DNA of 58,463 nt, taken from the NCBI GenBank assembly GCA_009602735.1, contig WELA01002258.1:1-58463 (forward strand), written 5' to 3'. Shown here piece after piece: positions 1 to 58,463 of this stretch. Every line of letters begins with the position of its first letter. Position 1 is the first letter of the stretch. The notes under the pieces were generated by a model. The model did no database searches, was not told the origin of the DNA, and worked only from the letters and a program-made list of their open reading frames with translations. The stretch comes from Mesotaenium endlicherianum (lineage: Eukaryota). The position numbers and the translations under genes were made by a program.

Positions 1-17
1 CCTTCGCGCCTCACGCG

Positions 18-1142
18 ATGGCCTCGCCGATGACCACGGTGCAGCTCAGCGCCGAGGTCATCTCGCTGGCGCTTCACTGCATGCCCACAGTCTCCTTCGC
101 GGAGCTCGGCGTGTCGATGGAAGCCACACGGCAAGCGACCCAGCTACTGCTCCAGTTGCGCAGGGCCAGCCAGCGCGCCTCTGACGGCAGGCCAACGTCA
201 GACGCGGCAGCCGCGGTGCTCTCCGCACCCGCGCGACCTGCGCATGAGCGCAGGATGATCAGCACGCCTAACGCTGCGTTTTTGGATAATTTGCAGGGCA
301 TCGTGCTGGTCAACACGCAGGCCCCGCAGCGCATCATGTTCGACACTGGCGCCCAGCCAGTCCTCATCAGCCTGCGCTACTTCCGCCAGCTGGGCCTCTC
401 GTCAGGTGACCTAGAGGATTCGCCTACGCGGATCAACACTGCTGCCGGCACGTCCGAGACCGTCACCGGGCGGACGCGGCTGGCCCTCCGCTTCACCTTT
501 CGGCCCGGCACTCCGGATGAGACGACCATCCATCGGCATGCGTTGGTCACTCGCTCCGAGACCTTCGACGTGCTCCTTGGCCAGGACGTGCTCTTTCCTA
601 TCGGCGCCGCAGTGGATAATTGGGTGGAGCGGGTCTTCTATCGACCCGACTGGCAGTCAGGGGGGACCCGCACTGCATCTGTGCCGCTTGACATCTTGGA
701 TCGTCGCTCAGCTGAGTCCGCCCTCTACGACTTCACGGCGCTGGATGACGGTCGGTCTGTAGTTCAGACCGATAAGGGGGGAGCCGAGGATGATGAGGTC
801 TCCGTCGGCGCCGACTTACTCGAGACGCAGGAGGAGGATCCCGAGCTGTCTGGTGCCGAGCTCCACCTCACGCCCCACGAGCAGGCTGACGCTCTGGCCG
901 CACAAGCCAGGGAGACAGTGCGGATCTACGCCGCGCATAACGCCATGATGCGTCAGATGGCGGCAGACGCCGTGGAGGCACACGCCGTTGCCACGGCTGC
1001 CCTTACTGCTGCAGCTCACGCTCATGACGCGGCCATAGCCGCAGCGGCCATACCTCGGCCACAGCCTCCTGCGACGAGCGGAACCTCCTCAAGATCACAC
1101 GTCCGCGTACGGCATGACGTGCCTGTGGGGGTCGCCATCTAG
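18..1142 (+). pseudogene. Retroviral-like aspartic protease region of element A
   Basis: IMFDTGAQPVLIS active-site motif and downstream FDVLLGQD motif. The homologous ILLDTGAQPVILG occurs in the other two DNMT elements. Confidence 0.85.
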
Positions 1143-1750
1143 TACCGCATGGCCTCCCAGTCGCCCTCACCCGCACCGTCGCACAGGACAGGCGACTCAT
1201 GGCCACGCACTACCACGTCTGAGGACAAGGCCATGAGGCAGGCAGCGTTCCCAGGCAGGTCCGACGACGCGTCATTGAGCAGCGAGGAGGAGGAGTGGCA
1301 GGAGTGGTCCCAGGAGGCCGCAGAGGAGCCCGCAGCCCAGCCATTGGCAGAGCCACTGCCGCCCACGCCTACAACTCGTGTCCGACGCCAGCCTACAGGG
1401 CCTTCCGGATTCAGTTCTCTCTCACAAGAGACCACGGCCAATCCCCGTCGAGCCCATCCATGCGCCGGCGGGTCTAGTCGTCCGATACAGCACGACTGTT
1501 CGACCAGCAACGAGTGCCTTGACGTCACACACTTGTTCGCTGGCAACAGCCTGAGCACAGGCTGGCCAAGTCGCGCCTCCGCCAGCACTGCCTCCACGGT
1601 TCCTTTCTCCGCTATCGACCCGCGTGCCGGACGTGCGCATCAGACAGTGGCCAGGACCAGCATCCTTGGTCCTCGACGTACAGGTCCTTCCCCCTACGCC
1701 GGGCCAGCTCTACGCTTCGCACGTCGCACTCTGCCCCTAGACCCGCGTAC

Positions 1751-1905
1751 ACGCGAGGTCACTCCAATCCGCGAGCATACCAGGGCTGCCCGCGAGGTCA
1801 TGCCTCTGCGCAACACTCCCAGGGACGCACGAGAGGTCACTCCTCTTCGTGAGGGGAGAGAGGTCACTCCTTTGCGCGAGACGCGCCCGCACTCAGTCAC
1901 ACCGC
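1751..1905 (+). repeat. Imperfect tandem repeat encoding REVTPLRE-like peptides (~4-5 units) in the PR-DNMT linker
   Basis: Recurrent (c/a)gaggtcactcc; ORF 1149..2021 reads REVTPIRE..REVMPLR..REVTPLRE.REVTPLRE. Confidence 0.7.
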
Positions 1906-2701
1906 CGTATGACGGTCCGCGCGATCTCCGCACCCGCGAGCATGACGCACAGTCTTCCTCCACCACGCATTATACCAAACACCGCCTGGCTGGCCTGCCA
2001 ACGTCCCGCGCAGTCACATAGCCGGCGACTGACCGTCTGGGTCACCTCCTCATAAGGTGGCCCGCACTGCTGCGCGCCTCCACGATCGTCATCCTCATCC
2101 GCACGCAACACGCGCAGGGCCCATGCAGCGCAGCCAGCGGGAGCGCGTCCGACTCCCATCTTTTTCGCCGCTGCGCCCGCGAGTCCAGCTCGCCCCACGT
2201 CAGCTCGTCCGTCCTCAACAGGCAGCACATTGGGACGAGCGCTCCGTCTGCACAGTGCCCCTTCAGGCGGATCTTCGCGAGCGTCAGCGTTCGTACTTTG
2301 ATTACCATTCCCAGCTGCCCTAGCGCACCACCACAGAGCAGCTGGCCCACGATGCTTCACACCACGCAGACTACAGGACAAGGGACCGATGGTAGCAGCA
2401 GTGCGTGCGCGACGCGCAGGCTCTGGCCCGCCCAGTGCCCGAGGAGGCCTTGCAGGACGCGCGTGCGCGCTGGCGCACTTATTAGGCACATTTTCGCACG
2501 GCTCGCCCGCAGCCGCTGCTCGACCGCATTCCTTGACTTACTCGCCACTACGCAGAGCTCGCAGTGGCGGCCCTCCACATGGCGCCCCATCAACACAGTC
2601 TGCTGCGCTCCTATCCACCGCCAGCGCAGGCCGGCGATCCCGCCCTGGGCTGTCGCCCCCTTCCTACGCCTATCTACACCGCACAGCTCGACGAGCGTCC
2701 C

Positions 2702-3660
2702 GGCGGCATTGTCCTTGTCGAGCTCTTCGCCGGCATTGCGACAGGGTTGTTGGCCACCCTGCAGGCTGGCATCCCCGTACGTCGGTACGTCTACATGGAC
2801 CCCGATGGCAAGGCGCAGCAGTTCGCCCGCAGGCAGATGGTCTTATGCCACGAGCGTTTCCCAGACCTCTTCCCAGAGCATGCCTTCTACCGCGCCCAGA
2901 CTGACTGGCCCATGGACATCCGCGACATTACCGCCGAGCACATCACGCGCCTCGGGCCCATCGACCTCATCATTGCTGGCTGGGAGTGCTAGGGCTTCTC
3001 CATTGCGGGACGAGGCAACGCGCTCGGTGACCCGCGTACGGCCTTGTTCTGGCACCTGCTCCGCGTCCTCAACATGGTTGAGGACCGCCAGCCGCCGCAC
3101 ACGCTCGCCTGGGTGCTGGAGAACGTGGCTGTCCGCCACGATTCGCGGCCCAACGTCAGCACCGACTTTGCCCTCTGCAGCAGCTACGTCGGTCGTGAGG
3201 CCGTCATCAACGCCGCTCAGATTGGTTCCTTCGCGCATCGTGTGCGCGCCTACTTCACCAACCTGGCCATGCCAGGGCACGCTTGAGGCGTTAGCGGCCG
3301 CACATCCACGCCACACGCGCAACGTTGACTCCATCCTCGACGTGGCGCGCCTGGCCCAGCGCGTGGTCGCCCTTCCGCATCCTTCTCAGGCCCAGTGTGA
3401 GGTCCTCCGCGACGTCACGCGGGCGCTTCCTACGTTCGTGAGTCGCTACGACAGCGCGGCCTACGTGGGCGACCAGCGCGGCATGATCATTGACCTCGAG
3501 AGTGGCATGTTCCAACGACCCCGTGCCGTGGAGATGGAGCGTGCGATGGGCTTCCCTCCACATCTCACACAAGTGGACGGCATCACCAAGGTCAACCGCA
3601 TGCGACTCCTTGGCCAGGCTATTGATGCCAACGTCTTGACGTGGCTTCTCCTGCAGACAC
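2702..3660 (+). pseudogene. DNMT3-like C5 cytosine methyltransferase domain in element A (one stop, one frameshift)
   Basis: Motif I VELFAGIATG; IV IDLIIAGWEC*GFS; VI WVLENV; VIII AHRVRAYFTNL; IX EMERAMGFP; X RMRLLGQAI. Confidence 0.9.
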
Positions 3661-4149
3661 AGGCCCTGACTCCCCCTTACGCCCAGGCTCGTCATCCTGA
3701 GATGGACCAGTTCTATGACGCCATGGATCGAGAATCCGACGGCGACGGCCGCGCCCCGCCTGGTACAACCTGGCATTCCCAGCGCGAGGGTCCAGCTTCC
3801 CAGCAGCCGACTGCGCCTTGTCTTGGTCCTCGTTCTGGTTCGCTGGAGGGGGGCAGGAGGAGACAGGAGTCCTCACAGCGACCCAGGGAGTTTCGTTCCC
3901 CGTTTCTTTTTCCACGCTCTCCGCCGCCTACAGGTGGTGCAGGGCAGATGGCAGCAGCTGCCGAGGAGAGGGCACCTGAGGCAGGCTGAGTGCAGCCAGT
4001 TGCAGGACAGGTGACGCCTGCAGACACACAGATCGCGTCAGCAGCAGGGCAGGAGGCGCCAGCTGCAGCGCAGGAGCCACCACCAGCTGTCCCTACTTGG
4101 AAGCTGGGGGGGACTCTCACTAGGGCACAGGCTGCTCAAGCTAACGGCA

Positions 4150-5454
4150 TTGCTGGATGCACGGCGCAGTGCCAGCTTTGCCAGCGGCATGCACGATCTT
4201 GGGCGCTACACAGGCGACCCTATGAGAATACCCCTCCAGACAGACATGCCCATCTTCCAGAAGCGCTACCGCTACAGCCGCTTTGAGGACGACCTGATCA
4301 GCACGCAGACAGGCAAGCTAGAGGAGTGTCAGCTCATTTGTGAGTCTGCCTTCACCTACGCTGCGCCCACAGTCATGCCAGCCAAGAAGGACGCCTCAGG
4401 CAACTGGTCTGAGAAGAGGATGTGCGGTGACTATTGTAAGCTTAACGAGGTCACTGAGCAGGACAGATACCCTATGCTGACCCCTGACGAGATCTTCGAC
4501 GACATCGGCGCTTGTACTTGGTTCTCGGTGCTGGATTTGAGGCAGGGCTTCAACCAGATACCCATTGCGGAGGAGGACCAGCATAAGACGGCTTTTGGGG
4601 GATCGCAGCGTCTCTACGAGTGGAGGGTTATGCCCTTCGGCTTGAAGAACGCTCCTGCCACCTTCCAGCGAGTCATGGATAAGGAGCTCGCAGGGCTCGC
4701 CTTTGCTTGGTGCTTCATCGATGACGTGCTCGTCTTCAGTGAGACATTTGAGGAGCACGTGGCGCATATCACTACAGTTCTGGACCGCTTGGAGGCTGTT
4801 GGGCTCAAGTGTCATTCAAGCAAGTGCACCTTTGGGACCCGGGAGGTGGAGTACCTCGGGCATCTTCTGTCTTCCAGTGGTTTGGCTCCTCACCTGGCCG
4901 AGGTCTCGGCCATCACAGGCATCCCGCCGCCGACCGACCTCTAGCACTTGAGGGCCTTTCTTGGCATCGCCAACTACTATTGCCGCTTTGTGCCAAGGTT
5001 CAGCGAGCTGGCCAAGCCGCTCAACGACTTGCTACGCAAGGGCGTTGCCTACGTATGGGGACCAGAGCAGCAGGCAGCGTTTGACAAGCTCAAGGAGCTG
5101 TTGGTGAGCGCCCCAGTACTACGGCGTCCTGACTATCATAAGCCCTTCATCCTCCACATCGACTGGTCGCAGGCAGGGCTTGGAGCAGTGCTGGTGCAGG
5201 AGCATGACGGCTTCGAGCATGTGGTGGCGTATGCCAGCCGCAGCAACAACCGTGCCGAGGGCAACTACGGCTCCAATGAGGGGGAGTGCCTGGCAGCAGT
5301 ATGGGCAATTGTGCATTTCAGGCACTATCTCTACGGCACCCACTTCCGCTTGGTCACCGACCATCAGCCACTCAAGTGGCTCATGACATTGGAGCGCCTG
5401 ACGGGCAAGTACGCACGGTGGGCGCTCATCTTGCAGGAGTACATACACCTTTGA
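4150..5454 (+). pseudogene. Reverse transcriptase and RNase H of element A
   Basis: RMCGDY, LDLRQGFNQI, MPFGLKNAPATFQR, FIDDVLVFS; RNase H IDWSQAGLGAVL, AYASR, VTDHQPLKWL. TAG at 4942. Confidence 0.93.
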
Positions 5455-5455
5455 C

Positions 5456-7185
5456 GTGCATCATCGTCCAGGGTCGACGAACCTGGACGCTGACGGCCTC
5501 AACCGCAACCCGCTGCCCTCTTCGCTAGACCTCACGGTAACCCGCCACGATGAGGATGAGCCGGTGGCCTGGCACGCAGCGGCATTCTTGGCCTTCATCG
5601 TTGACGGCGACGTGCGGCCCGCAGGGCTCACTAGCCTAGACATGGTGACTGTCACCACTCGACGACTAGCCTTGGCAGTAGCTGAGGAGCAGGACAGCTG
5701 GCAGCGCGGGCCCGAGGACGTGTGGGACGACACCCCGGTGCTGCAGTACGTCACGGCCAAGGAGTTGGTCCCAGGCATTAGTGCCCGCGAGCGTGACCGC
5801 GTCCTCAAGCGTAGCCGGGACTTCGTCTTCATGGAGGGGCGCATGCGGCGAGTGATGGCGGACGGCTCTGTCCTGGTGGTCCCTGAGCCCGCTATACGCA
5901 GCCAGTTGGTGCGACGTGTGCACGAGACGCTTGGACACTTCGGTGTTAAGCGCACTCTCAGCCTCCTCCAGGCTGAGTACTGGTGGCACGGCATGACTAA
6001 GGTTGTCGCCGACGTCGTCAGCAGCTGCACACTTTGCGACCGGGTGCGCTCGAGCTTCACAGCCCGCACCGTCGCTCTCAGTCCTCTCCCTATTCAGGGG
6101 CTGTTCTACAGGTGGTCGCTCGACTTGGCTGGGGAGCTGCCCAAGTCTCGCCGAGGCAACCTCTATGTCTTGGTGATGATCGAGCACATGTCCAAGTGGA
6201 TTGAGCTTGTGCCGTTGCCCAGCAAGGCCAATGAGGGGATTGCCTAGGCTTTCCTCGATCACGTCCTTAGCCGCTTTGGCAATTGCGCTGAGGTCCTCAC
6301 CGACCAAGGCAAAGAGTTCCAAAGCAGCTTTAGAGCGCTCAATGATCGACCACCGCACCACCTCCCGCGACCATCCCCAGGCTGACGGTCTCGCAGTGCG
6401 CATGGTGCAGACCCAAGCTTGGGCTGCAAAAGTACTGCTTGGCCCACGACAGCACCCACTGGGACGACGCCCTCCCATGGTTGGCTATGGGGTACAGGTT
6501 CAGTAAGCAGGCCTCCTTGGCCTCACATTCTCCCTACTTCCTTCTCTACAGCCGACAGCCAGTCCTGCCCGCAGCAGCCAGGACCGTGGCCGAAAACGTT
6601 TTGGACTTGGACAATCCCGAGACGTGGAGCGCTCTTATCGGGCAGCGTGCACAGCTCTTTCAGCGCCTGATGCCCATGGCCATGGACAACCTCAGCATTG
6701 CTCAGCACCGCGACACACTGAGGTATGCCATGACTCGTGGAGGAGCCTATCGGCCGTGAGTGTTGCAGTTCTCCGCAGGTGACTTCGTGTACCTGCGACG
6801 CCAGACGAAGAACACCCTCGACACCAGCAGCTTGCCCGTCATCCTACGCGCCAGGCGTGTCTTGGTGTCAGGAGTTCTAGAGTTGGAAGGCGCAGATGGC
6901 CGTCTTCACAAGGACCACACAAAGAATTGTGGACCATGCCACCTTCCCAACCTTGACATGCTGGTTCGTCCTCGCAACGCGAGGCCGCCCAAGGATTGGG
7001 CGTGCCAAATCTGCCACAGCCCCGGCCAGGAGGCCAGCATGCTGCTCTGCGACAGCTGCAACCTCGGCTTCCACATCGGTTGCCTTGACCCGCCGCTGGC
7101 CCGCGTGCCTGCTGGCGACTGGTTTTGTAGCGACTGCACTGCTTTAGCTCTAGACAGCGATCACAACCCATCAGCTGGTGGCTGA
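5456..7185 (+). pseudogene. Integrase (HHCC + DDE) with C-terminal PHD finger, element A
   Basis: HETLGH..CTLC; WSLDLAGELP, LTDQG, HPQADG; PHD CQIC..CDSC...HIGC..WFCSDC at ~7002-7137. Confidence 0.9.
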
Positions 7186-7210
7186 GAGCTGGGGGGGGAA
7201 AGAAAACATT

Positions 7211-7767
7211 TGAAAGTGAATCTGAAACTTGAGGAAGCTTCCTCTAGGAGTAGGTGATGCAGTCACCAAGTTATAGCCTCAATGATGCACTTATACTATG
7301 AAAATGCAAGACTTATGTAGTCTAAAGGGCTCGCGGATTTGTGCGCACAAAGCTAGGGGTCCTTGGGGTCACGAATAGTCAACATTGTCACCTTTGGGTG
7401 CATTGAGTCACAAGTTGGCCATTTGGTGTGATTCCGCTAGGTGCCGAAAGGAGTGCGGACTAGATCGCGTCTATCTCGCTCGATAATTAACCAAATGACG
7501 CGAAACCGGTGCCATTTGGAAGATGCTTCGACGCGCTACACTTTGGTGACTCGGAAATCTAGAGAAGGTCAACATATGGATGCGTAAAGTCAATGCAAAG
7601 TTGGTCTTCCTAGGTTGATGGTTCACACACGTAGAGCTTGGTTTTGCACGTCAACCTCGACTTAATAAATCATGACATCAATCAAAATTGTTTGATAAAC
7701 TCCCTTGATCCTGCCCAGTACCAAAAACCTTGAGAGTGTGCATTCCATTTAGCTATGGACCATAACA
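7211..7767. mobile_element. Possible LTR-derived fragment (AT-richer, TG...CA bounded)
   Basis: Composition shifts right after the PPT; ends are tgaaag and cataaca. No TSD and no second copy in the window. Confidence 0.25.
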
Positions 7768-8145
7768 TGTGCACAGCATGCCATCCGCCCAAGTTCCTCA
7801 GTCTGTCCCGCTTATGTCATATGGGATATTACCTTATCAAGAGTTAACCAAGCATACCTCATCGGCTAGCCAATTGCAATGTGGCCTCGTGGTGATGGCC
7901 TGCGTAAGTGTCACTTGGCCTGGAGCAGCAAGGGAAGCTTGTGCCTATCGTTGTTCAACCCTGCAGCCCATGCAGCTTTCTAGAATAACACTGGTTGTCT
8001 CATTGCTCTGCTGCGATCCTAATCTAGAAGCTATAACACCAACATAAATAGACGCAACGCTAAAAATATGGGTCGCACCTCCTAGCTGTGGCAGTCAGAC
8101 CTGATAATTGAGGGAGAGGTACCTGGAAGTGATATATTCTGGAAC

Positions 8146-10155
8146 TTATCGAGGCGTAACTTCGGAAACAAACGGGACACTGATAGCAGAAGTGCCTTCG
8201 GAGCCGAGCATTGGTGCCTCAGACCCCATGCTGCCACTGGAGGGGTAGGAAGCAAGCCCTGACGAGGGCAGCCCCGTGGAGTCGCCCGCTCTTCGTATTA
8301 GCGGCTCCGAAGGCTCCATGTACTGCAGGTGGGCTTCACCGCTCACTATCTCTTCCAGGCGGGTGGCCACCTGTGCCATGGATGGCCGATCTGCAGCGCA
8401 CAACTTGACGCAGTCGAATGCCAGCTCTATGACGTGTGCAAGCGCCTGCTCCGAGAACTCCCCCATCGTAAGATCGATCACAGAAGTCCAGCCCGAAGTG
8501 GAGAGGTTCCATTTGACCTGCGCCCACATCAATAGAGTACGGTGCGCTGTTACAGCCTCCGGCCAGTCGCTACATGGACCCAAAATATGTGGCAGGCAGC
8601 AACCCAGGCGGGCGTATAAACGGGAAGGTCAGACGCTTACCCAAGCTATCAATGATTTGGTCTCCTCTGGGTTCTCCAGGTCCTTCACAATGGGGCGCTT
8701 CCCGGTGCACAGCTCCAGCAGCACCACTCCAAAGCTGCGGTGAGCATGGCACGCAGGCAGCTAGTCAGTGCAATCAAATTGAGTGATGGCTTTGTAGTCC
8801 CCACGGGCCAGGCACAATCATGCAGGCGCCGACATAATCCATATTCTCAATCTCTCCCTCCATTTCTCTGCTTACTGCAGCTCATGTACTTGGCCAAAGG
8901 ACTTGTATGACTGAGAAAGGCCTGTAGTATACACCTGTACACGTCGCTCTTGGGCGTGACTCGGAAGGTGGAGAAGTATTCGGGGTCCATGTAGCCGCGC
9001 GTGCCCGCCAGCCGCGCCGTGTTGAGGTTGTCGGCTCCATCGCCCAGCCGCTTCAGCAGCCCAAAGTCCGCCACCTTGGCCTGCACCGCGCACGCACAAC
9101 AGCAGCGCCGCAAGGGCCGACTGAGTACGTTGCGCCACCACAAGGGCGCGCACGTGCGAGAGGTGCGGCAGTTGGCGGCTTCATAGTCTTCTAGTCAAAT
9201 GAAGCCTTGGGGTGAGGGTGGGGGTGGGGGTGGGGGTGGGCACCTGGAGCTTGGCGTCCAGCAAAATGTTCTCGGCCTTGACGTCGCGGTGGATGATGGG
9301 CTCCTTGGCAAACGAGTGCAGGTAGCTCAGCCCGCGCGCCGCCCCCACCGCAATCATTAGCCTCTGCTCAAACGTCAGCGGCTGCCTCCCGCTACCTGGC
9401 AGCACACAGAAGCACGTGCAACACGCTTGCTCCAGTCAGCCAGTCAGTCTGTGAGTCCGCCGGCAAGAGTGCTGGCCCTCGTCTGAGTCCCCCCCTCCGA
9501 GAGGAAAAGAGACACTGAGAGAGAGAGAGAGAGGAGGGGGGGGGGGGGGGNNNNATAAGGTGGGGGGGGGGGGGGGGGCACCTTGCTTGGGGTACAGCCA
9601 GTCGTCCACGGTGGCGTTGGGCATGAACTCGTACACAAAGATCTGCTCGCCCTTGTCGGTGCAGAAGCCCAGCAGCGCCACCAGGTTCACGTGGTTGAGC
9701 TGCGATATCAGGTCCACCTGCACGCTCCCCCCCACCCCTGCCCACCTTAGTGCCAGCCTGGACGGCCAGCCGGTCTCCCCAGCAGTACCTCCATGGCGCA
9801 AGTGTGCAGAGGGGCATGGGGACGGGCACGGCTTTATCCAATCACCCCAGCCCTGCCTGGCTGCAACTACATACTGTCAGGTACGTGTTCTGCAACGCGA
9901 TTCCAAAAGCAGGCTCAAGTCCGCGACAATGGCACTTGCCTCCTCGGCGAAGTCCTTGAAGCCCTGCTGGGTGGCCTTGTTGGCGCGCTTCACGGCCCAC
10001 GCCTTGCCGTCGGGGCCCTGGCCCTTGTACACCGTGCCAAACCCGCCCGCGCCCATGCTGTTGGCGTCGCTGAAGTTGTCCGTTGCCCTCTCCAGCTCCG
10101 CCAGAGGGATGTACTGCACCGCCCCCGCCTTGAGCTTGCGCAGCAGCACCTGCCC
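8146..10155 (-). other. Pelle/RLK-type cytoplasmic kinase domain exons
   Basis: [58 protein letters not shown]. Confidence 0.92.
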
Positions 10156-13100
10156 CTCTGCACACTCACCCGAATCCCACACAATCCCCTCCCGCCTCAG
10201 ACACACCCCTCTCTTGCCCTTCTCACTACCTCGGAGGCCGGGTGGCGGAACGAGGCCCAGGGTTTGCAGACGCGAGATAGCATGTGTGCAACACCCACCT
10301 AGGTCCAGAGGGCCCTGCTGGTTGTAGCGCCGGCGGCCCCACACGATGGCCGCCAACAGCAGCACAGCCGCCAGCACACACGCTCCCACAGCCGTGCCAG
10401 CTATCGCCCCCGTCGAAAACCCCTTGGACGCCGCTGCAGCACGGCAACAGACAGGGACAGGGTAGTCGCACTCAGCCTTCAGTTCTCGCCACACGTATCA
10501 AAACAGAGTCACACTAAACGAGGGCCGATGCACTCCCTGTGTATGAGAGTGGGTGCGTGCGTGCTAACGACTAACCTAGGGGCGCTTCGGGGCCGGGCAG
10601 CACATCCTGCAGCTCCAGGGCGTTGAGCTTGGGCTCCTGCAGGCGGCTGCCCTGGCTGGGCATGATGCGCACGCGGATGGTGGAGCTAGACGCGCCCAGG
10701 CTCACGCGGAAGTCGCGGAACAGCGCCGCCCGTGGCCCCACCTCCTTGACCACGTCCAGCCCGCTCAGCACCAGCTGCACCCCTCCACCCCCCCCCGCCC
10801 CTGTTCTGTAAGAGGCATGCGGACAGACAGACACAGGGGAGCAACGGTGCTGCGCGCACGCACACTCACTCATGCAGATACGACCCCCCTCCTCCTAGGT
10901 GATTCCCTGTCCCCCTCTAGAGAAGTTTCGTTTAATTTGTCCCATAGACCCTCACATACACGGTCATGTCACGTGGCACACCTGCCCCTCTCTCTCTCCC
11001 GCACAGACCCACACAGAGGGGGAGAGAGAGCGAAGGGCAGAGATGGCTTCCACCCATGACACGGCAGCACCCTCTGCCATGCTGTTGGAGGCGGACAGAC
11101 AGCAAGCAGCACACTCACCTGCTCGTTGATGAAGATGTCGAGCACGCGGCCGCCCACGTCCTCCACTGTCAACTCCGCAAAGTGCAGGCGCACGACAAAC
11201 TTGTTGGACGAGCTGACAGCGATGGAGATGCTGAGGCCGTCGGGCCCCAGGTGCTCCTCGCGCACCAGCCGCTCACTCTGGTACGCGGCCAGCGGCAGAA
11301 ACTGCGGCGCTTCCCCCGTGCCGCGGATGGGCACCAGGACGGTGTTGGTGGTGGTGTTGGGGTTGGTGTACTGCGTGGGGTCGTCAGTACGCCACAAGCG
11401 CCCGCCTGCCAGCAGCACACACTCGCCCGCATACCCCTCGGGGGGGCAGGCTCCTCTTGTCAGCTGCATGCTCCTTCTCCCAGCACGGCACAGACGGCAT
11501 GATTTCCGCGTGACCTGCGCCGCAATGTTTGCGTCTGTGTGCGTGTGTGGGTGAGTGAGACAGGGATAGGAGGAGAGACACGAGCCTTACTTGGATCCAT
11601 ATATGGCATGCCCCCGATGTTCTTCCTGTTGGGGCCAAAGAGCTGGAGAATGTCTTTAGTGGTGGTGGTTTGATTGAACAGCCCCTCCGGCTGCGCCACA
11701 ATCTGCAGCATGCCCACACACACAGACACGCGCACACCAACACGCCGGTCGGCTGGAGGGGAAGTGTAGACCAAGCAAACAAGACCGCCCGCCCGCCCGC
11801 CCGCCCGCCGCCCATTGCTCGTCCGCATTCCGAGTGATTGAAGAACAGAGTGCAAGCCATGAGCTCCTCCGCATCCTTCTCCTCCTCCTCCTCCTCCTCC
11901 TCCTGCTGCTGCTGCTGCTGCTGCACATTTGCTGGGAGGGAGGTAAGGTGCCCACCTCAATGGCAGAAACCATGGGGTCCCCAATGGAGCGGGAGAAGGT
12001 GATGGTGAGGTTGGGGCCCGGGACGGCGAGCGAGAACTCGTAAAAGTACATCTCCCCGGCTTCGGGCGGCCTCAGCTGGCTCACCACCTGCAGTCCCACG
12101 CGCTCTCAGCCTCTCAGAAGATGTGCGCAGATCGCGACAGCGGGACGATAGCCGCCTCAGGGTCCTACCCCCCTCCGTCAGCCCTAGGAATGGAGAAAGG
12201 GGGGGGGGAGCTGCTGCTTACGAGGAAGCCATTGAGCAGGATGCTGTAGGAGCGCAGCAGTGGGGACGAGAACTCAAACTCGCCAAAGTACACCCGCACC
12301 TGCAGCCCACCCACAGCCGAAGCAGAGAGAGTGGGATGCCGCATGCTCTTCCCTGCTCCCTGCCAGCCGCGAATGCCCTAGCTGAGTGTGCTTGAATGTG
12401 AGGGGAGCATACCAGGTACAGCCCGGGAGCAGACTCAATGGGAATGCTGTAGCTGTTGTTGGCCCCCCCTGGCCAGTATCTGTAGGATGCGTACAGCTCG
12501 GCGCTGTTCTCCATCTGCGACAGCTGTCTCTGGATGTTCTTCAGCGACCCACTCGCGGCAACACCGCTGCTGAAGTAGTTGTCGGCAGCCCAGAGGTTGC
12601 CGGCGGGGTCTGTGTACTCCGGGCCCCCACAGTTGATCCGGATGGCGCCTGCCCCCCCCTCAGTCCCACCCATGGCATACACGCATCATGTCAGGGTGAG
12701 TGGACCCGCTGCTGCCGCTTGGCGCCCTGACACGATCGATGATCACCACCAGCAGCAGCACGTCTTGCAGTGCCGGGGAGGAGAGAGCGTGGCACCTTCA
12801 GAGCTAAGAGGGGGGGCCACGAAGATGGAGTAGAGCAGCTCCACGCCGCAGAGCAGCGCCTCCTGCACGCGGCTGCCGTTGCTGGGGCGCACCTCGTACG
12901 CCACCGTGTTGTTGGCGCCCCCCGCCTGCACCTTGAAGTCCAGATACGTGGCGCGCATGGACCCCACCTCCTTCACCAGGTCCAGGCCGCTGCGCACCAC
13001 CTGCGAGAGAGAGAGAGAGAGGGAGGCAGAGAAAGCGAGCACACGACACCACAGGAGCCGGCAAGTCAGCCCCCCTGAGGCCGTAAGCGCCCGCACGGCT

Positions 13101-16100
13101 CCGCTGGTGGAATTTGCCAGCAAGACACACGTGCGTGGTGCGTGCGCAACACACGTCAACAGGACTGCACATGGTGGCGAGTGTGCGTGCTGGCTCTATC
13201 TCACAGCCATTCTTCTTCCATAGCACCAGACAGGCTGCCTCTGCTGGCGGCCCCACCCACCTGGCCGTTGAGGAGGATGTCCATGACGCGATCGCCCACC
13301 CGCGAGTACTGCAGCTCCGCAAAGTGCAGCCGCACCAGGAAGAAGCTGCTGCCGCCGGGAAGCCTCTGCGTCAGCACCTTGCTCAGGCTGGTGGGCACCA
13401 CCATCCCGCCCTTGGCGGCGCCCTTGCTGATGCGCGCGCTCTGGTACACGCTCTGCTCGTATTCGCCAGCCTCAGCAAACACCGCCACGGGCCTGGTGGC
13501 CCACAGCGTGATGGTGTGATTGCTGAGGTCGGTGACACGGTCGTCCGTGAGCCAGGTGCGGCCCTGCGAGTCCAAGAGGGTGTTGCCGCCCGTGTTGACG
13601 CGCTTCACCACCACGCTTATGATGGGCGCGCTGTATGTCTCGCGGTACATGCCCGCCGGTGCCGCCGCCACCTGACGCACAGGGACCCACGCAAATGCGC
13701 ACACGCACACGCCAACGCACAGTGGGCATGCCAGAGGGTGGGTAACGTCCAGACGATGCTCTGCACCTGGGTACGATGGGTCTCATCTTCCACCCGAGCG
13801 GGGGNNNNNNNNNNNNNNNNNNNNNNNNNNNNNNNNNNNNNNNNNNNNNNNNNNNNNNNNNNNNNNNNNNNNNNNNNNNNNNNNNNNNNNNNNNNNNNNN
13901 NNNNNNNNNNNNNNNNNNNNNNNNNNNNNNNNNNNNNNNNNNNNNNNNNNNNNNNNNNNNNNNNNNNNNNNNNNNNNNNNNNNNNNNNNNNNNNNNNNNN
14001 NNNNNNNNNNNNNNNNNNNNNNNNNNNNNNNNNNNNNNNNNNNNNNNNNNNNNNNNNNNNNNNNNNNNNNNNNNNNNNNNNNNNNNNNNNNNNNNNNNNN
14101 NNNNNNNNNNNNNNNNNNNNNNNNNNNNNNNNNNNNNNGGGGGGGGGGGGGGAAACAGTCGCACACCTCGATGGAGTTGATGACAGGCTGCCCCTGGAGA
14201 GGCACCAGCGTGATGGTCAAATTAGTGCCGCTCACCGGAGCACAGAACTCGTACAAGTACGAGCTGAAGGGCGTGGGAATGCTGAAGTTGCCCAGCACCT
14301 GCCACCCGCCAAGCACCCCTGTCACTTCCATGCTCCGCCTAACTGTGCAAGTGTGCACGCTGCCCCCACCCACTTGGCATTTAAACTAACGCAAAAAATC
14401 ATGAGCATGAGAACAGCAGCAAATACTTCACTACCATATACGTGGCAAGGGTAGTGAATAGTGCGAGGGCAGGGGGGGCGGGGGGGGGGGGCAAGCAGCT
14501 CTGACCACGCGGCCGTCCAAGGCAACGGAAAATGCGCGTGTGGTGTTGCCCAAGCTGAGCGGGTCCACCTCCGCAAAGTACAGGCGCACCTGCGCAGGGA
14601 CGCACCCACAGCACACCGGGAAGAATGTGAGCGAGTGCACGTTTGCCTCTGCACAGCACATGCCCAACACGAGCAGAGAGGAGGCTACCACACCGAACTT
14701 GCATGCGCCTCCGTCTCTGCCTCTGCCAATGCCTGAGCAGCAAGCAGCTGAAGCAACAGCAGCAACAGCAGGAGGAGGAGGCACGTGGGTGGAGGATGTG
14801 TGAGAGAGAGAGAGAGAGTGTCAAACCCAGTAGAGGCCAGGCTGGCTGAGGGGGATAATGTAAGAGCCGCCCAGAACGTCCTGGGGCCACGTGCGCTGCG
14901 ACGCCAGCAGGTGCGCATTCAGCCCCACGGTGCTGTACGTGGCCGCCATCACCGACGGCTTGGCCGGCACGGCCTGGCCCCCCGTGTAGAAGCGATCGGC
15001 CAGCCACTGGCGCCCGTACGAGTCGGTGGCGGCGCCGCCTCCGCAGTTGATGCGCACCACCGCGGCCTCGTCTGCGCAGTCGCCGCCCGTTCATTCACAC
15101 ATCGGTGGCCTGTCTGGCACACACAGGGAGGGCAGGGCAGGGCAGGGCAGGGGGAGAGGGGGAGAGGGAGGGAGGTGGGACGGAAAGGAGGGAGGGGGTG
15201 CAGATAATTATCATGAGCTCACCTGAGCGTGGCGGCGGCTGCGAGAGTTGGTCATGGCGCAGCAGTTCCACGGCGCTGAGCATGGGCTGCTGCACCTTGG
15301 AGGCGGCGCTGGCGCGGATCTGCACCAGCAGCAGGCCCGTGCTGTCCCCCTGCACGTTGAAGTCCTTGTACAGCGACGCGTTGGCGCCCGCTTCTTTCAC
15401 AACGTCCAGCTTCTCGTATGCCACCTGTCCAAGCCCTTGGCAGCGCTCAAACATGTGAGCACGGATGGCGCAGGCACCAGCTCTATGCTGCGAAGGGGGG
15501 CTGGCCGTGACCCAGCTCGGAAGGAGGAGCCGGCAGCCACAAAACTACGAAACTATGGCCGTTGGGTCCCTACTGACTGTCCAGACGTGAGGAGAGGAGG
15601 GGAGCGGAGAGGAGAGGGGCACGTACGAAGCCGTTGATGAGGATGTCCATGACGCGCACGCCGGCAGCCGCGTACTCCACCTCGCAGAAGTACAGCCGCA
15701 GCAGATGGAACATCAGGTTGGCGGCCGGCCGCAGCGGCATCGAGATTGTGGGCGTGCCGCTGCTCCCGCTGCGCGCCGAGGGCAGCAGGGCCCTCCGCCC
15801 GGAGCGCAGCAGCGCCGCAGGCACGTAGGTCGGGCCCACGTCCGCGCCTCCAATCACGACATCGTTGCTAACGCTGTAGGGGGCGGTGGAGGCGGGGGGG
15901 GCGTAGAAGATGGGGTCGTCGCCGTAGAAGCGGCGGCCCAGGGAGTCCACCACGTCCTTGCCGCCCACGTTCCAGCGCCCAAATGCGTACAGCGCGGCGG
16001 GTGGCGCCACAATTGTGGAGAAGTAGCTAGCAGCCGGCACTGGCACCACCTGCCCCAGCAGCACCCGTACCCCCACCAGCCGACAGGCAGAGGCAGCAAG

Positions 16101-16537
16101 AGTCAGCAGCAGCAGCAGTAGCAGAAGCAGCAGTAGCAGCAGCAACTCAGCCTCACTCACCATCGGCCAGCACGCATTGGAGATGAGTAAGTCAATGCTC
16201 CCGGGCAGGCAGGGAGAGAGCAACTGACCTCGATGGCATTTACGTAGGGGGTGGAGTCGACAGAGGCGAAGCTGAGGGTCAGATTGGGGCCTGGCACGGT
16301 CGCTACGTACTCAAACTGCTCGTGGCTTGCGAACGCAGATGGGGTGTACGACACTCCCACCTGGCACACAGTCGAGCCAAACCCCACCCGCACCAGCGAG
16401 TTACACTCCGTACTTGCATGCACCTACGCGACAGCTAGGCGCGCGTGTGTTGCCTGTGGCCATGAGCTACTAGCACTGACAGCACTAGTGGTGCAAGGCT
16501 GCCTCTTGGGGGATGCTGGCGTGTAGAGTTGGAGTAC

Positions 16538-16614
<77 letters not shown>

Positions 16615-16615
16615 N

Positions 16616-16651
<36 letters not shown>

Positions 16652-19600
16652 TGGGTGAGGAGGAGGCGGAGAAGCGCACCGGGTTGTCATTGATAACGAC
16701 AGCGAGGTGGCGCAAGGACGTGTTTGCATACTTGAGCTCCGCAAAATGTACGCGTATCTGCCCGACACGCACCCCTCTTTGTCAACATCAAGGTGTGCTG
16801 CAGACGGCCATAATGGGCGCAGGACAGCAGTCAAGCAGACAGACAGGCAGACAGACAGGCAGAATGCATGGCCCATGGCCTGAAACAGTCAAACCTGCGC
16901 ACGTGTGCAGGCACATGGGCTGAGCAGCGAGCAAGCACAGGGGAAGGGGAAGTGGGGAGGGCAAGTCTGCTGCCAAGCCCATTTGCAGCAGCAGCAGCAG
17001 CAGCAGCAACAGTCGCACGCCATCTCCTACCCTACCCTATCCTACCCTACCAAGTAGGTGCCCTTGACGACGGGGATGACGTAGTTGCCGACGCCGCCGC
17101 CACGTGGCCACTCGCGGTAGGATGCCACCACTGGGGCGTCCTGGCTGGTGGACGCAACCAGGAGGGCAGTGGCGTTGTCTGCGGCAGCGACAGCCGTGCC
17201 CCCCTCGAAGTAGGCATCCTCTGTCCACTGCACGTTTCTGGCGTTCTTGTACGCCCCGCCGCCGCAGTTTATGTGCAGAGCACCTGCCGCAGCACCACAT
17301 CATCGCCATCCGGAGGCTTCAGCACATGCTCCTAACTCTGAAGTAAGCACTTCCCCAGGGCCCCGCAGAGAGCCATCCCATCCCTTCTCAAATTGCTGGC
17401 AAGACGTTCGCGCTCCCTGGCAACGTATTCCTCCTCCTCTCACTCCCTCCCTCCTCAGTCGCTAACTGGCCAGCGTGAGCCTCAGCCGAAGAGCGGAGGA
17501 CACTGGCCACAGGGCACAGGGTGCGGACCTGGAGAGGAGGGGGGGGCGGGCAGCATCGTAAAGAGGTAGAGAATTTCAAAGGCGCTGAGGATGGGCTCCG
17601 CCACGCGGCCGCGCGCGTTGGCCACCACCTCCACCACCAGGTAGCCCTGCGGGTCCTCAATCTGCACCACAAAGTCGCGGTGCATGCCCGCATTGGGCCC
17701 CACCAGGCGCACGATGTCCAGCCCCTCCAGCACCAGCTGCACGCGCCCNNNNNNNNNNNNNNNNNNNNNNNNNNNNNNNNNNNNNNNNNNNNNNNNNNNN
17801 NNNNNNNNNNNNNNNNNNNNNNNNNNNNNNNNNNNNNNNNNNNNNNNNNNNNNNNNNNNNNNNNNNNNNNNNNNNNNNNNNNNNNNNNNNNNNNNNNNNN
17901 NNNNNNNNNNNNNNNNNNNNNNNNNNNNNNNNNNNNNNNNNNNNNNNNNNNNNNNNNNNNNNNNNNNNNNNNNNNNNNNNNNNNNNNNNNNNNNNNNNNN
18001 NNNNNNNNNNNNNNNNNNNNNNNNNNNNNNNNNNNNNNNNNNNNNNNNNNNNNNNNNNNNNNNNNNNNNNNNNNNNNNNNNNNNNNNNNNNNNNNNNNNN
18101 NNNNNNNNNNNNNNNNNNNNNNNNNNNNNNNNNNNNNNNNNNNNNNNNNNNNNNNNNNNNNNNNNNNNNNNNNNNNNNNNNNNNNNNNNNNNNNNNNNNN
18201 NNNNNNNNNNNNNNNNNNNNNNNNNNNNNNNNNNNNNNNNNNNNNNNNNNNNNNNNNNNNNNNNNNNNNNNNNNNNNNNNNNNNNNNNNNNNNNNNNNNN
18301 NNNNNNNNNNNNNNNNNNNNNNNNNNNNNNNNNNNNNNNNNNNNNNNNNNNNNNNNNNNNNNNNNNNNNNNNNNNNNNNNNNNNNNNNNNNNNNNNNNNN
18401 NNNNNNNNNNNNNNNNNNNNNNNNNNNNNNNNNNNNNNNNNNNNNNNNNNNNNNNNNNNNNNNNNNNNNNNNNNNNNNNNNNNNNNNNNNNNNNNNNNNN
18501 NNNNNNNNNNNNNNNNNNNNNNNNNNNNNNNNNNNNNNNNNNNNNNNNNNNNNNNNNNNNNNNNNNNNNNNNNNNNNNNNNNNNNNNNNNNNCCCCCTTC
18601 TTCCTTCCCCCTTCAGGATGCGTCCACTCACTGACTCAATCACTCGGTCAACAGCAGCAGGTGCATGCGGAGGGGGAACATCTCCTCCTGACACTCACCT
18701 GGTTGTTGATGCGGATGTCCAGCAGGCGATCGCCGGGCAAGCTCAGCTCTATCTCCGCAAAGTGCAGCCGCACGAGCACAAAGGCCGTTGAAAACAGGGA
18801 AATGTTGTACGTCAGTCTTGCCGGCGGGTCTGTCGGCTGGCCGCCTGGCGCCTTCCGGAAGCTCTGGTAGATGCCAGCTGGCAGCCTGTCGAGGGTGGCG
18901 TTGAGGTTGCTGATGTTGGCCTGCGTGGTGAACACCACGGAGCGCTGCTGCGAGTACCAGGAGCCGTAGTCGTCGCGGTTCCACACGCGCCCCTGGGAGT
19001 CTCCGATGCCGTCACCGCCCACGTTGACGCGGTAGAACGGGAAGAGCAGCGAGGGCGTCGTCACCGCCTCCCTGTACTGCCCCTCCGGCGCCGGGTACAC
19101 CTGCAGGCTCCCTCCCCTCCCGTCACTGTCTTGTGAGCTGTCGCGTGCATTACTGCTGCCGCCGACGTGGTCACTGAGAGTTGCTCATGATGTCCACGGA
19201 CAGGGCCTGATTGATTTCATCTGCTGGAGAGGTCGCAGGCAAAAGAAGGAGCTCTCCGAGGTCATGCATCACTAAGAAAGGGAGAGGGAGTGAAGGCGCC
19301 TGCGGACCTCTATGGCGTTGATGTAGGGCGCGCCAGAGGGGCCGCGGTCGAAGGCGATGGTGAGGTTGGGCGTGGTGACGGGCACGTGCACCTCCTTGAT
19401 GGTCGCAATCACCGGGTACACGCTGTTGTAATCTACGAGCACCTGCCTCGTCACCGCCACCAGCATTTATCAGAGAGCCGGCTGGGCTCGCAAGAGGAGC
19501 AGCAACAGCAGCAGCAGCAGCAGCAGAACTTGGGGACTTCAGAAAAGGGAGTGAGGGAGGGCGGGGAGGGATCTCCAGGCAGGCAGGCTGGCAGGCAGGC

Positions 19601-20561
19601 AGGCAGGAAAAGAAGCAACAGTGGTGGGGAAGAGTGGACTAGCAAGCAGGTGGGAGGGGGGGGAGCTCACAGCGGTGTCCTGGAACTGGACCGTGAAGGC
19701 GCGGTCGGAGGTGTTGCTGTACTCCAGCTCTGCAAACAGCAGCCGCACCTGCAAACCGGCAGCCCGGCAGCCAGGCTGTCATTTCCTGCCCCCTTCCTCA
19801 CTCTCGCTCTGGCTCTCACTCTCTCCTTCTAGAAGCAACAGACGACGTCAGGGAACAAGTCTGGGTGGACCCGCACGCGAGCACTGGCAAGTCGCAGCAC
19901 CAGCACCAGCACAAGAGCACGAGAGCGCGAGAGGACGAGAGCGCGCACCAGGTATAGGCCGGGCCTGGGCACGGGGATCTGGTAGTAGTTGAGCGTCTCC
20001 CCCGAGAACTCGCGGTACGACGCCGCCACCTGCAGCGGCTGGTTGTTGTCCTGCTTTCCCGCCATCAAAGCGTACTTGGCCAGGCTGGCGGGCACAGCCA
20101 CACCCCCTGAGAAGTATCGATCTGCCACGTATGGGAACCCGGCGGGCGAGACCATGTCCTCTCCGCCGCAGTTGATCCGCAGAGTGCCTGCAGGGGTAGA
20201 CAGGCGGTGCAACGCACGGGTTGGCACTCAGAAAGAACGCTCTCGCTGAACTTACATACGGGAGAGAAGGCAAGTTCCTTGCAAAAGAATCAGGCGCTTA
20301 GAAGACCACGGGGCGGTAAGAGACCTGGCTCACTCACAAAGCATGGCCCATGCCTTGCCTACGTATGACTGAAGTGAGGACAGGACTCAGCATCTCCAAA
20401 ATTGTGAAGCTGCTGCCCGCATGTGAAGGGCGAAACTAGGATAGGATCGCTACTCCGCGAACTAGCACGAGGGGAGGAGGGCAGGCCTGAGGCTCGACCT
20501 CCTCCTTGCCCTGGAATCCGACCATGGTATGCATGCAAGTCACTCCTGCCCAGCACAGGAG

Positions 20562-20652
<91 letters not shown>

Positions 20653-23374
20653 NTCTTTCCTACGCCCCCTCTCTCTCTCTCTCCTGCTCTTGCTCGGGCT
20701 TCTCTCGATCTTACCGTCGGGAAAGGGATCAAAGACTTGGGGCAGCGGGCTGTGGCGGAACACTTCCAGCGCGCTCAGCAGGGGCTCCTTCACGGGGCTG
20801 GCGGGAGCGTTGATGACGGCGATGGTGATAGTGCTGCTGCCGGTCGCGGCGGGCACGGGCTGCATGTTGAAGTCCAAGAACATGGCCTTTCTGGGGCCTG
20901 CCAGCCGCACCACGTCCAGGCCCGCGTACACCAGCTGCACCCCCAGCCCAGGAGGAGCATGAGCGCGCGCGCGCGCACACGCAAACACACACACACACAC
21001 ACCCCCACACACGGGGGCACCCTCCCCGTCCTCTGACAGACAGCAGAGTAGCAGAGGAGGGGACTCCTGATGCCATGCTGCATACGAGCATATACCCCCC
21101 CCCCTCAGCCCGGAAGCAGAGACGCAGCAGGCGGCCTGTTTCCAAGAAGTAGCAACAGGACCCCCCCCTGCTACCAGAACAATCGGCATGATGAACGCCG
21201 GCGCCGGTTCAGTACACATACACGCACAGACGCACACATACGCACGCAAAATTGAGTGCAGAGAGGGGCACTGAGTGAGTGACAGGCGGGCCGACCTCGT
21301 TGTTGACGTAGATGTTCATGACGCGCTGGCCGGCGGTGAGGCCCTGAATCTCCGCAAAGTGCAGGCGCGCCGTGTGGTAGGAGGCGTCTATCGCAGGCAC
21401 CACGATGTACAGCCCCACGCCCGTCAGGTTCTGCGCCGCGATGGTGGTGGCCGTCTGGAGCACGCGCAGCGGCAGGAAGTCGGGTGAGATGCCCGTGCCC
21501 GCCACCTGGACGGCGGGGCCCACGCGCACGCTGCTGGTGCGGTTGTTGAAGTACATGAGCGGCACGTCGGGCTTCCACGTGCGCCCCTCCAAGTCCAGAA
21601 AGGGAGCGGGGTCGCCGCCCATGTCCAGGCGCGTGATGGTGCGCATCATCATGGGCGTGTTCACGTTGTTGCGGTACAGCCCCGGGTAGTGGCGCGCCAC
21701 CTGTCAAAGTCGGCGGCACAGCAGAGGCGCAGATGATGACATGCGTGACATGAAGGCTGGCGCAGAGGGTCAGAGCAGAGCAGAGCAGAGCAGATGACCT
21801 GCCAGAGGCTGGGGTCTGGCTGTGCTGCTCCCATGCCTGCCTGCATGGCAGCTCCTGCCAGAAGCATGGGCTACAATCGATTTGGTCGCCGCATCATCAC
21901 CATCATCATCATCTTCATCTTCATCTTCATCAGCAGCTGCAGCAGCAACGCTCAAGGTGCATGCATGCAGGTGCCGGCCCACGCTACGCAGAGCACAGAG
22001 CACACACCAACGGAACAATGGAAGGGCACAAGCGTGTGCGCGTGCAAACAAGCGCGCTCACCTCGATGGCGGAAATGTGCATGGCTGCTTTGATGGCAGT
22101 GAGGGACACCACGATGGCGCTGCCGTACACGGGCACCGAGAACTCCACAAAGTATGGCACCGCCGGGTTTGCCACACTGTACGCCCAATACGCCTGCAGC
22201 AGCAGCATCAGCAGCCATGGCCTTTGCTTCAGCACTCGGCCGCAGGAGGAGTAGCTGCACCCAATTAGATGCAACACAGCGCACCCGGTGGCTATCTTTT
22301 CACTTTATGCCTGACAAGTGCAGCTTGCTCTCCTGCTTCCTGCTGCCCTCGCCACTTCATTTTTTTGGGGGGGGGGAGAGGGGGAGGGGGGCACAGCTAC
22401 CGTGAGTCCGTTGATCACGATAGTGAACGCGCGGTCCGAGGTGTTGACATATGTCAGCTCCATGAAGTGCAAGCGCACCTGCTCCACCCCCCCCCCCCCA
22501 AGCACCACCACGTGCATGCATCCAGCCGCACGGTCTTGATGAGGCACGCAGCCAAGATGACAGGAGACTCCTGCCCATGCCGTGCGCACAGCGCCAGCAA
22601 GCATGCATCATTCTCAATTGTACTTCCAGGAGGGCGTTGGCAGTGCCATGTCCAAGAGCCCTCAAGTCCCACCTTCCCCCCCGTGAGCAAGCTTGAGCCA
22701 CTCCCCCAACAATAACACCTGGCTACCAGCACCTCCAGCTGCTCCTTGCTGGGGTCTAGGGGTGGCTGGACCGCGCTGGACTGCATCTGAGCAGATTGCA
22801 TCAGCGGCAGCCACTTCGTCTGACACGTTACGCTGCCCGCATTTGTGAATGGGATGATACAGCTGGCAGCAGCAAGCCCCTTCTTTTCTTTTTCCCAACG
22901 CCCTGCTGCCTTTGAAGCATGCCCTTCCATCGCAGGCAACTCTTTGCCATCATGCGGTACCTCCACAGTTGTCACATCGCAAAGAGTGAGGGCCCGGTGG
23001 GGGGTGCATGCAGCCTCACCCACTCACAGCAGCTGGCAATCTTTGGGGCCAACACCCTCTTAGAGCAGGCTCCATGCGCTGCAGCTGATCCGGCAATTCA
23101 ATTCTCAAGGGTACCATCCCACGGTCAGGGGGAGACGCGCGTACCCAGAAGTAGCCAGGCGCAGCCACCGAAATATTGTAGGAGCCCACATAGTCCGTGG
23201 GGGCCCACTCACGGGTGGTGGCATACAGCACGTTGTCCTGCAGCAGCAGCTGAGCTCCCAGCGCCGTGCTGTTGGCTGGCAGGCCGCCGAAGTAGCTGCT
23301 GTCGGCCGCCCACGTGCGGTTGAAGTGGTCGACAAAGGCGGGACCGCCGCAGTTGATGCGGATGACTTCGCCAT
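8146..23374 (-). CDS. Multi-exon receptor-like Ser/Thr kinase with ~10 tandem malectin domains (CrRLK1L-like); 5' signal-peptide exon not located
   Basis: Repeated exon sets with RINCGG/NVGG, VRLHFAE and P..SAIE motifs from 23374 down to ~10575. TM exon ~10437-10300 ([27 protein letters not shown]). Kinase exons: [15 protein letters not shown] (~10155-9938), [12 protein letters not shown] (~9395-9244), [16 protein letters not shown] (~9080-8935), [11 protein letters not shown] (~8736-8641), last exon ~8517-8146. GT-AG boundaries. Confidence 0.9.
13805..14138. other. Assembly gap (N run) inside a kinase-gene intron
   Basis: N run flanked by poly-G. Confidence 0.99.
16539..16648. repeat. (GA)n microsatellite, intronic
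   Basis: About 55 GA units. Confidence 0.97.
17749..18592. other. Assembly gap (N run) inside a kinase-gene intron
   Basis: N run. Confidence 0.99.
20562..20653. repeat. Poly-C homopolymer, intronic
   Basis: About 90 consecutive C. Confidence 0.95.
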
Positions 23375-25907
23375 CTGGACGTCACCTCCAATGCAATATG
23401 TACAAACTAACTGAAATGAGCAAACAGAGTGTTCCGCAGCTGTTTTTGACCTCTGCACAGTCAACATTGCTCAATGGCTCTCCAGAAAGCACACGCGCCT
23501 CGTTCCTTCCTTCCGTGCTTCCTCGAGATGACAAGCTTCACGACAGCTTGCATCAGCAAACGCTTCCTGAAAAGCAGGCTGCTGCTCGATGCTGCAAGCT
23601 GCTGTGGCGTGTGGGGACCAAGCACTGAAGTGACATGCAGCAGAGGAGGAGGAGGAGGGGAGCATCTGTGCTTGGATTGCCAGTACACGCCACATGCAGC
23701 TTTGATTGCTGACATATCCCGCCGTAGAGAACCTTGCAGCATATTTGAAACACCTCATCAACCTCATCAACAGGGTTGCATCCAATCAGGCAGTACCAAG
23801 CCTGATGAAACTGTCAGACTGATTCTAACCTAGAGCAGCTCAACTTGACCTATACAGCCACGTAGAGCGACTATCTGCCCCTGCTCCCACCTGCTACATA
23901 CGTGTGCCATTCGACTTGCCGGGAAAATGTCCCTCCTGCACTTTGCTAAAAAGTGGAGCCACATGTTCTCCAGTCAATTCATTTCATTATTCACCATGTT
24001 CAGTTTCTGTACTGTCCTCCTACTTGCTGTAAGTCTGTCATCTATGCCCTTACCCTCTTTGACTCTAATTGCGTTAATGTCAGGGCCCACTTTATCACCT
24101 AAACCACTCAACAAGCCAGCATAGCAGCTAGTCTATACACACGTGTTTTTTTTGATATCCGTACTCATGTTCAAATTATTCAAAAAACGCCCGCTCAATC
24201 ACATAGACGGCTGGTATTTAAGGGTGGAGCCGCTGAAGGCACTTCAACTACATAGCCAATTCCGCTTCAACTTTAAAGACCCTGCAGCTATGCAGCCAGT
24301 CGGGGCATTCAAGGCGGGTACTATCCTGGAGAGGCTTGCATCTTGAGGAGGCGAATGTGCTGGTGAAGGGAAGCTTGCGACAAGCTGGAAACTCATTCTG
24401 AAGCAAATCACCTTCTTTCGACATAAAAAAGTGCTTTTTGTTTTTCATAGCTTGGCCTGGACTGTACAATACGAACTACGAGAGCCTTGATATCAATCAC
24501 ATGCATTCTCAGCAGACATGCGTTTACCTGAACTTTCGCCATTAACGGCTACAAGCAGGACGATGAGAAGCCAGAATGAGCACGCGAAGTGTCCGCGCTC
24601 CATAAACCTCATGTTGGCAATCTACTCCATAGAAGTTTCTTGCCGAGGCATCACGAATAGAGTGCAGCACGACTGTACGAGGCAAGGCATTCAAACTAAA
24701 CTGACGACGAGCAACTATATGAATCTCATAGTCGAGGATTGGAGCAGACAAGACCTGATGTCAATCACCAATTGCAGGCGTATGAAGGCCCGAGCTCTTG
24801 AAGACGTAGCCGACCTCGGAACTCGTACGCGTGAGAGCACTGAGAGGTGAGGATACAAGAGTGGTTTCCACTACAGAGTAACTGGGAACTGACTTGGACA
24901 GGTATGTGGGCAGGCCCCGGGGGGCGATGGTTGACGAGAGTTGACAACGCTGTCACTGTTGTGCACTTGAGACAAAAGAATATCAGATTGCAACTCAATA
25001 AAACAGGCCAGCCGCCCGTGAGCCACGGCCTACTACAAACAACTGTCCATAACAGTCCACAACAGCTCAACAACGGGTTCACAGACCACTTCTTCGTACA
25101 GCCGACCTTGTTAAACTGCTGCATGTAGGCTGCATGTGCAGGAAGGCGTTTGTCCGCTTCTGTCGTCATCCAAAGGGGCGGTAGCAACTTCTCTTTTTCT
25201 CTAGCAGATTAAGAAGCATTTTGACCAGTTCAGTGTGGTTTAAGATAGCTTACAAATATCAAAAAAGGGCCTTCATATATCGTTTTCTATACCGTGGTCG
25301 AAGAGGCATCGATCCAGCTGCATCCGAGCAGCGCTTCACAATACTTGCGACGGTTCACGTGATGGATCATGCTACCCGCTTGCAAACTTCTGTCAGACTC
25401 ATGTTGGGAGCTGCTGAAGCAGCCGAGAGCAGCTGAGAGGGATTGTGGGCTCTAGCATGGGGGGGTGCCTTCAGGAATCCGGGTGACAGCGCCCAGAAGT
25501 GTCGATTTCACCGCTAATTTACTTACTTTTGCTTTTTCCCCAATTCGACCCTTCTATTTTCCCACTAAAATTTCTCGCCATGTTTCACCGTGATTTTTGA
25601 ATCTCCTCCTTTTTAGTCTCTCGTTTTTGGCATGTAAAACCACCCTGCGAATTTGCATCTTGCCCTCTAATCTCTTACCTCTTTTTCCATCACCTTCCCG
25701 TCTATATTTCGACGCTACTTTACTTACTTTTCCTTCCCCAAATCTCCCTCTTAAGTTTCCCACGTGTTTTACCGTTATTTCCGGGTGCCATATCTCCCAA
25801 ATGACCCCTCCCTAGATTTACAGTCTTTGCCCTTACCATCATATTCCCCCAATTATTTTATGTATTCCTGATCTTTCCCCAATCCTTCACCCCATTACCC
25901 CAATCAC

Positions 25908-27133
25908 TGTCGCGACTATTATCCGTTTGACGGTGTCGCACGCGCAGCGTAAGCTACGGCCACCTAGTGCTGAAAGTCAACATTGACTCACCGACCACTT
26001 GACTAATTACATCGCAGTTAGCGGTTATGGCGGCGTCAAGACCACTGGCAAGGGGTCAATGTCAGTGTGCCCCACACCCACGGATGGGGGAGGTTTTGAC
26101 AAGACAGCCGCGAGGCTAGGAGTTGGGGATCAGCAATGAGCCGCCCAGCAAGTACCAGGTCAGGTACTGTGTGACTGGCAGATTAAGCCAGGTCATGGCT
26201 ACAATGCCAAGATAGGTTACGGCCGCCCGGTTGGGAAAACTTGAGCAAGTGGCATTTGCTTGCACGCCGCTCAGGAATTCTTAGCCATGAGCCAATTAGG
26301 CGTGACTGCCAGCTGAGAAGCTAAGCAGCCACGCGCGACAGTCACAAGGTGTGCATGCATGCTGAGTGACTACGAGTTTGAGTTGAGCATGGCTAGGCAG
26401 AAGCGACATGCAGCTAAGTTGTGTGACTAAGCACGGCATTCTCGAAAGATGACGCTGTGTGGTGCCTGCGAAAGGCACGAATCTTGCCTGAGACATGTCA
26501 TTCACTCTCACGCACCTTTGCCAAGAGGCAGAAGGAAAGAGAAGAAGGGCGCGAAGAAGAAGAAGGAGTTCCCAAGGCCATTGGAGGGCCAAAGCCCCAC
26601 GCTTCTGACGACGCTGAAGATTCTTCTGTGTATCATAGATAAGTTAGGATTGTAGGAGTTCCCAAGAGGGAATCTCACGGTTGAAGAAGGAGAACTGCAG
26701 AATAGAATCTGCTAGGAGATTAGCACAGAGTCAGCCGAACGCCACAAGTGTGTGTGTGAAGCAGCCTTAAAATGGTGAGTTGTGTGTTGATTTCCAAGTT
26801 CTCAGAAGTTGCATTCGCATCTCAAAGAGAGAGAGCAGTATTGACAGATAAAGCTCTCAGTGAAGAACTGAGTGAGCCCAGCCTGGCAGTGAAGAGCTGT
26901 TAAGGCGCGGTGTCAAGTGAAGAGCTTGACCCAGGCCAGCATAGACGTAGTTTCAGAGTTTTGTAAGCTGACTTGTGGAAGTTAAGCGAAAGCCTAAAGG
27001 GCGATTTTCTCTGGATCTGACGTTGCATGTCAAGCTGTTTAGAGTGTGATTTCTGCAAATTACAATTTGCTCACCTGTGAATCCAAGAACCTTAAGGGAT
27101 AAAGCCTATGTGGAAGTAAGAGACTTCCGTCCT
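25908..27133 (+). repeat. Terminal repeat X1 (1226 bp)
   Basis: Near-identical to 37210-38435; diverged homologue at 39878-41100. Confidence 0.95.
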
Positions 27134-27155
27134 ACTTCTGAGAACTTTAGTTCTG

Positions 27156-27166
27156 TGGTTCAGGTG
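27156..27166 (+). promoter_or_regulatory. Candidate primer-binding site TGGTTCAGGTG
   Basis: TGG-initiated, ~22 nt after X1, conserved in copy 2 at 41122. Cognate tRNA not identified. Confidence 0.4.
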
Positions 27167-27249
27167 AATAGAAATTCCCAAGCAAATTGGGGATTGAGGC
27201 CTGTGAGGGCTGCCGGTGCTCAACCTGGAAGGGGACCCGGAGAAATTCA

Positions 27250-28860
27250 ACTGTACATGCAATTGAGGAGTAGAAGACTCTACTACCCTGTGGAGCCTGC
27301 GGAAGGTTCTGATTCAAGCTAGAGTCCACGAGAAAGTGAGACACCTGAGCACACGGATAACCCGTGGAGTGAGCAACCATCGAGAGACGAGTCTCGCCAT
27401 ACTGCCACGAACGGTGAGAATCCGTATAACGCGCGAGCTTTTGTACCCAATTTGGGCAGAGAGCACGACGTGTGGGATAAAGATAGTGAGTCTTGGTCAC
27501 CACTCGAAATGACTGGTGATGATGAGGATGAAAATCCTTAGTTCAAGCTGTCTACAAAGTATTTTAGTGGACGAACCAGTGGAAATAGTCTCATTTTTGA
27601 AGAGTTTGATGAGATTTATTGGGCTAACTTCTTTGAGAAAATCCGAAAGGATTCTTCTTACACTCAGTCAGTCGCTTTTATAAGCTTGGTTCAGTACTTG
27701 GACAAGGATGCCTTGTTGCTGTATCGCCAATTTCGGAAGGATGAGAACCTTACCCAGGAATGAGCGTTTGACGAGCAAAAGAAGGCGAGAGATTTGAAGA
27801 TCCAGAAAGAGGCTGCGAAAGCCCGCCTGTCCGCTTTGTCATCAGGAAGAGCGATACTTGCTGCACCTGTTGAGAGCGTAGACTTAGTTGCACTAACACA
27901 AGAATTAACAGATGCCATGACGCAACTCACCGAGGGTCAGCAGCGAGCGGCTACTCGAGATGATGATGCTGGATCTGTCGCAGAATTGCGTAAAGTGTGT
28001 GCAGAATTGTCTGAAAAGATTGCTAATGCTCAGGAACGAGTAACACGCAGAGCTGCACCTTTTACAGGGCAGCATGGTGATAGTGTCACCACGGAAGCAA
28101 GCCATGCGCAAGCGTTGGCTAGTTGCCGTAGGGATATGGAGGCTGGGGATGACCAGTTAGACTCTGAGCACTGTCTGCGTCGTTTCTTTAAGTTGCTTGA
28201 AGCAACATTCCCAGAGGATCGCAGTCTTAAAGTGCACCGCTATGTGCATTTTGTCCGTCAGAAGAACGAGATAGTGATGGAGGTCAAATCCAGATTGGTA
28301 GACCTTGCCAAGAAGGCAGGAATCTATGAGCCTAAAATTGTGGCTGACAAATTCTTATTGTGTCTAGGTAAAGACACAGATCGGGAGGTCAGGCCGCACC
28401 TATCTGCGAAACGCGGAATCGACTGGAACATCGACGAGGCTGCCGAAATAGCACGCAATGTCGAGGAAGGTAAAGTCTGGTACAAGGAGGCTTCCAAGGC
28501 GCTTATGGCTCCTGAGAGAAGGGAGAAATCCTTTCAGCCCAGGACAATAGCTCTAACTTTCAGTTTAAGAAAAAGAGCAGGTCTTTCAATAGGTTTGCTA
28601 AGCACGCCAACACTGCTGAGACAGCAGAGGGCTGTTGGAACTGCGGGAAATCAGGACATCAGAAGAGAGATTGTCCGTACTCGGATGCTAAGCAATTGTC
28701 TGCTAGCAAGGCGCAGGTATGCGCACACTGCAGTAAAAAGGGACACTCAGAAGATGAGTGTTGGTCCAAGAACCCAAATCTGAAACCACCATGGGCTAAT
28801 GCTGCCACGAAAGAGGCGGATAAGGGTAAGAAACGGGAGAAAGACAACTCTGGTAACCGG
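27250..28860 (+). pseudogene. gag of B copy 1 with two CCHC zinc knuckles
   Basis: CWNCGKSGHQKRDC (~28633) and CAHCSKKGHSEDEC (~28719). Stops and frameshifts. Homologous to 41160-42804. Confidence 0.8.
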
Positions 28861-31316
28861 AAGGGTAATCAGAAGTATGATGCTATGAGTGCAGAGATTG
28901 CAGAGTTTAAAGCTCAATTTGCAAGACTAAATGTGCCTAATGTCTATTACGATGCAGATGTGGCCGAAAAGACCGTCTGCAAAGGCAAGAAGCTGACGCC
29001 TGAGAAGGTCGTGGCTGCAACGGCTGCGGAGCGCGCAGATCATGACCGTCTGGTTCCAAGGAATGCTGGGAAGCTTCCTCAGACCTTTCGGATCACTCTC
29101 GATGAGAACGAGATTGGGCAGCTACGACAAACCAAGCCTGGGCCACGCAAGACATTTAGTTTTTCGCTGGAAAAGCTGAAAGCTCTGGTGGAACACCGGA
29201 TTCAGCACATTCCTTGTCTTTCACTCGCTGATCTGCGTCTTACATACCCTTTCACGATTGAGGAAGCCGGACAGCAGCTGGACCTAGCTGAGGAAGGCGC
29301 TAACAGCGCTTCGCTGTCTACTAATTTCAGCACTGTGAGAGTGCAGCACAAGGATAGAGTTTTGACGTTTAACAACTGGGCCGCTCCCAATATCCTATTG
29401 GACACTGGCGCACAGCCAGTAATCTTGGGAAAGCGAGCTGTGAAAGCTCTGGGATTGACGGCGAGGGACCTGAAAGAAAGTCCTTTCCAGTTGAGGACTG
29501 CAATCACCCGCAAGCCTGTGGATATCACAGTAAACGTGGGGAAACCTGAGGAAGCGTCACTGTTCATAGAGTGTACGGTGACAGAGGCAAAAAACTATGA
29601 TGTTCTATTGGGGACAGAAGCTCTGATTCCCCTGGGTATGGTCATCGACCTGCGGAAGCAGAGGGTGACTTACCAGTCGACAGATTGGCAGCCGACAGGA
29701 GAAATTCCTGTAAAAATGGTTTGCTCGGGAGAAGCAAACTACGGACTGCTAGACTGCTATGTGAATGACCAGTATCCAGACCATTATGACCTCATCATGC
29801 AACGCGAAGAGAAGATCTACACCAGCATCAACATGTCGACTCCCTTGGTTTGGCAACCTTGGATTATGGAGCAACTAGAAGCTGTGAGTAACAGGGACCG
29901 TGGCCCGCAAGAGCTGCTGCCAGTTCCTTATCCAGTTAAGACTGCTGCCAATTTGATGCCTGGAGTAGACCCATTGCCGCAAGGCATTGTGAGGATGGAA
30001 GATTCTTTTCGCAGGAGAGGAGTAGTAGTGCTGGAATTGTTCGCCGGACTTGGTACCGGAACCATCGCACTGATTCAACGAGGTATCCGGGTATCCAAAG
30101 TGCTGTATGTGGACAATGATGAGAATGTTTTTACAACATTTGAGGAGGTCATGAGTCAGATGCGGCAAATGTACCATTTCAAGGCATTGGTGCCCACTAG
30201 TGTGGTGCGTCTTGTTGGAGGAAACATTCTCGATGTGAAGTCTGAGGACCTGTATGGTTACAAGATTGACTGGATTTTTGCGGGATTCCCTTGTCAACCT
30301 TTCTCGCAAGCTGGGAACAGGAGGAGATTCAATGACCCGCGAGCACAACACTGGGGAAGGATGGTGAAGATCATCAGTATGCTGCGGGAACGCCAGCATC
30401 TCTACCCACCAGTGTTTGTGATTGAGAATGTACATCCGAGGATGGATTACAACCAGATGAAGCCAGGAGATCCATGGCTGGTCTTCGACTCCACCCTGGG
30501 TCATCATGTATTGATCAACGACGCCAGGCACGGAGGACTCTCACACCGAGCCAGACTATTCTGGACCAACGGCATGTCCATGAAATCCTGAGGGAGATGG
30601 AGGAGATTACGCGGCGCCCGCCAACGGCAGTATCTGTGGGAGAAGCACTGATGGTGGAAAACAAGCCAGTGATCAGGAGGGATTCCTACCCACAGTACGT
30701 CGTCAACGAGCCAGGCCGGCCGAGAGTGGTGCTGCCCACCTTCACGGCATACCTAGGATCACGCGCTTTCGTGAATGGAGGACCAGGAATGGTCAAAGAT
30801 GTGCACGACAGAGAAGCTCAGTGGAGAGAGCCGACAGCTGAAGAGAAGGGAAGGTGCCTGGGGGTACCCAACTCCATTGCACAAGAAATTGTTGCAAAGG
30901 TGGGACAGGACAACGCTGGGAAGATATTCGGCAATATGATTGGGCATCACTCCATGACATGGTTGGTAGAGACGATTATGACTTGGCAACAAATGACAAT
31001 CTCTGACAAGCCTATGCCCAGGCCGAGGCCGGTAACGATTGGAGTCCATGTGGTGCCAACCTCTGATCAGAGAGCTATCAGGGAAACGTATCAGCGACAA
31101 AAAGAATATGCTGTTGAAAGAGACGCAGCTGAGACTGACCAAGATGAAACACTCAGAGAAACCAGAATGGTGGAGCTGACCAGGTGTCAAGACATATTGA
31201 CGCGAATTGACACTCGGATGGCGGCTCTACACGACCCTCTGGAAAGAGAGCTGCGGAGGCTGCGAGAAGACGTAACCATGGAAGACGGGCAACTGGTGCA
31301 GCAAACCCTTTGGTGA
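28696..31316 (+). pseudogene. Protease + DNMT3-like methyltransferase of B copy 1 (one frameshift ~30580)
   Basis: LLDTGAQPV; LELFAGLGTG; IDWIFAGFPCQPFS; VIENV; SHRARLFWTN; after the shift LPTF, REPTAEEKGRCLG, IFGNMIG. MTase spans ~30022-30990. Confidence 0.92.
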
Positions 31317-33046
31317 GCGCTGCAGTAAGAAAATCACAGGAGGTCCCAGCATCTGCAGAACGCTCCAGCCAAGTATTTGGGAGGATGCCGGAATGGGACG
31401 AATATACCAGTTCCGAGTTACGAAACATGGCCCCAGACCAGGTCTTCGGGAGCCCATCCCCAGACGCGGTAACATCAAGATATGAAGAACGCCAGTGCAA
31501 TATTGGCAAATGGGCCGAAGAATGCAGTCAGAATTCAGGAAATTCTGGAGGGTCTGGAAAGACCATTTGCCTGGAGGTGATTTTTGAAGAACACAAGAAG
31601 GAGACGGCCAAGAGATTGCCCGCCACACTTGCTCTGATGAGCCCAGAGCCAGAGGCCAAAGGCCAACCACAAGACACAGTTGGCAGCACAGCTGAGTCGA
31701 TCACCAGGCAAATCATGGCGCAGTTGCTGGAAGCAGACGTCCCTCGACTCAAGGAAGAGAAAGTGGCGAAAGCAGCTCTCGCTCTACAGTCAGCCATCAT
31801 CAACATGGCGAGGCTCAACACAAGAGGGGATGAAGAATTGCCGCCTCCTGGAACAGAGAAGCCGGAGGAGGAAGAGGATGCGGAGATGCAAGGCCTCTCG
31901 GAGTTGGACTCGCCATCACTCAACAATGAAGGGGACATTAGGGAAGAAATTCCACGTTTTCCCACGCCAGACTTGGATCTGCTTGACTTACAAGAGCTGA
32001 GGACAGACGACTGGGTGGCTGACCACCTGATGGGGCCAAGCCCGGCAGACCTTTATGAAGAATTAAGGTCGCCAACATCCAGTTCTCCTTCTGCCAGTCT
32101 TCCAGTGGCAGAACCCAAGTCAACCGCACAACCGCCGCAACGGCAGGAGGTGACTGCCTGCACTGCTAAAGTGGAGACAGCACAAGGAAAGCCCGAAAGT
32201 CGCGCAAGCAGACCAAGGAAGGTGGCCCGTGAGGGTAACGCATCTTTTAGGAGGATGCTAAAGCGATATTTCAAGCATAAGGGGAAGGCTCAGAGAGAGG
32301 GCGTTCCGCGAGGAACCACAGCCCCACCTCCGCCGCCTCTGCGGGATATTTTGCAGAGAGAGGGAGAGGACGGTTTGGTTCGCAGGGCAATGGCATTGGG
32401 CATTAGTGTGCCGCCAGGCATGAACACGCCCTTGTTGCAACTATCAGATCTTAGGATACAGAGGTCGAAGGAGCCTGCTCCCAGGTTACCTGCAATCCCA
32501 GGATGGAAACTGATGGATCTGAGAAACACCATCAGTTGCTGGACCGCAGCAGATGATGCCTTTCTTGCACAACTAGCGGCACCTCAAAGGCCGCAAACAT
32601 TGGCGCAGGCATGGATGATCACACCACCCGCAAGGGAGGAGTATGGCACGACCGTTGCCCGCATGGCTATTATTGAGCGAGAATGGGGCTGGGCGATCAG
32701 CCCTAGGACAGATCCCGCAGGTTTCCCAATGGCAACCCAACCTCGGCCACGTGAAGAAGGAGGAACCGGGACCAGTTGGACTGCAGTCGACGAGGAAATG
32801 TTCCTGAGGCAACCCATCCGGAGGCGCCTGACATACCCCTCAACGCAGGAGAGGCAACGCGTCATTGGGAAAGGTAAAAAGCCTAAGAAATAGGCTGCCG
32901 AACTTATGGCGACGGAGGAGCAAGCTGCAAAGCCTGCTACCCCACCTCCTAAGAATCAGGCAGAAAAGTTTGAGAGCCAGAATCAGGCAGAAAAGCCTGA
33001 GGGCCAGGATGAGGGCGGGAAGCCCCCACCTGCACCTAAGGAGTAG
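31310..33046 (+). pseudogene. Long Pro/Glu-rich linker of unknown function between DNMT and RT, ending at a conserved TAG
   Basis: ORF 31310..32893 continues in frame to TAG 33044-33046. Peptides EEIPRFPTP.LDLL.LQELRTDDWVADH and IEREWGW are shared with copy 2. Confidence 0.7.
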
Positions 33047-34646
33047 AAACTACTCGATGCCTTTGTTGGGGAGAAGCAACCTGAAACTGAGACTTTTGCC
33101 ATTGGGAAAATGGTCTCAGCCCAACAGAGAGCACAAGTAGAAAGGTTGCTGAAGAAACACCGCAAGGTATTTGCTTTCACTAAGGAGGAGATTGGTAGAA
33201 CCACTGCCAGTGAGTGTGAGATCACACTAACTACTGATAACCCAGTTAGACTAGGGCCGCATCAGCTCAGTCAGACAGAATGGGACTGTGTGGAGAAAAC
33301 TTGTGAAGAGCTGCATAAGCTCCGCATGATTGAAAAATCTACCTCAGTACATGGGGCTTCTACAGTAGTAGTTGCTAAAAAGGACGAGGCCGGCAATTAC
33401 ACTGCCACTCGTATGTGTGGAGATTACAGGCGACTGAATCTCTACGCGGAGCCAGATAGCTATGTGATGCCTACGTCGGAAAGGATCTTTGCAAATGCCA
33501 CCATCGGAAAGGTGTTCAGCATTATCGATCTGCGCCAAGGCTTCAACCAGATCCCTGTGAAAACAGAAGATCGAGGTAAGACTGCTTTCTGGGCTCAAAG
33601 GGAACTTTGGCAATGGACAGTAATGCCATTTGGGCTGAAAAATGCCCCAGCCATATATCAGAGGACTATGGATAAAGCGCTGGAGGGGCTGGATTTCGCT
33701 AAGCCATACATTGATGATGTGGTAGTATTCAGCAAGTCCATAGAGGAGCACCTCGAGCACTTGGAACAAGTGTTCCAGCGCTTGGAGAATTTCCAGATGA
33801 AGCTTCATCCTGGGAAGTGCAGATTCTTTGAGGCACACGTGCCTTACCTAGAACATGAGATTGAGAAAAATGTTATGTCCCCTCAGGCTGTGAAGACTGA
33901 AGCTATCTACAAGATACCTGCACCTGCGAATGTGTCTAAGCTGAAAGCTCTGTTAGGGCTAAGCGGATACTATCGTAAGTTTGTGAAGGATTATAGCAGA
34001 ATTGCTAAACTCTTGACGGAACTCTTGAAAAATGATGTACCTTTTGTGTGGACAGAAGCTCAGGAGAAAGCCATGAACGAGCTTAAGGAGCGGCTGGTAA
34101 CAGCCCCAGTCTTGCGAACGCCTGACTACTCCAAATTGTTCAATCTGCACACCGACTGGAGTCGTGTGGGAATTGGCGCAGTACTCACTCAGGCCACAAG
34201 CCCTAGAGAGGAGTATGTCATTGCCTATGCCTCACGCTCTAACAATCGAGCGGAGAGCAACTACTCGTCCTATGAAGGAGAGTTGCTGGCAGTGATTTGG
34301 GCGGTCACACATTTCAGAGAGTATCTGTGGGGAAGACCCTTCACACTGATCACGGATCACTTACCATTACTATGGCTGATGAAGAATGGAGACCTCACTG
34401 GTAAGTTGGCTCGCTGGGCTCTTAAGCTGCAAGAGTACCAAATGACAGTGGTGCACAGAGCAGGAGTGCTCAACAACGACGCCGATGGACTCAGCAGGAA
34501 CCCAGACCCATCTTCAGACGACAGAACAGGAGCTCGAGAGGACAAAGACCCGAGCAGCCCAGCAGAGTTGGTGGCTTGTCTAGCCGAAATGGCTGGAATA
34601 GTAGCATCAAGTGAAGCTGAGCCTCTACCCCTATTCAGTCCAGAGA
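33047..34646 (+). CDS. RT + RNase H of B copy 1
   Basis: RMCGDYRRLN, IDLRQGFNQI, MPFGLKNAP, YIDD, HTDWSRVGIGAVL, AYASR, ITDH. Open through the RNase H until the solo-LTR insertion. Confidence 0.93.
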
Positions 34647-35391
34647 TGTAAGGTCATAGGTTTATAAAGTGCATTTTTTGAGTTTCATAAAATTATGTTT
34701 TGATTAACCATTCATGTAGAGTGCATTTTTGTGGTCATTTTGATATAAAGTTCATTGAATTTGGTCAGGTATTGAGAGAGTTACGGATTTTTGAAGTTTA
34801 ATTAGTTTTGAGGTCGGTTGACGACTGTCCTTAATTCGCGCTGAGCGCGACCGTCGGATTGACCGACAGCGTCGAGCGATCTGGCCCGTTAGAATGAACT
34901 CGAACCTTCACGTAAGTTCGGCTGACGCGGAGTGCCGACTAGGTCGATTTACCTAAAAGTTTCGGTCTAGCCTAGCGCGTCTAAGATAGAATATTCTAGT
35001 AATGTCGATGCATGTATGTGGACGTCAATTCGGCCCGACACGTCAAATTAGACTGATCTGGCTTACTCACGAATATTCTGGAAGGGACGATTTGACGAAC
35101 ACTTAGGAAAATCCGTAGCTTCCTCCTGGAGAGGAGCACTTAGGCAGAAAATCATAAATAGGCATAACTTCTTTGTTTCTAAGGAGTTCTCACTTCTGTA
35201 AATTTCTACGGGTTTGTAATGACAAGGCCTTTCATCCTACATCATTTGTGAGCAGTTTCTTGCCACTCAAAATGTCAAGTAATTTTCCTAAGCTTTCTTA
35301 GCAATATGCCGCTGCACTCTTGAGTATGATTGCAACTAGCTTTGTTCCTCGTGAGTCACTACGCTTCCACTAGGGCACTCTGCCCCTTTCA
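34647..35391. mobile_element. Solo LTR (745 bp) inserted in pol of B copy 1
   Basis: TGTAAGG...CCTTTCA termini; 5-bp TSD AGAGA at 34642-34646 and 35392-35396. Copy 2 has the empty site (ccagagatctgg). Confidence 0.9.
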
Positions 35392-35396
35392 AGAGA

Positions 35397-36856
35397 TCTG
35401 GAAAGATCAAGCTACTATGCACTCGCTGAAGACGGGAACTCACTTGGAAGGACTATCAGTGAAGGAGAAGGACCAGGTAAACCATCGAGCTAAAAGGTTT
35501 TGCTGGTAATGCAACAACCTCTTCAAAATTGAAGAAATCGGTCAGGAGAAGTTAGTGCCAGAACCCATCAGGAGACGAGCCCTTATGCAAGAAATGCACG
35601 AGAACACTGGACACTATGGTGTCAAGAAGGCATATAGTCTTTTGGAGCTGTCTTACTGGTGGAGGGGCATGAAGCAGCAGTATGAAGATGTGATCAAGGC
35701 CTGCCAAAGCTGTAATCGCATCAAGGCTGGTTTTACACAGCAACATCCACACTTGCAACCTTTGCCGATCATGGGCCTAGGCTACCGTTGGAGCTGCAAT
35801 CTCGCAGGTGAGCTACCGCTGTCTAAGCGAGGTAACAAGTATATCATGGTCATGATTGAGCATTTCTCTAAGTGGATAGAGGTAGTCCCTCTGACTGCTA
35901 AGGAGAGTCTAGGGACCGCGGAAGCGTTCCTCAATGGTGTGATTGTGCGTCATGGAGCTCCAGCAGAAGTGCTGACAGACCAAGGGTCTGAGTTCCAAGG
36001 GTCTTTTCAGAAACTCTTGGACAGATGCTTCATCGATCATCGCACTACGTCTAGAGATCATCCGCAAGCAGATGGTCTCGCAGAAAGGATGGTGCAAACC
36101 ATTAAGTCTGCTTTGCGCAAGTTTTGCCTTGAGCATGACAAGCGTGACTGGGATCTAGCCCTGCCATGGCTGGTTATGGGTTACAGATTTAGCAAGCAGG
36201 CTGCCTTGGCAAATTACTCGCCACATCAGATACTGTTTGGCAGAAGTCCAGTAGTGCCCAGCAGCATCAAGCAGGAGATTGAACAGGTGAAAGACCTGGA
36301 TAGCCCTGATGAACTGTTAAAAGTGATGATGCGCCGTAAGGCGCCATTTGAGCGCATGATACCGGCTGCACTAGACAATTTAATAATTGCACAGAAAAGA
36401 GATACGCAATGTTACGCCACGACGCGAGACGGGAGCTACCACATGCAGATGACGCGAATTCAAGAAGGAGACTTTGTCTACCGCAAGCGCCAGACCAAGA
36501 CCACCATCGACACTAGTTCAGGTGCAATGATCTTGCGCGTGAAACATGCGTTTGACAATGGTGTGTTAGAACTGGAAGGTTCTGATGGTAAAACCATGAG
36601 AGACCACGTGCAGAATTGCTCGCTATGCCATTTGCCGAATATCGATCCCACAGTTAGGGTTGTGCCCAAGGAATTGGTGCCGGCCACGCCTTGTGCCAGC
36701 TGCAAAGTGCTGGACGATCAGGAAGCAATGGTAACTTGCTATAAGTGTGGTGCCCGTTGGCACACTTTCTGCATTGGCGAGGAAGAAATTATGGCAGGAC
36801 GATGGGAATGTCCTGATTGCCTTCCCAAAACCCCTAGCCGCAGGGCTGGAAAATAA
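35397..36856 (+). pseudogene. Integrase with C-terminal PHD finger, B copy 1
   Basis: HENTGH..CQSC; first catalytic D reads N (WSCNLAG), then LTDQG and ADGLAER. PHD CASC..CYKC..HTFC..WECPDC at ~36691-36820. Confidence 0.9.
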
Positions 36857-36891
36857 TAGCTTTCAGCAGGAAAGGCAGGGACGCCTCAGCT

Positions 36892-36903
36892 GAAAGGGAG
36901 GGG
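36892..36903 (+). promoter_or_regulatory. Polypurine tract
   Basis: gaaagggagggg directly before TGTAAG at 36904. Confidence 0.85.
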
Positions 36904-37207
36904 TGTAAGAGGAATTAAGGCAAGACAAGTATTTTTTAAATTTTCTGCTAAAGTCTTAGAATAAGCAGATGGTGAGAGCCGGGTGACAGAGAACGTCACC
37001 CTGAGTGTTGGTCAAGGCTGCATGGTGCAAGTTCTAGAACCCAGGGATGGGTTAACCCTGGTAAGGCTTGTCATCGACACACGTGCAAAGGTCGATCGAC
37101 CATGTCTGCCACACGTGAAGAGGGCCACCGACACATCAACCAGGCCAAAGGCACACGTGCTGGAAGGCTACGCACGTGCCGAGGGACCGACACTGTTAGG
37201 CACAACA
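36904..37207 (+). repeat. Repeat Y1 (304 bp)
   Basis: Near-identical to 38436-38739. Confidence 0.95.
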
Positions 37208-37209
37208 GC

Positions 37210-38435
37210 TGTCGCAACTATTATCCGTTTGACGGTTTTGCACGCGCAGCGTAAGCTACGGCCACCTAGTGCTAAAAGTCAACATTGACTCACCGACCAC
37301 TTGACTGATTACATCGCAGTCAGCGGTTATGGTGGCGTCAAGACCACTGGCAAGGGGTCAATGTCAGTGTGCCCCACACCCAGGGATGGGGGAGATTTTG
37401 ACAAGACAGCCGCAAGGCTAGGAGCTGGGGATCAGCAATGAGCCGCCCAGCAAGTACCAGGTCAGGTACTGTGTGACTGGCAGATTAAGCCAGGTCATGG
37501 CTGCAATGCCAAGATAGGTTACGGCCGCCCGGTTGGGAAAACTTGAGCAAGTGGCATTTGCTTGCACGCCGCTCAGGAATTCTTAGCCATGAGCCAATTA
37601 GTCGTGACTGCCAGCTGAGAAGCTAAGCAGCCACGCGCGACAGTCACAAGGTGTGCATGCATGCTGAGTGACTACGAGTTTGAGTTGAGCTTGGCTAGGC
37701 AGAGGCGACATGCAGCTAAGTTGTGTGACTAAGCACGGCATTCTCGAAAGATGACGCTGTGTGGTGCCTGCGAAAAGCACGAATCTTGCCTGAGACATGT
37801 CATTCACTCTCACGCACCTTTGCCAAGAGGCAGAAGGAAAGAGAAGAAGGGCGCGAAGAAGAAGAAGGAGTTCCCAAGGCCATTGGAGGGCCAAAGCCCC
37901 ACGCTTCTGACAACGCTGAAGATTCTTCTGTGTATCATAGATAAGTTAAGATTGTAGGAGCTCCCAAGAGGGAATCTCACGGTTGAAGAAGGAGAACTGC
38001 AGAATAGAATCTGCTAGGAGATTAGCACAGAGTCAGCCGAACGCCACAAGTGTGTGTGTGAAGCAGCCTTAAAATGGTGAGTTGTGTGTTGATTTCCAAG
38101 TTCTCAGAAGTCGCATTCGCATCTCAAAGAGAGAGAGCAGTATTGACAGATAAAGCTCTCAGTGAAGAACTGAGTGAGCCCAGCCTGGCAGTGAAGAGCT
38201 GTTAAGGCGCGGTGTCAAGTGAAGAGCTTGACCCAGGCCAGCATAGACGTAGTTTCAGAGTTTTGTAAGCTGATTTGTGGAAGTTAAGCGAAAGCCTAAA
38301 GGGCAATTTTCTATGGATCTGACGTTGCATGTCAAGCTGTTTAGAGTGTGATTTCTGCAAGCTATAATTTGCTCACCTGTGAACCCAAGAACCTTAAGGC
38401 ATAAAGCCTATGTGGAAGTAAGAAACTTCCGTCCT
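37210..38435 (+). repeat. Repeat X2 (1226 bp)
   Basis: Near-identical to 25908-27133. Confidence 0.95.
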
Positions 38436-38739
38436 TGTAAGAGGAATTAAGGCAAGACAAGTAGTTTTTAAATTTTCTGCTAAAGTCTTAGGATAAGCAA
38501 ATGGTGAGATCCGGGTGACAGAGAACGTCACCCTGAGTGTTGGTCAAGGCTGCATGGTGCAAGTTCAGGAACCCAGGGATGGGTTAACCCTGGTAAGGCT
38601 TGTCACCGACACACGTGCAAAGGTCGATCGACCATGTCTGCCACACGTGAGGAGGGCCACCGATACATCAACCAGGCCGATGGCACACGTGCTGGAAGGC
38701 TACGCACGTGCCGAGGGACCGACATTGTTAGGCACGACA
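38436..38739 (+). repeat. Repeat Y2 (304 bp), right terminus of the element
   Basis: Abuts X2 directly; ends GCACGACA. Confidence 0.95.
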
Positions 38740-39877
38740 CGAATGGTGTCAATATTGACAAAATATGTGATTTTATTTTTTTTTTGCAATTTTTGTATCG
38801 TCTTTCCAATTTTAATCTTAGAAGGAGCATTTGGATGAGCAATATTACGAGTCGGCAAAGTGAATTGGCCCTTTTGGTGGCTTCAATCATGAATTGAAAT
38901 AATAAATATCAATTCATGGTATGGAATAAAAGCTATGTGCTGGTGTCTTTTGCATTGTCCAAAGACTGTCCTCATCGCAAGTACCTTCATATTCAATAAT
39001 TGGTAAATTTTTGACAATGCCTCCTTTAACCATGACCACAACAAGCTTTGGTCAATTGTGCCCCTGTCTTAAGATTGTGTATGATAATCTCATTTTTGTT
39101 ACTTAAATGTTTGGTAAAGCCCAATGATATGGAAGTTGCATGCTCTTGGTGAATTGTTCATGCTTGGTTGCATAGTAACCGAAAATGTTTACTTCCCACG
39201 CTTGAGCAGACGTCGATTCATGTACTTTGCCACACGCTTGCACGTTTTCTCCCGTCGGGACACGTGACGGGTCCTGACGGCAGTCCCCGGTTATATGTCT
39301 CTCGTGCTTGTAACGACCAAGATTGACCACAATGCGTTTCGTGCCACGGCTGGACGCACGCTCTTGAACAATTTTGGTCAAATTGGTCAATTCCTCGTCG
39401 CAGCTCGTGGTGTAGGCCGTCCGCTGGAGAGCGAGAGGTGCGAACACTTGCATTAGTCGAGTGGGCAGCATGGCGAGTGAAAGGAGGCAGGAGGGGCAGC
39501 GACGATTTTGAAGGTTTTTAGCGGGGAATTCGACCCGAAAAGGGGAAGCTGTTCGTTGGAGAAGCAGCCCACCTGAGCTGTGCGGAAAGATGGCGGAAGC
39601 GAGAAGATAGAAGATTGTTTCAATGAAGGAAAAAAGAATTTATTTGTAGAATATCGAATAAATATACAACGGTTTTGGACGACTTATATAGTCATTGTCT
39701 TTAACGGGCAAAAGGTTAACGGTCGTGTAACTTAAGCTATTCTAGAATGTAATGTGGCGCGTTCTACTCTAGATGTCGTTGGTGAATTTGCCTCAGGTAG
39801 TCGTTGAAAGATTATGCTATAGAAGACGTTGACTAATTATATCCTTGTATACTAGAAAATAATTATTATCCAAGCAC

Positions 39878-41100
39878 TGTCGCAATTGCTATCCACTTGA
39901 CGGTGCCGCACGCACAGCGCAAGCCACGGCTGCCCAGGTACAGGAAGTCAGTGGTGACTCACCGGCCAAAGGACCGAGTTATCTCAGTCAGCGGTCATGT
40001 CAAAGTCGTTAACATTGTCAAAGTGGTCACGACACGTCAAACCCACACCCAAGGATGGATGGGGATTTGGACGGAGTAGTCAGCCGAAAGGCTAGGGGTA
40101 TGGAACCAGCAAGTGCCCGGAAAGGTACTGATCAATTGGCTATCTAAGCCAAGTACAACAGGGATGTTGCAGAGGCGCTGTGTGCCACCTCGGCCAAAAC
40201 CCTCAAGTGACTAGTCACGGCTTGAACGTTCATCCAAAACGTCGCCAGCCAGCCACATAGGTATGATTGTCAGCTGAAAGGCTAAGAAGTCACGCGCGAC
40301 AATCCCAACGCATGCATGCATGCTGAATGACAACTCCTAAGCTGTGTGAGAGCTGCTAGGTAAGGACGGCATGCAAGCTAAGCACTGTGACTACGGACTG
40401 GCATTCTCGAAAGAGGATAATGTGTGGTGCCTGTGAAAGGCACGAGTCCTGCCTGAAGGTGCCTCATTCTTGCTCGCATCATTGTCAAAGGAAGCTCAAG
40501 GAGCAGAAGGAGCACAAAGAAGAAGGAATTCCCAAGGCCATAGAAGAGCCGAGACGCCACGCTTCTACTGACGCTGGAAGATTTCTTCCTAAGTGTATCA
40601 TAGAAAGGTTAGACCTCAGGACTTCCCAAGAGAGGACCTCGCTGGTAGAAAGTAGAGAGTTGCAGAATAGAATCTGTTAGGAGATTAGCACAGATTTGGG
40701 TCAAACGCCACATGAGTGCGAAGGTCACTTAAAATGGTGAGTGCTGTGTTAGTTTCCAAGTTCTCAGAAGTCTCAATTGTTGAATTGCTGATAGCAAGAG
40801 TAGTCTTAACGAGTAAAGCTCTCAGTGAAGAACTGAGTGAGCCCAGTCGAGCAGTGAAGAGCTGTTAAGGCGCGGTGTTGAGTAAAGAGCTCAGACCAGG
40901 CCAGCATAGATGTGCAATTTCAGATTTTTGTAAGCTGTGACTTGTGGAAGTTAAGCAAAAGCCTTGAAGGGCGATTTTCTCTGAATGCGGCATTGCCTGT
41001 TAAGCTGCTTAGACGTGATTTTTGCAAACCACAAAACTTGTTCATTCTGTAAACCCTCAACTTGGGTGAAAGCCTGTGTGGAAGTAAGACGCTTCTGCCT
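39878..41100 (+). repeat. Terminal repeat X homologue of B copy 2
   Basis: Shares blocks with X1 (e.g. aagctctcagtgaagaactgagtgagccc) and the same first base. Confidence 0.85.
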
Positions 41101-41159
41101 TACTTTTGAGAACTTGTTGATTGGTTCAGGTGAACAAGAATTCTTGAGTCAATTGGAGA

Positions 41160-42804
41160 TTGAGGCCTGTGAAGGCTGCCGGTGTTCAACCTGGAAGGGG
41201 ACCCGGAGAAATCCAACTGTATATGCGGTTCAGGAGTGGAAGACTCTACCCCTCTGTGGAGTCTGCAGAAGGTTTTGATTCTAGCCAAAGTCCACCAGGA
41301 GGTGAGACGTCTGAGCATACTGACAAGCGGTGGAGTGAGCAACTGTCGAGAGACGAGTCTCGTCATATCCCCGCAAGCAGTGAGAACCCGGATAACACAC
41401 GAGCTTTTGCACCTGATTTGGGCAGAGAGCAAGACGTGTGGAGTAGAGTTAGTGAGTCCTCATCACTGTTCGAAATGGCCGGTGATGATCGGGATGAAAA
41501 TCCTAAGTTCAAGCTGTCTGCAAAGTGTTTTAGCGGACGAACCAGTGGAAACGGTCTCACTTTCGAAGAGTTCGATGAGATCTATTGGGCAGAATTCTTT
41601 GAGAAGATTCGGAAAGATTCTTCTTATACGCAATTTGTCGCATTTATAGGCTTGGTTCAGTACTTGGACAAGGATGCCTTGCTGCTATATCGCCAATTTC
41701 GAAAGAATGAGGATCTCACCCAGGAATGGGCATTTGGAGAACAAAAAAGGGCTAGGGATTTGAAAACCCAGGAAGAGGCTGCGAAAGCCCGAATGTCTGC
41801 TTTATCTTTAGGAAGAGCAGTGCCAATTGCACCTGTTGAGAGCATAGACTTAGCTGCACTAACACAAGAATTAACAGAGGCCATGAGGCAACTCGCTGAG
41901 GTTCAGCAAAGGGTTGCTACTCAGAACGATGATGCCGGCTCTGTCGCAGAATTGCGAAAGGTGTGTGCAAAATTGTCTGAAAAGATTGCTGAGTAACACG
42001 CAGAGCTGCACCTCTTTAGGGTCAGCAAGGCGATAGCGCCACGACAGAGGCAAGCCATGCGCAAGCCTTGGCTAGCTGTTGTAAGGACATGGAGGTTGGG
42101 AATGACTAGCTAGACCCCGAGCATTGTCTGCGTCGTTTCTTTAAGTTGCTTGAAGCACAATTCCCAAAAGATCGCAATCTTAAGGTGCACCGTTATGTGC
42201 ATTTTGTCCGTCAGAAGAACAAGACAGTCATGGAGGTTAAATCCCGATTGGTAGACCTCGCCAAAAAGGCAAAAAATACGAGCCCAAAATAGTGGCTGAC
42301 AAGTTTCTGTTGTGCTTGGGCAAGGAAACAGATCGTGAAGTCAGGCCACATCTATCCGCAAAGCACGGGATTGACTGGGACAGCGACGAGGCGGCTGAAA
42401 TAGCACGCAATGTTGAAGAAGGTAAAGTGTCGTACAAAGTGGCTTCCAGGACGCTTATGGCTCCTGAGAGGAGGGAGGAATCCTCTCCGTCTAAGGCCAA
42501 CAGCTCTAATTTTCAGTTTAAGAAAAAGAGCGGGTCTTTCAATAAGTTTGCTAAGCATGCCAACACTGCTGAAACAGCAGAGAGCTATTGGAATTGCGAG
42601 AAATCAGGACATCAGAAGAGGGATTGTTCGTACCCAGATGCTAAGCAACTATCTGCTAGCAAGGCGCATATATGTGCACATTGCAGCAAGAAGGGACACT
42701 CAGAAGATGAGTGCTGGTCTAAGAACCCAAAAACCGCCATGGGCAAATGCTGCCTTGAAAGAGGCAGGCAAGGAAAAAAAGAAAGAAAAGGGTGGCAAGG
42801 GTAA
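41160..42804 (+). pseudogene. gag of B copy 2
   Basis: ORFs 41160..41996 and 42292..42804; zinc knuckle CAHCSKKGHSEDEC. Confidence 0.8.
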
Positions 42805-45370
42805 CCATAAGTATGAAGCTATGAGTGCAAAAATCGCTGAGTTAAAAGCTCAGTTTGCGAAACTAAATGCGCCCAATGTATACTATGATGCAGATATTGC
42901 AGAAAAGACCGTCTGCAAAGGCGAGAAATTGATGCTTGAAAAGGCTGTGGACGCAACGGTTGTCGAGCAAGCAGATCACAACCGTCTGGTGCCAAGGAAC
43001 GTTGGGAAGCTTCCTCAGACTTTTCGGATCACTCTGGATGAAAATGAGATCTCGCAGCTACGACAAGCTAGGCCCGGGACGCGTAAGACATTTAGATTTT
43101 CGCTGGAGAAGCTGAAGGCCGTGGTGGAACAACGGATCCAGCATGCTTCTTTGCTTTCTCTCGCTGATTTGCATATCACTTACCCATGCACGGTTGAAGA
43201 AGCCGGACATCAGCTGGATATAGCTGAGGAAGATGCAAATAGCGCCTCATTGCCCATCAATTTCAGCAACGTGAGAGTGCAAAATTGGGATGGTGCATTA
43301 ATCTTCAACAATTGGGTAGCTCCCAACATTCTGTTGGATACAGGCGCACAGCCAGTCATCTTGGGAAAGCGAGCTGTGAAAGCTCTAGGATTGACGGCAA
43401 GGGACCTGAAAAAGAGTCCTTTCCAGTTGAGAATTGCCTCAGGACAAGTCTCAAAGTCTTGCGGGATTACCCGCAAGCCTGTGAAAATCACAGTAAAGCC
43501 AGGGAAACCTGAAGAGGCGTCACTACTCATGGAGTGCACAGTGATGGATGCAGAGAACTATGATGTTCTCTTGCGAACAAAAGCGCTGATCTCCTTGGGT
43601 ATGGTCATTGATCTGCGGAAGCGGAGGGTGACTTACCAGTCAACAGATCGGCAGCCGGCAGGAGAAATACCTGTGAAGATGGTTTGCACAGGAGAACCAA
43701 ACTATGGACTGCTAGACTGCTGCGTTAACGACAGGTACTCAGAAGCCTGCGACAACATCATGAAGCAAAAAGAGGAAGGCTATACGAGCATCAACATGCC
43801 AACACTCTTGGTATGGCAACCCCGGATCATGAAGCAGCTGGAAACTGTGAGTAATAGGGACCGCGGCCCGCATGAGTTGCTGCCAGTACCCCACCCAGTT
43901 ACCTCCACTGCAAATCTGATGCCTGGAGTTGACCCGCTGCCGCAAGGCTTTGTCAGGATGGAAGATCCTTTTTGCAAAAGGGAAGTAGTGGTGTTGGAAT
44001 TATTTGCCGGACTTGGGTCTGGGACTATAGCATTGATCCAGCGAGGAATACAGGTGGTCGAAGTCCTGTATGTGGACAATGACAACCACGCTTTTCTAGC
44101 ATTCAGAGAAGTCATGAGTCAGATGCGGCAAATGCATCATTTTAAAGGGTTGGTGCTCGCATATAGCAATGTCAAGCGCATTGCCGAAGGCAACTTTGTT
44201 GATGTGAAGCCTGAAGGCCTGTATGACTACAGGATTGACTGGATCTTCGCTGGATTTCCTTGTCAAACGTTTTCTCAAGCTCGAAATAGGAGGGGATTCA
44301 GTGATCCACGAGCACAACACTGGGGATGGATGGTGAAAATCATCAGCATGCTGCGGGAACGACAGCACTACTACCCACCAGTGTTTGTGATTGAGAATGT
44401 GCATCCAGGAATGGATTACAAGCAGATGAAGCCAGGAGAACCATGGCTGATTCTCGACGTCACTTTGGGCCATCATGTGCTAATCAACGACGCCAAGCAC
44501 GGAGGATTATCCCATAGGGCCAGAATATTTTGGACCAACGGCATGTCTATTGAGATCCTGAGAGAGATGGAGGACATTACACGGCGATCACCAACGGCAT
44601 TGACAATGGTGGAGGCGCTGGCGGTGCATACCAAACCAGTGGCCAGGAGGGATTCCTATCCAAAGTGTGTCATCAACGAACTAGGTCAGCCAAGGGTGGT
44701 ACTGCCCACCTTCACAACATATCCAAGATCCCGAGCCTTCATAGAAGGTGGACAAGGAATGGTCAAAGACATGCATAAAAAAGACGCCGTTTGGAGAGAG
44801 CCTACTGCGGTGGAGAAGGGCAAATGCCTTGGAATACCCGACACCATAGCTTGGCATGTAGCCGGTGCTGTAGGGTCAGATGAAGCTGCAAAGATTTTCG
44901 GCAACATGATTGGGCAGCACTCTATGACTTGGTTGGTGGAAACAATCATGACGTGGCAGCAGTTGACCTTCACTGACAAGCCTATGCTGAGGCCAAGATC
45001 AGTGACAATTGGGGTCCATGTGGTGCCAACATCTAATCAAAGGGCTATCAAGACGGCACATCAGCAACAAAAAGAATCCGGTGTGCAAAAAGACGCAGCG
45101 GAAGCTGCCAGAGACAGAGCATTCAGGGAAGGTAGGGTGGCTGAATTGATGAGATGCCAGGATCTGTTGGATCGGATTGATAATCGGACCAATGAATTAC
45201 AAGCACCTCTGGAAAGAGAGGATACACCAATGGGGGACCAGGCGCCTAAAGGGAACGCCGCTGCCAAGAGTAGAAGACGATACGCAGGACACCCCATCAT
45301 CTGTGAGAAACGCCACTCACAACCAGATGCTTGGGAGCCCACCTTCCGGAGCCACTACATCAAGACGTGA
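42730..45370 (+). CDS. Uninterrupted protease-DNMT3-like methyltransferase fusion frame, B copy 2
   Basis: One frame within ORF 42410..45370: LLDTGAQPV ... LELFAGLGSG ... AGFPCQTFS ... VIENV ... HRARIFWTN ... LPTF ... IFGNMIG. MTase spans ~43984-44960. Confidence 0.93.
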
Positions 45371-47103
45371 GGAGACTCCAAAAGATGCCATATCAAAGTA
45401 TGATACCCACCTCAGCCCAAGAGCAGCTGGGCACGGAGACTACTGGCAGGAAAGCTCAAGTAGTTGGGAAGCTAACCAAAAGTGTCCATTGTCTTCACCA
45501 GAGCAAGCGCCGTTATAAGACATGTCAGAAGAGTCTGAGAAGAAGACCCCCGAGCCAACGCCTAAAGAAATTGGATATAATCAAAATTAGGGCGAGAACG
45601 CCAATGCAATATTGGTGAATGGGCTGAAGAGAGTAGCCAAGATTCAGGAGATTCTGTAGGGCTGCAAAGACCATATGCCTCGAAGTGATATTCAAAGAAC
45701 GCCAGGACGAGTTGAACAAGAAATTTTCTACAACACCTGCCTTGATGAGCCTAGAGCCGCAGGCTAGGGGCAACAACAGGGTTCAGCCAGTCAGAAAGCT
45801 GAATCCATTACAAGGCAGATCATGGAGCAGTTGCTGCAAGCAGACGCTCGACAGCACAAGGAAAAGGAAGTGGCTAAGGCAGCAAGCACGCTGCAATCAG
45901 CTATTGTCAACTTGGCAAAGCTCAACACAGATAATGATGGAGAGCCACCACCTCCTGGAGTGGAGAAGTCAATTGAAGATGAGGCAGAAATGCCAGACCT
46001 TCCAGGGTTTGACCTGCCGTCAATAACCAATAAAGAGGAGATACAAGAAGAAATTCCACGTTTTCCTACCCCAAAGCTGGATCTGTTGGAGCTACAAGAG
46101 CTCAGGACAGATGACTGGGTGGCCGACCACTTCATAATGGAGGGGCCCAGCCCATCAAATCTATACAACTATCTGAGGTCGCCTACATCCAGCACCCCAA
46201 CCGCCAGTTTTCCAGCACCAGAAGCTACCCCCCATCAGCTACAACAGCCGCTGGAAGTGGATGCCTGTACCTCTAAGGTGGAACCAACACAAGGTAATCC
46301 TCGCGGTCGCGCAAGCAGACCAAGAAAGATGGCCCGGGAAGGGAATGCACCTTTCAGGCGGATGCTGATGCGTTATCTCAAGTATAGGGAACAGCTCAGA
46401 GAGAAGGGGTTCAGAAAGGAACCATGGCTCCGCCTCCGCAACCTATCCTGGAGATTTTGTAGAGAGAAGGAGAGCATGGCTTGATTCGCAAAGCCATGGC
46501 ACTGGGAATTCACAGTCCCATGGTGCGTCCTTCATCCACTGGAACGTGGGAGAAGGACAATTCAGCTCCTAGGACATTTGCGATTTCTGAAAGGGAACTG
46601 GTAGAGCTGAGAAGCACCATAAGCCGCTTGACAGTAGAAAATGCTATATACGCACAACTAGCTGCGGCTCAAGACCCCAGACTTTGAAACAAGCATGGAC
46701 GGTTACGCCACCAGCCAGGGAGGAGTTTGGCACAACCGTTGCGCGCATTACTACTATTGAGCGCGAGTGGGGTTGGACAATTGACCCCAGAGCAAATCCA
46801 GCAAGGTGGCCTTTGTCAAACCCGCCCCCGCCACGTGAAGAGGGAGGAACAGGGACCAGCTGGACTGCAGCAGATGAAGAAAAGTTCTTGAGGCAGCCCA
46901 TCCGGAGGCGTCTGACATACCCCACTCAACACAAGAGGCGACAATCCATTGAAAAAGGTACAAAACCTAGAAAGCAGGCCGCCGAGCCTAAATTAGCGGA
47001 GGAGCAAGCTACGAAGCCTGCCACTCCACCTCCTAACAATCAGGCAGAAAAGCCTGAAGGTCAGGATGAGGGCGAAAAGCCCCCACTTGAACCCAAAGAG
47101 TAG

Positions 47104-48926
47104 CAACTACTGGATGCCTGTGTTGGGAAAAAGCAACCGGAAACTGAGGTTTTCGCCATTGGAAAAATGGTCTCAGCCCAACAGAGAGCACAAGTAGAAA
47201 GGCTCCTGAAAAAGCACCGCAAGGCGTTTGCTTTTACCAAGGAGGAAATAGGTCGAACCACTGCCAGTGTGTGTGAGATCACACTAACTACTGATAACCT
47301 AGTCAGACTTGGGCCGCATAAGCTCAGTCAGACCGAATGGGACTGTGTGGAGAAAACTTGCCAGGAGCTCCACAAGCTCGGCATGATTGAGAAATCCACC
47401 TCAGTACATGGAGCTCCCACAGTAGTAGTTGCCAAGAAGGACAAGGCTGGCACTTATACAGCCACTCGTATGTGTGGAGACTACAGACAACTGAATCTTC
47501 ACACGGAGCCAGACAGCTATGTGATGCCTACACCAGAGCGGATCTTTGCGATTGCTACCACCGGGAAGGTGTTCAGCATCATCGATCTACGCCAAGGCTT
47601 TAACCAGATCCCTGTGAAAACAGAAGATCGAGGTAGGACCGCGTTCCGGGCTCAAAGGGAACTTTGGCAATGGACGGTAATGTCGTTTGGGCTAAGAAAT
47701 GGCCCAGCCATCTTTCAGAGGACTATGGACAAAGTGCTGGAGGGGCTGGATTTTGCAAAACCATACATTGATGACGTAGTGGTGTTCAGCAAGTCCATAG
47801 GAGAGCACCTCGAGCACTTGGAACAAGTGTTCCAGCGCCTGGAGAAATTCCAGATGACGCTGCATCCTGGAAAGTGCAGATTCTTTGAGGCACATGTGCC
47901 TTACTTAGGTTATGAGATTGGGAACAATGCTATGTCCCCTCAGGCTGTAAATACTGAAGCCATTTACATGATACCTGCACCGGCGAATGTGTCTAAGCTG
48001 AAAGTCCTGTTAGGGCTAAGCGGATACTATTGTAAATTTGTGAAGGACTATAGCAGAATTGATAAATCCTTGACAGAGTTCTTGAAAAAGGACGTACCTT
48101 TTGTGTGGACGGAAGCCCAGGAGAAGGCCATGAACGAGCTCAAGGAGTGGCAGGTAACGGCCCCAATTTTGCAAACGCCCAACTACTCCAAGCCGTTCAG
48201 TCTACACACTGACGGGAGTCGTGTGGGAATCGGCGCAGTACTCACTCAGGCCGCAAGACCTAGAGAGGAGTACGTCATTGCCTATGCCTCGCGCTCTAAC
48301 AATCGAGCGAAGAGCACCTACTTGTCCTACGAAGGAGAGCTGCTGGCAGTGGTTTGGGCTGTCGCACATTTCAGAGAGTATCTATGGGGAAGACCCTTCA
48401 CAGATCACTCGCCGTTGCTCTGGCTGATGAAGAATGGAGACCTCACTGGTAAATTGGCTCGCAGGGCTCTTAAGCTCCAGGAGTACCAGATGACAGTGAT
48501 ACATCGAGTAGGTATACTCAACAACAACGCCGATGGACTCAGCAGGAACCCAGACCCATCCGCAGACGACAGAAAGGGAGCTCAAGAAGACAAAGATCCG
48601 AGCAGCCCAGCAGAATTGGCAGCCTGCCTGGTCGAAATGGCTAAAATGGTAGCGTCAGGAGAAGCTGAGTCTCTACCCCTGTTTAGTCCAGAGATCTGGA
48701 AAGATCAAGCCACTATGCATTGGCTAAAGATGGGAGTCCACATGGAGGGATTATCTGTGAAAGAAAAGGACTAGGTAAGCCATCGAGCTAAAAGGTTTTG
48801 CTGGAAACGCAATAACCTCTTCAAGATTGAAGAAATCGGTCAGAAGAAGTTGGTGCCAGAACCCACCAAAAGGCGAGCTCTGGTGCAGGAAATGCACGAG
48901 AATACTGGACACTATGGTGTCAAGAA
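47104..48926 (+). pseudogene. RT + RNase H + integrase start of B copy 2
   Basis: ORF 47167..48774 with YIDD and RNase H motifs; in frame with the upstream TAG at 47101. Confidence 0.92.
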
Positions 48927-49814
48927 TGCGACATTTCTGCTTTTCAAGAGGATCTTTTCCTCGGTATTCAAGGAATATGGTGGAAAGAAAATCTATGTAC
49001 TTGTGCAAATTGACAAATCCTCGAGAAAGCGAAAATGAAAACTAACGTAGAATGTGTGCTTGTGAGAGTTGCACTCACAATGACTCTTGCGAGTATTTAT
49101 GCTTGCAAATCGTGAGGCTCTGGAGTGCTTCAAGTCACCACCTAGGGCACTGGTTCATGTTCAACAAAAAAGGTCGAAGGGGTACGACCCATTCGGCCGA
49201 ATGCTCGAAACGCACCGTTTGGCGGTTTGGAGACTTTTCGACGGTTTCCGAAAAACTGTTTCACGCCAAACGGGCGTTTTCGCGTTCGCGTTCGCGGAGT
49301 CGCTTACACATGCTTTTGTCATGAACCGGGAGTTATAAATAACTACTTCGCCAATCGGTTAGGTGTGAACGTTTCAAACGACGAGTTGCGGGGTCGAATC
49401 CACTCCGATGCAAAGTCGCTTTGCGTATTATGTGTCGTTTGACTTTTACGACTGTTTCTTCGTATTAACGACTGGTCGTAAATGCAACATCTATGACTGT
49501 ACATTATCTGAAATAATGACAATCATATCAACTTAATCAAGCCGAGATATTAACTTATCATCTCATGATTAATCAAAGTAGCTTTATGAATAATTATGTC
49601 GTACTTTTGCGGAGTAGTCGAGTTACGTTACGACGCTTTTTGCAATAGTATCTCGGTCATTTTGCCAATCGACCGGGAATTAATCGGCACACGCGTGTGG
49701 CAATTAATTGAATATGATACAATCATTTATCAAATAATATGATAAATAGTATAACGTACTTTAGGTAATTGGGAAAACGTCCCAAATACGCCTAAAATAG
49801 CTCGAATCGTTACA
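48927..49814. mobile_element. Solo LTR (888 bp) inserted in the integrase of B copy 2
   Basis: TG...CA termini; 5-bp TSD AAGAA at 48922-48926 and 49815-49819. Copy 1 has the empty site (gtcaagaaggcatat). Confidence 0.88.
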
Positions 49815-49971
49815 AAGAAGACATATAGTCTTCTAGAGCTGTCTTACTGGTGGAGGGGCATGAAGCTGCAGTGTGAGGATGAGATGAAGGCCTGCAAAAG
49901 CTGCGATTGCGTCAAGGCTGGTTTTACGCAGCAACACCCACACCTGCAACCTCTGCCAATCATGGGCCTAA

Positions 49972-50691
49972 TGTAATGAATCAGTATATTAGTAGATATA
50001 ATATTCATTTAGATGTAATAGTAAATTAAGTTCAGCCTGCTGAACTCTACTTAAGTAACCAGTTTGCTAGACTTTATATTTTATAACAGTTTAATGACTT
50101 AGCTGGAGGCAGCAGGCTGAAGTCAGCTTAACTCAGCTTGCTGACACATTCTTTGACGGCCGGCTGACTTCCGTACTCGGTAGTAGCGAACTGCCTCATA
50201 TGCATCTAAGTGTGGTAGGCTAGATGAATGGCCAGATGACATCCCTATGACGGATGGCAATTCGGGATGATGGGAAATGGCGGTGGATTTGGTTAACCGA
50301 GGTCCTACCAACGTGGTTAACTCCCGGGTAGGCGGTGCCATCGCACTGACCGCTGAAAAGTAAAACTCATTCCATGTACATATGCTAGGCATTGCTCTCG
50401 AGTTCGGCATTCGGAAACGAGGCCAACTCTCGTGTACAGCTTACTGAGAGAGATCTGAATCCAAGGCGAGAAGCCATTGACACGCACTGTCTTCTAACCT
50501 TGCTTATGTATGAGTTTACTGAGTGCATTATTGATGCTAGTTTACTCTCGTTGATTTACGAGTGTTGTTCACTGCTAGTGTGTTGTCCTTTTGCCGTTTA
50601 ATCAGTTAACGGAAAATCCATAAAGATTACTTGCTGATATAAAGATCTTTATTAATCGTTAATCGCCTATTTGGTAAGTCGATTCATTTCA
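49972..50691 (+). repeat. 5' LTR of the chromovirus (720 bp)
   Basis: TGTAATGAATC...GATTCATTTCA inverted termini followed by a PBS. Confidence 0.88.
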
Positions 50692-50692
50692 G

Positions 50693-50706
50693 TGGTATTG
50701 GAGCAG
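50693..50706 (+). promoter_or_regulatory. Primer-binding site, tRNA-iMet type
   Basis: TGGTATTGGAGC resembles the canonical TGGTATCAGAGC and lies 1 nt after the LTR. Confidence 0.8.
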
Positions 50707-50725
50707 TTATCACAGTCTTCTTTGT

Positions 50726-52204
50726 ATGGTAAGGACAAGGTCTCAAACTAGCAACTCCCGAGACATGGAGAACCAGGATAACGAGAATGTCAAAAACCAG
50801 GCGGAAAGCCATGTAGCGGGAACCCGTACCTATTCTGAAGCAGTGGCAGATACTGCAGCTAGAGAGGCTGCAGATGAGGCAGCTGCTATTGCCGCAGTCG
50901 CAGCACAGCAAGCTGAGGAGGAGAGAGCCAGATTAGAAGCTGAACAATTAGCAAAGGCCGCTGAAGATACAGAAAGGAGGGAAGGACAGCCAGCTGACGA
51001 GCGCACTGTTGAAGAACTTATGGCATCAAGGGCCAATGTTCTGAACCCACCTCCTGCTGTACAACTCAATGTACCCCTAGGTCAAATACGTGACCGGCTG
51101 AATGCGGCAGGAATTGCTGCTGCAGGAGCGAGAGGGACTGTTGAGGACACTACTCAGCGAGTAGATGCCAATGCTGCTGCTGCATTTGCTAATCTACCAC
51201 CCCAGAGTGTAGACTTGGGAGCATTGTTCGTTCAGATGCAGTCGCAAATGGCGACCATGTATCAGTCCCAACAGGAGGACAAAAGAATCATAATGTCTCT
51301 ACTGCGGGACAGAGACCAACTGGGGTCTCAAACCACTAGTGGTGGTGGCCGAGGGCCTAGTAAGCCCAAGCCGAAACCTCCCCAGGAATATGATCCTGAG
51401 GGAAACAGAAAATATTACCTGATCAAGTTTCTCGCGGATGTTGAGCAGTGGCTGGAGAACTACCCAGAACTGCAAGATTACGAGAAGGTCAGGCACACCG
51501 GTGCGCTACTGAAAGGCAGTGCCGCAGACTGGTGGCTTTACTGGAAAGGAGAGCGTAAGGCTCGGCAACTCGGTGACCCTACGTGGGTAGAGTTTGTCGA
51601 GAAGTTGCATGAGAAGTTTGATGTCATCAACCAGCAGGAGAAAGCTATCTATGCGATGATCTCCCTGACACTGAAGCAGACCACTTCAGTTGCTGAGTTT
51701 GCTCAAAAGTTCCAAGAGAACATGATGAAGCAGCCAGATTTGCCAGAACGGTATAGGATAGCATACTTCAGGTATGGCTTGAAATCCGAGGTCTCTGGTC
51801 ATTTTGCTGAGAAAAAGTATGAGAAACTGGCTGACTTGATCCAGGATGCTGACGCCTGGGATCAGCAGCAGTTCAATCACAAGCGCCAGAGTAACGCTTT
51901 GGTGTCTAAGATTGTCAAAAAGCCCCACGGTTCCTACAATGCAGTTGAAGGAGACCAGGCTGAGGATAATCAGGGTGATGAATATGAGTATGAGTACAAT
52001 GCTATTCAGTCTAGAGGTAGAGGTGGTCCCTCTCGAGGTGGCTATGGAAGGGGTGGTGGTAGGACTAAGCCGAGACCAGCCTCAGCAAAATCTACTTGCT
52101 ACCATTGTCAGCAGAAAGGCCACTACAGAGAACAGTGTCCGGTCAAGCACCTGCCTAAGGTCGAGAGAAAAGACCAGCCTTTAAAAGACAGCAACAGTCA
52201 GTAA
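50726..52204 (+). CDS. gag: Gag (492 aa, intact ORF)
   Basis: LKGSAADWW and LKQTTSVAEF capsid-like motifs, RGG tract, CYHCQQKGHYREQC knuckle. Confidence 0.92.
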   Translation: MVRTRSQTSNSRDMENQDNENVKNQAESHVAGTRTYSEAVADTAAREAADEAAAIAAVAAQQAEEERARLEAEQLAKAAEDTERREGQPADERTVEELMASRANVLNPPPAVQLNVPLGQIRDRLNAAGIAAAGARGTVEDTTQRVDANAAAAFANLPPQSVDLGALFVQMQSQMATMYQSQQEDKRIIMSLLRDRDQLGSQTTSGGGRGPSKPKPKPPQEYDPEGNRKYYLIKFLADVEQWLENYPELQDYEKVRHTGALLKGSAADWWLYWKGERKARQLGDPTWVEFVEKLHEKFDVINQQEKAIYAMISLTLKQTTSVAEFAQKFQENMMKQPDLPERYRIAYFRYGLKSEVSGHFAEKKYEKLADLIQDADAWDQQQFNHKRQSNALVSKIVKKPHGSYNAVEGDQAEDNQGDEYEYEYNAIQSRGRGGPSRGGYGRGGGRTKPRPASAKSTCYHCQQKGHYREQCPVKHLPKVERKDQPLKDSNSQ

Positions 52205-52227
52205 TCCAGTCTACTGACTGTGAGGAT
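52180..52227 (+). promoter_or_regulatory. -1 ribosomal frameshift signal between gag and pol
   Basis: T_TTA_AAA in the gag frame (52180-52186), 7-nt spacer, perfect 10-bp stem ACAGTCAGTA/TACTGACTGT. The -1 frame is open into pol. Confidence 0.8.
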
Positions 52228-55200
52228 GCTAGAGATAGTGAGTCGTCACTAGCTGCCCTCGTAGCAGGTATTATGGGTCCTGCTGAACTGGATTCACTAT
52301 GCATGCCTGACAAACAGATAAAGGAGACCATCAGTAATATAGACGTCCAGAGAGTGCACACTCTGGATGCTCTTGTTCCACCTGATGTCCAACATTTCTT
52401 TGCTACGTCAGGAGAACAATGCGAAAGTCAGGAAAAGACAGTCCCCCCTATCCTACTGCATTGCATGATTGCAGGTAGGAAGGTGAGGGCATTTGTTGAC
52501 GGAGGGGCGTCACATACTTTTATTCACAAGGACTTAGTTAAGCGGCTAAGGCTGCCTACTGTCACCCAAGGGAATAGAAAAATATTCCTTGGAGATGCCT
52601 CAAGTATCCCGGGAGGAGTTATAACCAAGCCTATTGAGGTCCAGTTAGGTTCTGGCATTGCAGTTCTAACTGAAACGCTTACATTTGAGGTACTCAACAC
52701 TGGCTTTTATGATCTCGTGCTAGGCAGGTCCTGGCTTAATAGACATCAAGCTGAAGTGTGTTGGAGCAGAGGTACAGTTAAAGTGAGAGGAGCCAGTGAT
52801 GGGCAGACTGACTTGGCACCCACCAGTGCTCTTCCTCTTGTCCTGTGTGGATGGCAAATGAAGGAAAAGAAGAGGCTTCCAGAAGGATGCAAGTTGCTGA
52901 ATGCAATGGAGTTCGTCAAAAGCTGGAACCAGAAGGAAGACAGAATGTTCTGTCTGCTGCTAAGAGAGGTACCTCCTCAACCTGAAGAAGTGGTTGAGAA
53001 AAAGGTAAGCCCTCCGGAGCACCCTACTGCTGCAAAAATTGTTGCTCAGTACACGGATGTATTTAATATGCCTCCAGGACTACCCCCTAAGAGGGAAGGA
53101 GATCATAGGATTGATTTATTACCTGGGAGTCAACCACCCTGGCAACGCACTTATGGCTTGTCTTATGTGGAGAGCAAGGAGTTGAAAACACAGATACCAG
53201 AGCTTGAGGATAATGGTTATTTTTCTCCCAGTAAATCACCTTACAGCGCACCCATCCTATTTGTTAAGAAATATGATGGCAATATGCAAATGTGTGTGGA
53301 TTGCAGAGCTGTGAACAGAATTACAGTAAAAAACAAGTATGCTTTACCCAGTCTCGTGCTAAGGTGTTCAGTAAGATAGATCTCAAGAGTGGTTATCATC
53401 AAATCAGAATTGCTGAGGGGGATGAACACAAGACTGCCCTCCGCACACGTTATGGACACCATGAGTTCAACGTGATGCCATTTGGACTGACTAATGCTCT
53501 TGCAACCTTCATGGGTGCTATGAATGACATTTTCACGCCTTATATGGACAAGTTTGTGCAAGTTTTCCTGGATGATATTTTAATATTCTCTAAAGATGAA
53601 GCTCAGCACACTGAACACTTAAAGAGACTCCTGGACACTCTGAGAAAAAATCACTTATATGCTAAAATGAGCAAGTGTGATTTCTTTAAAGAAAGTATTG
53701 AATTCTTAGGCCACGTTGTCAGTAAGGAGGGCATCAGTGTGGATCCTAAGAAAGTCCAGACCATAAGGGACTGGCCAGTACCACGGTCTGTCTCTAAAGT
53801 TAGATCCTTCCTCGGGTTGGTTAATTACTATAGGAAATTTATTGAGAATTACTCTACAAAGGCCAGTAAATTGACTGACCTTATTAAGAAGGACATAGGG
53901 TATGTGTGGGGGGAATAGCAGCAGGCTGCCTTCCAGACCCTTAAAGATGCTCTTTATTCTGCCCCAGTGCTAGCCGTGTATGACCCCAGCAAACCGGTGC
54001 AGGTGGTTACTGATGCCTCTGACTTTGCCATGGGTGCTATTTTGTTGCAGCCTGCTGACAAAACCAGAAAGGATGGTAAGGTACGGCAGGAGTGGCATCC
54101 TGTGTTGTATGAGTCTATGAAATTTAATCCAGCGGAGATTAATTACTCAGTGCATGATAAAGAGCTGCTAGCTATCATTCATGTACTCAAACAGTGGAGA
54201 GCATACTTACATGGTAAAGCTTTTAAGGTGATTACAGATCATCTAGCTCTGACCCACTTTCAGAAGAAGTCCAAGCTGTCGAGGAGGGAGAACCGCTGGA
54301 GCCAGATGCTGGAGCAGTTCCAAGTCCAGATCGACTACAAACCAGGGAAGTTGAATCCTGCTGATGCACTCTCTAGAAGACCTGACTTGCAAGAAAGAAA
54401 CTTTAGTCAGCATGCTGTAGATAAAGTCCTGTGTGCACTCACTTCATTAAAGGTGAAAAAGTCCTTCCTTGAACAACTTAGGAAAGCCTACCTTTCTGAC
54501 CCAACATTTGAGCCCAGCCCCACTATTGGTGTGTGTCGTGCTACTGCACTCGGGTATAAGCTTAGGGGAGGGGTCTGGGTGACTGAAACCACTTCAGGCA
54601 GGCTGAAGCTGGTCATTCCTAATAACTTGGAAATAAGGTCCCTTTTATTGAGTCAAGCACATGACAGTTTACTGGGTGGGCATTTGGGGCAGGCCAAAAC
54701 TGTTGGCAAACTGGCAAAACATTATCATTGGGAGGGGTTGCCCCGGGAGGTCTTGAAATATGTGAAATCCTGTGATCAGTGTCAAAGAAATAAGTCTAGG
54801 CACACACCCCCGGGAGGTCTCTTGCAACTGCTGCCCATCCCAGCGGGCCGCTGGGAAACTATATCCATGAATTGGGTGGTCACACTACCACGAACTGCGA
54901 ATGGGCATGATTTGATACTAGTAGTCGTGGATAAATTGACAAAAATGGTCATTTTCATCCCCACAACTGTCAAGGTAACTGCGCTCGAAACAGCGAGACA
55001 ATTCTACAACCATGTAGTATGCCAACATGGACTACCCTCTTATATCATCTCAGACCGAGACTCGAAATTTACCTCTAAGTTCTGGAGAGCTTCAATGGGG
55101 TTAATGGGAGTCAAACAGCTGCTCAGCACAGCAAAGCACCCTCAGACTGATGGGCAGACTGAAAGAACTAACCGAGTTCTGCAGGAGGTGCTGAGAGCAT

Positions 55201-55964
55201 ATATTAACCAAAAACAAGATAATTGGGATGACCTGTTGCCGCAAATTCAGTTTGCGGTCAACAGTGCGGTGCACGCGTCAACGGGCAAGACTCCTTTTGA
55301 ACTCAGCTTGGGTAGAGTCCCTAAGTCTCATTTAGATGTACTGGGGGAGTCTTTAACTCACCCTGAAGGGATTGACAATCCGGTCTCCCTTGAGTTAACT
55401 CAGGAGTTTGCTGACACCCTGTCAGAAGTCCAACAAAACCTGCACAAAGCTCAAGAAAACCAAAAATAATACGCTAATCAACACCGTCGGGAGCTGACAT
55501 TTTCTAAGGGCGATTTAGTCAAACTGCATTCCCAGCACCTGTACCTCCCTGGTGTGGTCAAGAAAAAGCTTGGCCCCGTCTGGGTTGGTCCATATTCGGT
55601 GGTACGTCGTGTCGGTCAGAATGCTTACAAACTGAACATGTCAGCGGACTACAAGGGTCACCCGGTCTTTAATGTCTCCTTCCTGGAACCATACATCACA
55701 GGTGATACACTGTTCACAGGTCGGTTACCTGTCCAACCGGGACCGGTCCCCGCTGTCCAGGACGGCGACCCTGAGGAATATGAGGTCGATGAGATTTTAG
55801 ACGTTCGCTTGGTCCGTCGATCGTCTAAATATGTCATGAAGTATCTCATCCGATGGAAGGGTTACGATGCCTCTGGGGACACTCGGGTGTTTAAAGACCA
55901 GCTGACCAATGCCAAAGGGGCGTTAAAACGGTTCCACCTTCGGGCGGCTGGGACACCGCCCTAA
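52186..55964 (+). pseudogene. pol: pol (PR-RT-RH-IN-chromodomain) with a frameshifting deletion near 53350 and stops at 53916 and 55467
   Basis: [55 protein letters not shown]; chromodomain EEYEVDEIL..YLIRWKGY. Confidence 0.92.
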
Positions 55965-56314
55965 CTGTCTATTCAATAGACATGGGAAGGTGACAAGAGG
56001 TCTTGTCTCCATATAAGTTGGAGGGGGATGTGACAGTTAGTGACAGTTGTGACAGGCAGCCCACCTTTAAAATTAAGTTGGAGGGAGTGGTATTCTATTT
56101 CGGGATCAACCGGAAAATCTCTAATAACCATATCACACACTCACCCTGCGTTCACACTCACTTTCTCTCTAACTCAATTTTCCCTTATATTCACTCATAC
56201 CAGGTATTTCACACTAGGAACTCCCTTGATCGCGTTCCTCTTCATCAAGGGCACTCAGTAGCGGCAAAATATCATGACCTCACTAACTGCATTGTGTTTT
56301 TATGATTGAGCAGG

Positions 56315-57540
56315 ATGACTCAAAAGTCGGAACTCAAGAGGAAGAGAAGGGCTGAAGAGGCACATGCAAAATACTTGCAATTCCGTGGAGACATCGAATC
56401 ATCCTCCATCTCCGCTCGGGAATCACGACTCCAACAATAGCGGGAGGCACAAAAGAAGGAGGAGGAGGAACAGGCCAGACTGAGGCAGGAAGAACTGGAC
56501 AGAAAAGCTGCACAGGAAGCCAAGAAAGCAGAGGAGGAGAGGCAAGCTGAGGAGAGGCGGAAGCATCAGGCTGAAGAAGAGTAGAGGAGAATCAGCAGCT
56601 ACCGCTACACAGTACTGGGCAAGGGCTTCGATCTACTGGAGGAGGCCTTCAAGTATGCTCAGAGAAGTCGCAGTGAGTCACAGAAGGACATCCTCCAGAG
56701 AGAAGGAGAGACATCCGAAAACTTTGACAAGTATATAGAGGCCAGCACGGGGCACCTCCTCTACCACGATTACGCCAGGATGGTAGGATATACGGTCATA
56801 GAGGCCAAGGCAATGGCCCAGGTGAACGAAGCAGGGGTTGTATCGGTTCCTGGTATCTGGGGGGAAGATAGGGTCATCAGGATGATCCCCATGGACGCGG
56901 ACAGCTTTAAGGACTCTACATCCCATAACAGGTTCAAGGCCACGTATAATGAGGTGGAGAGAAGGAGCTGGGAATTCTTGGCCAAGGAAACCAGTCAGCT
57001 GGACTTTGCAGGGCACTGGTACCCTTGTACTCTTAAAAAGACAGACCCTGCCTTCTTCCAAAAGCGCACCAATTGGCGGTGGATGACCATCAACATGAGG
57101 GACCAGCAGAATGACAGGGCGACGGATGAGGATTTCCTGACAGACCTATAGGGGAACATAGTATTGCCCCCTCACATTGCTGCTTGGGACCCAAGATTGG
57201 ATGGAGTCAGAGACTGCATGAGCCAAGAGATGCAGGGGGACAGAAGCAGGGCCCGAGAGTCATTCTCAAAAGGGAAGCACGCTTATGCCAAATGGGCAAG
57301 TAAGCAGGGGGGAAAGGACCTCTATGCGATACGGACTCAGCAGCCCCCACCAGCACCCAAAAGGGGAAGGTCAGTAGGATATTCTTTTCTCGGGAAGAGC
57401 TGGAGCAGTTGACAGAAGAGACCCCAGAAGTCTCAGAGGAACCTGGGGACGGAGAGGAGGAGGAGTCAGAGGAAGACGAGGAGGAAGGCGAGGAAGAGGA
57501 CACTAGCCCCGCCGTGATCCTGACACCTGCCACATCCCCC
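56315..57540 (+). pseudogene. Degenerate ~400-codon ORF of unknown function (coiled-coil N-terminus, acidic tail)
   Basis: One frame from ATG 56315 to 57412, broken only by TAGs at 56438, 56582 and 57149. A Glu-rich tail continues in a shifted frame. Confidence 0.55.
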
Positions 57541-58463
57541 GGTACCTCCTCAACCTGAAGAAGTGGTTGAGAAAAAGGTAAGCCCTCCGGAGCACCCTAC
57601 TGCTGCAAAAATTGTTGCTCAGTATACGAATAAGTTTAATATGCCTCCAGGACTACCCCCTAAGAGGGAAGTAGATCATAAGATTGATTTATTACCTGGT
57701 AGTCAGCCACCCTGGCAACGCACGTATGGCTTGTCTTATGTGGAGAGCGAGGAGTTGAAAACACAGATTGCAGAGCTTGAGGAAAATGGTTATATTTCTC
57801 CCAGTAAATCACCAAACGGCGCACCCATCCTATTTGTTAAAAAAAAGGATGGCAGTATGCAGATGTATGTGGATTATAGAGCCCTGAACGGAATTACCGT
57901 AAAGAACAAGTACGCTTTACCCAGAAACGAGGACTTGCTTCATACCCTGTCTGGTGCTAAGGTGTTCAGTAAGATAGATCTCAAGAGTGGTTATCATCAA
58001 ATCAGAATTGCTGAGGGGGATGAACACAAGACTGCCTTCCGCACACGTTATGGACACTATGAGTTCAACGTGATGCCATTTGGACTGACTAATGCTCCTA
58101 CTACCTTCATGGGTGCTATGAATGATATTTTCAGACCTTATTTGGATAAGTTTGTGCAAGTTTTCCTGGATGATATTTTAGTTTTCTCTAAAGATGAAGC
58201 TCAGCACACTAAACACTTACAGATTGTCCTAGACACTCTACGGCAAAATCATTTATATGCTAAAATGAGCAAGTGTGATTTCTCTAAAGAATTCTTAGGC
58301 CACGTTGTCAGTAAAGAGGGCATCAGTGTGGATCCTAAGAAAGTCCAGACCATAAGGGACTGGCCAGTACCACAATCTGTCTCTGAAGTTAGATCCTTCC
58401 TTGGGTTGGCTAACTACTATAGAAGATTTATTGAGAATTATTCCACAAAGGCCAGTAAACTGA
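57541..58463 (+). mobile_element. Second copy of the chromovirus pol (RT) fragment, running off the window
   Basis: Closely matches 52968-~53877 and retains the segment deleted in the first copy near 53350. Confidence 0.92.

Follow-up and report, generated by a model that had tools for sequence, protein, structure and literature searches.

If LTR elements and retroviruses insert from the processed ends of linear cDNA, circles being dead ends, as the textbook view has it, how did an element come to be inserted whose copies start and stop partway through the LTR predicted from reverse transcription? The element in question occupies positions 25908–38739 of the window, by which we mean the whole stretch of 58,463 nucleotides analysed (Mesotaenium endlicherianum, contig WELA01002258.1), which contains assembly gaps; features below lie on the forward strand, except that the internal junction and the two nested insertions are given without strand. 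By comparing the repeats, the order X1-internal-PPT-Y1-GC-X2-Y2 proposed in the initial annotation was confirmed, and its coordinates all hold: X1 (25908–27133) and X2 (37210–38435) differ at 29 of 1226 bases (97.6% identity), and Y1 (36904–37207) and Y2 (38436–38739) at 13 of 304, with no indel in either pair. The Y repeat did not occur elsewhere in the window. A second, diverged copy (39878–49970), 71–79% identical to the first in DNA across long blocks, carries the same left terminus and self-primer and a truncated integrase; as had been claimed, it starts at the same base, has no Y upstream and follows CAC (GCAC in full).

The coding content is of the Ty3/Gypsy type, with the domain order protease, reverse transcriptase (RT), RNase H and DDE integrase. 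A frameshift-broken Gag-like frame (27764–28783), which had no Pfam match and is named for its position upstream of the zinc knuckle, is followed by two frames (28516–31316) with zinc knuckle (PF00098), aspartic protease (PF13975) and C5 cytosine methyltransferase (PF00145, E = 8e-18), the last lying between protease and RT. Solved structures gave only weak matches to this methyltransferase (M.HaeIII and M.HhaI), and a search with its region returned no match. Then come a 560-aa low-complexity frame with no credible family and no assigned role (31211–32893), RT and RNase H, placed by Pfam and the RT tree (33047–34651), and a DDE (rve) integrase with an H2C2 zinc finger and a C-terminal PHD finger (35510–36856, Pfam). 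The PHD finger takes the place behind the integrase that the chromodomain has in chromoviruses, and in the tree the RT is separate from that of the chromodomain element in the window. The catalytic triad has lost its first acidic residue, and the window copy is decayed and inactive; the DDE triad is intact in most relatives.

The positions of the priming sites bear on which repeat the RT would make. The primer-binding site (27134–27147), predicted to set the right end of the cDNA, adjoins X1, and its 14 bases are the exact reverse complement (14/14; 0 of 300 shuffles matched) of a self-primer at 26796–26809, the predicted 5' end of the transcript in Tf1-like self-priming. Such complementarity was found with four different sequences, in the window copy and three further lineages. 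Priming by tRNA was rejected, since no TGG follows X1 and no tRNA gene is present in the window. The PPT GAAAGGGAGGGG (36892–36903), predicted to set the left end of the cDNA, adjoins Y1, and a G-rich tract adjoins Y in the relatives too. The element has a primer-binding site downstream of its 5' repeat and a PPT upstream of its 3' repeat, as do Ty3/Gypsy elements of the self-priming type. Because the self-priming site adjoins X1 and the PPT adjoins Y1, a Y+X LTR is predicted from reverse transcription, as the initial annotation had argued, with Y1 as the upstream portion of U3 and X1 as downstream U3, R and U5. In three poly(A) RNA runs with the same species label, 34, 120 and 27 reads fell on 36700–38480, where no site at which many molecules start or stop was seen. 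The reads lay mostly over X2, in one direction, and were sparse past about 38260 in two of the three runs; this thinning fits a transcript end inside X2, with reads too thin to count.

The inserted copy does not end where Y+X would. It begins with TGTCG, the left attachment half at the start of X1, and terminates in CGACA, the right attachment half at the end of Y2, so that its termini are of the TG...CA type. The same two halves meet inside the element at 37203–37214, where the 3' end of Y1 (CAACA), a GC spacer and the 5' end of X2 (TGTCG) form the predicted integrase cleavage site. At 37204 and at 37216 most contigs of the family have G, which makes the junction usually a perfect palindrome in the family and supports the proposal that the termini are the halves of an internal palindrome. 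Thirty-three contigs of one run exit the element after 37207 into unrelated flanks (agreement 0.4). Evidence for the left terminus comes from both copies in the window and from the relatives, and no loose ends before 37210/25908 were found among the matches listed. X2 and Y2 meet at 38433–38441 (CCT, then TGTAAG, at 38435/38436), where the predicted ends of the cDNA are joined head to tail. Comparison of both flanks (ATCAC before the left terminus, CGAAT after the right) revealed no TSD of 4–6 bp, and the empty site was not found in read contigs, from which alone host copies were judged and which left the flank uncovered in two runs.

One could therefore suppose that Y2 is misassembled or locally duplicated, or that an ordinary X+Y LTR element has partly lost its 5' LTR, and the assembly gaps and the missing TSD would suit this. 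However, the joint between the end of X and the start of Y (27133 to 36904) was present in contigs of four out of four runs (three samples, three studies), in an exact and a one-base-longer form in reads of the window's family, which also speaks against the misassembly that the initial annotation had considered; the primer-binding site adjoins X and the PPT adjoins Y; and the layout recurs in four lineages, with loci seen in two contigs having the same form in 11 of 11 cases. We regard the chance of such an artefact or one-off event as negligible.

This recurrence was established in metagenome integrase loci, of which the best 80 of 576 were used and 68 matched the X or Y queries; these relatives, which are the source of the TSD and junction counts, come from another host and from short-read contigs, with 42–54% integrase identity. 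Among these best 80 of 576, Y-X-Y follows the integrase in 36 of the 68 matching loci (28 distinct flanks), none of the 36 shows Y-X followed by flank, no canonical LTR pair was found, and no Y stands ahead of the 5' X in the 14 distinct copies with a visible 5' end. Neither the window copy nor any informative relative is bounded by a full direct LTR on both sides. A single terminal Y is present in about half of the loci, with 28 distinct flanks for X-internal-Y-X-Y and 25 for X-internal-Y, and one locus (L022) is a solo X-Y with a 4-bp TSD. The four lineages are spread over one RT clade (support 100/100), and repeat lengths vary among them, from about 290 to 1226 for X and from about 105 to 304 for Y. 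The permuted layout is thus real and the rule across the clade, which upholds the earlier view that it is not a one-off. Among viral contigs, 15 pattern matches included no relative. A 127-base terminal overlap in L081 was not counted as a sign of circularity, because a collapsed repeat produces such an overlap too.

Of the 14 complete copies among the best 80 of 576 loci, 12 have a 4-bp TSD (8 perfect, 4 with one transition), a pattern with a chance probability of about 1e-13 to 1e-11, and two (L011 and L062) have none. The missing TSD noted in the initial annotation accordingly holds for the window copy and not for the family. The TSDs vary in sequence, the target sequence being free, so that the suggested CAC target finds no counterpart in these relatives, and the short overlaps C, AC and CAC were rejected as TSDs of the window copy. 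The Y/X junction GACA-GC-TGTC coincides with the insertion termini and is kept in four distant lineages (including L001, L081 and L082); its spacer is exactly 2 bases in 30 of 30 relative rows examined, and is GC or a C-to-T or G-to-A decay of it in 27. The 4-bp TSDs point to the DDE integrase as the enzyme that inserts the copies of this group.

The repeat order is also that of PAT, Ngaro and VIPER (PMC6681497), which suggests a cycle in which an RNA from X1 to Y2 passes on an inherited X/Y joint and a tyrosine recombinase, its own or acting in trans, inserts the circle; the TSD-less window copy would agree with this. However, Pfam found no tyrosine recombinase in 133 of 133 six-frame ORFs of at least 45 aa of the window copy, and none turned up among 99 ORFs of L075 and L036 or in L081, which looks intact and of whose 40 listed frames 14 were searched, so that the DDE integrase seen at first remains the only one in the copies searched, and its triad is intact in most relatives. 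Varied 4-bp TSDs, CA/TG termini, and a primer-binding site and PPT at retroviral positions argue in the same direction, as do a ragged joint and the pairing of Y repeats within copies. We consider such a cycle very improbable.

As to the joint, its modal form was found in just 9 of 23 relative rows, whereas the X1/internal boundary was uniform in 12 of 13. X at the joint differs from the end of the same copy's X1 in 3 of 7 copies, the last base of the copy's own PPT is present at the joint in L011, L047 and L051, and a 2-base AT overlap occurs at 5 of 23 joints; most joints deviate by 0–2 bases only. Y1 and Y2 were closer within copies than between them (0.087 vs 0.12, n = 18, permutation p = 5e-5), a test that subfamily structure can inflate, the own Y2 being the nearest neighbour of only 8 of 18 Y1 copies. 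No alignment column was typical of the Y1 or the Y2 position. In L052 a short duplication is already present at X1, and some duplications at X ends may be inherited. The raggedness of the joint and the resemblance of Y2 to its own Y1 suggest that the X2/Y2 joint is likely formed anew at each insertion, in keeping with the initial impression of a fresh end-to-end joint.

We consider it somewhat probable that the element is a decayed Ty3/Gypsy whose DDE integrase cuts a palindrome inside the LTR after head-to-tail joining of the cDNA ends, the insert being a circularly permuted two-LTR provirus. Transcription would start inside X1 at about 26796 and end inside X2, which would leave Y2 outside the RNA. 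Ordinary reverse transcription, self-primed behind X1 and plus-primed at the PPT, would yield Y-X-internal-Y-X, whose right end would offer the integrase no CA. Host end-joining would link both ends, giving the ragged X/Y joint, and the integrase would nick each strand of GACA-GC-TGTC behind its CA, leaving 2-base overhangs like a processed retroviral end, and insert with a 4-bp TSD as in the relatives. The X-internal-Y form may arise from one-LTR circles or from cuts at both junctions. HIV-1 integrase can cleave a palindromic 2-LTR junction internally (PMC1905944).

Against this stand the missing TSDs, both in the window copy and in 2 of the 14 complete relatives, and the circle or joined cDNA is itself deduced from inserted copies. 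Moreover, a finished circle with two equal junctions should yield X-Y-X-internal-Y as often as X-internal-Y-X-Y, but 0 and 8 of them, respectively, were found among the 14 complete copies in the best 80 of 576 loci (2^-8 = 0.004). On this ground the plain model, a 2-LTR circle opened at either of its junctions, is not supported, so that of the proposed circle route the internal-junction termini and the end-to-end joint stand and the simple opening does not; either some bias or another sequence of steps has to be assumed. The added assumption is that the upstream junction is used, likely since it would be the first to become finished duplex.

A different order is conceivable, without a circle, in which linear cDNA is cut at its upstream junction and the integrase inserts the two halves before the RT-made ends have closed, and the host mends the chromosomal X//Y break by end-joining (giving X-internal-Y-X-Y) or by Y1-Y2 annealing (giving X-internal-Y). 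It predicts the same termini, TSD and ragged joint, early binding accounts for the use of the upstream junction, a single route yields both forms (28 and 25 distinct flanks), and a break during insertion could also leave TSD-less copies. On the other hand, a short Y stub must remain in the complex, the chromosome must break at each insertion, and most joints vary by just 0–2 bases. This order is possible, though rather unlikely. RT can jump end to end on short overlaps, and at the right cDNA end it might thus cross over and recopy Y, giving Y-X-internal-Y-X-Y(-X), in which cuts at junctions 1 and 3 would release the full form, 1 and 2 X-internal-Y, and 2 and 3 the solo X-Y. Precisely the observed forms, including L022, and the absence of X-Y-X-internal-Y are predicted, and the AT overlaps at 5 of 23 joints would fit. 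Yet overlaps and extra bases are equally normal in host end-joining, solo X-Y and X-internal-Y can also be obtained by recombination between repeats, and each junction must be cut on both strands while supplying one half only; we find such a jump improbable.

Returning to cleavage of the internal palindrome in end-joined cDNA, we think it fairly probable for the group that an old green-lineage Ty3/Gypsy clade moved its attachment sites to a pre-built palindrome within the LTR and inserts only via joined cDNA, including one-LTR circles, converging on the split repeats of PAT/Ngaro without a tyrosine recombinase. RT-made ends and integrase-used ends would lie at different places here, which would separate the two steps in a natural clade and make it testable whether an LTR-LTR-type junction can be a normal insertion substrate; if true, the circle-junction route once proposed for retroviruses would be the normal life cycle here. 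Integrase cleavage of 2-LTR circle junctions has reportedly been studied in foamy virus and HIV. IS3/IS30-type insertion sequences have circle junctions of two ends with a 2–3 base spacer; there too a DDE enzyme works on abutted ends, but these are DNA transposons whose junction is made by the transposase rather than encoded. In HIV-1 a DDE integrase likewise cuts a palindrome of two attachment halves, but there it arises from joined cDNA ends in a side route (PMC1905944), whereas here it is encoded within the LTR, at a distance from the end joint, and no other insertion route seems to be used.

The layout has one earlier record, from an alga, which offers no mechanism: the Fig. 4 legend of de Mendoza et al. 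(2018, PMC5890265) likens the repeats of KnitGypsy-Dnmt3 of Klebsormidium nitens to those of a DIRS element (A-coding-B-A-B). The initial annotation's statement that split repeats are foreign to Ty3/Gypsy was thus not without a recorded exception. That element shares the order and a Gypsy set of domains, its polyprotein likewise including a C5 methyltransferase; it is another family in another host, compared here by its description, not its sequence. K. nitens proteins are among our relatives (integrase 46% identity), and a PHD-bearing RT of K. nitens (P0234, long branch) falls in the RT clade of the window copy. The accessible sections of that paper and its reviewer correspondence contain nothing on termini, TSD, priming or route, nor was an account of these found in the literature searched, outside which lay Repbase Reports and most subscription journals. 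A streptophyte Gypsy-DNMT3 is mentioned, in the accessible text, without repeats (bioRxiv 10.64898/2026.05.21.726589).

The group is a Gypsy of the green-plant lineage. With canonical Ty3/Gypsy elements (including Tf1/Sushi/Tcn1 and the non-chromovirus clades Phygy and Selgy; PMC6317226) it shares gag-PR-RT-RH-INT, PPT and self-priming site, TG...CA termini and, in the relatives, the 4-bp TSD, but its attachment sites lie inside the RT-defined LTR and its inserted copies lack two full LTRs, so that an LTR-pair-based survey such as that one would miss them. Software that requires an LTR pair with TSD cannot see such elements, so that annotations of algal and bryophyte genomes likely list too few of them, and solo X-Y remnants would pass for ordinary solo LTRs. 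PAT, Ngaro, VIPER, TATE and SymbioDIRS-Dnmt3 resemble it in their split direct repeats (A1-coding-B1-A2-B2), in leaving solo A-B remnants and in a likely joined-end intermediate (PMC6681497, PMC5890265); theirs is a tyrosine recombinase, whereas a DDE integrase, protease, Gypsy RT and TSD are found here. The clade suggests how split direct repeats may originate from an ordinary LTR.

Both window copies carry later insertions. A 745-bp TG...CA insertion with a 5-bp TSD (AGAGA) lies between RNase H and integrase (34647–35391); it is backed by read joints skipping 750 bases and by loose ends, and is likely a solo LTR left by a different high-copy element. The diverged copy contains a TG...CA insertion of its own (48927–49814).

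Self-comparison of the window resolved the element at 25908..38739 into two pairs of split repeats: X1 (25908-27133), which starts with the left terminus TGTCG, Y1 (36904-37207), whose start adjoins the polypurine tract (PPT), X2 (37210-38435), and Y2 (38436-38739), which ends with the right terminus CGACA. The layout X1-internal-PPT-Y1-gc-X2-Y2, its coordinates and its termini thus agreed with the initial annotation, with the dinucleotide GC separating Y1 from X2 and zero bases between X2 and Y2. X1 and X2 differed at 29 of 1226 bases, and Y1 and Y2 at 13 of 304. The diverged second copy at 39878 also has the identical start base and no Y upstream, as had been described. CCAA(T/G)CAC precedes both window copies (25900-25907 and 39870-39877, 7/8 match); a similar target preference was absent among relatives.

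The window copy codes for a zinc knuckle, protease, C5 methyltransferase, reverse transcriptase (RT), RNase H and an rve integrase with a PHD finger. It is dead: frames are shifted, a 745-bp TG...CA insertion (34647-35391, 5-bp target site duplication (TSD) AGAGA) separates RNase H from integrase, and the first acidic residue of the integrase's catalytic triad has been lost. The proposed six-frame search for a tyrosine recombinase gave none among 133/133 ORFs of at least 45 aa in this copy. In PAT, Ngaro and VIPER, split repeats accompany such a recombinase (PMC6681497); a PAT/Ngaro-type cycle would share the repeats but otherwise fits poorly, and we regard it as very improbable.

Misassembly of Y2, considered from the outset, was contradicted by read contigs, in which the joint from X end to Y start was present in 4/4 sequencing runs, which come from 3 samples and 3 studies and bear 2 organism labels; the deepest sample also held variants extended by a single base at either side. 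Run X2 has 33 contigs that pass straight from the last base of Y to unrelated flanking DNA, and the Y/X junction was a perfect palindrome in most contigs; no left terminus was visible family-wide among the contig matches listed. Runs X1 and X2 are perhaps from the same sample as the window's source, and the flank lies outside the coverage of runs X5 and X8. The layout is not an artefact, an explanation that fits poorly and retains practically no weight.

Integrase alignment gave 576 metagenome loci, of which the best 80 (42-54% identity) served as relatives, together with 2 genome-bin loci. X and Y units from L075 and L036 matched 68/80; of the 12 unmatched loci, 11 stop no more than 212 bases from the integrase, while L001 is a further lineage. 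Among the 68 matched loci from these best 80 of 576, 36 (28 distinct flanks) were Y-X-Y, showing that the arrangement is not a one-off, 28 (25 distinct flanks) had a single Y, and 4 were cut off or carried a solo X-Y. Ordinary Y+X LTRs, which would have counted against the proposal, were not seen: Y-X followed by flank occurred in 0/36, and Y ahead of the 5' X in 0/14 distinct copies whose 5' end was visible. Six single-Y loci (within L005-L079) with the 5' end in view read X-internal-Y, 5/6 having a 4-bp TSD or one with a single mismatch, and three single-Y loci were found in two contigs each with unchanged form. The single-Y form could have arisen through insertion of one-LTR circles, through double cuts or through recombination between Y1 and Y2. 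Two Y-X-Y loci (L065, L070) have X2 mostly deleted, identically in two contigs. A solo X-Y (L022:6131-6610) with TG...CA ends and the 4-bp TSD CAAT contains a ragged X|Y joint and looks like an ordinary solo LTR.

Termini were TGTC and GACA, or decayed forms, in all informative relatives. The Y1|X2 spacer was exactly 2 bases in 30/30 rows examined (GC 8, AC 11, GT 5, AT 3, other 3; after exclusion of 6 rows that were duplicates or had deletions), and the same Y/X junction was found in L001 and in the genome-bin loci L081 and L082. The initial annotation's claim of no TSD held for the window copy (flanks ATCAC left, CGAAT right) but not for the group, since among 14 complete relatives 8 had a perfect 4-bp TSD, 4 had one with one transition and 2 had none, a pattern with an estimated chance probability of about 1e-13 to 1e-11. 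The window copy belongs to this TSD-less minority, perhaps as a recombinant of sister copies, or through loss of a terminus or a join made in assembly.

Directly after X1, 14 bases (27134-27147) match the reverse complement of 26796-26809 within X1 without a mismatch (0/300 shuffles), an apparent signature of Tf1-type self-priming, which is also listed for Tcn1 and TAR elements in PMC6317226. This complementarity was retained at 12/14 bases in the second window copy; in one relative family the best site lay 120-132 bases ahead of the X end in 12/13 copies (11-13 of 14 bases), L036 had 14/14 complementary bases of different sequence, and L081 and L001 had 13 and 16, respectively, with a fourth sequence. 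Since the PPT lies at Y and the self-priming site behind X1, the predicted cDNA is Y-X-internal-Y-X, whose right end would lack CA. RNA reads were too few for mapping transcript ends.

Judged from these sequence features, the element appears to work like a retrotransposon inserting through an encoded circle-type junction. Reverse transcription itself would be ordinary, the cDNA ends would be joined head to tail, the integrase would nick each strand of the internal palindrome just past its CA, and insertion would then make the 4-bp TSD. Use of an internal attachment site by a DDE integrase is very probable, and HIV-1 integrase is able to cut internally at a 2-LTR junction (PMC1905944). The circle-based integration originally proposed needs amendment: a finished circle with two equal junctions is expected to yield X-Y-X-internal-Y and X-internal-Y-X-Y equally often, whereas the 14 complete relatives gave 0 versus 8. 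We lean slightly towards end-joining with the upstream junction being favoured, for example by being duplexed first. Cutting before joining, with the host repairing the break after insertion, is unlikely.

Judged from its variation, the X|Y joint is probably made anew at each insertion. For the largest family among the relatives, X1|internal was uniform in 12/13, and 23 rows of the X2|Y2 joint comprised the modal form (9), a two-base overlap (5) and others (9). This joint differed from the copy's own X1 end in 3/7 copies, and in three copies it included the final base of that copy's PPT. Y1-Y2 distance was 0.087 within versus 0.12 across copies (n=18, p 5e-5), the own Y2 being nearest neighbour for Y1 in 8/18, and X1-X2 distance was 0.113 versus 0.189 (n=7). 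No columns diagnostic of first or second Y position were found in the alignment of relatives. That RT jumps from end to end and makes the joint itself is slightly less likely still than cutting before joining.

The feature is real, and by domains and RT the element is a Ty3/Gypsy member, although it lacks the two LTRs of canonical members. By the same features it is close to KnitGypsy-Dnmt3, whose repeats are called DIRS-like in arrangement and whose domains are called Gypsy (Fig. 4c legend, de Mendoza et al. 2018, PMC5890265). That repeat layout is the layout of the window copy, so the observation was already on record and split repeats are not new to Ty3/Gypsy as had been supposed. In the literature covered, which lay outside Repbase and most subscription journals, we found nothing on the termini, palindrome, TSD, self-priming, single-Y form or route.

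Four lineages (the window's, the two matched by queries, and L001/L081/L082) are spread across one RT clade (100/100), which also contains Klebsormidium, Closterium and Pleodorina sequences; integrase relatives were also named from Calypogeia and Riccia. The Pleodorina RT (P0231), a chlorophyte sequence, falls inside this clade, and P0229, with PF05869 and a PHD finger, falls outside. L081 and L082 lie within a bacterial genome bin, likely as eukaryotic contamination. Both are young clade members: L082 has Y1 equal to Y2 (106/106) and a perfect junction, and the reading frames of L081 are long and open, with a single stop separating its methyltransferase and RT parts.

Elsewhere in the window, positions 1-7200 hold a third element from this RT clade, which is GC-rich and has methyltransferase-like motifs, a PHD finger and a G-rich PPT near 7190; it has no Y-X-Y repeat, its 5' end lies beyond the window, and its right terminus may be CATGACA at 7671-7677. 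Another TG...CA insertion, within pol of the second permuted copy (48927-49814, 5-bp TSD AAGAA), is unrelated to that at 34647-35391, which is very high-copy; both are likely solo LTRs. At 50678-58463, a chromodomain-bearing Gypsy element is followed by a second pol copy (89% identical), with no LTR pair in view. The fragmented minus-strand exons at 8100-23500 resemble, by eye, malectin-type receptor kinase genes.

Follow-up and report, generated by a model that had tools for sequence, protein, structure and literature searches.

A dead Ty3/Gypsy-type retrotransposon of the zygnematophyte alga Mesotaenium endlicherianum (element 2, the copy with the frame 42404-45370) carries a DNMT3-type cytosine methyltransferase (DNMT) domain which, as judged from the substitutions between two copies, evolved under purifying selection. 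An in-frame TAG separates the frame of Gag, protease, DNMT and linker from the reverse transcriptase (RT) in both copies and in the contigs of four runs. This kind of element was already published in 2018 (KnitGypsy-Dnmt3), and the position of the enzyme ahead of the TAG is what differs. The window analyzed is the whole contig WELA01002258.1 (58,463 nucleotides, assembly GCA_009602735.1), and a host gene close to the element is 100% identical to M. endlicherianum.

The methyltransferase and the elements that carry it

We found three DNMT-bearing retrotransposons in the window, belonging to two families and all broken. Elements 1 and 2 share about 79% identity. Their coding features, and those of element 3, are the following:

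41223..47103, + strand: element 2, predicted ORF1 (Gag, two zinc knuckles, protease, DNMT, long linker), about 1960 codons, from pairwise alignment with element 1
43301..43660, + strand: element 2, retropepsin-type protease, DTG at 43337
43985..44950, + strand: element 2, DNMT3-type C5 cytosine methyltransferase, unbroken, motifs in standard order
47104..48690, + strand: element 2, RT and RNase H (Pfam RVT_1 E 8e-29, RT_RNaseH_2 E 2e-30; dN/dS 0.12 and 0.23)
48691..49970, + strand: element 2, start of the integrase, truncated near 49970 and split by an 888-bp solo LTR at 48927-49814 (duplication AAGAA)
30022..30980, + strand: element 1, DNMT domain
33047..36856, + strand: element 1, RT, RNase H, DDE integrase and C-terminal PHD finger, with a solo LTR inserted at 34647-35391 (duplication AGAGA)
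1..7200, + strand: element 3, distant GC-rich family, 5' part beyond the window edge
282-644 (protease) and about 2711-3665 (DNMT), + strand: element 3, followed by RT, RNase H, integrase and a PHD-like end

ORF1 of element 2, for which the start codon at 41223 is a candidate, is broken by frameshifts; its gag is also broken and the linker behind 45368 has several. As the sequence-only reading had claimed, the stop-to-stop frame 42404-45370 (+ strand, 988 codons) is open and holds the protease together with a full C5 methyltransferase motif set. That reading had also described a polyprotein starting near 42730 with the DNMT between protease and RT. The Gypsy domain order (protease, RT, RNase H, DDE integrase) was indeed recovered with Pfam, but the frame ends at 45368 and the TAG at 47101 lies before RT; moreover, the start near 42730 stems from a 5-base deletion in element 2 relative to element 1. 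Aspartyl protease Pfam models matched the element 2 frame at E 2e-4 to 1e-3, under their cut-offs, and the PHD finger at the C-terminus of the element 1 integrase matched at E 3e-4, a PHD being found in 99% of the Atlas cluster members. The DNMT of element 3 has a stop at 2990 and a frameshift near 3265. A DIRS or Ngaro identity was rejected, as we found rve and H2C2 integrase domains and tyrosine recombinase was unmatched in the 16 frames scanned. There are no tRNA genes within the window.

In the element 2 domain, motifs I (ELFAG, 43997), IV (GFPC with the catalytic Cys, 44252), VI (ENV, 44393), VIII (HRAR with RxR, 44513), IX (PTAVE, 44801) and X (FGN, 44897) are present in the order of a C5 methyltransferase, and PF00145 was matched at E 6.8e-15 with 55.7 bits (cut-off 22). 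The same domain had been noticed in element 1 at about 30022-30990; it matches PF00145 (E 8.4e-18), but a 1-base frameshift near 30580 interrupts it. When the three window copies were combined into a profile, DNMT3A was matched over its length (E 7.6e-13) and ranked above HaeIII (2e-10) and DRM2 (3e-3), and a 61-sequence profile gave 2e-24 for DNMT3A, 5e-15 for DRM and 3e-11 for HhaI. With the predicted fold (pLDDT 90.4, compared to 34.7 when folding from the single sequence), DNMT3B, DNMT3C and DNMT3A were among the top ten structural matches (TM 0.66-0.69), and the domain, unlike DRM, is without circular permutation. By profile and predicted fold, the domain is thus closest to DNMT3 among the classes, in agreement with the affinity proposed earlier. 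The lone element 2 sequence matches HaeIII, HhaI and phage enzymes first, with DNMT3A at E 1.7; a phage or bacterial origin, prompted by these single-sequence matches, was set aside on the profile and the fold.

The catalytic Cys and Glu are present in 97/97 aligned domains, and the two Arg in 96/97 and 94/97. Between elements 2 and 1, the dN/dS of the DNMT was 0.16 (interval 0.11-0.23, for one pair of copies), on a par with the protease (0.18) and RT (0.12). The sequence-only reading had named an HMM or structural match and a dN/dS between copies as checks; both came out in its favour, with PF00145 and the fold for the former and a ratio that is not neutral for the latter. Three features had escaped it: the place of the enzyme 5' of a stop that the whole family has ahead of RT, the split nature of the repeats, and the third DNMT copy at about 2711-3665.

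The stop codon between the enzyme and RT

The stop codon is found at matching positions in the two related elements:

47101..47109, + strand: in-frame TAG directly 5' of element 2 RT, then CAA CTA
33044..33046, + strand: matching TAG 5' of element 1 RT, then AAA CTA

At 33044-33045, no alternative letter is listed in 4/4 runs, the TAG standing at the margin of the region for which run differences are listed and the base after it being unreadable there. An additional contig reads GAA TAG CAA CTA. Over about 2090 aligned codons, we counted four private stops in element 1 and none in element 2, and dN/dS was below 0.3 on both sides of the TAG. Element 3 is without a stop at the corresponding position. 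Among 150 relatives, 13 are protease-DNMT frames without RT, six of which end shortly past motif X, and seven hold DNMT and RT in a single frame. The Klebsormidium nitens relative GAQ93235.1 (marked partial) likewise holds protease and DNMT and then ends.

CARYYA is the wider consensus behind type I (TMV-like) readthrough stops, and it occurs 48 times in 15347 coding bases. The stricter readthrough context is CAA UYA (PMC2754532). CAA CTA, which follows the TAG in two of the three sequences read (AAA CTA in the third), fits CARYYA and not CAA UYA. A stem-loop is predicted 3' of the TAG, similar in both copies (z -2.5 and -3.3), but the 110 bases 5' of it fold equally well (z -5.1 and -2.2), and a reduction of synonymous change 3' of the TAG was not found (5/29 vs 97/409, p 0.5). 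Since the enzyme lies 5' of a family-wide TAG, it is likely part of a Gag-level product.

The TAG could instead be the last three bases of an intron, with RT, RNase H and integrase made from a spliced message in the manner of foamy viruses and a donor ATG-GTGAGT in repeat A; this would leave the enzyme on the Gag side all the same. All three A copies keep AAAATG with GTGAGT behind it and account for three of the four GGTRAGT matches in 25900-50000, and the repeat-A ATG, when joined to the first base past the TAG, continues into the RT frame. However, the 30 bases 5' of the TAG hold 40-43% pyrimidines, whereas four host-like acceptors had at least 75%, a contrast that is indicative as these were selected at that level. 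In addition, this ATG lies upstream of the transcript start implied by self-priming, and no RNA joint for splicing is listed, the RNA depth being zero there. An internal promoter is a further option, with a precedent at the Tca2 gag-pol junction (PMC2194720). We consider the intron unlikely, and retain readthrough as the preferred reading.

Repeats, priming and ends

The terminal features of elements 1 and 2 are the following:

25908..27133, + strand: element 1 repeat A1, 97.6% identity to A2
26796..26809, + strand: element 1 putative self-primer, exact reverse complement of 27134-27147 (14/14 pairs)
27134..27147, + strand: element 1 primer-binding site, from the first base past A1
36892..36903, + strand: element 1 polypurine tract, ending one base before B1
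36904..37207, + strand: element 1 repeat B1, TGT...ACA, 95.7% identity to B2
37205..37212, no strand: palindrome ACA-GC-TGT at the B1/A2 junction, proposed integrase site
37210..38435, + strand: element 1 repeat A2, ending where the primer-binding site follows A1
38436..38739, + strand: element 1 repeat B2, ending CGACA, the inverse of the left end TGTCG
39878..41101, + strand: element 2 left repeat A, beginning TGTCG, 71% identity to element 1 repeat A
40757..40771, + strand: element 2 putative self-primer, about 25-30 nt downstream of a TTAAAA box, 15 bases pairing with 41102-41116 (one G-U)
41102..41116, + strand: element 2 primer-binding site, directly after repeat A

Element 1 shows the repeat order A-coding-B-A-B, and in the truncated element 2 only A is visible. 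Both start at the same base of A with no B in front, and the start of B2 coincides exactly with the end of the purine tract before B1. The copies of A and B have diverged by 0.024 and 0.044 substitutions per site, respectively. In a contig of run X1, a B end is joined via GC to an A-like start. As in Tf1, a primer site after the 5' repeat is complementary to a stretch within that repeat in both elements (14 bp and 15 bp), and a 13-mer complement arose in 2/3000 simulated repeats used as a control for the element 1 self-primer. Among the very few RNA reads, no pile-up of read starts at the self-primer is listed.

No target-site duplication was found at element 1, the sole full-length copy, and its left and right flanks differ in composition; a DDE integrase is expected to leave 4-6 bp, and two solo LTRs of other families in the window do carry 5-bp duplications. 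A Troyka identity for the repeats was also rejected: Troyka has CG...CG ends, 3-bp duplications and an ordinary LTR pair and is limited to animals (PMC12440569), whereas the ends here are TG...CA with split repeats.

Proposed role of the enzyme and known relatives

The enzyme is probably contained in the abundant Gag-level product, and RT, RNase H and integrase may well arise by readthrough of the TAG. Judging from the primer sites, reverse transcription is probably self-primed in the Tf1 manner. We lean towards a linear copy with terminal repeats B-GC-A whose ends join into a circle, the integrase then cutting the internal ACA-GC-TGT to give A-coding-B-GC-A-B. Only slightly favoured is the step in which released enzyme would methylate this double-stranded DNA copy at CG sites, so that it arrives premarked. 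For the reading as a whole, a DNMT3-type enzyme made with Gag at capsid-like levels that methylates the new DNA of the element before insertion, we see about even chances. A wider reading is tentative and rather doubtful: a green-algal Gypsy lineage with its own route, combining self-priming, joined cDNA ends and an att palindrome cut in the repeat, in which DNMT3 in the particle at Gag stoichiometry would pre-methylate the circle and the leaky stop would set the ratio of methyltransferase to integrase.

The enzyme made in bulk with Gag might also act in the nucleus, methylating the insertion site or resident copies and damping its own family, with the PHD finger steering or complementing it. 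The PHD finger at the integrase C-terminus fits, a high stoichiometry would suit a diffusible enzyme, and self-limitation is among the options of de Mendoza et al. (2018; PMC5890265, considered here in part, as throughout). The family is almost silent in three RNA runs (over element 1, depth 0 at 28859-30606 and below 0.4 at 30607-31043), but host methylation also silences, and Klebsormidium copies carry host-type CHG/CHH marks (PMC5890265). Pfam revealed no accessory targeting domain within the enzyme, and we judge a nuclear role about as improbable as the intron.

Less probable still is a domain retained as a DNA-binding or structural part, or having lost its activity in this family, which sits on a long branch in the domain tree with closest relatives of 24-34% identity. 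When the Klebsormidium DNMT3 domain was expressed in yeast, methylation was not observed, an outcome that the authors of that work regard as inconclusive (PMC5890265). A self-methylation signature in the form of CpG depletion was not found in the window elements, as an enzyme-free Gypsy next to them has lost CpG at least as strongly (observed/expected 0.57-0.62 in elements 1 and 2, 0.89 in element 3 and 0.43 in the neighbour). Against a structural or inactive domain, both copies retain every catalytic motif, and the dN/dS of the domain is level with the values for protease and RT.

Very improbable is an old nonsense mutation in a non-autonomous family moved in trans, with a repeat order due to tandem-copy recombination or assembly error: three of three copies are broken, another CAG-to-TAG change is found at 32891 in element 1, target-site duplications are missing and the flanks differ, but RT 3' of the TAG was under purifying selection after the copies split (dN/dS 0.12), both elements start at the same A base without a preceding B, the junctions lie exactly at primer site and purine tract, and Klebsormidium provides a published example of this repeat order (PMC5890265).

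A full HMMER protein search with the domain gave 479 matches at E up to 0.001, while word-index protein searches over both length ranges gave no match. Relatives, among which the enzyme occupies two different positions, were found in Closterium, Mesostigma, Klebsormidium and Scenedesmus. Metagenome scans (with the domain itself and with the relative P0006) and a viral scan with RT returned no loci. In a tree of element-type domains, the window family falls in the same region as GAQ93235.1 (support 0.57-0.83); the RT tree had one outgroup.

As the sequence-only reading had suspected, the closest published system is a charophyte Gypsy element, KnitGypsy-Dnmt3 of K. nitens, a streptophyte alga of a different class from the present host. 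It shares the Gypsy domain set, an intronless, unpermuted Dnmt3-related domain with catalytic residues, a Ka/Ks below 0.2 (here 0.16) and the DIRS-like A-coding-B-A-B repeats of element 1. In contrast, its domain is reported in the Pol frame with RT, where a conserved TAG intervenes here, and the part of the report considered makes no mention of self-priming or circle-type ends (PMC5890265). SymbioDIRS-Dnmt3 of Symbiodinium has the same repeat order and a Dnmt3-type domain, and such dinoflagellate domains methylate CG in yeast, but it uses a tyrosine recombinase instead of a DDE integrase with PHD finger (PMC5890265).

Tf1 and Tj1, Ty3/Gypsy elements of fission yeasts, also have a primer site complementary to their own 5' repeat, and Tj1 transposition requires an in-frame stop after Gag, ahead of the enzymes; the stop here follows protease, DNMT and linker. 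Both have two ordinary LTRs and 5-bp duplications, with no methyltransferase reported in the part of the source considered (PMC4600332). The integrase of prototype foamy virus cleaves a palindromic CA..TG junction on the circle, as proposed here, but that palindrome forms on end joining, whereas here it is stored in the repeat and the joined ends become the internal junction (PMC1180852). EpiLTRs of Cymbomonas and Euglena are likewise LTR retrotransposons with a cytosine methyltransferase; their enzyme groups beside DNMT4, with an adenine methylase and chromodomain alongside, and their authors hold it distinct from streptophyte Gypsy-DNMT3 (bioRxiv 10.64898/2026.05.21.726589, considered in part).

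The function of retrotransposon DNMT3 domains was left open by de Mendoza et al., and the part of their report considered describes the Gypsy case in Klebsormidium only (PMC5890265). The occurrence of relatives in Mesostigma, Closterium and a chlorophyte points to an ancient, widespread association in which the domain takes one of two positions. Should the circle reading be true, a DDE integrase would normally use an internal site on joined cDNA, an old question of retrovirology. Overall, the window family adds a domain, unbroken and under selection, from the algae most closely related to land plants, and the placement of the enzyme on the Gag side of the stop predicts many enzyme molecules per particle and hence a testable role in cDNA methylation.

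The methyltransferase domain and its class

A sequence-only reading had described a Gypsy polyprotein in which one open frame fuses the protease to an intact-looking DNMT3-like cytosine methyltransferase. We recovered this frame at 42404-45370 with the protease motif and all the methyltransferase motifs that had been named, and Pfam PF00145 matched the domain both in this copy (element 2; E 6.8e-15) and in copy 1 (element 1; E 8.4e-18). The domain is real and far from a chance match. Intactness applied to the domain of element 2, the sole intact part of a copy whose gag, linker and integrase are all broken; element 1 does have the same domain, as had been claimed, but a frameshift near 30580 splits it. 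Element 3, a distant copy at the start of the window, contains the domain with one stop and one frameshift.

As a single sequence, the element 2 domain best matched HaeIII (E 2.5e-5), HhaI and phage enzymes, and DNMT3A only with E 1.7. The N-terminal piece of element 3 had DNMT3C and DNMT3A as top matches (E 1e-6), and a search with its middle domain piece gave no relevant match. By contrast with the single sequence, a profile built from all three copies in the window aligned with DNMT3A along its length (E 7.6e-13), and a 61-sequence profile matched DNMT3A at 1.9e-24, DRM at 5e-15 and HhaI at 3e-11. With the structure predicted from the 61-sequence alignment (pLDDT 90.4), the top ten Foldseek matches were DNMT3 structures (TM 0.66-0.69), and HaeIII came at rank 17 (TM 0.62). 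Because the profile matches and the Foldseek ranking favour DNMT3, the enzyme is classed, on profiles and a predicted fold, as a divergent domain of DNMT3 type whose motifs keep the standard order. The proposed class thus held, and the HMM and structural matches whose absence would have spoken against a C5 methyltransferase were both present (PF00145; Foldseek DNMT3).

Element 3 (1-7200, plus strand) belongs to a second Gypsy family that carries a DNMT3; this family is GC-rich, and a long linker separates protease from enzyme. Motif IV of element 3 reads GWEC, not GFPC, and 56 of the 97 domains aligned have Glu there.

The suggested dN/dS comparison of elements 1 and 2 gave 0.16 for the domain (bootstrap 0.11-0.23; 318 codons), in the purifying range for this one pair of copies. 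In the same pair, dN/dS was 0.18 in the protease, 0.12 in the RT and 0.09-0.25 over all 11 segments tested. Synonymous divergence was about 0.75-1.25 across most of the Gag-DNMT-linker part (42277-46880) and 0.35-0.5 in protease, RT and RNase H (RT side 46900-48690); this unevenness may come from recombination between subfamilies.

The stop codon before the reverse transcriptase

GAG TAG lies immediately 5' of the RT in both elements, at 33044 (element 1) and 47101 (element 2). Since private stops elsewhere are few over about 2090 aligned codons (four in element 1, none in element 2), a coincidental shared stop is unlikely, and the RT behind it stayed under selection (dN/dS 0.12). Four runs, from three samples under two species labels, gave contigs over 32876-33075 in which positions 33044 and 33045 had no other letter at the 5% threshold and 33043 varied. 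The differences listed were all 31 letters or more away from the end of a piece, so 33044-33045 are at the limit of this comparison and 33046-33047 outside it. One further contig read GAA TAG CAA CTA. Not all such elements have this stop: element 3 has none at the matching position, and DNMT and RT share one frame in 7 of the best 150 of 479 relatives. As the gag frameshifts are private to one or other element, we infer a parent layout with Gag-protease-DNMT-linker in a single frame of about 1930-1960 codons, followed by TAG and by RT-RNase H-integrase-PHD, about 1020 codons long.

The bases after the stop are CAA CTA in element 2 and AAA CTA in element 1; the readthrough consensus is CARYYA, with which CAA CTA agrees. 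It departs from the stricter context CAA UYA given in the available text of PMC2754532. A similar long stem-loop was predicted 3' of the TAG in both elements (z -2.5 and -3.3); the 110 bases 5' of the TAG fold equally well (z -5.1 and -2.2), and the next 110 downstream do not. Reduced synonymous change behind the TAG was not found between elements 1 and 2. A real rival to a leaky TAG is that splicing from a conserved ATG-GTGAGT in the element's repeat A yields the RT side: an ATG with the splice-donor-like GTGAGT right after it is kept in three of three A repeats (26772-26780, 38074-38082, 40734-40742), and such stops are not always leaky, according to the portion of PMC2194720 on Tca2. In all three repeats the ATG-GTGAGT sits directly behind a TTAAAA box. 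Under readthrough or splicing alike, the DNMT is on the Gag side, and retroelements make Gag about 20:1 over Pol (PMC2194720, same portion).

Repeats, priming and ends

Repeats of element 1
25908-27133, repeat A1
36904-37207, repeat B1, after the coding region and a purine tract, then GC
37210-38435, repeat A2
38436-38739, repeat B2

This order equals the A-coding-B-A-B order given, in the available text of PMC5890265, for KnitGypsy-Dnmt3, a Klebsormidium nitens Gypsy element with a Dnmt3 domain. In element 1, the segment 26796-26809 within A1 recurs as its exact reverse complement in the 14 bases 3' of A1, and element 2 has 15 equivalent pairs, one of them G-U; among 3000 simulated repeats, two contained a 13-mer complement. 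If the minus strand is primed after A and the plus strand before B, ordinary reverse transcription would give terminal repeats B-GC-A; the two cDNA ends would be joined, and a cut of the joined molecule at the palindrome ACA-GC-TGT would leave TGTCG...CGACA ends. The genomic order would follow from this end joining and palindrome cut, and the A2/B2 junction coincides exactly with the primer-site and purine-tract boundaries. At the one full-length copy, element 1, no target-site duplication was seen, which counts against this joined-ends model. Both left flanks end in CCAAnCAC (25900-25907 and 39870-39877), a possible target preference, for which the window offers two left flanks and a single right flank. 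With the latter, CGAATGG at 38740-38746 of element 1, the empty site would read as an imperfect palindrome.

Neighbours, relatives and proposed role

Other features of the window
about 8100-22300, minus strand, host receptor-like kinase gene containing numerous malectin-like exons in tandem
34647-35391 and 48927-49814, two solo LTRs that belong to other families, each with a 5-bp duplication
50678-55964, plus strand, ordinary Ty3/Gypsy without methyltransferase, 3' of truncated element 2
57541-58463, plus strand, second copy of the ordinary Ty3/Gypsy RT region, 89% identical, beginning near the window end

An exon of the multi-malectin receptor kinase was 100% identical to JGI Mesen1 ME000129S00311 across 99% of 125 residues; the two proteins that this search found both carry the label Mesen1, which we take to be Mesotaenium endlicherianum, a zygnematophyte alga.

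In one DNA run, 14,875 contig pieces matched element 1, and summed word depth, which is no copy number, reached 1.3-5.8 x 10^4 in its coding bins, where the longest individual pieces listed had 41-113; we infer that element 1 belongs to a large family. For three RNA runs (per run, 1.0-1.4 billion letters, 6-24% read; host-gene control absent), depth was 0 over 28859-30606 and stayed below 0.4 at 30607-31043; its maximum was about 4 in repeat A and 64 in the unrelated solo LTR. The solo LTR at 34647-35391 is transcribed and very abundant in sequencing run X1; both solo LTRs are poor in CHG and rich in CpG, with observed/expected values of 1.1 and 1.6, unlike their surroundings. The CpG observed/expected ratio stood at 0.57-0.62 for elements 1 and 2 and at 0.89 for element 3; the Gypsy that lacks the enzyme had 0.43 and the region of the host gene 0.70. 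By this measure no self-methylation mark was found in the window elements.

A HMMER search of 1.84 billion representatives returned 479 proteins with E-values no higher than 0.001. Among the best 150 (24-34% identical), the domain stands alone in 60, after RT/RNase H or directly before integrase in 70, after protease without RT in 13 and before RT in one frame in 7. Six of the 13 protease-DNMT frames without RT end about 20 residues or less from motif X, which decay or gene-calling could also explain. Named hosts were obtained for 6 of 30 relatives looked up: Klebsormidium nitens, three Closterium strains and Mesostigma viride on the protease side, and Scenedesmus sp. PABB004, with the domain between RNase H and integrase. 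The latter layout (70/150; proteins P0015-P0152), often with a PHD finger, has this chlorophyte as its sole named host found, and it did not appear in the portions of the literature covered here. In a domain tree of 97 sequences (56 of the 150 excluded as short or lone domains), elements 1 and 2 form a long branch adjoining the relative P0006 (0.94); they fall among the protease-side forms, and the deeper nodes are weakly supported. In an RT tree (44 sequences, one outgroup), they cluster with two single-frame protease-DNMT-RT elements (0.94).

In titles and abstract openings, a scope that leaves most subscription literature outside, we found no description of a DNMT-carrying element in Mesotaenium, of a stop between methyltransferase and RT, or of self-priming or circle integration for this element group. 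The DNMT-carrying Gypsy element is a real feature of a kind already known, in a new variant. We regard as evenly balanced the proposal that the enzyme would be made together with Gag, be released by the protease and methylate CG on double-stranded cDNA ahead of insertion, the CG context being presumed by analogy with dinoflagellate homologs and DNMT3.
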